DNA of 33,512 nucleotides, taken from contig JBPCWZ010000060.1 of the NCBI GenBank assembly GCA_051009015.1, forward strand, positions 1 to 33,512. Reading direction: 5' to 3'. Shown here piece by piece: positions 1 to 33,512 of the stretch (within the stretch, counting starts at the first letter, position 1; each line of letters opens with the position of its first letter). Position numbers and translations under genes: made by a program. Under the pieces are notes generated by a model. That model worked only from the letters and a program-made list of their open reading frames with translations, ran no database searches and was not told where the DNA came from. This stretch comes from Gammaproteobacteria bacterium. GTDB taxonomy: Bacteria; Pseudomonadota; Gammaproteobacteria; Tethybacterales; Persebacteraceae.

Positions 1-1
1 C

Positions 2-196
2 GGCGCGGTTTATCTTGACACATACCGCTTTGGCGTAATGCCGTATATCAACGACGAAACCCGCGTTTTCGCCGGTTTGGATTCCTACGGCAACAAGATA
101 TTCGCTGTTGATGTCAATGCCGAAAACCAGCACAGATTTGGCATAGCCCTCGGCGAAGGATACGCCGTCCAATACGAGTTGCGCGTCCGGTTATAA
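2..196 (+). CDS. 3' end of a CDS entering from upstream (64 codons + stop), function unknown
   Basis: Frame 2 is open from the window edge to TAA at 194-196 (...HRFGIALGEGYAVQYELRVRL*). It is absent from the ORF track because it has no start in the window. The alternating hydrophobic/polar pattern is compatible with a beta-rich protein, but I recognise no family motif. Confidence 0.35.
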   Translation, partial: GAVYLDTYRFGVMPYINDETRVFAGLDSYGNKIFAVDVNAENQHRFGIALGEGYAVQYELRVRL

Positions 197-207
197 CAAC
201 CAATTAC

Positions 208-388
208 CGTCATTCCCGCGAAAGCGGGAATCCAAACGCGCCCGCAAGGGCGCCCCTTCGGGGCTTTAATTATGAGTGCGCTTCGCGCCCTCAGGGTTTG
301 CCATTTGCGGCGGCAAAGCCGCCGTTTGCGCTTTCGCGCAAATGGACAAATGGCAAGGGTTTGGATTCCCGCTTTCGCGGGAATGACG
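208..388. repeat. MITE/NIME-like structured element bounded by perfect 30-bp inverted repeats, each containing a dRS3-type palindrome ATTCCC-N8-GGGAAT
   Basis: 208-237 cgtcattcccgcgaaagcgggaatccaaac is the exact reverse complement of 359-388. The internal segment holds further palindromes (ccatttgcg 301-309 with cgcaaatgg 337-345; cggcggc-aaa-gccgccg about 307-323). A partial extra arm gcgggaatgacgg lies at 394-406. Confidence 0.75.
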
Positions 389-391
389 AGG

Positions 392-443
392 GGGCGGGAA
401 TGACGGTATTATAGCCCTGTAAGGGCGTCCCGCCCGTTTTTTT
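392..443 (+). terminator. Rho-independent terminator-like hairpin followed by a T7 tract
   Basis: gggcggga (392-399) pairs with tcccgccc (428-435), followed by g and ttttttt (437-443). The long 28-nt loop has an inner gccct/agggc stem. The T tract is present only in the + orientation, so it would serve the upstream + strand CDS. Confidence 0.45.
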
Positions 444-444
444 G

Positions 445-1125
445 TTATCCAAAGCCGCCGCTTAGTTTGCCGTTTTGGAGATGCCATTGGCGGGTGGTTT
501 GGATGGTGTCGGTGAAGGGGGGATGTCCCGCTGTGATGATTGTTGCGTTTTGCCCGCGCAGTTGTATTAGCATCTTTGCCGTGCGCTTTGTGCTTTCGGC
601 GTCCAAATGCGCCGCCGGTTCGTCCAGTAAATACAACCTCGGTTGCAAAGCGCGGATTCTTGCCAATGCCGTGCGGCGTTGTTCGCCGCCGGATAACTTG
701 TCGGCGCGCATGTCGGCAAGATGAAAAACGCCCGCCCATTGCATCGCCTCAACCGCCCGCTCCGCCCGCATTTGCGGCTTTGTCGCCATCCGCCGCAAGC
801 CGTATTCAACATTGGCGCGCACGCTGGCGGCAAAAAGATGCGGCGTTTGATGCAAATACGACACCATCGGCGCGCCGCGCGGATAGGGGGTTTTGCCGTC
901 AAACAACAACCGCCGCGCGCCGTCCGGCGGCAGCAAACCCGCCAGAATTTTAAGCAGCGTTGTTTTGCCGCTGCCGTTCTCTCCCGTCAGCGCTATGCTG
1001 TCGCCCTCTGTTATTGTCAGTTCGCCGATATCCAAAACGGCGCGCCCGCCGTAGGATTTTGTTATCCCCCCGGCATGCACAAGTTGCGCTTTTTTTTCGC
1101 CGCTCACCGGTTTCCCTGCACCCAC
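445..1125 (-). CDS. tupC: ABC transporter ATP-binding protein, tungstate-type (TupC-like)
   Basis: Walker A GENGSGKTT, ABC signature LSGGEQRR and Walker B LYLLDEP are present. It is the last gene of a permease/binding-protein operon. The ORF starts with GTG at 1125; an alternative GTG at 1107 forms a GTGA overlap with the permease stop. Confidence 0.8.
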   Translation of the reverse strand: MGAGKPVSGEKKAQLVHAGGITKSYGGRAVLDIGELTITEGDSIALTGENGSGKTTLLKILAGLLPPDGARRLLFDGKTPYPRGAPMVSYLHQTPHLFAASVRANVEYGLRRMATKPQMRAERAVEAMQWAGVFHLADMRADKLSGGEQRRTALARIRALQPRLYLLDEPAAHLDAESTKRTAKMLIQLRGQNATIITAGHPPFTDTIQTTRQWHLQNGKLSGGFG

Positions 1126-1793
1126 GACAATAGCGCCGATGCCGCCAGCGCCAAAAAAACCAAAACCATCCCCAGCGCAATGCCCTCGGCAAACTTTCCC
1201 GCCCCCGTTTCCAATGCTATCGCCGTTGTGATATTGCGCGTGTAATGGGCGATATTGCCGCCGACCATCAGCGCGCAGCCGACTTCGGATATCGCCCGCC
1301 CGAAGCCCGTCAGCAATGCCGCGATAATGCCAAAGCGCGCTTCCGCCATTTCGGTCAGCGCCGCCCGCAGTTTGGATGCGCCGAGGGTTTGCGCCGTTTC
1401 GCCGATGCGGTTGTCGTTTTTTTGCAGCGCGGCAAGGGCGAAAACCGTCAGCACCGGAAAAACAATTAACGCCTGCCCTATCGCCATCGCCGCCGGCGTA
1501 AAAAGCAAATCAAAAGCGCCCAAAATGCCGCGCCGCGAAAGAAGCAAATACAATATCAACCCGATGGCGACGGTCGGAAAAGACAACAAACTTTGCAAAA
1601 CCGCCAGCACAACCCGCCGCCCGAAAAATGCGCGATTGGCAAGAAAATATGCCGCCGCCAGCGCCGGAGGAGCCGCCGCCAGCAAAGCGGCAAAAGCGAC
1701 AAAAAGCGACACGCCGATTATCTGCCACAAACCGGGGTCGCCGGAAAATAACAAATGCACCGCCAGCGCAAACGCCGATGCGGGCTCGGTCAT
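1104..1793 (-). CDS. tupB: ABC transporter permease (TupB-like)
   Basis: The track ORF 1104..2147 was trimmed to the ATG at 1793 (MTEPASAFALAVHLL...). That start overlaps the upstream gene's stop by 4 nt. The protein is multi-pass hydrophobic and of typical length (229 aa). Confidence 0.75.
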   Translation of the reverse strand: MTEPASAFALAVHLLFSGDPGLWQIIGVSLFVAFAALLAAAPPALAAAYFLANRAFFGRRVVLAVLQSLLSFPTVAIGLILYLLLSRRGILGAFDLLFTPAAMAIGQALIVFPVLTVFALAALQKNDNRIGETAQTLGASKLRAALTEMAEARFGIIAALLTGFGRAISEVGCALMVGGNIAHYTRNITTAIALETGAGKFAEGIALGMVLVFLALAASALLSWVQGNR

Positions 1794-2632
1794 TGCCTGT
1801 TTTCCCGCACCGGCGAAAACAAACGCTCGCCAAACTTTTGATGCGCGGCGATAATCCCTTGCGCCCGCGGCGATAGCAGCCACTTGCCAAAACGCCGCGC
1901 CAGTGCGGTGTTTGTTTGCGGATGGCGCGCGGGGTTGATGATGATAATGCTGTATTCGTTTTTGAGCGGGGGGTTGTCGGTTGTTATGATGCGCAGGTCT
2001 GTTTTGTCGCGCAGTGCCGCGAAAGTCGCCGAGTCGCTGAGAATGTAGGCGCGCAGTTGGTCCGCCATCAGCAAAGCCCGCCCCATTCCCGCGCCCGCGC
2101 GAATGCGCCATTTGCCGTTTATGTCCGCCGCTTGGCTTTGCCGCCATAACTGCATTTCTTTTTTGTGCGTGCCGGAATCATCGCCGCGCGAGATGAAAGG
2201 CGCGCGTTTTGTTGCGATAATCTTCATCGCTTCGGCGATGCCGCCCGCTTGTTTGACGGCGGCGGGGTCGTTTGGCGGTCCCGCCAAAACAAAGGCGTTA
2301 TGCATTATCGTTTGCCTGCCGATGCCGTGCCCGTCTTTGACATATTGCTCCTCGCTTTCGGGCGCATGCACCAAAAGCATGTCAACATCGCCTTGCTCGC
2401 CGAGTTTCAATGCCTTGCCGGTACCGGCGACGACGACATGCACGCGGCATTCGCACTCTTTCTCAAAAGCCGGAATGAGCGATTCCAACAGCCCGGCATT
2501 ATGCACGGAAGTTGTCGCCGCGATGCGGAGGGTGTTGTTGTCGGCGGCGAAGAAAACGGCAAAGGCGATTGCCGCTATCATTACGGCGGCGGCGATGGTT
2601 TTGGCGGCGGTTTTTATTATCATGCGCGGCAT
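1790..2632 (-). CDS. tupA: Tungstate ABC transporter substrate-binding protein (TupA-like, PBP_like_2)
   Basis: The track ORF was trimmed to the ATG at 2632 (MPRMIIKTAAKTIAAAVMIAAIAF signal/anchor). It carries the ATTTS...AGLLESLIPAFEK...VVAGTGKALKLGEQGDVDMLLVHAP block, which I recall as characteristic of TupA-family binding proteins. Confidence 0.7.
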   Translation of the reverse strand: MPRMIIKTAAKTIAAAVMIAAIAFAVFFAADNNTLRIAATTSVHNAGLLESLIPAFEKECECRVHVVVAGTGKALKLGEQGDVDMLLVHAPESEEQYVKDGHGIGRQTIMHNAFVLAGPPNDPAAVKQAGGIAEAMKIIATKRAPFISRGDDSGTHKKEMQLWRQSQAADINGKWRIRAGAGMGRALLMADQLRAYILSDSATFAALRDKTDLRIITTDNPPLKNEYSIIIINPARHPQTNTALARRFGKWLLSPRAQGIIAAHQKFGERLFSPVRENRQ

Positions 2633-2706
2633 AAAATAATTGTAGCAGTTAACTATCGCAAGAAACGGATTGCAAAGGCGGGGCGAAGTTTGCGACAATT
2701 GCACCG

Positions 2707-3576
2707 ATGACAACCTGCACCTACGATAAGACCGACCAAAAGATGGCAGCCGCCATCCGCCGCCTGCAAAGCGGCGCGCCCGCCGCGCTCGCCGATGCGG
2801 CAAAAGCGGTGCAGATGTCGCCGGGGCATTTTCAGCGGCAGTTTAAGCGGTGGGTCGGCATATCGCCGAAGCAGTTTGCCGCCGCCTTGACATTGGCGCA
2901 AGTCAAAAAGCGCCTTGCCGCCGGAGAGAGCATTTTGGCGGCGGCGTGGGATGCCGGGCTGTCGGGCGGCGGGCGGGCGCATGATTTGTTTGTCGGCTTT
3001 GAGGGGGCGACTCCCGGTGCTTTTTGCCGCCGGGGGGAGGGTTTGTCTTTTTGGTTTGGCAATGCGCACACTTTTCTGGGCGCGGTTTTTGTCGCCGGGA
3101 CGGAGCGCGGCATAAGTTTGTTGCGCTTTGCCGATGACGCAAAAAGCACGGAAGATAATGCCGCCGCCTTTCGCGCCGAGTTGGCAAAAAGATGGCCCTT
3201 GGCGCAAATGCGCGCCGACAACAAAAGCGCCAAAAAAATCGCCGCATTGATGTTTGCCGATGACAACAATGACGGCAACAAAATACCGCTGGCGGTTTCC
3301 GGCACTAACTTTCAGGTCAATGTCTGGCGGGCGCTTTTGGCGATTCCGCCCGGCTGCGTTGCCGGTTATGGCGCTTTGGCGCGGGTGATAGGTTGCCAAA
3401 AAGCGGCGCGCGCGGTCGGGCGGGCGGCGGCGGCAAATCCGGTTGCGGTGTTGATTCCGTGTCATCGCCTTTTGGCGTCAAACGGCGCGATTAATGAAAG
3501 AATAAGCGGTTATGAATGGGGCGTGGCGCGCAAGCGGGTGCTTTTGGCGCGCGAGTTTTCGGGCGGCGGGGGTTGA
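2707..3576 (+). CDS. AraC-type HTH domain fused to methylated-DNA-[protein]-cysteine S-methyltransferase (Ada/Ogt-like)
   Basis: The N-terminus has the AraC HTH AKAVQMSPGHFQRQFKRWVGISPKQF. The C-terminus has the active-site PCHRL motif (IPCHRLLASNG) and GYEWG...K..LL..E, typical of O6-alkylguanine-DNA alkyltransferases. Confidence 0.8.
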   Translation: MTTCTYDKTDQKMAAAIRRLQSGAPAALADAAKAVQMSPGHFQRQFKRWVGISPKQFAAALTLAQVKKRLAAGESILAAAWDAGLSGGGRAHDLFVGFEGATPGAFCRRGEGLSFWFGNAHTFLGAVFVAGTERGISLLRFADDAKSTEDNAAAFRAELAKRWPLAQMRADNKSAKKIAALMFADDNNDGNKIPLAVSGTNFQVNVWRALLAIPPGCVAGYGALARVIGCQKAARAVGRAAAANPVAVLIPCHRLLASNGAINERISGYEWGVARKRVLLAREFSGGGG

Positions 3577-3579
3577 CGG

Positions 3580-4515
3580 ATGAATACCGCCGATTGGTTG
3601 CGCTTGTCCGCCTTGTCTTTGTTGTGGGGGACTTCGTTTTTTTTCGTGGAAGTTGCGCTGGGCGCGGCTATGCCGTTTGCGATATCGTGGGGGCGCGTGT
3701 CGCTTGCCGCCGTCTTTTTGTTGTTGTGGCATTGGCGGCGGTTGTCGTCTATTGTCTTGCGCTGGCGTTATTATATTGTGCTGGCGTTTTTCAGTAATGC
3801 CTTGCCGTTTTCGTGTTTTGCCTGGGGGCAGCAGTTTATCAACAGCGGAATGGCAGGCGTTTTGAACTCCACAACTCCGCTTTTTGCCATTGTATTGGTG
3901 CGCTTGGCGACCGGCAAACGCCGCCGCCCTCTTACATGGTTTGGCGTTTTTTGCGGCTTTTTCGGCGCGGCGCTTTTGCTTTTGCCCGGCAGCGGCGGCG
4001 GCATTGGCGGCATTAGCGCCACCGCCGGTGCTGTCGCTTGTCTGGTGGCGGCGGCTTCTTACAGCATCGGCGCGTATTGGGGGAATAAGTGGGTGCGCGA
4101 AAACGCCCCGTCCGAAAATGCCTGCGGGATGTTGTTGTTTGCGTCATTGTTGTTATTGCCGGTTGTCGTCTTTGGCGGTTTTTTGCAGGACGGCGCGACA
4201 TGGACGGCGGCGGGCGCGGAAAATGCGGCGAAGGCGTTTTATCCGCTGCCGATGCTGGGTTTAATCGGCGTGGGAGTGCTTGGGACTTTGTTCGCGTATT
4301 CGTTGTATTTTCGTTTGCTGGCAAATGTCGGCGCGGTTAATACCGTGCTGGTGACTTTTTTGATACCGCCGATATCGGCATTGCTCGGCGCGGCTTTTTT
4401 GGACGAAGTGCTGACGCCGACATTTTTCGCCGGTGCGGCGTTTATCTTATTCGGTTTGGCTGCCGTGGATGGGCGGTTGTTTGATATGGCGCGGGCGCGG
4501 TTGTTTGGCGGATGA
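3580..4515 (+). CDS. EamA/DMT-family transporter
   Basis: The 311-aa protein has about 10 hydrophobic helices and two EamA-like halves ([14 protein letters not shown]...; [28 protein letters not shown]). Confidence 0.7.
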
Positions 4516-4600
4516 GGGAGAAGGCGAAAAGGCGTGGTTTGATAAATTTGTTTTTGCGCCGCAAAAGGCGGATAATAACGCGCTTGACGGGGAATATGCT

Positions 4601-7417
4601 GTGACTCTTAATCTTTTGAAAACGCCCTTTCCGATGCGCGGCGACCTCGCAAAGCGCGAGCCGGAAATGCTTGACTTGTGGCACAAGACGCGGCTATACC
4701 AACGCATACGGCGGGAATGCCGGGGGCGGCGGAAGTTTGTTTTGCACGATGGCCCGCCTTATGCCAATGGCAAATTGCACATGGGGCATGCCGTCAATAA
4801 AATACTAAAAGACATTGTCGTGCGCAGCAAGACACTCGCCGGTTTTGACGCGCCCTATCTGCCCGGCTGGGATTGCCACGGGTTGCCGATTGAACATCAG
4901 GTGGAAAAATCCGGCGGCGACCGCAAAAACCCCGGCGCATTCCGCAAACAATGCCGCGCCTTTGCCGAAACGCAAATCGCATTGCAGCGCGAAGGGTTTA
5001 TGCGCATGGGCGTTATGGGCGAATGGGACTCCCCTTACAAAACAATGGCGCCGCAAACCGAAGCGGGAATTATCCGCGCACTCGCCGAAATATATCAACG
5101 CGGATTAATCACCCGGCGGCAAAAGCCGGTGCTTTGGTGTACAAACTGCGCATCCGCACTTGCCGAAGCGGAAGTGGAATATGAAGAGCGCAACTCGGAT
5201 GCCATTGATGTTTTTTTTGCCGCCGAAGATTGCGCGGCGGCTGCCAAAGTTTTCGGCATCAGTAATAGCGATAACAATAGCGGTAATATCGGCGCGGCGA
5301 TTTGGACAACAACCGCATGGACACTGCCGGCAAACCGCGCCATCTGCGCGCATCCGCAAATGGAATATGCATTGATGGAAGTTAGCGGGCGGCGGGTTAT
5401 TGTCGCGGCGGAATTGGCAAAGGCGGCATTAAAACGCTGGGGCGGCGATGATGGCCATTATCGCGAACTCGGGCGCGCGCGCGGTGAACAATTGCAAGGG
5501 CTGGTTTTTCGTCATCCGTTTTACGACCGCCCCTCCCCGCTTTTGTGCGGCGAGCATGTAACCGCCGAAGTCGGCACCGGCTTGGTGCATACCGCGCCCG
5601 CACATGGCGAGGAAGATTTTCACATCGGGCGGCAACATAATATGCCGGTTGATGCGCCGGTTGACGGGCGCGGGTTTTTTATCCCCGACCTTTCGCTTTT
5701 TGGCGGCGATAATATCTGGAAAGCGGTGCCGAAGATTATCGGCGAATTGCAAGAGCGCGGCGCGCTTTTGGCAGCGGAAAAATATCCGCATAGTTATCCT
5801 TTGTGCTGGCGGCACAAATCGCCGGTTATCTTTCGCGCGACATGGCAATGGTTTGTGGCGATGGATAAGCAAAGGCAGGGCGAAGGTGATAATCGCACTT
5901 TGCGCGAGATAGCATTGTCCGCCATTGACGACACGGCGTTTTTTCCGCCGTCCGGTCAAAACCGGTTGCGGATGATGATAGAAAACCGCCCCGATTGGTG
6001 TTTGTCGCGCCAGCGTTTTTGGAATGTTCCGGCGGCTTTTTTCATCAACAAAAAAACCGGCGAAGAACATCCGCACACTGCCGGGTTGATGGAAAAAGCC
6101 GCGGCGATGGTGGAAACCGGCGGCATTGAAGCATGGTATGACGCGGGCATTGGCGATTTTCTGGACGGCGCGGAAGCGGAGGAGTATGAAAAAAGCACCG
6201 ATGCGCTTGATGTCTGGTTTGACTCCGGCGTCAGTCATCGGGCGGTTTTGGATTGGCGCGGCGATGATGACGGGCAGCCGGATATGTATCTGGAAGGGTC
6301 CGACCAGCATCGCGGCTGGTTTCATTCTTCGCTTTTGACCGGCGCGGCGATATTCGGGCGCGCCCCTTACCGGCAGATTCTCACACACGGGTTTGTCGTT
6401 TCCGGCGACGGGCGCAAGATGTCAAAATCTATCGGCAATGTCGTCTCGCCGGATGATGTGATAAAACAAAACGGCGCCGATATTTTGCGCTTGTGGGTAG
6501 CATCATCCGACTACGGCGGCGAGATAGCATCATCGCCGGAGATAACCAAAGGAGTGGTGGAAAAATACCGCCGGTTGCGCAACAGCATTCGCTTTTTGCT
6601 TGCCAACCTTTCGGATTTTGACCCGAATGCCGATGCGCTTGACGCCGGGCAAATGCTTGAGATTGACCGCTATGCCCTGGCGATGACCGAACAATGGCGC
6701 ATGCAGGCGGCGGCGGATTATGCCAAATACGATTTTCATTCGGCGATGAATGCGCTGCAATATTTTTGTTCCCTGCGCCTTGGCAGTTTTTATTTGGACA
6801 TTCTCAAAGACCGCCTTTACACCTGCCCGAAAAACAGCCGCGCGCGGCGTTCGGCGCAAAGCGCGCTTTATCCCATTACCGAAGCGATTGTCAAACTTGC
6901 GGCGCCGGTGCTTTGTTTTACCGCCGACGAAGCATGGCGGGTTTTGCATAACGACGAATCGCAAAGCCCGATGCTGCATACTTTTGCCACACCCCTGCCG
7001 CAACCTTCGGATGCCGATGCATTGCGCGGCAAATGGCAGTTGATTATCAAAGCGCGCGAGCGCGTGTTGCGCGAGTTGGAAAAGGCGCGCGAAGCGGGGA
7101 TGATACGCTCTTCGCTGGAAGCGGAAGTGGATATTGGCAGCGACGGCGAAGAATATGATGCGCTTTTCTCCCTCGGCGATGAGTTGCGTTATGTTTTCAT
7201 CGTCTCCCGTGCGCGCTTGCATCGGGGCGAAAGTGTTGTCAAAGCGGCGGCGTGTAATGCGCCAAAATGCTCCCGCTGCTGGCATCGCGAAGAATCGGTC
7301 GGCGAAGTCAAAGCGCAAAAGGAGCGGGAAGAAAAGGCGGAGGAGAATACGGCGTTATTGTGCGCGCGATGTCTTTTGGCGACGGGTGATGATGACGGCG
7401 GGCGGCGTTTTGTTTAG
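4601..7417 (+). CDS. ileS: Isoleucine--tRNA ligase
   Basis: [23 protein letters not shown] aligns with the E. coli IleS N-terminus, so the start was moved to the in-frame GTG at 4601. Motifs present: HMGH (class I HIGH), KMSKS, and a C-terminal CxxC Zn motif (CSRCWH...CARC). Confidence 0.9.
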
Positions 7418-7871
7418 GCGGCTGCTTGTTTTTGCGGCGGTATGCCTGCCGGTTTTTGCCCTTGACCGGCGTGTCAAGAGCATTATTATGACAAAGCCGG
7501 ACGATTGGCAATTGGATGTCAATGATTATTTCACACTGGTCAATGCCCGCAACGACGGCATTGCTTTTGGCTTGTTTGCCGGCGGCGGGCAGTTTGGCGT
7601 TTGGTTTTTTTCGGCTGTTGCATTGTTGCTTTTTGCCACGCTGGTTTTTTGCGCCGCCCGCAGCGAAAGCGCCGTTGAACGGGCTGCGATGGCATTGATG
7701 GCCGGCGGGGCGATTGGCAATGTTTATGACCGTTTGCGCTTTGGTTATGTTGTGGATTTTGCCGATGCGCATTTGGGCGGTTATCATTGGCCTGCTTTTA
7801 ATATCGCCGATGCCGCCATTAGCATCGGCGCATTGTTGTGGATAACTTTGCTTTTTTGGCGCGGCAAGTGA
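7389..7871 (+). CDS. lspA: Lipoprotein signal peptidase II
   Basis: The track ORF was trimmed to ATGATG at 7389. It has NDGIAFG and [11 protein letters not shown] motifs, 4 TM segments, the classical ileS-lspA arrangement, and a 29-nt overlap with ileS. Confidence 0.85.
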
Positions 7872-7886
7872 TAGAATCGGCGGGTT

Positions 7887-8297
7887 ATGAACGAACGCAC
7901 ACTTTCCCTGATAAAACCGGACGCCGTCGGCAAAAACAAGATAGGCGCCATTTACATGCGCTTTGAAGATGCCGGCTTGCGCATTGTCGCCGCCCGAATG
8001 CTGCATCTGAGCGACGAGCGGGCGCGGGCTTTTTATGCCGTGCATAAAGAGCGCCCGTTTTTTGACGGGCTGGTGTCTTTTATGACTTCCGGGCCGATTG
8101 TGGCGCAAGTGCTTGAAGGCGATGACGCCGTGGCAAAAAACCGCACCCTGATGGGCGCGACCGACCCGGCAAAAGCCGCACCCGGCACCATCCGCGCCGA
8201 TTTTGCCGACAATGTTGAAGCCAATGCCGTGCATGGTTCCGACTCTCCCCAAACGGCGCGCGAAGAGATTGCCTTTTTCTTTCCGGATTTGGACTGA
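7887..8297 (+). CDS. ndk: Nucleoside diphosphate kinase
   Basis: [12 protein letters not shown] is present, and NAVHGSDS contains the catalytic His. Confidence 0.92.
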
Positions 8298-9427
8298 TGA
8301 TGCGCGAGACGCCGGGCGCACAACCGGCGCAACCGACACAAGAAGCGGCGGCGGAAGTTGGCGGGGAACATTCCAAAGTTAATCTTTTGGGTTTGGACCG
8401 CACGGCGCTTTCGCTTTTTTTGCAAAAGCAAGGGGCGAAAAGATACCGCGCCGAACAACTTTTTCGCCGCTTGCACAAAGGCGGCGACAATCCTTTTATT
8501 GACCTGCCGCCGGATTTGCGCGCGCACCTGCAACAAACAACGACAACGGAAGAACCGCATCAAAAGGCGGTTTTGCCGGCACAGGACGGCACGCGCAAAC
8601 TGCTGTTTGACATCGGCGGCGAAGTGATAGACGCCGTCCTCATCCCGCAGGGCGGGCGGCTGACGCTTTGCGTATCATCGCAAGTCGGCTGCGCTTTGGC
8701 TTGCCGGTTTTGCCTGACCGGCAAGCAGGGTTTCTCGCGCAACTTGACTTCGGCGCAAATCATCGCGCAGTTGCGCGCCGCCAACCGGCTGGCATATCCG
8801 GCGCGGGTCAGCAATGTCGTAATGATGGGAATGGGCGAGCCGCTTTTGAACCTGCCCGCGCTCCTGCCCGCTTTGCGGGTGATGACCGATGATTTGGCTT
8901 TTGCCCTGCCGCCCCGGCGGGTTACGGTTTCCACCGCCGGCATTGTCCCGGCGATGGCGCATCTGAAAGCCGGGGCAAAATGCGCCCTTGCGGTTTCCCT
9001 GCATGCGCCGGGCGATTCTTTGCGCGATGAACTGATGCCCATAAACCGCCGCTATCCGCTGGCGATGCTGATGGCGGCATGCCGCGAACACATCGGCGAA
9101 AACAAGCGCGAGTTTGTAACAATGGAATATGTCATGCTAAAAGGCATTAACGACGGCGATGCCTGCGCGCGCGACTTGACGCGCCTTTTGCGCGGGTTGC
9201 GGTGCAAGGTTAATCTGATACCTTTTAATATTTTTCCCGACACCGAATACACTCCTTCGCCGATGGCGGCGATTATGGCATTTCGCGATATTCTTGTGCG
9301 CGCCGGTTTTGTGGCGACCATTCGCAAAACACGCGGAGACGACATCCTCGCCGCCTGCGGGCAACTCGCCGGACAAGTGCGCGACATATCAAAAACCATT
9401 AATATCCAAAATGACGCCCGCCGATAA
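8297..9427 (+). CDS. rlmN: 23S rRNA/tRNA (adenine-C2)-methyltransferase, radical SAM
   Basis: It has the CVSSQVGCALACRFCLTG radical-SAM CxxxCxxC cluster and the C-terminal GDDILAACGQL motif. Its ATG overlaps the ndk TGA. Confidence 0.9.
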   Translation: MMRETPGAQPAQPTQEAAAEVGGEHSKVNLLGLDRTALSLFLQKQGAKRYRAEQLFRRLHKGGDNPFIDLPPDLRAHLQQTTTTEEPHQKAVLPAQDGTRKLLFDIGGEVIDAVLIPQGGRLTLCVSSQVGCALACRFCLTGKQGFSRNLTSAQIIAQLRAANRLAYPARVSNVVMMGMGEPLLNLPALLPALRVMTDDLAFALPPRRVTVSTAGIVPAMAHLKAGAKCALAVSLHAPGDSLRDELMPINRRYPLAMLMAACREHIGENKREFVTMEYVMLKGINDGDACARDLTRLLRGLRCKVNLIPFNIFPDTEYTPSPMAAIMAFRDILVRAGFVATIRKTRGDDILAACGQLAGQVRDISKTINIQNDARR

Positions 9428-10682
9428 CAACCGCCCGCCGCAATACGCCCCGCGCCGCCAAAGTCATGCGGTGTGCATTGGCAATGTCGTCATCGGCGGC
9501 GGCGCGCCGGTTGTCGTCCAATCCATGACCGACACCGATACCGCCGATGATTTGGCAACGGCAATTCAATGCGCCGACCTCGTCCGCGCCGGTGCCGAAA
9601 TGGTGCGCATTACCGTCAATACGCCAAAGGCGGCGGCTGCCGTGGAATCGGTGCGCAAGCGGCTTGATGATATGGATATTAACGCGCCGCTTATCGGTGA
9701 TTTTCATTACAACGGGCACAAACTTCTGGCGCAATATCCCGACTGCGCGCGGGCGCTGGCAAAATACCGCATCAACCCCGGCAATATCGGCAAAGGCGAC
9801 AAGCACGATGCGCAGTTTCGCGCCATTGTGGATATCGCACTGCACAACGACAAACCCCTGCGCATTGGCGTTAATTGGGGGAGTGTTGACCCCGATTTGC
9901 TGGCGGCGATGATGGATGAAAACGCCCGGGCAAAACCGCCGCAAGATTCTCAAATCGTTTTGCGCTCGGCATTGGTGGAGTCGGCATTACTTTCGGCGCG
10001 GGCGGCGCAACAATGGGGAATGCCGCCGGAAAGAATTGTCATATCGTGCAAAACCAGCCGCATACCGGATTTGCTGGCGGTATATCGCCGCCTGGCAAAA
10101 GAATGCCGCTATCCCCTGCATTTGGGTTTGACCGAAGCGGGCGGCGGTTTGGGCGGGACGGCATCATCCAGCGCGGCGATGGCGATATTACTTGCCGAAG
10201 GCATCGGCGACACCATTCGCGCATCGCTGACACCGGCACCGGGCGCGGCACGAAGCGAAGAGGCAAAGTTGTGCTGTGTTTTATTACAATCGCTCGGCTT
10301 GCGCGCTTTTGCCCCGCGCGTTGCCGCATGCCCCGGTTGCGGGCGCACCGGCAGCGACTTTTTTCGCCGTTTGGCGGGGACGATAGAAGAACACATTGCG
10401 CGGCAACTGCCAAAATGGAAGCGGGAATATCCGGGCGTGGAAAATCTTAATATTGCGGTAATGGGCTGCATTGTCAATGGCCCCGGCGAATCGCAACATG
10501 CCGACATCGGCATATCCCTGCCGGGCAGCGGCGAGAGTCCTGTCGCGCCGGTTTTTATTGACGGCAAAAAAACCACGGCACTAAAAGGCGAAAACATCGC
10601 CGCAGATTTCATCAACATACTGGAACAATACATCCGCAACAAATACGCCCGGGCAGAGGGCGGTGGTGAAAAATTCGGTTAA
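9411..10682 (+). CDS. ispG: 4-hydroxy-3-methylbut-2-en-1-yl diphosphate synthase
   Basis: The track ORF was trimmed to the ATG at 9411. Motifs present: VVVQSMTDTDT, RINPGNIG, ACPGCGRT and MGCIVNGPGE. Confidence 0.9.
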   Translation: MTPADNNRPPQYAPRRQSHAVCIGNVVIGGGAPVVVQSMTDTDTADDLATAIQCADLVRAGAEMVRITVNTPKAAAAVESVRKRLDDMDINAPLIGDFHYNGHKLLAQYPDCARALAKYRINPGNIGKGDKHDAQFRAIVDIALHNDKPLRIGVNWGSVDPDLLAAMMDENARAKPPQDSQIVLRSALVESALLSARAAQQWGMPPERIVISCKTSRIPDLLAVYRRLAKECRYPLHLGLTEAGGGLGGTASSSAAMAILLAEGIGDTIRASLTPAPGAARSEEAKLCCVLLQSLGLRAFAPRVAACPGCGRTGSDFFRRLAGTIEEHIARQLPKWKREYPGVENLNIAVMGCIVNGPGESQHADIGISLPGSGESPVAPVFIDGKKTTALKGENIAADFINILEQYIRNKYARAEGGGEKFG

Positions 10683-10685
10683 AAT
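10677..10685. repeat. Left copy of the 9-bp direct repeat GGTTAAAAT flanking the methyltransferase/HNH cassette
   Basis: An identical 9-mer lies at 13177-13185. The left copy contains the ispG stop codon (TAA at 10680-10682). Confidence 0.6.
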
Positions 10686-10691
10686 ACGGCA

Positions 10692-11291
10692 ATGGCGGCA
10701 AGGATAGCGGGCGGCAAATCAAATAATACGGCTTTGCCGCGGCGGCGCGGGAAGTATCGGTGTTTGGTTGTGGACCCGCCGTGGCGGCAGGGAAAGACCG
10801 GCAAGCGTAGCGCGCGCCCGAATCAAGGCGTTACGCTGGATTATCCGACAATGCCGCTTTCGGAAATCAAGGCGTTGCCGGTGCCGGAATGGGCGGCGGA
10901 AGAATCATTTTTGTGGTTGTGGGCGACTAACAGCAAAGACCGCACGACCGGCTTGCCGGTGGTCAAAATGGCGTTTGAGTTGCTGGACCATTGGGGCTAT
11001 ACTTTTCATACCATGCTGACATGGGACAAAAAAACCGGACCTTGCCCGTTCAGCCCGTATCAAATTGTGAGCGAGCATGTTTTGTTTGCATGGCGCGGGG
11101 CGGCGCGTTTTGAGCGGGCACATCTCGGACGGATGAAAACGGTGTTTTCTGAATCGCCCCGCGGGCACAGCGTCAAACCGCAAACTTTATACGAGCATAT
11201 CCGCGCCGCTTTTCCGGGTCCGCGCCTTGATGTTTTCGCCCGCCAAAAGCGGCAGGGTTTTGACGGTTGGGGAAACGAATATGACGGATAG
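10692..11291 (+). CDS. MT-A70-family DNA (adenine-N6) methyltransferase
   Basis: Motifs present: VVDPPW (motif IV), FLWLWATN, MLTWDKK, EHVLFAWRG, HSVKPQTLYEHI and RLDVFARQ...GFDGWGNE, all hallmarks of MT-A70/M.MunI-like enzymes. There are only 9 nt after the ispG stop and no obvious SD. Confidence 0.8.
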   Translation: MAARIAGGKSNNTALPRRRGKYRCLVVDPPWRQGKTGKRSARPNQGVTLDYPTMPLSEIKALPVPEWAAEESFLWLWATNSKDRTTGLPVVKMAFELLDHWGYTFHTMLTWDKKTGPCPFSPYQIVSEHVLFAWRGAARFERAHLGRMKTVFSESPRGHSVKPQTLYEHIRAAFPGPRLDVFARQKRQGFDGWGNEYDG

Positions 11292-12099
11292 TTCCGCCGT
11301 TGCGGTTAAAAAACCCCCGCGCCACAAAACACCGGCGAAGCGAGCCAACTTGCTTTCCGGCTCGCAATGGCTGCAGCATTCTTTCAGCATCTGGCGCGGC
11401 TTGGGCAAAACTTCCGCCGAAAGAAAAATCGGGCATCCGGCGATGTTTCCGGTCAGTTTGGTATCGCGTATTTTGGACGCCTATACCCGTTGCGAAGGCG
11501 TTTTGCTGGACCCTTTTGCCGGTAGCGGGTCGGCGCTTGAAGCGGCGCTGGCAAAAGGGATGGATGTGGTCGGCGTTGACATTAACCGGCACTTTTACGA
11601 TATTTTTAAGGAGCGGGCGGCGCCCCTTTCATCATCGCAATGGTGCTATATTGTCGGCGATGCGCGGCATCTGCGGGCATTGTTGCCACCCGACAGCGCT
11701 GATGTTTGCATAACTTCGCCGCCGTATTGGGATATCCTCAACCGCAAGCGCAGCGCCGATGGCAAAAACGCCCGCTCGTATTCTTCCCTCGCCGACGACA
11801 TGGGCAATGTGAAGTTGTACCGCGAGTTTTTGGATTGTCTGGGGGATGTTTTTGCCGGGGTTCGTTCGGTGCTGAAACCCGGCGCGCCTTTTGTTTTGAA
11901 TGTTGCGGATTTGCGCAAGGGTCCGGTTTTTTACCCCCTGCACATGGATGCCGCCGAGGAAGCGCGGCGACACGGTTTTGTATTGGAGGACATTATTGTT
12001 TGGGACCGGCAATCCGACTATAACAACCAGCGCCCGCTCGGGTATCCGTATAAGTTCATCATCAACAAAGTTCACGAGTATCTTCTCGTGCTGCGCTGA
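11281..12099 (+). CDS. DNA methyltransferase (N4-cytosine or N6-adenine), motif order X/I before IV
   Basis: The track ORF was trimmed to the ATG at 11281, which overlaps the upstream gene by 11 nt. HPAMFPVSL and LLDPFAGSGS (AdoMet binding) precede CITSPPYW (catalytic SPPY). Confidence 0.75.
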   Translation: MTDSSAVAVKKPPRHKTPAKRANLLSGSQWLQHSFSIWRGLGKTSAERKIGHPAMFPVSLVSRILDAYTRCEGVLLDPFAGSGSALEAALAKGMDVVGVDINRHFYDIFKERAAPLSSSQWCYIVGDARHLRALLPPDSADVCITSPPYWDILNRKRSADGKNARSYSSLADDMGNVKLYREFLDCLGDVFAGVRSVLKPGAPFVLNVADLRKGPVFYPLHMDAAEEARRHGFVLEDIIVWDRQSDYNNQRPLGYPYKFIINKVHEYLLVLR

Positions 12100-13121
12100 T
12101 GTCCGGCATTTTGACAAACGCTTCGTTTTGGCGATGGGCGGGTTTTTTGGCAAACCCCGCACGCGCCGCCGACATTCATGCCGAAATGAATCCGGACAAG
12201 AAACAAACATTTGCCGAAGAATACCGCAACCTGACCGGGGTTGTGCTTTCGTTGCCCGGCGACAAAGCGCCGTTTTATGTGTGGAAGCCGGGAAGCAGCA
12301 AATACGGAGTGCAGTTGCGCGTTTATTTTTTCGGCACGATGGGCGCGCACCCGGATGCGGCGGGCTTATTCAACATTACCGATGGGCGGGCGAAAGGCAC
12401 GCTCAGAATCAACAACGGCGAGTTTGTGCGCGGATTGTTTGCGGCGGGTTTTCTCATCGGAAAAAATGCCGACTGCGCCGTCCGCGTGAGGGAGCGGGCG
12501 GGGCAATTCACCGGCGATTTTGACGAAGGTTTCGGCATGATGACCGCGCAAGAGCGCGCGGAATTGCTCGTCAGGGAGGAATGCGCGCAAACCGGCAGCC
12601 GCACTTTTGAGGCGGACACCTTGGTGGAATTGATAAACAAACACGGTGCCCGGGCGGATGAAACCTTGAAGCAATTGTGTGCGCGCGGCGTTTTGCTTGA
12701 AAATAAAAATCATAACGCCTACACGCTTTCGGGCGCGGATATATTGCCCGGCGAGTTGGAAAAAGAATCCGCGGTGCTTGTTGTGCGCGGCGAATCCAAC
12801 GCCGACAAAAGGGAAGTTTTGCTGGAAACCTACGCGCGCAACCGCGGCTGGGTGCGGCTGGCAAAAAAAGTTTTCGGCGAAAAATGCATGTGCCAAAACT
12901 GCAACAATGCCTTCACCAAAAAAGACGGCAAGCCATATATTGAAGTCCATCACATAGTACCTTTGCATAAGGGAGGAGAAGATGGCGTGTGGAATTTGTC
13001 GGTGCTGTGCGCGCATCATCACCGAATGGCGCATTTTGCCCGCGACAAGGACAGGCGGACGATAAGCAGTTATCTGGTGAAAGAAAACCAACGGTTGCGC
13101 GCCGCCGTTATTAAGCCATAA
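12099..13121 (+). CDS. HNH endonuclease with an unrecognised ~240-aa N-terminal region (putative restriction endonuclease)
   Basis: The C-terminus CQNCN...PYIEVHHIVPLHKGGEDGVWNLSVLCAHHHRMAH is a McrA-like HNH motif. Its ATG overlaps the TGA of the preceding methyltransferase (TGATG at 12097-12101). Confidence 0.75.
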   Translation: MSGILTNASFWRWAGFLANPARAADIHAEMNPDKKQTFAEEYRNLTGVVLSLPGDKAPFYVWKPGSSKYGVQLRVYFFGTMGAHPDAAGLFNITDGRAKGTLRINNGEFVRGLFAAGFLIGKNADCAVRVRERAGQFTGDFDEGFGMMTAQERAELLVREECAQTGSRTFEADTLVELINKHGARADETLKQLCARGVLLENKNHNAYTLSGADILPGELEKESAVLVVRGESNADKREVLLETYARNRGWVRLAKKVFGEKCMCQNCNNAFTKKDGKPYIEVHHIVPLHKGGEDGVWNLSVLCAHHHRMAHFARDKDRRTISSYLVKENQRLRAAVIKP

Positions 13122-13176
13122 ATCTCGCCCTTTTTGTATATCGTATTTGACGGTGACCGCACCGCGGGCGGGCGGG

Positions 13177-13185
13177 GGTTAAAAT
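13177..13185. repeat. Right copy of the 9-bp direct repeat GGTTAAAAT
   Basis: Identical to 10677-10685. It overlaps the mobA start codon by 2 nt (ATG at 13184). Confidence 0.6.
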
Positions 13186-13948
13186 GGGAGCGATGAACGG
13201 CGGGGATGTTATTGGGGTTGTTTTGGCTGGCGGGCGGGGGCGGAGAATGGGCGGCGGCGACAAGGGGTTGCTGAAACTCGGCGGGATGACGCTTGCGGCT
13301 ATTGCCGTGCGCCGTTTGCAAAAACAAACGCGCGCCGTCATCATTAACGCCAATCGCAATCATTTGGAATATCAACAAACCGGCTGTCCGGTTGTCGCCG
13401 ATGCCGCAGTGGAAAACGGCGGCAAAGATGAAAACGACAAGCGCAAACAAAGTTGCGAAAGTGAAAATAACAAGCGCGGCGGCTTTGATAATCGCGGCGG
13501 TGATAAGCACAAACGCGGCGGGGTTGATAACTTCGGCGGGGGGAATGCTGACGGCGGGGTTGATGATTCTTGCCGGTTTGCCGGTCCTTTGGCGGGGATG
13601 CTTGCCGGGATGCGGGCGGCGGATGGGGAATGGGTGCTTTTTGTGCCGTGCGATTGTCCGTTTTTTCCCGCTACTTTGGCGCGGGAGTTAGCCGCCGGGG
13701 CAAAAAAGCAAAATGCCGATATTGCCGTTGCCGTTGCCGGCGGCAGGGAGCAGCCGGTTTTTATGCTTGTCCGGCGGCGTTTGTTTGCGGATATGGCGGC
13801 GTTTGTCGGCGGCGGCGGGCGCAAGATAGATTTGTGGTACGGGCGTCATCAATGTGCCAAAGTGTTGTTTGACGATGCCGAAGCATTTGCCAACATAAAC
13901 ACGCCGGAAGATTTGGCGGCGGCGCAAAAGCGGCTTTTGTCGGCATAA
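13184..13948 (+). CDS. mobA: Molybdenum cofactor guanylyltransferase with an internal low-complexity insertion
   Basis: Motifs present: GVVLAGGRGRRMGGGDKGLL, NANRN, GPLAGMLAGM, VPCDCPFFP and NINTPEDL. An alternative ATG lies at 13193. About 56 extra residues sit between VVADA and RFAGPLAG relative to E. coli MobA as I recall it. Confidence 0.85.
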   Translation: MGAMNGGDVIGVVLAGGRGRRMGGGDKGLLKLGGMTLAAIAVRRLQKQTRAVIINANRNHLEYQQTGCPVVADAAVENGGKDENDKRKQSCESENNKRGGFDNRGGDKHKRGGVDNFGGGNADGGVDDSCRFAGPLAGMLAGMRAADGEWVLFVPCDCPFFPATLARELAAGAKKQNADIAVAVAGGREQPVFMLVRRRLFADMAAFVGGGGRKIDLWYGRHQCAKVLFDDAEAFANINTPEDLAAAQKRLLSA

Positions 13949-14009
13949 AGGAGTTGCGGTGTTTATTGTGTTTATGCCGTTTGCGGAAGAATCCGAAAGG
14001 TAAATAACG

Positions 14010-15950
14010 ATGGATGATATTTTTGCCGCCGACGGGATATTGGCGCGGGCGATGCCCGGCTACCGCCCGCGCGCGGGGCAGGTTGAGATGGCGCGGGCGG
14101 TGGAGAAGGCGGCGGCATCGGGCGGGTGTTTTATGTTTGAAGCCGGCACCGGCATCGGCAAAACTTTCGCCTATCTGGCGCCGATTATCCAAAACGGATT
14201 AAGCGCGGTCATATCAACCGGCACGCGCGCTTTGCAGGATCAACTTTTTCTGGGCGACATTCCGCTGCTGGAAAAAGCATTCGGGCGCAAAGTGCGGGCG
14301 ACCGTGCTTAAGGGGCGGGCGAACTATTTGTGCAAGCGCAATATCGCCGCGGGCGGCGGCGGGATGCTGTCGGGCGCGGAAGACAGCGAGTGGGCGAAAA
14401 TAACCGCCTTTGCCGCGCACACCAAAGACGGCGACATAAGAAGCGCCGACAATATCGCCGCCGATTCTCCGGCGATTGCCGCGGCGGTGTCCACGCGCGA
14501 AAGTTGCCCGGTGCAAAAGTGCGATTATTACGGCGAATGTTTCTTATACGCCGCCCGCGCCCGCGCACGGGAGGCGGATATCGTCATTGTCAATCATCAT
14601 CTTTTTCTCGCCGACATGCGCCTGAAAGAAGAAGGAATAGCGGAAATATTGCCGTCGCGCGATGTTTTGCTGTTTGACGAAGCGCATCTTTTGCCGCAAC
14701 TTGCAACGCAATATCTCGGCGACGGCGCAAGCGTTTTGCAGTTGCTGCGGTTGATAAAACAATCCAAAAGCAACACTCCCGCGGCGCTTGCTTTGACGGC
14801 GGCGGCGGAAAGGTATTTGCGCGAACTCTCCGCCCTCGGCGGTTTGCGCCTGCCGCGCGATGTTGTAATGACAAATGCCAAAACCGCCGATGCGGGCGCG
14901 GTTGTGGCACAAGCGGCACAAGGGTTTGCCGAAGAGTTGATAGACAATGCCGGTGAAGACGAAGTTGCGGCAAACTGCGGCGAGGCGACATTGCGCTGGG
15001 CGCGGCAAATGGGCGAATGGCTTGCCGAAGAAGACGAAAGCGAAAACGGCGAAAAGGGGGAAGATGAGGAGAAAGAAGGGGAGGAAGAATCGCCGCGCGT
15101 GCGATGGCTGGAAAAGAATGTCAAAAACGCCGTTATGCATTGTGCGCCATTGTCCGGTCGCGCGGCTTTTTTGCGCCAGTGGGAGAATTGCAATTGCGTT
15201 ATCTTTACTTCGGCGACTCTTTCGGTCGGCGGCGGTTTTGACGATTTCGCCCATGCCGCCGGTTTGGATTCTTCCAATGACGCATCGGCATGGCAAAGCC
15301 CTTATGATTTTGCCAATCGGGCGATGTTGTATTTGCCGCCCGGCTTGCCGATGCCAAATGACGCCGGACACACGCAAGCGGCGGCGGAAGTCGCTTTGCC
15401 GCTGATAGAAGCAAACCGCGGGCGGGCTTTTGTTTTGTTTTCCAGTTGGCGCGCTTTGCAAACCGGGGCGGAAATACTTCGCGAGCGTTTGCCGCCGGAA
15501 TATGTGATATTGCGGCAGGGGGACGAATCCAACGAGCGTTTGCTGGCAAAATTCAAGAACAGCGAAAACGCCGTCCTTGCCGGTACTTTGTCATTTTGGC
15601 AGGGGGTGGATGTCAAGGGAGAATCGCTTTCGCTTGTTGTCGTGGATAAGATACCCTTTGCCCCGCCGGACGACCCGGTTTTGGCGGCGCGCGACCGGTG
15701 GCGGCGGTTGCGCGGCGAAGATCCTTTTCGCAAGAATCAACTTCCGGCGGCGGTGACATTGATGAAACAAGTAGCGGGCAGGTTATTGCGCGATTTTGAC
15801 GATTACGGCGTATTCACCGCCTGCGACCCGCGCCTGACAACACGCGGATACGGCAAAGTAATACTCCGCTCCCTGCCGCCGATGACACAAGCCAAAACCG
15901 CCAAAGAAGCGGCGGATTTTTTGCGCAGGATGGCGGCGGGGGGAAAGTAG
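14010..15950 (+). CDS. ATP-dependent DNA helicase, DinG/YoaA (XPD-like, Fe-S) family
   Basis: Motifs present: Walker A FEAGTGIGKTFAYL, DEAH box (LFDEAHLL), a Cys cluster C-x5-C-x5-C (CPVQKCDYYGEC) and C-terminal VVVDKIPFAPPDDPV. Confidence 0.85.
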   Translation: MDDIFAADGILARAMPGYRPRAGQVEMARAVEKAAASGGCFMFEAGTGIGKTFAYLAPIIQNGLSAVISTGTRALQDQLFLGDIPLLEKAFGRKVRATVLKGRANYLCKRNIAAGGGGMLSGAEDSEWAKITAFAAHTKDGDIRSADNIAADSPAIAAAVSTRESCPVQKCDYYGECFLYAARARAREADIVIVNHHLFLADMRLKEEGIAEILPSRDVLLFDEAHLLPQLATQYLGDGASVLQLLRLIKQSKSNTPAALALTAAAERYLRELSALGGLRLPRDVVMTNAKTADAGAVVAQAAQGFAEELIDNAGEDEVAANCGEATLRWARQMGEWLAEEDESENGEKGEDEEKEGEEESPRVRWLEKNVKNAVMHCAPLSGRAAFLRQWENCNCVIFTSATLSVGGGFDDFAHAAGLDSSNDASAWQSPYDFANRAMLYLPPGLPMPNDAGHTQAAAEVALPLIEANRGRAFVLFSSWRALQTGAEILRERLPPEYVILRQGDESNERLLAKFKNSENAVLAGTLSFWQGVDVKGESLSLVVVDKIPFAPPDDPVLAARDRWRRLRGEDPFRKNQLPAAVTLMKQVAGRLLRDFDDYGVFTACDPRLTTRGYGKVILRSLPPMTQAKTAKEAADFLRRMAAGGK

Positions 15951-16006
15951 CGGGCAACCGCAAGCGTTAGCCGACTTGCCTCATTACTTTAATCAATTTG
16001 CATTCA

Positions 16007-16459
16007 TTATCGCGCCGACACATTGCGGATTTTTGATGCAAGGTATGCCCACATAGCCACTGAGACTATTATTGCCAACAACGATATGAGCATGTCTCCC
16101 GTTTCTTCCCCAACGGACATAGCCTCCATCACTACCCCCAGGAAGATGCCAACAAGAAAAAAGAAAACCAAGACTCTGACGGACACAGGAATAGCCAAGC
16201 ACGCCATCCTTAGGACAAAGTCCGCATCATCGCCCGCGCTGTTTCTTCTGTAGCAAACCAACACGCCCGCGACCGAGACAGCCATGGAAACGGCGAATTC
16301 TAAGAAAAGAAAGCCCGCGGTGAGGTTTTCGGAATCCGGAATATACAACAACACCCCCCAAAAAACGGTGGACAGGAGAAAGTACTTGAACTGCTCCAAC
16401 TGGGTCACGCGCCCGGATTTCAGGTCTTCCACGAGCGAATCAACTTTCCACAGATACAT
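16007..16459 (-). CDS. Hypothetical small membrane protein (about 4 TM helices), compositionally atypical
   Basis: The track ORF was trimmed to the ATG at 16459, which is preceded by AAGGAAAAAACC (SD-like). The product (MYLWKVDSLVEDLKSGRVTQLEQFKYFLLSTVFWGVLLY...) has no motif I recognise. G+C looks lower by eye than in its neighbours. Confidence 0.55.
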   Translation of the reverse strand: MYLWKVDSLVEDLKSGRVTQLEQFKYFLLSTVFWGVLLYIPDSENLTAGFLFLEFAVSMAVSVAGVLVCYRRNSAGDDADFVLRMACLAIPVSVRVLVFFFLVGIFLGVVMEAMSVGEETGDMLISLLAIIVSVAMWAYLASKIRNVSAR

Positions 16460-16493
16460 GGTTTTTTCCTTTGTTGTTTTGCGGGGCAATTGG

Positions 16494-16534
16494 CGGTTTG
16501 GCGCATCCCGCAAATGTGCGCCAAACCGGTTTTT
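16494..16534 (+). terminator. Strong terminator-like hairpin (12-bp perfect stem) plus T5, with no adjacent upstream + strand gene
   Basis: cggtttggcgca (16494-16505) pairs perfectly with tgcgccaaaccg (16517-16528), leaving an 11-nt loop, then g and ttttt (16530-16534). There is no T tract in the opposite orientation. Confidence 0.45.
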
Positions 16535-16634
16535 ACGGCGGGCGGTTTTTATGCCCTGCCCGCCGATGGCAAATCGCATTATACGACAAAATGCCATCGG
16601 CGCATTTTTTTTGTTATTGGCGGGATGGTGTATA

Positions 16635-17228
16635 ATGGCGGCGATTATGATTATTCGGTTGCGGGGTGTTGTTGCTGTTTTGGCGGCGATTTTGGTTTTG
16701 GGCGGGTGCGGGCCCGCCGTTGTCGGGGCGGGGGTTGTCGCCGGGGCGGTTGCCAATGACAAGCGGACGCCCGGCTCTTTCGTTGAGGACGAAACCATTG
16801 AGATAAAAACGCGCTATGCCGTGAACAAACAATTCGGCGACAAGGTCAATATCAGCGTTACCAGTTATAACCGCGTTGTGCTGCTCACCGGGCAGGCGGC
16901 GGACGAAAAAATGCGCGCCGAAGTCGTCGCTATCGCCAACAGAATGGACAATGTGCGAAGTGTGCATAACAAGATAGGCATTGGCGGGGCGGCATCCCTG
17001 TCATCGCGCACTTCCGATTCGCTTCTTACCGCCCGCGTAAAGGCAAACTTGTGCGCGCTGCAGACGGAAGGGTTTTCGTGCCTGCCGGTCAAGGTCGTCA
17101 GCGAAAGCGGCGTTGTGTATTTGCTCGGCTTGCTCTCCCGCGAAAATGCCGCTATCGCCGTGCGCGAAGTGCGCAAGATAAAAGGCGTTCTCAAAGTCGT
17201 GCGGGTTTTGCAATACCGCGAAGAATAA
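16635..17228 (+). CDS. dolP: Dual BON-domain outer-membrane lipoprotein (DolP/YraP-like)
   Basis: The signal peptide ends in the lipobox LVLGGC. Two BON-like repeats are present (KTRYAV...VTSYNRVVLLTGQA and TARVKANL...VVSESGVVYLLGLL). The start is ATG 16635 or ATG 16647. The upstream 350 nt of the track ORF overlap the opposite-strand gene and were discarded. Confidence 0.7.
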   Translation: MAAIMIIRLRGVVAVLAAILVLGGCGPAVVGAGVVAGAVANDKRTPGSFVEDETIEIKTRYAVNKQFGDKVNISVTSYNRVVLLTGQAADEKMRAEVVAIANRMDNVRSVHNKIGIGGAASLSSRTSDSLLTARVKANLCALQTEGFSCLPVKVVSESGVVYLLGLLSRENAAIAVREVRKIKGVLKVVRVLQYREE

Positions 17229-17233
17229 CCGCG

Positions 17234-17434
17234 TCAAATCTCGGTCATCTCAAAATCTTCCTTGCGCGCGCCGCATTCGGGGCAAGTCCAGTTTAGCGGA
17301 ATGTCGTGCCATTTTGTCCCCGCTGCTATGCCGTCTTCGGGCGCGCCTTTGTCTTCTTCGTAGATCCAGCCGCATATTTGGCAGATGTAGGTTTTGCCGC
17401 CGCCGGTTGTGGTTGTGTTGTTTTCGCTTGTCAT
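17234..17434 (-). CDS. Rubredoxin
   Basis: CQICGWIYEE ... WTCPECG are two CxxCG knuckles with the typical spacing and aromatic core. Confidence 0.9.
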   Translation of the reverse strand: MTSENNTTTTGGGKTYICQICGWIYEEDKGAPEDGIAAGTKWHDIPLNWTCPECGARKEDFEMTEI

Positions 17435-17451
17435 TACCGCCCCATTCTAAT

Positions 17452-18255
17452 ATGAAAAAAATCGTTGCCGTGTTTGCTTCCATTGACGGCGGCGGCGGCG
17501 CGGGTTTGCTTGCCGATTGCCGCGCCGTTGCCTCCGCCGGTTGCCGCCCGCTGGCGGTTGTGCTTGGCGTCAGCGCGCAGAATTTGGATAACTTTGCCGG
17601 TTTGTGGCAAGTGCCGCCGGGGGTTGTCGGCGCGCAGTTTTCGGCTTTGTCGGGCGCGCCCGTTGCCGCAGTTAAGATTGGAATGCTTGCCGATAATGCC
17701 GCCGCTGTCGGCAGGTGCATCAAACAAATCCGTCAAACCCATCCCGCGCCGGTTGTTTGGGATCCGGTTGTTGCCGCTACCGCGCCGCTTGCGGGGGCGG
17801 CAAAACAACAAAAGCCCAATGCCATCCAAAACGCCCGCCGTCATATTGCCCGTCATGTTTTTGTCGCTACGCCAAACCGCGCCGAGTTGTCGGCATTGAC
17901 CGGCGGCAAAACAATAAGCGAAGGTTTGCGGGTTTTGTTTGCCGATGGCGTGCGCTATGTTTTGATAACCGGCATTGCCGCCGGAAAAGGCAAGTTGCGC
18001 CATTGTTTATATTCCGCCGATAGTGATGTGTGCGCGCCAATATGGGATGTTGTTTGCGAAAGGCGGCGCGGGGTTTTTCATGGCAGCGGCTGTTTGTTTT
18101 CGTCTCTTTTGGCGGCGCATCTGGCGCGCGGCGAATGCCTGACGCAAGCGGCGGGGCGGGCGAATGCCAAAACGCTGGCGGCGATTGACAAAGCCCAAAA
18201 CACAAAGCCGGATATTACAGGATGGGGGCGGCGGCAAAAGATCCTGCCGCAGTGA
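17452..18255 (+). CDS. thiD: Hydroxymethylpyrimidine/phosphomethylpyrimidine kinase
   Basis: The track ORF was trimmed to the ATG at 17452 (MKKIVAVFASIDGGGGAGLLAD, compare the GSDSGGGAGIQAD motif). VKIGML and a C-terminal HGSGC anion-hole motif are present. Confidence 0.75.
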   Translation: MKKIVAVFASIDGGGGAGLLADCRAVASAGCRPLAVVLGVSAQNLDNFAGLWQVPPGVVGAQFSALSGAPVAAVKIGMLADNAAAVGRCIKQIRQTHPAPVVWDPVVAATAPLAGAAKQQKPNAIQNARRHIARHVFVATPNRAELSALTGGKTISEGLRVLFADGVRYVLITGIAAGKGKLRHCLYSADSDVCAPIWDVVCERRRGVFHGSGCLFSSLLAAHLARGECLTQAAGRANAKTLAAIDKAQNTKPDITGWGRRQKILPQ

Positions 18256-18269
18256 TAAAATCGCCGGTA

Positions 18270-19985
18270 ATGCGCCGCATACTTTTGACTTCCGCCCTGC
18301 CCTACGCCAACGGCGACATACACCTCGGCTATCTTCTGGAAGCGGTGCAAGCCGACATTTGGGCGCGGTTTCAGCGCGCGCGCGGAAATGAATGCCTTTA
18401 TGTTTGCGCCGACGACGCGCATGGGACGCCGGTAATGCTGCGGGCTGCCGAAGAAGGCGTGCCGCCGGAGCAGTGGATAGCCAAAATGCGCGATGCCCAT
18501 TGGCGCGATTTGTCCGCCTTTGACATATCAATGGATCATTACGGCAGCACGCATTCCGAGCGCAACCGCGCGTTGTCGGCGGCGATGTACCGCAAACTTC
18601 GCGCGGCGGGGCGCATCGCCGAGCGCGAGATTGAGCAGTTGTATGACCCGCAAAAAAAGATGTTTTTGCCCGACAGGTATGTGCGCGGCGAATGCCCCCG
18701 ATGCGGCGCGGCGCAACAATACGGCGATTCTTGCGAGAAGTGCGGCGGTGTTTATGAAGCGGCGGAACTGAAAAATCCGGTTTCGGTTTTTTCGGGCGCG
18801 GCGCCGGTGATGAAAAAATCTGTGCATTATTTCTTGCGCCTTGCCGATGATTCGGCGTTTTTGCGCGAGTGGGTTTTTGAACATATTGCCGACCCTTCCG
18901 GCGGCGGAAACATCCCGCGCCTGCAAAAAGAAGCGGCGAATAAACTGCAGGAATGGCTTTTGGGCGAGTTGCGCGATTGGGACATATCGCGGGACGCCCC
19001 CTACTTCGGCTTTCGGGTGCCCGATTGCGACGAGGAGAAGTATTTGTATGTTTGGCTGGATGCGCCGGTCGGTTATATGGCGAGTTTTGCCGAGTTGTGC
19101 GCGGGCGAAAACGGCGAAGATGACAAAGCACAACAAGGCGGCTTGTGCTTTGATGATTTTTGGGGGGTGCGGGGGCGGGAGGATACCGAGTTGTATCATT
19201 TCATCGGCAAGGATATATTGTATTTTCATGCTTTGTTCTGGCCCGCGATGTTGAAAAACAGCGGGCATCGTTTGCCGACCCGGGTTTTCGCCCACGGGTT
19301 TTTGACCGTCAATGGCGAGAAGATGTCCAAATCGCGCGGGACTTTTATTACCGCCCGCCGCTATGCCGATTCCGGTTTGCCGCCGGATGCTTTGCGCTAT
19401 TATTATGCGACAAAACTCGGCGACGGCATAGACGACCTGGATTTGCACCTCGGCGATTTTGTGCAAAAAGTCAATGGCGACCTGATAGGCAAACTTGTCA
19501 ATATCCCCAGCCGCACCGCCGGTTTTATCGCCGCCAAGTTTGGCGGCAAACTTGACAATGACGACCAAAGCGGCGAGGGTTATGCCAAAGTTGTCGCGCC
19601 GCTTTTGGCGATGGCGGAATCCGTTGCGGCGGATTTTGAATCGCGCCGTTATCATTCCGCCGTCCGCGCCGTTATGCATGCCGCCGATACGATTAATAGT
19701 TATGTTGATGCCAATGCGCCGTGGAAGATAAAAAATGACGACTCGCAACGGCAAAAACTGCACGAAACTTGTTCGGCGGCATTGCGCGGCTTTCATCTTT
19801 TGACGGTTTATATACAGCCGGTAACGCCGCATTTGGCACAGGCGGCGCGGGCGTTTTTGCAATGCCCGCCGCTTGTTTGGCAGGGGTTGCGCCCGCTTGC
19901 GGCGGGGCATCGCATTGCGCCCTATGCGCATCTGATGGCGCGCATCAAAACCGCCGATGCCCTGATAGAAAAACCGCAACAATGA
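18270..19985 (+). CDS. metG: Methionine--tRNA ligase (short form, no C-terminal tRNA-binding domain)
   Basis: The track ORF was trimmed to the ATG at 18270 (MRRILLTSALPYANGDIHLGY). The Zn knuckles CPRCG...CEKCG and the KMSKS motif are present. Confidence 0.9.
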   Translation: MRRILLTSALPYANGDIHLGYLLEAVQADIWARFQRARGNECLYVCADDAHGTPVMLRAAEEGVPPEQWIAKMRDAHWRDLSAFDISMDHYGSTHSERNRALSAAMYRKLRAAGRIAEREIEQLYDPQKKMFLPDRYVRGECPRCGAAQQYGDSCEKCGGVYEAAELKNPVSVFSGAAPVMKKSVHYFLRLADDSAFLREWVFEHIADPSGGGNIPRLQKEAANKLQEWLLGELRDWDISRDAPYFGFRVPDCDEEKYLYVWLDAPVGYMASFAELCAGENGEDDKAQQGGLCFDDFWGVRGREDTELYHFIGKDILYFHALFWPAMLKNSGHRLPTRVFAHGFLTVNGEKMSKSRGTFITARRYADSGLPPDALRYYYATKLGDGIDDLDLHLGDFVQKVNGDLIGKLVNIPSRTAGFIAAKFGGKLDNDDQSGEGYAKVVAPLLAMAESVAADFESRRYHSAVRAVMHAADTINSYVDANAPWKIKNDDSQRQKLHETCSAALRGFHLLTVYIQPVTPHLAQAARAFLQCPPLVWQGLRPLAAGHRIAPYAHLMARIKTADALIEKPQQ

Positions 19986-20004
19986 CAACGGGAGGCGGAA
20001 TAGT

Positions 20005-20904
20005 ATGCGCGTAGTGTTGTTTGGCGGCGCCGGTTTTATCGGCAGGCATCTGGCGGCGGAACTTGCCGGGGCCGGTCATAGCATCACAGTCATCACCCGC
20101 GACCGCGAATCGGCAAAGCGCGATTTGATACTTCTGCCAAATACCGACGTCATCGCCGCCGATTACAATGCGCCCAATGCCGCATACCGGGCGCTTGCCG
20201 GGGCGGATTCCGCGGTAAATCTCATCGGCATTTTGCACGAGCGGCGGCGCGGGGCTTTTGAGCGAACGCATTGCGAAATGCCCAGATTGCTTGCCGATGC
20301 CTGCGCGGCGGCGGGCGTGCGGCGGTTTGTGCAGTTGAGCGCGCTTGGTGCTTCGCTTTCCGCCCCGAGCGGCTATTTGCGCAGCCGCGCCAAAGGCGAG
20401 CAAATCGCCCGCGACAAGCCGGGCGTTAGCGGCACGATTATCCGCCTGCCGGTGGTTTTTGGCGAGGGCGATTCTTTTATTAATTTGTTTGCCGCTCTTG
20501 CCCGCCATTTGCCTTTTTTGTTTTTGCCGTGCGCGCGGGCGGTAATGCAGCCGGTTGCGGTTGGCGATGTTTCCGCTTTTGTCCGCCGCATACTGGAAGG
20601 CGGCGATTATGACGGGCGGGTGTTGTCTGCCGGCGGTCCCGAAGTTTTCACGCTTGCCGAGATTGTCGGCGCTGTTGCCGATGCCATTGGCAAGCCGCGC
20701 CCTGTCATCCCGCTGGGCAATTCTTCATCGCGCCTTGTCGGGCATTTGGCGGATTGGCTGCCTTTTGTTCATCCTCCTATTAGCGCGGATAACTGCTTGT
20801 CGGCGATGGTGCCGGGGGTTTGCCCGCGCGGCGGCAATGATGCGGCAAAACTGCTTGGCGATTTGACTTCGTTGCGGGCGGGTTTGGCGGCGATGTTCGG
20901 ATAG
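20005..20904 (+). CDS. NAD(P)-binding SDR-family protein (NDUFA9/NmrA-like)
   Basis: It has the N-terminal Rossmann motif VLFGGAGFIGRHL and is 299 aa long. Confidence 0.65.
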   Translation: MRVVLFGGAGFIGRHLAAELAGAGHSITVITRDRESAKRDLILLPNTDVIAADYNAPNAAYRALAGADSAVNLIGILHERRRGAFERTHCEMPRLLADACAAAGVRRFVQLSALGASLSAPSGYLRSRAKGEQIARDKPGVSGTIIRLPVVFGEGDSFINLFAALARHLPFLFLPCARAVMQPVAVGDVSAFVRRILEGGDYDGRVLSAGGPEVFTLAEIVGAVADAIGKPRPVIPLGNSSSRLVGHLADWLPFVHPPISADNCLSAMVPGVCPRGGNDAAKLLGDLTSLRAGLAAMFG

Positions 20905-22170
20905 TTGGCGGCGGTGGATTTGCCAAAAACGGCAAAGGCGTATTTGGTCGGCGGCGCGGTGCGCGACAAGTTGCTCGGCATCGGCGGCGGCGACAGGGAT
21001 TTTGTCGTCATCGGGGCGACTCCGGAACAAATGGGAGCGGCGGGTTTCAAGCCGGTCGGCGGCGATTTTCCGGTTTTTGTACATCCGCAAACGGGCGAGG
21101 AATATGCACTGGCGCGCACCGAGCGCAAAAGCGGGCGCGGCTACCGGGGGTTTGTTTTCCACACCGGCACCGATGTCGGTTTGCATGATGACTTGCAACG
21201 GCGCGATTTGACAATAAACGCCATCGCCGAGGACGAAAACGGCGCATTGACAGATCCTTTCGGCGGCGGGGAAGATATCAAAAGGAAAGTTTTGCGCCAT
21301 GTATCACCGGCTTTTGCCGAGGATCCGGTGCGCATTTTGCGCGCGGCGCGTTTTGCCGCCGCCCTGCCCGGCTTTGCCATCGCCGCCGAAACGACGGCAT
21401 TGATGAAGAAGATGGTGCAAGACGGCGAAGCGGCGCATTTGCGCCCCGAACGGGTTTGGCGCGAGTTAGCGCGCGGATTGGCGACTCCGGCGCCGTCCGT
21501 AATGATAAGGATACTGCACACTTGCGGCGCGCTGCGGGTTGTTTTGCCGGAAGTTGCAGCAATGGACGGCGTGCCGGAAAGGTTGGATTATCATCCGGAG
21601 GGCGATAGTTTTTTGCATACGATGATGGTGCTGGATGCCGCCGCCGCGCGCGGTTGTTCGGCGGCGGAATGTTTTGCCGCATTGTTGCACGATATTGGCA
21701 AGGCGCAAACACCGGCGGCTATTTTGCCGAAACATTACGGGCACGAAGCGCGCAGCGCGGCTTTGGCGCGGCAGGTTTGTACGCGGCTGAAAACGCCGAA
21801 TGCCTTTGCCGACATTGCAGTTTTGACCGCCGCCGAACATGGCAATGTGCATAAGAGCATGGAAATGCGGGCGGCGACGGTTGCCGATTTGCTCGCCCGC
21901 CTTGGCGCCTTCCGGCGGCGGGCTATGATGGAATCGGTCTTGCGCGTTTGCGAGGCGGATTTTTATTATCTGCCCGAACGCAAAGGCGAGGTATATCCGC
22001 AAAGCGGCTTTTTGCGCGCCGCCGCCGATGCCGCCTGCAATATCAACGCGCGGGAGATAGCGAAAAAAACCGGCGGCGACGGCAACAAGATAGCCGATGC
22101 CATTCGCACCGCGCGCATTTGCGCCGTGCGCGAAGTGGTAAAACCGCAAGATACGGATGCCGCCGGATGA
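20905..22170 (+). CDS. cca: Multifunctional CCA-adding enzyme / tRNA nucleotidyltransferase with HD domain
   Basis: Motifs present: YLVGGAVRDKLLG..GGDRDFVV, ARTERKSGRGYRGF, RDLTINA and an HD-domain LLHDIGK. There is no ATG near the N-terminus. The start is TTG 20905 (as in the track) or GTG 20914, so it is uncertain. Confidence 0.85.
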   Translation: MAAVDLPKTAKAYLVGGAVRDKLLGIGGGDRDFVVIGATPEQMGAAGFKPVGGDFPVFVHPQTGEEYALARTERKSGRGYRGFVFHTGTDVGLHDDLQRRDLTINAIAEDENGALTDPFGGGEDIKRKVLRHVSPAFAEDPVRILRAARFAAALPGFAIAAETTALMKKMVQDGEAAHLRPERVWRELARGLATPAPSVMIRILHTCGALRVVLPEVAAMDGVPERLDYHPEGDSFLHTMMVLDAAAARGCSAAECFAALLHDIGKAQTPAAILPKHYGHEARSAALARQVCTRLKTPNAFADIAVLTAAEHGNVHKSMEMRAATVADLLARLGAFRRRAMMESVLRVCEADFYYLPERKGEVYPQSGFLRAAADAACNINAREIAKKTGGDGNKIADAIRTARICAVREVVKPQDTDAAG

Positions 22171-22184
22171 TGACCGAACAACGG

Positions 22185-22255
22185 AGGCGGGAGTCGGAAT
22201 TGAACCGGCGTACACGGCTTTGCAGGCCGCTGCATAACCACTCTGCCATCCCGCC
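22185..22255 (-). tRNA. tRNA-Cys (GCA)
   Basis: The reverse complement reads GGCGGGATGGCAGAGTGGTTATGCAGCGGCCTGCAAAGCCGTGTACGCCGGTTCAATTCCGACTCCCGCCT. It folds with a 7-bp acceptor stem, anticodon loop CUGCAAA, T-loop TTCAATT and discriminator U73. There is one C-A mismatch in the T stem. The 3' flank is CCG, so CCA is not fully encoded. Confidence 0.85.
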
Positions 22256-22287
22256 ATGATTGTCATTTAACCGCTGCGGATAAGTGC

Positions 22288-22363
22288 TGGAGCGGGAAAC
22301 GAGACTTGAACTCGCGACCTCAACCTTGGCAAGGTTGCGCTCTACCAGCTGAGCTATTCCCGC
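22288..22363 (-). tRNA. tRNA-Gly (GCC)
   Basis: The reverse complement reads GCGGGAATAGCTCAGCTGGTAGAGCGCAACCTTGCCAAGGTTGAGGTCGCGAGTTCAAGTCTCGTTTCCCGCTCCA. It is nearly identical in layout to E. coli tRNA-Gly(GCC), and CCA is encoded. Confidence 0.95.
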
Positions 22364-22385
22364 AAACTAAAATGATAAAGATCGA

Positions 22386-22413
22386 ATTATAGTAATATCC
22401 ATGATTATGTCAA
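22386..22413 (-). promoter_or_regulatory. Consensus sigma70 promoter (TTGACA-N16-TATAAT) for the tRNA-Gly/tRNA-Cys operon
   Basis: The minus strand reads TTGACA (22413-22408), a 16-nt spacer, then TATAAT (22391-22386). The -10 element ends 22 nt upstream of the mature tRNA-Gly 5' end. Confidence 0.65.
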
Positions 22414-23057
22414 GCAATAACACCGATAAAAATATCATTGATGACAGTGATGTTTATTTTGAAGGGTTGCGAAATCGGTCGCCGTTGTCTGTTTTTGCCG
22501 AGTGGTTTGCCGCCGCCGCGCAATGTGAGGAGCAGGCAAACGCCATGACGCTGGCCACAGTGGACGCCAATGGCATGCCGCAAGCGCGTACGGTGCTACT
22601 CAAAACATTTGTCGGCGGCGCTCAGCGATTTGTTTTTTTTACCAACCGCGACAGCCGCAAAGGGCGGGCGTTGCGTGTCAATGCGCAGGCGGCGCTGCTT
22701 TTTTATTGGCCAAAATTATCGCGACAAGTGTTGGCGGAAGGCGATGTTGATGAATTGCCGCGCGCTGAGGTGGCGGATTATTTTTCTTCCCGCCCGCGTG
22801 ACAGCCGCATTGGGGCGTGGGCGAGTGCGCAGTCGCAACCGATGGAATCCGCCGCGGCTTTTCGCGCGCAAGTGGCGATGATGGAAGCAAAATTCGCCGA
22901 AGCCGAGCCGCCTTTACCGCCCTATTGGGCGGGTTTTGCGCTGACTCCGCGCCGTCTGGAGTTTTGGCGGGAAGGCGCGCACCGCCTGCATCGGCGGCTG
23001 GTGTTTTGGCGCGATGACGGTGATGCGCCATGGCATAATGCTTTTTTGCAGCCATGA
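22401..23057 (+). CDS. pdxH: Pyridoxamine 5'-phosphate oxidase
   Basis: Motifs present: RTVLLK, FFTN..SRKG, FSSRPRDSRIGAWAS and LEFWREGAHRLHRRLVF. It is the same length as E. coli PdxH. An alternative ATG lies at 22407. Confidence 0.9.
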   Translation: MIMSSNNTDKNIIDDSDVYFEGLRNRSPLSVFAEWFAAAAQCEEQANAMTLATVDANGMPQARTVLLKTFVGGAQRFVFFTNRDSRKGRALRVNAQAALLFYWPKLSRQVLAEGDVDELPRAEVADYFSSRPRDSRIGAWASAQSQPMESAAAFRAQVAMMEAKFAEAEPPLPPYWAGFALTPRRLEFWREGAHRLHRRLVFWRDDGDAPWHNAFLQP

Positions 23058-23569
23058 ACCGACATGTTATTTTGATTGGCATGACCGCCGCCGGCAAAAG
23101 CGTCACCGGGCAAAAGCTGGCGCAATTACTTCGCTGTCAGTTTGTCGACACGGATGCTTTGATTGAAAAAAAAGCGCAATGTTCCATCGCTGATATTTTT
23201 GCGGCCAAAGGTGAGCCATTTTTTCGCCAGCGGGAACAAGAGGCATTGCAGACGGCGTTGGCGGATGATGCGTGCATTATTGCCACTGGTGGCGGGGTGG
23301 TGTTGGCGGCAGAAAACCGCCGACTCATTTGCGCCGGCGGTTGGGTGGTGTATTTGCAAGCGACCACGGAGGTTTTATTATCCCGCTTGCGCGATGATGC
23401 TAAGCGTCCATTGCTGATGAATGACGCACCCGCGGCATTGGCGCGGATGGCGGCAGAACGCGAGCCGCTGTATGAAAAAATAGCACATTTGTCGGTGGTG
23501 CAAACGGCTAATGATACGCCCGCCATTATTGCCGACAAAATACACGCGGGGTTACGGTGTTTAGGGTAA
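23054..23569 (+). CDS. aroK: Shikimate kinase
   Basis: It has the Walker A LIGMTAAGKSVTG, FVDTD, FRQREQEAL and ATGGG motifs. Its start forms an ATGA overlap with the pdxH stop. Confidence 0.9.
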   Translation: MNRHVILIGMTAAGKSVTGQKLAQLLRCQFVDTDALIEKKAQCSIADIFAAKGEPFFRQREQEALQTALADDACIIATGGGVVLAAENRRLICAGGWVVYLQATTEVLLSRLRDDAKRPLLMNDAPAALARMAAEREPLYEKIAHLSVVQTANDTPAIIADKIHAGLRCLG

Positions 23570-23654
23570 TAATGCGGCGGCTGATAGAGTTATAAAATTA
23601 TGGTAAATACGCATATAAATGGCGGCAGTGAATTTATAAGCATATAATTAAAAA

Positions 23655-24731
23655 ATGTTGCGCTTATATAATTTTTTTCCGGGACCTTGCGGTTTGCCCG
23701 ACTCTGTGATGGAGCAAGCGCAGGCGGAATTTTTAGATTATCACGGCAAGGGTGCGTCCATTATGGAAGTGTCGCATCGGGGCGATACTTTTTTGGCGGT
23801 TTATCATCATGCCGAGTCGCTGCTGCGCGAATTGCTTGGCGTCAGTGATGAATATGCTGTTTTATTTTTGTCCGGCGGCGCCAGTGGGCAGTCCGCCGCC
23901 ATCCCGCTCAATCTTACTGCCGATCGCAGCGCCACCGCCGCCTATCTGATCAACGGTCATTGGTCGCAGCGCAGTGCCACGGAGGGCGCTAAGTATTGCC
24001 GCGTCTCGGTTGTCGCCGATACCGCGGATAGCAAATATACCGTCTTGCCGACACAATGGGAAACGCCCGCCGATGCGGTTTATTTGCATTATGCCGATAA
24101 TGAAACCGTTCATGGTGTGGAATTTTCCACCCCGCCAAAGTCCACGGCCCCGCTGGTTGCCGACATGTCTTCTAATATCGCCTCGCGGCAAATTTGCGTG
24201 GAAGATTATGGGCTGATTTATGCCGGGGCGCAAAAAAACCTGGGTCCCACCGGCGTGACTATTGTTATTGTTAAAAAAGCGCTGATGCAAACGCGTCCGA
24301 CAACACCGATGATTTGGGATTATCCCAAGCAAATGGCCGCCGAATCCATGGTTAACACACCGCCCACTTTTCAGATATACATGGTTGGGCTGGTTTTGGC
24401 ATGGCTCAAAGCGGAGGGCGGCGTCGCCGAAATGGAAAAACGCTGCGCGCAAAAATCGCAGTTGCTGTATTCCTGCATTGATAATAGCGGCGGTTTTTAT
24501 CGTGCCTTTGTGTCGGGCGATTGTCGCTCGCGGGTTAATGTGCCGTTCTTTTTGGCTGATGATGCGCTGCTTGGTGATTTTTTGGCCGGTGCCGAACAAG
24601 AAGGGCTCATCGGACTGAAGGGACACGCCATATTGGGCGGCTGTCGCGCCTCTATGTACAATTCCATGGCTGTGGCCGGCGTGGAAAAATTAACCGACTA
24701 CATGCGCGATTTTCAGCGCCGGCGAGGATAA
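23655..24731 (+). CDS. serC: Phosphoserine aminotransferase
   Basis: YNFFPGPCGLP...MEVSHRG aligns with the E. coli SerC N-terminus (FNFSSGPAMLP...MEVSHRG). The GAQKNLGP region contains the PLP lysine. Confidence 0.9.
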   Translation: MLRLYNFFPGPCGLPDSVMEQAQAEFLDYHGKGASIMEVSHRGDTFLAVYHHAESLLRELLGVSDEYAVLFLSGGASGQSAAIPLNLTADRSATAAYLINGHWSQRSATEGAKYCRVSVVADTADSKYTVLPTQWETPADAVYLHYADNETVHGVEFSTPPKSTAPLVADMSSNIASRQICVEDYGLIYAGAQKNLGPTGVTIVIVKKALMQTRPTTPMIWDYPKQMAAESMVNTPPTFQIYMVGLVLAWLKAEGGVAEMEKRCAQKSQLLYSCIDNSGGFYRAFVSGDCRSRVNVPFFLADDALLGDFLAGAEQEGLIGLKGHAILGGCRASMYNSMAVAGVEKLTDYMRDFQRRRG

Positions 24732-24874
24732 GTCGCTGACCAGAGCCGTCTGTCGCCGCTTCGTTTGACCTCAGCATGAGTCGCTTGTCTAAAAATTTTC
24801 ATGGGTATTGATACAGGATACGGATAGTTATTTTTTTATATAATAAATGGGCTTGCTTTATTTTGTGCAATAAA

Positions 24875-24885
24875 AGGAGAAATTG
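24875..24885. repeat. Left copy of the 11-bp direct repeat AGGAGAAATTG (contains the SD of the methyltransferase-HNH gene)
   Basis: An identical 11-mer at 26304-26314 is the SD region of the rhodanese gene. Confidence 0.6.
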
Positions 24886-26181
24886 ATGGGAGCGAAAAAA
24901 TCGCCAATCTTGAATCGGACGCTTTTTACGGGCGATAATTTGGAAATAATGCGGGTGATGAATTCAGAATCGGTGGATTTGATTTATCTTGACCCGCCGT
25001 TCAACAAAAAATATGTCTTTCCGATTGGTAAAGGAGACGCCGCTAAATTTGGTTTCAAGGACGTTTGGGGGTGGGACAGCGCCCCCGATGAAAGCAATCC
25101 CTATTTGCCTTATGCAGAGTTGTATTCATATGCTGAGCTTGTTGCCGCTACGGTGAATGATAATCCGCTCATTGATAAAAAAATGGCGGACAATATTGTT
25201 TCTTTTTTGGATGCCATGGGCAAAATCGCGGGACATTCAGAAATGGCGTATTTATCATTTATGGCGACTCGTTTGGTGGAAATGCGGCGGATTCTTAAGA
25301 AATCGGGCAGCATATATTTGCATTGCGACCCGACCATGTCTCACCCTTTGAAACTGTTGATGGATTGTGTTTTTGGTCAGCAGCAATTTATTAACGAACT
25401 CATTTGGTATTACACCAATGCGTCTCGCGGTAAAAAGCGGTTTGCCAAGTCGCATGATGTGATTTTTTGGTTTAGCAAGTCGCTGCCGCCGCGATTTAAT
25501 AGAGAGAAAATTCTTGCCCCTTTTGCCAGTGGCATGACTCAATGGCGATACACCAAAGGTGGCCAAGTCAGCCAACCAATGCCGCAAGGAAAAACTCCCG
25601 ATGATGTGCTGACCTTGCCCGCTTTGAACGCCATGTCCAAAGAGCGTACCGGCTATCCCACCCAAAAACCGATTGAACTGCTTGAATATATCATCATAAC
25701 TTCGAGCAATGATGGCGATATGGTGTTGGACCCATTTTGCGGGTGTGCGACAACGTGCATAGCTGCCGAAAGATTAAACCGTCAATGGATTGGCATTGAT
25801 GTGGCATCTAATGCGGCGGGGCTTGTGCGCCACCGCTTGCTTGATGAAACCAAGCAAGGCAAAATAGATGATGAAAGAGTGCCGTCAATTATTCATTGCT
25901 CTGCGGATAAAGGGGAATTGCCTATGCGCACCGATATGGGTAAAGCCCGCTCAAAAAACATTCGCAGTATTTTATATGGCAAACAAGCCGGGAATTGCAA
26001 TCTTTGTAAACGCCATTTTGAAATTCGTGATTTTCATATTGACCATATCATTGCACGAAATAAAGGCGGTCCCGATGTAGATGATAACTTGCAACTTCTC
26101 TGCGGTTCTTGCAATGCCATCAAGTCTGATCGAACCATGGAAAAGGCGCGCGAAAGGCTTAAAATGCTGGGGTATATTTAA
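24886..26181 (+). CDS. Beta-class N6/N4 DNA methyltransferase fused to a C-terminal HNH endonuclease domain
   Basis: The ATG at 24886 lies 6 nt after AAGGAGA. Methyltransferase motifs: DLIYLDPPFN (motif IV), SGSIYLHCD, NELIWYY, HDVIFWFSK, YPTQKPIELLEYII and VLDPFCGCATT (motif I). HNH domain: CNLCKRH...HIDHIIARNKGGPDVDDNLQLLCGSCNAIKSD. G+C is lower than in flanking genes; hand counts of single 60-nt lines gave 33-53 percent inside versus 52-55 percent in the flanks. Confidence 0.8.
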   Translation: MGAKKSPILNRTLFTGDNLEIMRVMNSESVDLIYLDPPFNKKYVFPIGKGDAAKFGFKDVWGWDSAPDESNPYLPYAELYSYAELVAATVNDNPLIDKKMADNIVSFLDAMGKIAGHSEMAYLSFMATRLVEMRRILKKSGSIYLHCDPTMSHPLKLLMDCVFGQQQFINELIWYYTNASRGKKRFAKSHDVIFWFSKSLPPRFNREKILAPFASGMTQWRYTKGGQVSQPMPQGKTPDDVLTLPALNAMSKERTGYPTQKPIELLEYIIITSSNDGDMVLDPFCGCATTCIAAERLNRQWIGIDVASNAAGLVRHRLLDETKQGKIDDERVPSIIHCSADKGELPMRTDMGKARSKNIRSILYGKQAGNCNLCKRHFEIRDFHIDHIIARNKGGPDVDDNLQLLCGSCNAIKSDRTMEKARERLKMLGYI

Positions 26182-26303
26182 TCCCCTGTTGCTCGCAAAC
26201 GCTGCCCTACTCGACAACCTGCTCATGGAGTAATCTGTCCGTCCATAATAAGCGTATAATGATTTGACCATAAATGACAGCGCACCATTTGCGCCCTTAC
26301 CGC

Positions 26304-26314
26304 AGGAGAAATTG
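26304..26314. repeat. Right copy of the 11-bp direct repeat AGGAGAAATTG
   Basis: Identical to 24875-24885. It lies 2 nt upstream of the rhodanese ATG (26317). Confidence 0.6.
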
Positions 26315-26316
26315 CC

Positions 26317-26772
26317 ATGTCCATAACCGCGTCACAAGCATTGACCACCGCCGCCCATCGCCAGCAAGAACTTGAACTTTCCTATGCCGGAGCCATGACG
26401 CCAGATGAAGCGTTTGCGGTGCTGCAAGAAAAGCAAGACGCAGTTTTGGTTGATGTGCGTACGGTGCCGGAATTATTGTATGTTGGCCGCGCCCCGGAAG
26501 CGGTGGAAATTCCCTGGCAGGTATATCCGGACATGCAAATTAACAGCGATTTTTTGGATGACTTGCGCCGCCATATTTTGCCAGAACAGCCGGTTTTATT
26601 TTTATGCCGCAGCGGAGTGCGCTCGCATTATGCGGCATCGGCGGCGGCGGCGGTGGGCTATCAGTCCGCGTTTAATGTGCTGGAAGGATTTGAGGGCGAT
26701 TTGGATGACAGCGGTCACCGTGGCAAAATCAATGGCTGGCGCTGTCGTGGGCTGCCGTGGGGGCAGTCTTGA
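26317..26772 (+). CDS. Rhodanese-domain sulfurtransferase
   Basis: LVDVRT..E and the active-site loop LFLCRSGVRS are present. The protein is 151 aa. Confidence 0.8.
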   Translation: MSITASQALTTAAHRQQELELSYAGAMTPDEAFAVLQEKQDAVLVDVRTVPELLYVGRAPEAVEIPWQVYPDMQINSDFLDDLRRHILPEQPVLFLCRSGVRSHYAASAAAAVGYQSAFNVLEGFEGDLDDSGHRGKINGWRCRGLPWGQS

Positions 26773-28088
26773 AACCGCGCCATGGCACGCTAAACATTTA
26801 TGCCCGGCGGCGGCAGCGTTTGGCCGCACTGCTTGGCGATGGCCTGCTGCTCTTGTTGGCGTCTCCGCCCGCCGTCAGCAGTCGCGATGTTTATTATCAT
26901 CCTTATCGCGCGGATAGTTATTTTTATTATTTGACGGGGCTGGCTGAGCCCTTCGCCGCCCTGCTGGTGAGTGTGGAAAATGGGGCGGTCGCCCGTGAAA
27001 TTCTGCTTTGTCAACAACGCGACAAACAGGCCGAACAATGGAGCGGTGAAAGATTGGGACCATTGCGGGCAAGACGGTTGGCGGCGATTGCCGAGAGTGG
27101 CGATATTGGGCGGCTCGACGTATTGCTTGGGGATATGGCGGCTAAACATGACTGCGTGCATTGGCTGCCGGGGGCAGACCAGTCGGTGGATGCCAAGATA
27201 ATGGCTATCGCCGCGGCACGGCGTGGACAAAATCGGGAGGGGGCGCGGGTGTTGCGATTTTTGCGCGATGTGTCTTTGCCGCTGGATGAAATGCGCATGA
27301 TTAAAGATAAGGAGGAGATTGACCTGCTGCGGCAAGCGGCGCAAATTACCGCCAATGGTCACCGTGCCGCCATGCGCGCGGCGGCTTCGGTAAAAACCGA
27401 GGGCGGCATTGAAAGCGCATTGACCGCGGTTTTTCGCGAGGCCGGCGCAACAAATGCTTTTGCCCCGATTGTGGCTTCAGGACGCCATGCGTGTGTTTTG
27501 CATTACACCGCTAACAATGCACGGTTGCGCCCTCAGGGATTAATTTTGACGGATGCGGGGGCGTATATGGGCGGTTATTGCGGCGATATGACGCGGACTT
27601 TTCCGGCGTCGGGGCGTTTTATGCCGGCGCAAGCGGCAGTGTATGATGTGGTATTGCAGGCGCAAAAAAAGGCTTTGGCGGCAGTGCGGCCGGGGGTGGC
27701 GTGGGATGTTGTGGAGCGGGCGGCATCACAGGCGTTGGCGGCCGGGCTGATTGATTTGGGATTGTGCCGAGGAAGTGTGGCGGCAGTGTTGGCACACCAG
27801 CATGAGCGACGTTTTTATATGCACCGAGTCGGTCATTTATTGGGAATGGATGTGCATGATGTTGGGCGGCTGACCACGGCGAAAGGATTATCAAGACGCT
27901 TGCAGGCGGGAATGGTATTGACGATTGAGCCGGGCTTATATATTGCAGATGAGCCCGATATTCCGCGCCCTTTGCGCGGCATCGGTGTGCGCATTGAAGA
28001 TGATGTGCTGGTGACTCGCCGAGGGTGCGAAATTTTATCAGAGGCGCCCAAAACACGGGCGGATATTGAAGATTGGATGAACGGGTAG
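26757..28088 (+). CDS. pepP: Xaa-Pro aminopeptidase
   Basis: Motifs present: YHPYRADSYFYYLTGLAEP, DAGAYMGGYCGDMTRTF, HRVGHLLGMDVHD, VLTIEPGLY and GVRIEDDVLVT. The start is uncertain: GTG 26757 (as in the track) or TTG 26769. Both overlap the rhodanese 3' end. Confidence 0.88.
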   Translation: MGAVLKPRHGTLNIYARRRQRLAALLGDGLLLLLASPPAVSSRDVYYHPYRADSYFYYLTGLAEPFAALLVSVENGAVAREILLCQQRDKQAEQWSGERLGPLRARRLAAIAESGDIGRLDVLLGDMAAKHDCVHWLPGADQSVDAKIMAIAAARRGQNREGARVLRFLRDVSLPLDEMRMIKDKEEIDLLRQAAQITANGHRAAMRAAASVKTEGGIESALTAVFREAGATNAFAPIVASGRHACVLHYTANNARLRPQGLILTDAGAYMGGYCGDMTRTFPASGRFMPAQAAVYDVVLQAQKKALAAVRPGVAWDVVERAASQALAAGLIDLGLCRGSVAAVLAHQHERRFYMHRVGHLLGMDVHDVGRLTTAKGLSRRLQAGMVLTIEPGLYIADEPDIPRPLRGIGVRIEDDVLVTRRGCEILSEAPKTRADIEDWMNG

Positions 28089-28152
28089 CGTTGGCGACGC
28101 CAGCAAAATTTATGCCGACAAATGCCTTTTTTGCTAAGTTAATATTGATGAT

Positions 28153-29301
28153 ATGACGGTGCGCAACATTGATGTTTGTGTGATCGGCGGCGGCATTGTC
28201 GGTCTGACGCTGGCTGCTTTGCTGCGGCAGGGGGGCTGGCAAGTGGCGGTGTTGGAGCGGGCGGTAACAGTGCCGCAGGATGACGGTAAATCGGTGGTTT
28301 TGAATGCGGCGGCGGCACGGACGGTGCAGCAGGTTGGAGTATGGCCAGCGGGAGCGGCAGAATTGCGGCAAGTGTTTGTGTCTTTTGCCGGCGCCCCCGG
28401 AGGGCTCACCGTTGGTGCGGCGGATGGTGTAATTCTGGGTTATGGCGTATCGCATCATGCCATACGGCAGCGGCTTATGGATTTACTGTCCGAGAGTTTG
28501 ATACCGGCTGCCGCAGAATCGCTGTCTTGGGATTCTCACGCGGCACAAGTGGATTATAAAATCGGTGCGGAAGTGGAGCGGTTGCGGGCACGGGTGGCGG
28601 TGGTGGCCGGGGCGTGGGCGGGGCTGCCGTCACCATTTTTGGGGCGGGTGTTTGATTATCGGCAGGCTGTTATTGCTTTTGCCGCCGCCGCCGAAAATTG
28701 GCCGCAGCATTGCGCTTTTGAATCTTTTGGCAAAGAAGGCATGGTGGCCCTGGTGCCGCGTGCCGATAAAGAAAAACCAGTCGGGGTGATTGTGGGTGTG
28801 GCGGCTGCGGCCGGGCGTTTGGCGGTGTTGGATGATAAGTCATTGATGCAGGTGATTAACGATGAATTTGGCGGACGGTTTGGGCTGCATTCGCCCACCG
28901 CACGGTTTACATATGCACCGCAGGCGCGGCGGTCGCGACCTTTGTCAAGCGGGCGGGTGGCGTGTGTGGGAATGGGGGCGACGACTTTGCATCCAGCCGG
29001 GGCGCAAGGGCTAAATCTGGGTTTGGCGGATGCGAATTGTTTGGCGTCTCTTTTGTTGTCGGCGGGTGTGGATCGTGCCGAGAGCGCCTTGCAAACATTT
29101 GCCGGGCGGCGCAGTATGGTTCATGATGCCGTATTGGGCGGCACCAGTCTGCTGGCTTTGGGCGGGCATTTGCGCGCCTTTCCTTTTTGTGTGGCCGGGG
29201 GCGCAGCGGCAGCGATATTGTCGACGATTCTTTCGCCGTGGCAACGGCAGATAGCGGCGATTTTGTCGGGCGGTGGCTCACCCGCGCATTATAAACACTG
29301 A
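28153..29301 (+). CDS. ubiH: FAD-dependent ubiquinone-biosynthesis hydroxylase (UbiH/UbiF/VisC family)
   Basis: It has the dinucleotide fold DVCVIGGGIVGLTLA and the GATTLHPAGAQGLNLGLADA motif. The pepP-ubiH synteny matches E. coli. Confidence 0.75.
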   Translation: MTVRNIDVCVIGGGIVGLTLAALLRQGGWQVAVLERAVTVPQDDGKSVVLNAAAARTVQQVGVWPAGAAELRQVFVSFAGAPGGLTVGAADGVILGYGVSHHAIRQRLMDLLSESLIPAAAESLSWDSHAAQVDYKIGAEVERLRARVAVVAGAWAGLPSPFLGRVFDYRQAVIAFAAAAENWPQHCAFESFGKEGMVALVPRADKEKPVGVIVGVAAAAGRLAVLDDKSLMQVINDEFGGRFGLHSPTARFTYAPQARRSRPLSSGRVACVGMGATTLHPAGAQGLNLGLADANCLASLLLSAGVDRAESALQTFAGRRSMVHDAVLGGTSLLALGGHLRAFPFCVAGGAAAAILSTILSPWQRQIAAILSGGGSPAHYKH

Positions 29302-29474
29302 GCAATTATCCGCGCGGGTGCAGTAATTCTTTGCCAAACACCGTGATTAATGATGTCTTCGGTAGCAGGGATTGGCGGATAAAAAGGCGCGATTTCATAT
29401 GGTGATAATCGCTGGATAATGAGAATCATCAATCGTGCCGCCGGCACGTGGCCACTATAAAATTTAGGGTGCTG

Positions 29475-31454
29475 TTATTGGTTTTTTCCACCGATAAGCC
29501 GCACAATATTTGCCGCCAAAGCTTCCACGCCAAAACCAAAATTTGCGAATAAATCATTTGCTTTGGCTGAGGCGCCAAAACTGCGCATGGCAAATATTTG
29601 CTGGTCCGCGGCATAATGTCGCCAGCTTTGTGGAGCGGCGGCCTCAATCACAAAACGCGGCGCGGTCCCTAAAACTGATTCCCGATAATCAGAGTCTTCC
29701 TGCTCAAAACGCTCCAGGCACGGCAACGATACAACTGCTGCGGCGATGTCATCTGCCGATAGTTTTTGGGCCACCGCCAGCGCTGTTGCCACTTCCGTTC
29801 CGGTGGCGATGATGGTGGCATCTCGCTGTGGCACCGACGCAATGACATATCCTCCGCGCCGGCATAAGTTTTCCGCTGTGGCAACGCGCGGCAAAGGCGG
29901 GGTGTTCTGCCGCGACAAGGCCAGCACCGATGGAGTGGTTGTGTCGGTCAATGCCGCCTCCCAGCATTCCGCGGTTTCCAAGGCATCGGCGGGGCGATAT
30001 ACGTGTAAGTTTGGCATGGCACGCAACGCCGCCAAATGCTCAATCGGCTGATGTGTTGGGCCGTCTTCTCCCAAGCCAATGGAATCGTGTGTCATGACAT
30101 AAATCACCTGCAGCTGCATAAGTGCCGATAAGCGCATCGCCGGCCGACAATAGTCAGAAAACACCAAGAAAGTGCCGCCATATGGCGTTAGCCCATGCAG
30201 TGCCATGCCGTTCATCGCCGCTGCCATGGCGTGTTCGCGCACGCCATAATGAATGTAAGTGCCGCCGGTCGCTGCGGTTATTGTTTGCTGTCCCGCGGCG
30301 CGGGTGTTGTTGGAACCGGTGAGATCCGCCGAGCCGCCAATCAATCCCGGGATAGATTGAGTCAGCGCATTCAACACAAGCTCACTCGCTTTGCGGGTGG
30401 CCATGGTCGGGGCTTCTTGGCTAAAAGATTGTTTGACGGCGTCAAGTGCCGATGACCTTGTGGCGACATGATTTTTTTCGCGCCACTGCCGCCATTTTTT
30501 TTGTGTTGCCACCGGTGCGTTGTCCAAGCGGTCTTGCCATGCGGCATGCTTGTCGGCACCGCGGGCGCCGATTTTGCGCCACTCGGCCAGCAAATTGGGC
30601 GGGATGTGAAAAGGCGGATGCGGCCAATCTAAGCGCTGGCGCGCCGCTTCAATCTCTTCCTGCCCCAGCGGTGCGCCGTGAGCGGCGGCGGTGCCTTCTT
30701 TGTTTGGGGCGCCATGGCCGATAACAGTTTTGCAGGCAATTAATGTTGGGCGGGTGTTATGGCACGCCTGTTGCAGGGCGGTGCGAATGGATTGCGGCTT
30801 GCTGCCGTCTGCTGTTGCCGTATCCCATCCATATGCGGCAAAGCGGCACAAATGGTTGTCCGATACCGACAGATTGGTGGCGCCGTCGATGGTGATGTCG
30901 TTATCATCAAATAATACGATGAGTTTGTGCAGGCGCAAATGGCCAGCCAAGGATGCCGCTTCGTGTGACAGCCCTTCGCACAAACAGCCATCGCCGGCAA
31001 TGACCAAGGTGCGGTGGTCCACCAAGTCTTCGCCAAACTCGGCACGCTCAATGTGTTCGGCAAGAGCCATGCCGACCGCGGTGGCGAGCCCTTGTCCCAA
31101 TGGGCCGGTGGTGGTTTCAACGCCGGGGGTGTGACCATATTCGGGGTGGCCAGGGGTGATGCTTCCCCACTGCCGAAAATTTTGCAGCTGCACCATATCC
31201 ATCTGCGGATAACCGCATAGATGAAGAAGTGAATACAGCAGCATGGAGCCGTGTCCAGCAGAAAGAACAAAGCGGTCACGGTCGGGCCAGTTTGGTGCTG
31301 AAGCGTGAAATTTGAGAAACTCCGCAAACAGCACAGTGGCGACATCGGCCATGCCCATAGGCATTCCCGGGTGTCCTGAATTGGCGCGCTGCACTGCGTC
31401 TGCTGACAAAAAGCGGATGCAGTTAGCAAGGTCGCGGATAGATGGATATGACAT
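29475..31454 (-). CDS. tkt: Transketolase
   Basis: Motifs present: RFLSADAVQRANSGHPGMPMGMA, the GDGCLCEG TPP motif, and HDSIGLGEDGPTHQP. Confidence 0.93.
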   Translation of the reverse strand: MSYPSIRDLANCIRFLSADAVQRANSGHPGMPMGMADVATVLFAEFLKFHASAPNWPDRDRFVLSAGHGSMLLYSLLHLCGYPQMDMVQLQNFRQWGSITPGHPEYGHTPGVETTTGPLGQGLATAVGMALAEHIERAEFGEDLVDHRTLVIAGDGCLCEGLSHEAASLAGHLRLHKLIVLFDDNDITIDGATNLSVSDNHLCRFAAYGWDTATADGSKPQSIRTALQQACHNTRPTLIACKTVIGHGAPNKEGTAAAHGAPLGQEEIEAARQRLDWPHPPFHIPPNLLAEWRKIGARGADKHAAWQDRLDNAPVATQKKWRQWREKNHVATRSSALDAVKQSFSQEAPTMATRKASELVLNALTQSIPGLIGGSADLTGSNNTRAAGQQTITAATGGTYIHYGVREHAMAAAMNGMALHGLTPYGGTFLVFSDYCRPAMRLSALMQLQVIYVMTHDSIGLGEDGPTHQPIEHLAALRAMPNLHVYRPADALETAECWEAALTDTTTPSVLALSRQNTPPLPRVATAENLCRRGGYVIASVPQRDATIIATGTEVATALAVAQKLSADDIAAAVVSLPCLERFEQEDSDYRESVLGTAPRFVIEAAAPQSWRHYAADQQIFAMRSFGASAKANDLFANFGFGVEALAANIVRLIGGKNQ

Positions 31455-31734
31455 GGCAAAGGGTGAATTATAAGGTATCTTGGCGGACAGAGCATTAGTC
31501 AGTGTCCGTCTTGGCTGTTTTTAACTGCTCATATGCAATAATATTTTTGTGTTGTTATTTACGATATTTTCAGCATAAGGGAGTATTTAATGAATCATGG
31601 AATAATTTTATGTGTTAAAATTACTGCATATCACACTTATTTATGCCATTCCCTGAAAAGGCGACTATAAATATGTTGTCAGGTGAGAAGAGTTTCTAAA
31701 AATTATCAATAGATTTTTTATTACGCAAGAATAA

Positions 31735-33512
31735 ATGATTTCTGCAAAGCAACAGAGATCCATACATAAGCCATTATTTTGGCTGGCATTTACTTTTGCT
31801 GTTGTTTTTTTGCCGGCAATTTCGGGAGCAACGTCTAAATTATTAGAGTCACCATCTCATCCCATATCATTGCTGTCAGAGACAGAAGTACAATCGCTAA
31901 CAAGTGCTGTGGGTCATCAAAAAAGAGCGGGGCTTGGTATGCTGCCGAGGGCGCGGCCGTATATTGACGCGCCCGCGGCCGCGGTGCTGTTTGATGAGGT
32001 GTGGTCTGAACACGGAATTAATGATTGGCCTAAGATATATTGGGCATCTCGCGAAGTTGGGCCATTGCTGGAGTCGCCCGAGCTGATACAAATCAGGGCG
32101 AAGGCAGAGGAGTTGTCGCCGGCGAAAGAACAAGTATTGGCGACCTTGCGGGTGCATAATATTCAAGTGCGCGGAATTTGGAAAGTATGGGATGGGGAAG
32201 AATCTTTATTTAGGGTGCGAGCGCTAAACGGTGGCGGCGAAGGGGAATTGCTGCGAACGGTAACCTTGTCAGCAAATAAGACTTACCGAGTGACGGTGTC
32301 CGTGGAAGATGATTTTCGTTATTTGAATGAGGATTATCAGAATTTGAGCGTGCAGGCGTTGATTACCATAAAGGTATTGGGGGAGTTGAAGGCGCCGCCG
32401 CTGACGCAGTTGTCGGCGCTGCCGGTGCCGCGGTTGACGGCAACCGCAGGTTATGCGGGAGCGCTGCATAAGCTGCTGGTGTCAGGAGGTCGGCGGCCAT
32501 ATGCCTACACATTATCCTTGGCAGGTTTTTCTGTGTTGGATGGCATATTGTCTTTGTCGGCGGAAACGCCGGCGGGTTTATACACCGTGTCGGTGGGGAT
32601 AAGGGATAGCGGCGAACCGCCGCTTAGGACCATGGCAGAAGTGACGGTGCAAGTATGGGAAGCGCTGAGCGGTGATTTGGCTATTGGTTTTGTGCAGACA
32701 ACTTACGTCGGCGAAAGTGGCATTTTGGGTCGGTTATCCTTAGTGGGCGGCAGCGGGGATTATGGCTATCAGTTAGCGGATGACAGCGGCGGGCAGTTTG
32801 GGGTGGGCGCTGCTGAGGTCAGTGTGATTATGGTATCGGCAGGGGTATATACGCTGTCGGTGATAGTGACGGACCGCATTTTGCCGGCGGCTGCGTGGCC
32901 GCCCGCAACCGTGGTGCTGTCGGTGTGGGTGGAGCCGTCATTGCGGTTATTGTCATTGGTGCCATCAAGCCATATCAGGGTATTGGCAGCGGCGGCAAAA
33001 GATGTGGTGCTGTTGTCGGTGTTGCTGGGAGGTGGGCGGCAATTTGCCGGTGGTGGCTATCAATTTATCCCGCCATCTCCGAATATGCTGGGCTGGTCGG
33101 CACGTGGTCTGGGGATTGAGGGTGCGGCGTTTGAGTTGTCATTGACGGCGGCGCTGGCTGGCGGAGCGCACACGGTGACGGTAATGTTTGCTGATGATTA
33201 TGAGCATACGCAGCCGGGGACGCCGACAGTATCGGTGTTGTTGACGATTGAAGGTTTGCTAAGTTTATCTTCTCAGTCGGCGGGGCGGACCGAGGCAACT
33301 TTGATAGCGAATGTGTCAATGACAAGTATTTATGTCTATCGTGTGGAAGGTGGCGTTGGTGCGCTGAGTTACATTTATCAGGGCGGTCAAGGTTTTGCGG
33401 TGGATTCATCGTCTGGGGTGTTGGCATATGAGGGTGGTGGGGATGCGGGGGTATACACTTTGTCGGTGGTGGTTGATGATGAGTCGGCGTTAGTGCCGCC
33501 GTTGACTTTGAC
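31735..33512 (+). CDS. 5' part of a large secreted/surface repeat protein with Ig- or cadherin-like ~90-107 aa modules (runs off the window)
   Basis: I translated by hand from the ATG at 31735 and found no stop to the window end (592 codons). That explains its absence from the ORF track. The N-terminus MISAKQQRSIHKPLFWLAFTFAVVFLPAISGA looks like a signal peptide. A recurring module signature appears five times: (A)G(V/L)YT(L/V)SV.V.D at about 32581, 32848 and 33454, with variants KTYRVTVSVEDD (32284) and GAHTVTVMFADD (33169). Confidence 0.7.
   Translation, partial: MISAKQQRSIHKPLFWLAFTFAVVFLPAISGATSKLLESPSHPISLLSETEVQSLTSAVGHQKRAGLGMLPRARPYIDAPAAAVLFDEVWSEHGINDWPKIYWASREVGPLLESPELIQIRAKAEELSPAKEQVLATLRVHNIQVRGIWKVWDGEESLFRVRALNGGGEGELLRTVTLSANKTYRVTVSVEDDFRYLNEDYQNLSVQALITIKVLGELKAPPLTQLSALPVPRLTATAGYAGALHKLLVSGGRRPYAYTLSLAGFSVLDGILSLSAETPAGLYTVSVGIRDSGEPPLRTMAEVTVQVWEALSGDLAIGFVQTTYVGESGILGRLSLVGGSGDYGYQLADDSGGQFGVGAAEVSVIMVSAGVYTLSVIVTDRILPAAAWPPATVVLSVWVEPSLRLLSLVPSSHIRVLAAAAKDVVLLSVLLGGGRQFAGGGYQFIPPSPNMLGWSARGLGIEGAAFELSLTAALAGGAHTVTVMFADDYEHTQPGTPTVSVLLTIEGLLSLSSQSAGRTEATLIANVSMTSIYVYRVEGGVGALSYIYQGGQGFAVDSSSGVLAYEGGGDAGVYTLSVVVDDESALVPPLTL

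Follow-up and report, generated by a model that had tools for sequence, protein, structure and literature searches.

What does a cassette of two methyltransferase genes and a nuclease gene do within a run of bacterial housekeeping genes, and which of its parts define it? This question is raised by positions 10692–13121 (+ strand) of a stretch of DNA of 33,512 nucleotides, which was analysed as a whole and is called the window hereafter. The first-pass annotation regarded the three genes as a compact Type II or Type IIS-like restriction-modification system with an unusual list of parts. Two methyltransferases together with a modular nuclease is indeed the most economical reading, and we give a probability of roughly 0.6 to the cassette being a Type II (Type IIS-like) restriction-modification system of three genes, resident in the chromosome and apparently with coupled expression. 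We read its family as uncharacterised, widespread and Type II/IIS-like, with the present member residing in a housekeeping operon. The compact restriction-modification reading thus stands as the best one, but the original list of parts omitted two components of the third protein, a domain of 147 residues that we call Rn and a winged helix (wH).

Organization and genomic setting of the cassette

All three open reading frames are intact and lie on the + strand. M1 (10692–11291) encodes an MT-A70 family methyltransferase of 199 aa with DPPW at aa 28–31, M2 (11281–12099) encodes a circularly permuted beta-type SPPY methyltransferase of 272 aa counted from its ATG, and R (12099–13121) encodes a protein of 340 aa consisting of Rn, wH, and an HNH nuclease domain. 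M1 and M2 overlap by 11 nt (11281–11291, + strand), with the M1 stop codon TAG at 11289–11291 and the M2 ATG at 11281. At the M2/R junction the sequence TGATG (12097–12101, + strand) contains the M2 stop codon TGA (12097–12099) and the R start codon ATG (12099–12101), which have one base in common. The coupled arrangement and both overlaps had been described in the first-pass annotation; they are present in the sequence and recur in the closest relative of the cassette (L065), and the 1-nt overlap between M2 and R is seen in L065, L023, L026, and L046. Judged by its sequence, the 11-nt overlap fits translational coupling of M1 and M2, and the gene order M1, M2, R together with the overlaps would allow the methyltransferases to be made before, or at the same time as, the nuclease. 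A second assembly (L063) is identical to the window sequence, therefore the shorter M1 and R genes called there are choices of the gene caller and not mutations.

The M1 start codon lies 9 nt past the stop codon of ispG (10680–10682), the cassette sits within a same-strand gene run of ndk, rlmN, and ispG, and its GC content equals that of the flanks. Such a location and composition are unusual for a recently mobile defence element, and a relative with an 82% identical ispG has the cassette in the same operon position. These observations speak for M1 and M2 being housekeeping RNA or epigenetic methyltransferases of the rlmN-ispG operon, with R domesticated or inert and no role in defence at all; weak matches of M2 to RNA m2G methyltransferase families, and the fact that MT-A70 includes RNA enzymes, point the same way. 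However, the operon position is restricted to the closest relative, whereas the other cassettes are found in unrelated contexts, sometimes with adjoining transposases, DNA methyltransferases give the strongest matches, and the repeated nuclease fusion described below is hard to reconcile with RNA modification. We therefore give this explanation very little credence. A scan for promoters and terminators gave matches at background level only. An origin of the window from Neisseria was considered and rejected, since the window contains no DNA uptake sequences.

The two methyltransferases

M1 matches the Pfam family MT-A70 (PF05063) over the full length of the profile (2e-21, 77.1 bits; gathering cut-off 23.9), and its translation contains the motifs DPPW, WLWATN, TWDKK, SVKPQ, and GWGNE. 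These motifs, like those of M2, had been quoted correctly in the first-pass annotation. The PADLOC model MTase_II matches M1 at 2.5e-36, and both methyltransferases of the cassette are assigned by PADLOC to Type II methyltransferase models. The best PDB matches of M1 are Tetrahymena MTA1 (7f4r, 2e-14) and METTL4. Homologues are 55–91% identical, and the catalytic columns, DPPW included, are invariant in 22 aligned sequences from several bacterial phyla and one archaeon. On these grounds M1 is predicted to be an N6-adenine DNA methyltransferase. It is a minimal domain with no space for a separate target-recognition domain (TRD). In approximately 16 loci M1 is an apparent orphan, and in 12 M1-only loci a gene for a 227-aa putative nuclease ("c4") stands beside it.

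M2 matches Pfam N6_N4_Mtase (PF01555) at 6.7e-25 as two swapped stretches, and its motifs follow the order HPAMFP (motif X, aa 52–57), DPFAGSG (motif I, aa 77–83), and SPPYW (aa 146–150). The alignment with the beta-class methyltransferase TTHA0409 (2zie) is swapped as well, aa 124–249 of M2 aligning with residues 25–144 and aa 36–114 with residues 203–278, which confirms the circular permutation formerly proposed from the motif order. M2 also matches the N4C methyltransferases 8s9n and 8s9m, and its SPPY motif suggests an N4-cytosine methyltransferase. The nearest solved relatives of M1 and M2 include DNA m6A and m4C methyltransferases as well as the uncharacterised TTHA0409.

The class beta order (IV, TRD, I) does not apply to M2, in which motifs X, I, and IV follow one another and an insert of TRD size is lacking. 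A rare amino-methyltransferase topology, which includes M1.BcnI and M4.BstF5I, has been named topology E and is recognized by a SAM motif less than 100 aa ahead of the catalytic (D/S)PPY, the lack of a TRD, and detection by beta- or alpha-class profiles (Samokhina and Alexeevski, bioRxiv 10.1101/2023.12.13.571470). M2 agrees with this description, since 63 aa separate motif I from motif IV (DPFAGSG at 77–83, SPPY at 146–149) and no TRD is inserted between them. The permuted SPPY enzyme was formerly counted among the unusual parts of the cassette; it is rare, but it belongs to a topology that already has a name.

The winged helix and HNH modules of R

The three modules of R, all on the + strand, are Rn (12099–12539, aa 1–147), an alpha/beta domain without family assignment; a degenerate wH (12540–12734, approximately aa 148–212); and the HNH nuclease domain (12861–13058, approximately aa 255–320). 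The AlphaFold2 model of R has a pLDDT of 81.7, and about 20 full-length homologues are found at 41–66% identity. The C-terminal HNH had been called McrA-like, and this holds, with matches to McrA (PDB 6ghc) at 7e-11 and to Pfam HNH (PF01844) at 3.3e-8 (34 bits; cut-off 21.4). The Pfam matches of all three proteins are well above chance level and agree with their first assignment. The catalytic residues H284, H285, N299, H308, and H312 are intact and invariant in 20 homologues. The zinc ligands C268, C304, and H307 are also intact, as is a cysteine at position 263 or 265, and C263, C268, C304, and H307 are invariant across the 20 R homologues.

The wH of R has winged-helix matches in Foldseek with TM-scores of 0.63–0.74 on the target. 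Approximately aa 150–335 of R are 42–50% identical to stand-alone DpnI_C+HNH proteins of about 196 aa that have the same order of wH and HNH and are its nearest relatives over this half, and to judge from this similarity the wH-HNH half of R derives from a family of stand-alone, probably modification-dependent nucleases. Characterised wH-HNH enzymes are m6A-dependent and belong to Type IV (Helbrecht et al., 2024; PMC11037411). It could thus be asked whether R is itself a Type IV-like nuclease acting against foreign m6A DNA, for example Dam-methylated DNA, with M1 and M2 merely adjacent or serving another role. Apart from the similarity to stand-alone proteins, which lack methyltransferase neighbours in all three examples examined, this is suggested by the toxicity of characterised wH-HNH enzymes in Dam+ cells, by the McrA-like character of the HNH, and by PADLOC, which matches R best to a Type IV model. 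That match, however, covers the HNH alone. The m6A-dependent wH-HNH enzymes are marked by a DpnI_C-type wH with the methyl pocket and a recognition helix, but the Pfam DpnI_C profile (PF17726) gives no match at E up to 1 in any of the 20 Rn fusion proteins, and in the alignment with the short wH-HNH family R shows a deletion of approximately 11 aa and the conserved KVRQQLQFLRNDG helix is lost or replaced. R always comes with two coupled methyltransferases, and an m6A reader beside an m6A writer would run the risk of self-attack. Other Rn proteins bear nucleases without any wH, indicating that the conserved logic is not based on the wH. Taken together, we consider a Type IV role very improbable. 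A wH nuclease adjoining methyltransferases is expected to be methylation-sensitive and not methylation-dependent (Helbrecht et al., 2024; PMC11037411), and by this criterion R, which has lost the signature helix and has methyltransferase neighbours, is expected to be methylation-sensitive.

Rn, a domain without an assigned family

The AlphaFold2 model of Rn has a pLDDT of 96.8 and a pTM of 0.91, and a Foldseek search with it against PDB and BFVD returned nothing below E = 1e-3. A profile of 45 Rn sequences found no match among PDB sequences, Pfam and PADLOC gave no family common to these 45 sequences, and NCBIfam gave no significant match for three Rn proteins or for full-length R. RAMA and other catalogued reader domains were likewise considered, and no Pfam, PADLOC, or NCBIfam model for them matched Rn. 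Among 1.84 billion proteins, only 82 representative clusters contain Rn, mostly stand-alone proteins of 140–150 aa, and a metagenome scan with the Rn alignment yielded no confirmed relative. The annotation libraries (Pfam, NCBIfam, PADLOC 2.0) see the third gene by its HNH tail alone.

A LAGLIDADG identity of Rn was hinted at by a WAGFLANP motif and by weak Foldseek matches to I-MsoI, I-DmoI, and derivatives of I-CreI. It was rejected, for the Foldseek matches have E-values of at least 3e-2 and TM-scores of at most 0.37, hhalign gives a probability of 1% while aligning a different segment of Rn, and the motif helix ends in Asn-Pro instead of an acidic residue.

Residues Y42, K68, R74, G117, and F118 of Rn are invariant, and E29 and R103 are nearly so. 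Conservation of this kind (K68 and R74, with E29 and R103), the lack of a match to any known fold, and the fact that the family is represented most often by stand-alone Rn, which occupies the position of a restriction gene, would agree with Rn itself being catalytic, as a new-fold nuclease or as a DNA glycosylase in the manner of R.PabI, whose partner nucleases complete strand breakage. Against this, E29 is the single nearly invariant acidic residue, whereas a metal-dependent nuclease site would require more, no similarity to glycosylases or nucleases was found, and fusion to four nuclease families argues against a cleavage activity of its own. A catalytic Rn therefore appears quite improbable to us, and we propose that Rn is a target-recognition or coupling module.

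Constant and exchangeable parts among relatives

Cassettes of the M1-M2-Rn type make up approximately 30 of the 62 genome loci retrieved with M1, and Rn lies beside M2 in about 30 loci. In the present cassette the methyltransferase and nuclease genes are adjoining and co-oriented, as is characteristic of Type II systems, and the triplet recurs in approximately 30 loci. The combination that the first-pass annotation had found unusual is thus no one-off, and two of the parts on its list, the HNH nuclease and the MT-A70 enzyme, prove exchangeable: M2 and Rn are constant, while the adenine methyltransferase and the nuclease vary. The adenine methyltransferase may be of the MT-A70 type, of the gamma NPPY type, or of the D12 class, in the last case as a fusion with M2. 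That it is swapped while M2 and Rn stay fits a need for one adenine enzyme plus M2. Rn, for its part, occurs in fusion with nucleases of four unrelated families, namely HNH, HNH_2, T5orf172, and NOV_C (PD-(D/E)XK), and elsewhere it is followed by separate coupled genes for nuclease-like proteins (X and Y), which have no homologues in the window. Targeting domains that depend on a cleavage module usually show just such a range of nuclease partners.

Across 25 intact triplets, M1, M2, and Rn co-vary (r ~0.5), which indicates that the cassette evolves as a unit, and the mean pairwise identity is 66.7% for M1, 57.8% for M2, and 37.8% for Rn. In 10 of these 25, Rn stands alone (~145 aa) without a fused or conserved neighbouring nuclease, and no fourth gene is conserved 3' of the stand-alone Rn of MT-A70 cassettes, where unrelated housekeeping genes are found. 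A pure targeting domain would be useless in such cassettes, and the role of Rn may therefore go beyond DNA binding. In Pelagibacteraceae, M1 and M2 occur without Rn and next to an unrelated PD-(D/E)XK-like gene, which indicates that the methyltransferases are independent of Rn and places Rn on the restriction side. As for the surroundings, IS1595 transposases flank several cassettes, one cassette adjoins a putative defence-related ATPase pair (an AAA_15/AAA_21 ATPase and DUF4276), and IS1595 transposases and ABC ATPases form recurring clusters nearby. A recognition site was also sought by way of the partner nucleases; this gave no informative match, since apart from a RecX-like N-terminus neither the 227-aa c4 protein nor the 250-aa partner in Pelagibacter matches anything in PDB, Pfam, or NCBIfam.

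These patterns can be arranged differently, as a Type I/III-like holoenzyme in which an M1-M2 heterodimer reads the DNA and Rn, as a docking or specificity subunit, tethers the nuclease, so that the Rn-only cassettes would encode methylation-only complexes in which Rn is still required. Class beta and MT-A70 methyltransferases are known to form homo- or heterodimers whose subunits divide the labour (PMC7544214). M1 and M2 are both minimal and without a TRD-sized insert, the adenine enzyme and M2 form one polypeptide in some cassettes, an intact and coupled Rn is kept where no nuclease is present, and the rate of divergence of Rn is about twice that of the methyltransferases, a trait of specificity subunits. 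On the other hand, the Pelagibacteraceae do without Rn, M1 is found alone or with a different putative nuclease, and fused double methyltransferases are normal in ordinary Type IIS systems. We regard the holoenzyme as unlikely, if still worth keeping in mind. Also rather unlikely, and put forward tentatively, is the idea that Rn is a new fold defining a distinct modular class of restriction-modification systems, always together with a topology E M2, with three classes of adenine enzyme and at least five kinds of nuclease, either fused to Rn or encoded by a gene of their own. In the nuclease-free cassettes (~40%) Rn would then be a trans-acting specificity or coupling subunit, or a new effector that damages or blocks DNA.

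Proposed mechanism and comparison with known systems

In the Type II (Type IIS-like) reading that we prefer, M1 (predicted m6A) and M2 (predicted m4C) would modify the host copies of one site, one enzyme per strand, and the recognition sequence would probably be asymmetric. R would restrict DNA that is not so modified, with Rn, perhaps aided by the degenerate wH, supplying target recognition matched to that of the methyltransferases, and with the McrA-type HNH as a recruited and exchangeable cleavage module. The Rn-wH-HNH layout and the swapping of nucleases are compatible with separable recognition and cleavage modules, in which Rn is the putative reader.

If the family is active, Rn would be an uncatalogued restriction component, a compact module of 147 residues with no fold assignment that is naturally combined with HNH, HNH_2, GIY-YIG-like, PD-(D/E)XK, and possibly LAGLIDADG-like nucleases. 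Modules of this type are the basis of the value of Type IIS enzymes as tools, and they illustrate how defence systems are built up piece by piece. Cassettes that lack a nuclease pose a question of their own: is a restriction-type reader functional there with no nuclease at hand, or is its role to assist the methyltransferases? The family also places the minimal MT-A70 catalytic domain, the ancestor type of eukaryotic m6A writers, in a bacterial setting with a second methyltransferase as partner.

Each part of the cassette can be compared with a known system. M1 resembles Tetrahymena MTA1 and METTL4 in the catalytic domain over approximately 175 residues with DPPW kept, but unlike these eukaryotic proteins it is a bare domain of 199 aa in a bacterial restriction-modification setting, and whereas MTA1 requires MTA9 and DNA-binding partners, members of the M1 family can occur alone. 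M2 shares with the topology E enzymes M1.BcnI and M4.BstF5I the occurrence in systems with several methyltransferases and the detection by beta-class profiles, an assignment made by motif order and spacing only. R resembles EcoKMcrA (6ghc) in the HNH core with its zinc ligands, in an alignment of only about 60 residues, and the N-terminal 5mC reader domain of EcoKMcrA is unrelated to Rn. From the stand-alone DpnI_C+HNH proteins, which resemble the m6A-dependent Type IV enzymes and had no methyltransferase neighbours in the three examples examined, R differs in being fused to Rn and coupled to two methyltransferases, and its wH neither retains the conserved helix nor matches Pfam DpnI_C.

As a whole, the cassette is similar in plan to MboII and MnlI, which are Type IIS enzymes with an HNH-type cleavage domain; MboII is accompanied by one m6A and one m4C enzyme. 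The likeness lies in two amino-methyltransferases beside a modular nuclease that combines a recognition part with a non-specific beta-beta-alpha-Me/HNH cleavage domain. Compared with these systems by description, the present cassette has a minimal MT-A70 enzyme, a permuted second enzyme, and a putative recognition part with no assigned family, and many of its relatives keep the two methyltransferases without any nuclease.

Genomic setting of the cassette

The cassette consists of three intact plus-strand open reading frames, namely M1 (10692-11291, 199 aa), an MT-A70 methyltransferase, M2 (11281-12099, 272 aa counted from ATG), a permuted SPPY methyltransferase, and R (12099-13121, 340 aa), an HNH nuclease. 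The first-pass annotation had described three frames with overlapping stop and start signals, and they were found where it placed them: the ATG of M2 lies 11 nt inside M1, and in TGATG at 12097-12101 the TGA of M2 overlaps the ATG of R by one base. The motifs it quoted for M1 and M2 are also all present in the translations. In a second assembly the gene caller picked shorter starts for M1 and R; as its sequence agrees with the window at 100% identity, the shorter starts are not due to mutation.

The neighbours are housekeeping genes (ileS, lspA, ndk, rlmN and ispG upstream, mobA and dinG downstream), the ispG stop and the M1 start are separated by 9 nt, and the GC content of the cassette equals that of its flanks. 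The closest relative, a metagenomic contig with sox genes (R 66% and ispG 82% identical to those of the window), likewise has the cassette after ispG, and its genes again overlap by 11 nt and 1 nt, while the downstream genes differ. Judging from this shared place and these overlaps, the cassette is a long-term resident of the lineage.

In the same window, mobA (13184-13948, +) encodes a MobA-like protein (NTP_transf_3) whose domain is interrupted midway by a Gly-, Asp-, Lys- and Asn-rich insert of about 55 residues (...ENGGKDENDKRKQSCESENNKRGGFDNRGGDKHKRGGVDNFGGGNADGGVDD...), and dinG (14010-15950, +) a DinG-like helicase with an acidic low-complexity insert (EEDESENGEKGEDEEKEGEEES). Alone between an aminotransferase gene and a rhodanese gene, 24883-26181 (+) encodes a 432-aa fusion of N6_N4_Mtase (1.4e-45, normal order) and a C-terminal HNH (4.9e-13), which may be a single-chain methyltransferase-nuclease.

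The two methyltransferases

All three families proposed for the cassette were matched by Pfam profiles: MT-A70 in M1 (2e-21), N6_N4_Mtase in M2 (6.7e-25) and HNH in R (3.3e-8, residues 265-312). PADLOC assigned both M1 and M2 to Type II models, and the nearest solved structures to M1 are Tetrahymena MTA1 and METTL4. The N6_N4_Mtase match of M2 falls in two stretches of swapped order, and its alignment with the beta-class enzyme TTHA0409 (2zie) exchanges the halves (M2 124-249 on 25-144, and 36-114 on 203-278), which proves the circular permutation that had been read from the motifs. Its motifs run in the order X, I, IV, with 63 residues from DPFAGSG to SPPY, and no target-recognition domain insert was found in M2. 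In order and spacing M2 corresponds to topology E, the arrangement reported for M1.BcnI and M4.BstF5I, each of which belongs to a multi-methyltransferase system (bioRxiv 10.1101/2023.12.13.571470); by this comparison the permuted enzyme is rare but already known.

Among solved structures M2 also matches N4-cytosine methyltransferases. A serine in motif IV is an established sign of N4-cytosine methylation. The motif IV serine of M2 points to such an enzyme, in line with the published association (PMC4738411).

The nuclease and its N-terminal domain

The McrA-like character claimed for the HNH of R was borne out by a match to EcoKMcrA among solved structures (7e-11), and PADLOC matched R through the HNH only, to a Type IV model. 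Modelled with AlphaFold2, R comprises three modules: a confidently predicted N-terminal alpha/beta domain, Rn (aa 1-147), then a winged helix spanning about 148-212, and the HNH. A search with R returned about 20 full-length homologues as well as hundreds of shorter proteins (about 196 aa) that match only the C-terminal 54% (42-50% identity), many with Pfam DpnI_C (winged helix) plus HNH.

Winged helix-HNH and related fusions have been shown to be m6A-dependent Type IV enzymes, with the argument that stand-alone winged-helix nucleases should be modification-dependent and methyltransferase-linked ones should not (Helbrecht et al., PMC11037411). The short relatives stand alone among housekeeping genes in 3/3 sampled. 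The winged helix of the Rn fusions lacks about 11 residues, and variable sequence replaces the 'KVRQQLQFLRNDG' helix that is conserved in the family; DpnI_C was matched in 0/20 fusion proteins, even at E = 1. The HNH part is still highly similar between the two groups. We infer that a Type IV-like winged helix-HNH module was recruited for cleavage, with decay of its function as a reader. The replaced helix and the lost DpnI_C signal also speak against a modification-dependent R, a reading that is very improbable. Beside the stand-alone DpnI_C-HNH genes, tiny ORFs of 61-75 aa without Pfam match abut or overlap the nuclease gene (loci L070 3743-4815, L071 4599-4784, L072 3797-3994) and may be partners or regulators.

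Rn alone, modelled from 45 sequences, reached pLDDT 96.8 and pTM 0.91. For its fold, PDB and BFVD gave no hit with E under 1e-3, the weak matches mixing LAGLIDADG homing endonucleases with dehydrogenase dimerisation domains (TM-scores up to 0.37); the 45-sequence profile had no match among PDB sequences, and the Rn sequences tested matched no common family in Pfam, PADLOC or NCBIfam. Searched exhaustively, 1.84 billion representative proteins gave only 82 Rn clusters, mostly stand-alone at 140-150 aa.

A modular cassette family

Scanning an M1 alignment against one genome per species yielded 62 loci, where M1 is followed by M2 and an Rn-containing gene in about 30, paired with an unrelated gene product (about 227 aa) in 12, and without evident partner in about 16. 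Across 25 intact triplets, pairwise identity averages 66.7% for M1, 57.8% for M2 and 37.8% for Rn, and the three co-vary (r about 0.5), indicating that they evolve as one unit. Rn is fused to winged helix-HNH as in the window (4/25), to HNH_2 (6/25), to T5orf172/MUG113 (4/25) or to another HNH (1/25), and one further Rn representative carries a NOV_C (PD-(D/E)XK) domain. In the other 10/25 Rn stands alone and a conserved downstream gene is absent.

Going by record titles (L001-L062), the cassette occurs in several genomes assembled from marine or sponge-associated metagenomes (Poribacteria, Spongiihabitans, Poriferihabitaceae, Porisulfidus, Dehalococcoidia, Arenicellales). L003 (6443-8354), L058 (6517-7737) and L055 (6543-7764) have a split or truncated M2 and/or Rn gene, which could be cassette decay or long-read assembly indel errors.

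The adenine methyltransferase is interchangeable too: beside other stand-alone Rn proteins it is a D12 (Dam-like) enzyme fused to an M2-like domain (L066, L074-L076) or a 560-aa gamma-class NPPY enzyme followed by M2 (L077). Downstream of Rn, these subtypes have two coupled genes. The product of one measures about 300 aa, bears an 'AYLLGLITGHG' motif and gives a weak LAGLIDADG-type signal (Pfam Hom_end 0.0036, below threshold), and that of the other measures about 160 aa and bears the PD-(D/E)XK-like motif 'DLVFVECK'; the pair recurs in related cassettes (L074 2964-4330, L077 5454-6927, L032 3803-5777). As M2 and Rn are kept while adenine enzyme and nuclease change, they form the constant pair of Rn-bearing cassettes. 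M1 and M2 can exist without Rn: it is absent from Pelagibacteraceae M1/M2 loci, which have homologues of the 300-aa and 160-aa proteins upstream of M1 and a 250-aa PD..DTK protein between M1 and a convergent M2. The 227-aa partner, directly after M1 in L007, L010, L012, L018, L019, L024, L033, L051, L059 and L060, combines a RecX-like N-terminal repeat with a PD-(D/E)XK-like core, had no match in Pfam and PDB, and probably represents a family of Type II nucleases that has so far escaped recognition.

IS1595-type transposase genes directly upstream of five cassettes (L026, L028, L044 and L058 with M1-M2-Rn, L010 with M1 and the 227-aa partner) suggest a means of movement. On the complete-scale contig L067 (4457-7122), DUF5131 and a gene pair for an AAA_15/AAA_21 ATPase and DUF4276 come after M1-M2-Rn, with an anti-Pycsar-like metallo-beta-lactamase gene upstream, surroundings that look like a defence island.

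Proposed function

The best-supported reading, to which we give a probability of roughly 60%, is the Type II/IIS-like restriction-modification system of the first-pass annotation, whose interpretation holds in part; its description of the parts as unusual must be tempered, as the permuted enzyme type is already known and the triplet occurs in about 30 loci. M1 (predicted m6A) and M2 (probably m4C) would protect host DNA, and unmodified DNA would be cut by R, in which Rn, specific to this family, would do the targeting and the HNH would be a cleavage module open to exchange. This reading is weakest where it meets the many triplets that hold Rn without a nuclease, which keep three alternatives alive: besides the modification-dependent R, Rn may be a subunit of a methyltransferase complex, which we consider unlikely, or have an activity of its own, which seems very improbable. 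What appears to be new among restriction-modification systems is a modular family around the uncatalogued domain Rn. This domain and the nuclease-free cassettes are what a specialist would wish to see explained; in its general logic the system is of a familiar kind.

Follow-up and report, generated by a model that had tools for sequence, protein, structure and literature searches.

The stretch of DNA analysed here (33,512 nt; hereafter, the window) carries, between serC and a rhodanese gene, one gene for a 431-aa protein in which a complete beta-class DNA methyltransferase is followed by an intact HNH nuclease domain. At a probability of roughly 55%, we favour the explanation that this fusion is a single-chain, Type IIC-like restriction-modification (R-M) enzyme whose methylase domain targets both activities, and that its gene behaves as a mobile selfish gene. 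Type IIC enzymes, by definition, carry R and M in one chain.

Architecture of the fusion protein

In the list of open reading frames, the gene occupies positions 24883/24886-26181 of the forward strand; translation from the ATG at 24886, which lies 5 nt downstream of the ribosome-binding site AGGAGA, yields the 431-aa product. Together with the Pfam matches and the motif residues, the list confirms the domain composition read from the sequence in the earlier note. The following features are distinguished:

24886-26181, forward strand: methyltransferase-HNH fusion open reading frame, 431 aa, stop codon included (Pfam N6_N4_Mtase and HNH)
24973-25845, forward strand: beta-class DNA methyltransferase domain, aa 30-320 (Pfam, PADLOC, PDB and Foldseek matches; motifs invariant in 84 homologues)
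24991-25002, forward strand: motif IV, DPPF, aa 36-39
25069-25230, forward strand: helical insert between motif IV and the core, aa 62-115, specific to the symbiont clade
25411-25653, forward strand: target-recognition region, aa 176-256, hypervariable in the family and mosaic in the window protein
25654-25671, forward strand: motif X, YPTQKP, aa 257-262
25729-25755, forward strand: motif I, DPFCGCATT, aa 282-290
25846-25995, forward strand: structured linker, aa 321-370, with a P346-x-R348-T-D motif and a pre-HNH helix (SKxIRxxLYGxQxGxC)
25996-26133, forward strand: HNH (beta-beta-alpha-metal) nuclease domain with a Cys4 zinc site (Pfam HNH and HNH_5)

The methyltransferase is matched by Pfam N6_N4_Mtase (PF01555) at aa 30-308 (E = 1.4e-45; 156.4 bits, cut-off 26.7), and the PADLOC profiles MTase_II (4.7e-63) and MTase_III (6.5e-37) also recognize the fusion protein. 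The order of its motifs, IV, recognition region, X and I, is the beta-class permutation. Its closest sequence matches in the PDB are M.BceJIV, M.RsrI, CcrM and M.MboIIA (E = 4e-22 to 1e-14), and the same four enzymes are the top Foldseek matches of the AF2 model (E from ~1e-14 to 3e-16, TMt 0.7-0.79), which has a pLDDT of 87 and a pTM of 0.87. The Asp of motif IV (DPPF) points to N6-adenine rather than N4-cytosine, and the closest relatives are m6A enzymes; by this analogy, the methyltransferase is probably N6-adenine specific. The helical insert, with AF2 helices at 77-91 and 98-115, retains 54-70% identity in P0002-P0026, whereas in the other clade it is 4-17% identical, absent or unalignable.

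The linker, put at about 60 aa in the earlier note, spans ~50 aa between the methyltransferase, which ends at ~aa 320, and the Pfam HNH match, which starts at aa 371. Across homologues its R348 is invariant and P346 nearly so, and the AF2 block pLDDT over aa 321-370 is 85-95. Given the overall confidence of the model, the HNH domain is predicted to be docked rather than floppy. The domain itself is matched by Pfam HNH (PF01844) at aa 371-416 (E = 4.9e-13, 49.4 bits, cut-off 21.4) and HNH_5 (5.6e-09, 36.2 bits, cut-off 27.5), and displays the residues C371-x2-C374, D386-H387 (nt 26041-26046), N401, C406-x2-C409-N410 and K413. Further matches are to IscB (1.4e-09) and Cas9d (6.6e-09) in NCBIfam and to PDB entries 6ME0 and 8D2K. 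Profile searches detected just the methylase and the ~60-aa HNH, and no DNA-binding domain belonging to the HNH module.

Conservation, recognition mosaic and nuclease exchange

The fusion protein belongs to a large family in uncultured marine symbionts; the methyltransferase-HNH architecture is common to more than 100 protein clusters and is frequent in metagenomes. Most family members are publicly annotated as plain 'DNA methyltransferase'. Among 84 aligned homologues (down to ~47% identity), DPPF, PTQKP and DPFxGCA are 100% conserved; C371, C374, D386, N401, C406, C409, N410 and K413 of the HNH are invariant in 84/84, and H387 is retained in 83. Degeneration of the nuclease across homologues, on which the earlier note would have reduced the protein to an orphan methyltransferase, is ruled out by this conservation. 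The fusion is ancient and stable. Moreover, N6_N4_Mtase is present in 64 of the 94 non-tiny representatives of the nearest HNH-module relatives, and many of the short matches are fusion fragments, so that the HNH module is specific to the methylase partnership. A split, two-gene version of the family was not found: the short 'stand-alone' HNH matches are mostly truncated fusions, and L136 contains a methyltransferase plus His-Me pair that, with an SPPY motif and 26% identity, bears no relation to the family.

The recognition region has a history of its own. Compared with its closest scaffold relatives, the window protein is 17-32% identical in this region and 70-82% identical in the rest; compared with a distant clade, the recognition region is 57-75% identical and the rest ~50-65%. 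These opposite identity levels indicate, at the level of sequence comparison, that the window protein carries a recognition region acquired by recombinational swapping. Recombinational swapping of recognition domains is also found in Type I, IIG and III systems (PMC2853133). The nuclease, too, is a modular, exchangeable unit: P0107 and P0099 match the window protein in type of recognition region and in the linker as far as PxRTD, after which T5orf172 takes the place of HNH, and homology between the window protein and the T5orf172 variant (P0107) stops at aa 352.

Genomic contexts, insertion and selection

The fusion gene is flanked by serC (23655-24731) and the rhodanese gene (26317-26772). 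As the earlier note had observed, it is poorer in G+C than its surroundings: 45.1% (GC3 47%) against 55.8% for the window, with six flanking genes at 53-60% (GC3 56-60%). All examined paralogues likewise have a G+C content below that of their host loci. The absence of a partner gene also holds, the list of open reading frames showing no nuclease, specificity or helicase gene next to the fusion. Positions 10692-13121, 12 kb from the fusion gene, contain a three-gene RM-like cluster unrelated to it. The features of the locus are:

24776-26316, no strand: low-G+C islet that takes in the gene, the AT-rich region upstream of it and the spacer that follows (composition profile 40-48%, against 51-60% on either side)
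24875-24885, forward strand: left copy of the exact 11-bp direct repeat AGGAGAAATTG (find repeats, family D16), doubling as the ribosome-binding site of the fusion gene
26304-26314, forward strand: right copy of AGGAGAAATTG, 11 bp, exact, doubling as the ribosome-binding site of the rhodanese gene

In most inspected contexts the fusion gene is solitary, occupying six sites (serC|rhodanese, aroK|serC, hemA|prfA, moaE|LMW-PTP, acpP-fabF|lutA and DUF3800|gltX); at a seventh, a tandem pair adjoins M78-peptidase/DUF4411 genes and a phage portal gene. The host genomes are those of ~2-Mb sponge or cave symbionts, often with several copies each, and one circular 1.98-Mb genome contains at least two. 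Scattered single-gene insertions, which the earlier note had regarded as a sign of selfish mobility, are found, and no integrase or transposase accompanies these low-G+C inserts in the contexts inspected. The fusion is also carried by three viral metagenome contigs and occurs in prophage-like contigs; 72,556 plasmids and 50,697 cultured phage genomes contain methylase-only matches and no full-length fusion.

Insertion polymorphism is seen directly at aroK|serC. The 97%-identical strain L001 has, at the same locus as the window gene, a 98%-identical orthologue (P0001), and in addition a paralogue inserted cleanly between aroK and serC and flanked by an imperfect 11-13-bp direct repeat, where the window has a single-copy empty site (23587-23599). 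Both alleles occur in natural populations, with a loose end at 23599 in run X2 and read-through in X1 and X3. As for the window gene, 0.26% of 5000 shuffles gave the intergenic regions on either side of it a word of at least 11 in common (P ~ 0.01 for flanks of 220 bp), and the 11-bp repeat may represent a target duplication. Flanking direct repeats were rejected as a general signature of the family: at five other loci P ranges from 0.13 to 1.0, and only the window, with an exact repeat, and L001a, with an imperfect one confirmed by the empty site, show them. Inspection of two inserts revealed no similarity between their ends.

No empty site for the window gene was found in a scan of the genome collection with serC, in which the best relatives are 58-66% identical and lack serC-rhodanese synteny, and a JGI metagenome scan with pepP yielded no close relative. 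Among rhodanese homologues, identity falls from 99% straight to 64%. Ca. Persebacteraceae Df01 retains rhodanese-pepP-ubiH with different upstream genes and no fusion gene upstream. Sporadic presence between close relatives is seen for the aroK|serC paralogue, whereas the window gene is present in every related population sampled. Seven runs, from sponges, caves and other host-associated sources, carry the window sequence (X1-X4, X7, X8 and X11); in all of them the window copy is fixed, no contig containing a joint that skips it. Many joints inside the gene (e.g., 25004->25315) were dismissed as deletions, being derived from short contigs of paralogues devoid of the clade-specific insert. Read depth over the fusion gene equals that of its neighbours in four metagenomes; in sponge and cave metagenomes, depth rises in spikes at the conserved motifs, where paralogue contigs also occur. 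The dN/dS of the gene against L001 is 0.16, compared with 0.04-0.21 for flanking genes, indicating purifying selection like that on the housekeeping neighbours. A 212-nt metatranscriptome contig covers 26074-26285; hence, the gene is expressed at least weakly.

Proposed function and relation to known systems

The earlier note had left two readings, a self-contained R-M enzyme and an orphan methylase with a homing HNH. The former is favoured, and mobility survives only as the property that R-M genes commonly have. What favours an R-M enzyme is that the HNH lacks a DNA-binding domain of its own within an ancient, stable fusion; that the recognition region is hypervariable and recombined, with T5orf172 able to replace HNH behind the same region and linker; and that purifying selection acts on the window copy, fixed in its populations, as it does on its neighbours. 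In such an enzyme, the variable recognition region would let the methyltransferase domain bind a short specific DNA sequence, which would be methylated with AdoMet in host DNA; in unmodified, incoming DNA, the HNH, held by the structured linker, would cut at or near the recognized site. Beta-class methylases act as dimers, so two HNH sites might be available and both strands could be broken. Since one recognition module would serve both activities, a swap would change specificity safely, which would explain the many paralogues with different recognition regions. The gene itself would be a small mobile selfish unit entering between housekeeping genes, as other R-M genes do. Several considerations weigh against this reconstruction. 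The argument is carried by analogy, as no characterized beta-methylase plus HNH precedent was found in the papers and databases covered; an HNH domain acting singly usually nicks just one strand, and dimerization is assumed from relatives, while cleavage of unmodified DNA and a role in defence are inferred; a single chain without a controller gene leaves unexplained how a new host is methylated before it is cut; and absence from the plasmids and cultured phages scanned is unusual for a mobile defence gene, although three viral metagenome contigs carry the fusion.

The case for an orphan methyltransferase with a homing or mobility HNH comes from the insertions. Such a nuclease would cut genomes without the gene or with an unmethylated allele, repair would copy the gene in, and the methylase would protect the carrier, so that spread rather than defence would be selected. 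The clean extra paralogue of L001 with its imperfect repeat opposite the empty site in the window, the coexistence of both alleles in nature, the exact 11-bp repeats around the window gene (P ~ 0.003-0.01) and the single-gene, low-G+C inserts free of integrase or transposase all fit, and HNH is a classic homing-endonuclease fold (PMC4081073). However, with so minimal an HNH, devoid of its own DNA-binding domain, targeting must come from a methylase, which reads short motifs rather than one unique homing site. Paralogues sit at unrelated loci, the two inspected inserts share no end similarity, and repeats are not significant at the five other loci; the fusion is ancient with invariant methylase catalysis, and the window copy, fixed in all seven carrying runs with no skipping joint, evolves as a housekeeping gene does. 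Pure homing is thus less likely than an R-M enzyme and, on balance, improbable. A hybrid of the two, with one HNH both restricting foreign DNA and catalysing the insertion of its own gene with no need for an integrase or transposase, we regard as quite unlikely; here the nicks made by the dimer would be staggered by about one helical turn, giving ~11-bp target duplications. The sizes of the putative duplications, exactly 11 bp for the window gene and an imperfect 11-13 bp for the verified paralogue insertion, match that expectation.

Two further explanations dispense with restriction. A housekeeping epigenetic or repair enzyme, pairing the methylase with a strand-specific HNH nickase in a fused Dam/MutH-like logic acting on the unmethylated strand, or serving replication or recombination, would suit a domain that commonly nicks when single and a gene that is fixed, at least weakly expressed, under purifying selection and located among housekeeping genes. 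Several paralogues per genome with unrelated recognition regions, and presence that differs between near-identical strains, fit poorly with a core cellular function; low G+C indicates foreign origin, prophage-like contigs and nuclease-module exchange point to a mobile, modular gene, and Ca. Persebacteraceae Df01 has no such gene upstream of rhodanese-pepP-ubiH. We consider a housekeeping role to have little likelihood. Least probable is an effectively orphan methyltransferase with the HNH as a non-catalytic structural or DNA-binding remnant: against the invariance, in 83-84 of 84 homologues, of the general base His, the preceding Asp, both Asn and the four zinc cysteines stand the bare 'DNA methyltransferase' annotation of most members and the methylase-only phage and plasmid relatives, and replacement by T5orf172, another nuclease fold, argues that nuclease activity is what is selected.

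If the protein is active as proposed, no natural R-M architecture would be smaller or simpler than this single chain of 431 aa, in which one recognition module directs both activities. The fused R-M enzymes, hitherto combinations of PD-(D/E)XK nuclease and gamma-class methylase, would thereby gain a further class. The naturally shuffled recognition regions on a constant scaffold could yield many new specificities for biotechnology, and the family could serve as a model of specificity change without self-killing. Sponge symbionts with reduced genomes are heavily exposed to phages, and the findings bear on how they pack defence into single genes, as well as on the recombinase-free insertion of such genes between housekeeping genes.

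A published or solved single chain of beta-class methylase and HNH was not found in the literature, PDB, PADLOC or NCBIfam, REBASE lying outside the search. The earlier note's statement that fused R-M enzymes join PD-(D/E)XK to a gamma-class methylase agrees with reviews (PMC4081073, PMC2731913, PMC2790908), and its view that the present protein is built differently holds within the limits of the searchable literature and PDB. Type IIC/IIG enzymes (MmeI family, Eco57I/BpuSI, TstI, LlaGI) likewise unite nuclease and methyltransferase in one polypeptide, use a single recognition module for both activities and diversify specificity by domain swapping (PMC2731913, PMC4027205, PMC2853133). Yet these are proteins of 900-1600 aa that begin with a PD-(D/E)XK or Mrr nuclease, have a methylase of the gamma class and recognize DNA through a separate domain, C-terminal or S-like. 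In the 431-aa window protein, by contrast, a beta-class methylase with the recognition region inside it comes first and the HNH last, and PDB and Foldseek searches gave no sequence or structure match to MmeI, BpuSI or LlaGI. For these reasons it falls outside the characterized Type IIC/IIG families, and just the functional class could apply.

The closest solved methylases, M.BceJIV, M.RsrI, CcrM and M.MboIIA (PDB 8URK/9C3S, 1EG2, 6PBD and 1G60), share the fold, the motif order and a D-P-P-aromatic motif IV, but have no nuclease domain and align only to aa ~1-320 (TMq <=0.48); the clade-specific helical insert, structured linker and HNH distinguish the window protein. Type III Mod subunits, with EcoP15I Mod among the structure matches, are also beta-class with an internal recognition region; no Type III Res gene (helicase plus PD-(D/E)XK) lies beside the fusion gene at the window locus or in seven other contexts. 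Beta-class methylase and HNH endonuclease cooperate within one R-M system in Type IIS MboII, MnlI and HpyAV (PMC4081073), and M.MboIIA is among those closest solved relatives; in those systems, however, the nuclease stands apart as a protein that recognizes DNA through a domain of its own, while the window HNH is fused and lacks such a domain. That a single-chain R-M enzyme without PD-(D/E)XK is feasible is shown by the engineered fusion of the Eco29kI GIY-YIG nuclease and methylase, reported as fully functional (PMC3039593), although this artificial construct joins two proteins that each recognize DNA and belong to other nuclease and methylase classes. Free-standing HNH homing endonucleases (I-HmuI, Mob type) have their own sequence-specific DNA-binding modules and a long target, unlike the window HNH. 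Its Cys4-stabilized subtype is that of IscB/Cas9, McrA-type Type IV enzymes and group II intron maturases (PF01844), in which HNH is a cutter without targeting of its own, directed by another module: an RNA guide, a modified-base reader or an intron RNP in those systems and, in the window protein, what would be the methyltransferase.

Domain architecture and conservation of the fusion protein

The gene under study lies on the forward strand and is real: its open reading frame spans 24883/24886-26181, and translation from the ATG at 24886 gives 431 aa; a ribosome-binding site (RBS), AGGAGA, lies 5 nt ahead of this start codon. As the earlier note had described, a complete methylase and an HNH nuclease share this single frame. 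Two Pfam domains score far above their curated cut-offs: a full N6_N4_Mtase at aa 30-308 (E = 1.4e-45) and, at aa 371-416, HNH (E = 4.9e-13). The motifs follow the beta-class permutation, namely DPPF (aa 36-39), YPTQKP (257-262) and DPFCGCATT (282-290), and the HNH domain is intact (C371xxC374, D386-H387, N401, C406xxC409-N410, K413). The inter-domain linker announced in the note is present but measures about 50 rather than 60 aa. The lower G+C content also held up (45.1%, GC3 47%, where the window averages 55.8% and the six neighbouring genes range over 53-60%), as did the lack of a partner gene: serC and the rhodanese gene flank the fusion directly, and nothing resembling restriction-modification (R-M) adjoins it.

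Among solved proteins, sequence similarity is highest to the beta-class m6A methylases M.BceJIV, M.RsrI, CcrM and M.MboIIA; Mod subunits of Type III systems come next, along with N4C enzymes. The HNH part has separate matches to the HNH domains found in Cas9-like proteins and in a group II intron maturase, and NCBIfam relates it to the HNH of IscB and Cas9d. From an alignment of 84 sequences, AlphaFold2 produced a confident model (mean pLDDT 87.2, pTM 0.87; pLDDT 85-95 for linker and HNH). Foldseek comparison against the PDB retrieved only beta-class methylases, covering the N-terminal ~320 residues (TMq ≤ 0.48), and did not find the complete architecture among solved structures.

A search of 5.8 billion proteins yielded at least 8000 candidates; among the best 120 clusters, which we inspected, nearly all are full-length (380-475 aa) and combine N6_N4_Mtase with HNH, and those that are named are annotated just as 'DNA methyltransferase' or 'HNH endonuclease'. 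The diagnostic residues of both active sites are invariant in 84 aligned homologues (47-67% identity), with the single exception of one sequence lacking H387; the degenerate HNH considered in the note, which would leave an orphan methyltransferase, is thus not what the alignment contains. Searched alone across the whole library with HMMER, the linker and HNH matched 403 representative clusters (E ≤ 1e-10). Since N6_N4_Mtase is present in 64 of the 94 non-tiny representatives, and many short matches are visibly truncated fusions still holding the methylase end, this HNH subtype is essentially dedicated to partnership with the methylase. The fusion family is large, but mostly confined to uncultured marine and symbiont genomes.

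Exchange of recognition and nuclease modules

In beta-class enzymes, the segment corresponding to aa 176-256 is the target-recognition region. The closest relatives (P0002-P0026, found in symbiont genomes of ~2 Mb) are 70-82% identical to the window protein in the N-terminus, the core and the motif X-I segments, but just 17-32% identical over aa 176-256, where each of them has its own sequence and length. For a second and more distant clade, identity is ~50-65% over the scaffold and 57-75% over aa 176-256. A region unlike that of near relatives yet like that of a distant clade marks the window protein as a mosaic with a swapped recognition module.

The nuclease is likewise an exchangeable module. 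Four relatives (P0099, P0105, P0107 and P0112) have the methylase and linker in common with the window protein up to PxRTD (query aa 352), after which a T5orf172/MUG113 domain takes the place of HNH; P0107, the T5orf172 member aligned, has the window-type recognition region. A methylase-T5orf172 variant with this region occurs as a solitary gene in a 1.84-Mb cyanobacterial symbiont genome (contigs L124/L125, 5001-6257), adjoining IS1595 and DDE transposase fragments, with Ycf34 and urease genes nearby.

Genomic contexts and insertion polymorphism

The window belongs to an uncultured gammaproteobacterial symbiont whose DNA is present in sponge and cave metagenomes. Marine-cave and sponge MAGs of ~2 Mb, Ca. 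Persebacter sydneyensis among them, have serC genes 58-66% identical to that of the window, and the rhodanese protein of Ca. Persebacteraceae Df01 is 64% identical to its window counterpart. The fusion gene is solitary between housekeeping genes at six gammaproteobacterial sites and forms a tandem pair at a seventh; none of the seven has an adjoining gene for an integrase, transposase, Res, S or helicase.

Gammaproteobacterial sites of the fusion gene
serC / rhodanese gene: window (24886-26181, + strand) and L001, a contig of a 97%-identical strain
aroK / serC: L001 6674-8028
hemA / prfA
moaE / LMW-PTP
acpP-fabF / lutA
DUF3800 / gltX
L126 3620-6221 (1.9-Mb circular genome): tandem paralogues of 400 and 406 aa, beside an M78 peptidase and DUF4411 pair and a phage portal gene

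A circular genome of 1,984,335 bp holds at least two fusion copies, and the G+C content of every copy examined is below that of its host locus. Methylase-only relatives number in the hundreds on viral metagenome contigs, but the fusion occurs in only 3 of the best 80, where it lies at the end of a prophage, amid tail-fibre-like genes, or beside a tape-measure gene and an IS1595 transposase. Searches of 72,556 plasmids and of 50,697 genomes of cultured phages found no full-length fusion.

L001, whose 97% identity to the window applies to the backbone, carries the focal gene at the same place (98% aa identity) and an additional paralogue between aroK and serC, 40% identical and with a different recognition region. 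Promoter-like and hairpin sequences come with this insert, which is bordered by imperfect direct repeats, GAGTTAGAAAATT and GTGTTATAAATTT; window 23587-23599 represents the empty site with a single target, GAGTTATAAAATT. Both alleles are natural: the insert junction at 23599 occurs in one sponge metagenome and the read-through in two cave metagenomes. The scattered single-gene insertions that the note named as support for selfish mobility were found, as solitary low-G+C copies at unrelated loci and as this presence/absence between strains. Directly upstream of the focal gene, L001 also contains a 158-aa SocA/Panacea (antitoxin-domain) gene (9216-9952) that is absent from the window and has window 24776-24836 directly duplicated on its two sides (62 bp). 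This matches a pattern known from R-M genes, 'insertion with long target duplication' (PMC2853133), and the gene may stand to the fusion enzyme as antitoxin to toxin.

The focal gene itself is bordered by an exact 11-bp repeat, AGGAGAAATTG (24875-24885 and 26304-26314), the copies of which double as RBSs of the fusion and rhodanese genes; 0.26% of shuffles gave such a repeat. Five other fusion loci have no significant flanking repeat, and no empty allele of the focal site was found among relatives' genomes, metagenomes and serC/rhodanese homologues. Between window and L001, the gene differs by 9 non-synonymous and 15 synonymous changes (dN/dS 0.16), inside the range of six flanking housekeeping genes (0.04-0.21). 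Its read depth equals that of its neighbours in four metagenomes, with extra spikes only over conserved motifs, where contigs of many paralogues pile up. A 212-nt contig over 26074-26285 in one sponge metatranscriptome is a weak sign of transcription, because DNA carry-over is possible.

Other features of the window and related contigs
Window 10692-13121 (+), between ispG and a MobA-like gene: separate three-gene R-M-like cluster of host-like G+C (~55%), encoding two methylases, MT-A70 (199 aa) and N6_N4 (290 aa), and a 340-aa protein with C-terminal HNH (PADLOC mREase_IV, 4.9e-12; HNH just 27% identical to the focal HNH)
Window 22183-22363 (-): tRNA-Cys(GCA) and tRNA-Gly(GCC), where synteny with L001 breaks off, through a rearrangement or at the edge of an island; genes upstream of this point include one of CCA-adding-enzyme type (PolyA_pol head and HD domains) in the window and Exo_endo_phos in L001
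Window ~31750-33512 (+): apparent start of a very large gene, without Pfam match in the window part at E ≤ 1e-5; the matches on record for the L001 protein (16847-21293, 2576 aa), to cadherin, Kelch and SprB repeats, are all weak or faint
L136 7138-8587 (related symbiont), between an MFS transporter gene and gatC: classical two-gene pair, in which the gene for a beta-class methylase of SPPY type (283 aa) overlaps that for a His-Me finger nuclease (His_Me_b4a2/Endonuclease_7, 202 aa); at 26% identity, not a member of the fusion family

A putative single-chain R-M enzyme and its known counterparts

Of the two readings offered in the earlier note, we favour a self-contained R-M enzyme (probability roughly 0.55), in which the methylase domain would supply sequence recognition for methylation and HNH cleavage alike. 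We infer cleavage itself, adenine specificity (from DPPF) and, by analogy with related beta-class enzymes, which dimerise, a double-strand break made by the two HNH sites of a dimer. Arguing for this reading are the strict conservation of two active sites, a nuclease that has no DNA-binding domain of its own and is interchangeable, shuffled recognition regions, several paralogues of different predicted specificities per small genome, and foreign composition with strain-level gain or loss. These are known R-M properties, notably of fused systems, in which specificity can change safely through a single recognition module (PMC2731913, PMC2853133).

The note's other reading, a homing HNH, would account for both the polymorphic insertion and the short repeats at the flanks, but does not fit the absence of a long-target binding module, unrelated insertion sites, a fusion stable over deep time and a fixed window copy; we regard it as unlikely and prefer to read mobility as the selfishness that R-M genes commonly show. 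That the protein serves a housekeeping role in repair or epigenetic regulation is quite improbable, being contradicted by paralogue number and strain variability, and an inactive HNH, at odds with the conservation of its residues, is hardly credible.

Reviews agree with the note that fused R-M enzymes pair PD-(D/E)XK nucleases with gamma-class methylases; in the characterised ones (MmeI, Eco57I/BpuSI, TstI and LlaGI) the nuclease is PD-(D/E)XK or Mrr (PMC4081073, PMC2731913, PMC2790908, PMC4027205). The window protein differs from these in its beta-class methylase and HNH, and from the HNH restriction enzymes MboII, MnlI, HpyAV and KpnI, which are separate proteins (PMC4081073), in the fusion of HNH to the methylase. 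An engineered GIY-YIG R-M fusion is functional (PMC3039593). A beta-methylase-HNH single chain was not found in the literature, solved structures, or PADLOC or NCBIfam models; within these sources, the architecture is compact and uncharacterised, and its proposed function, R-M, is ordinary.
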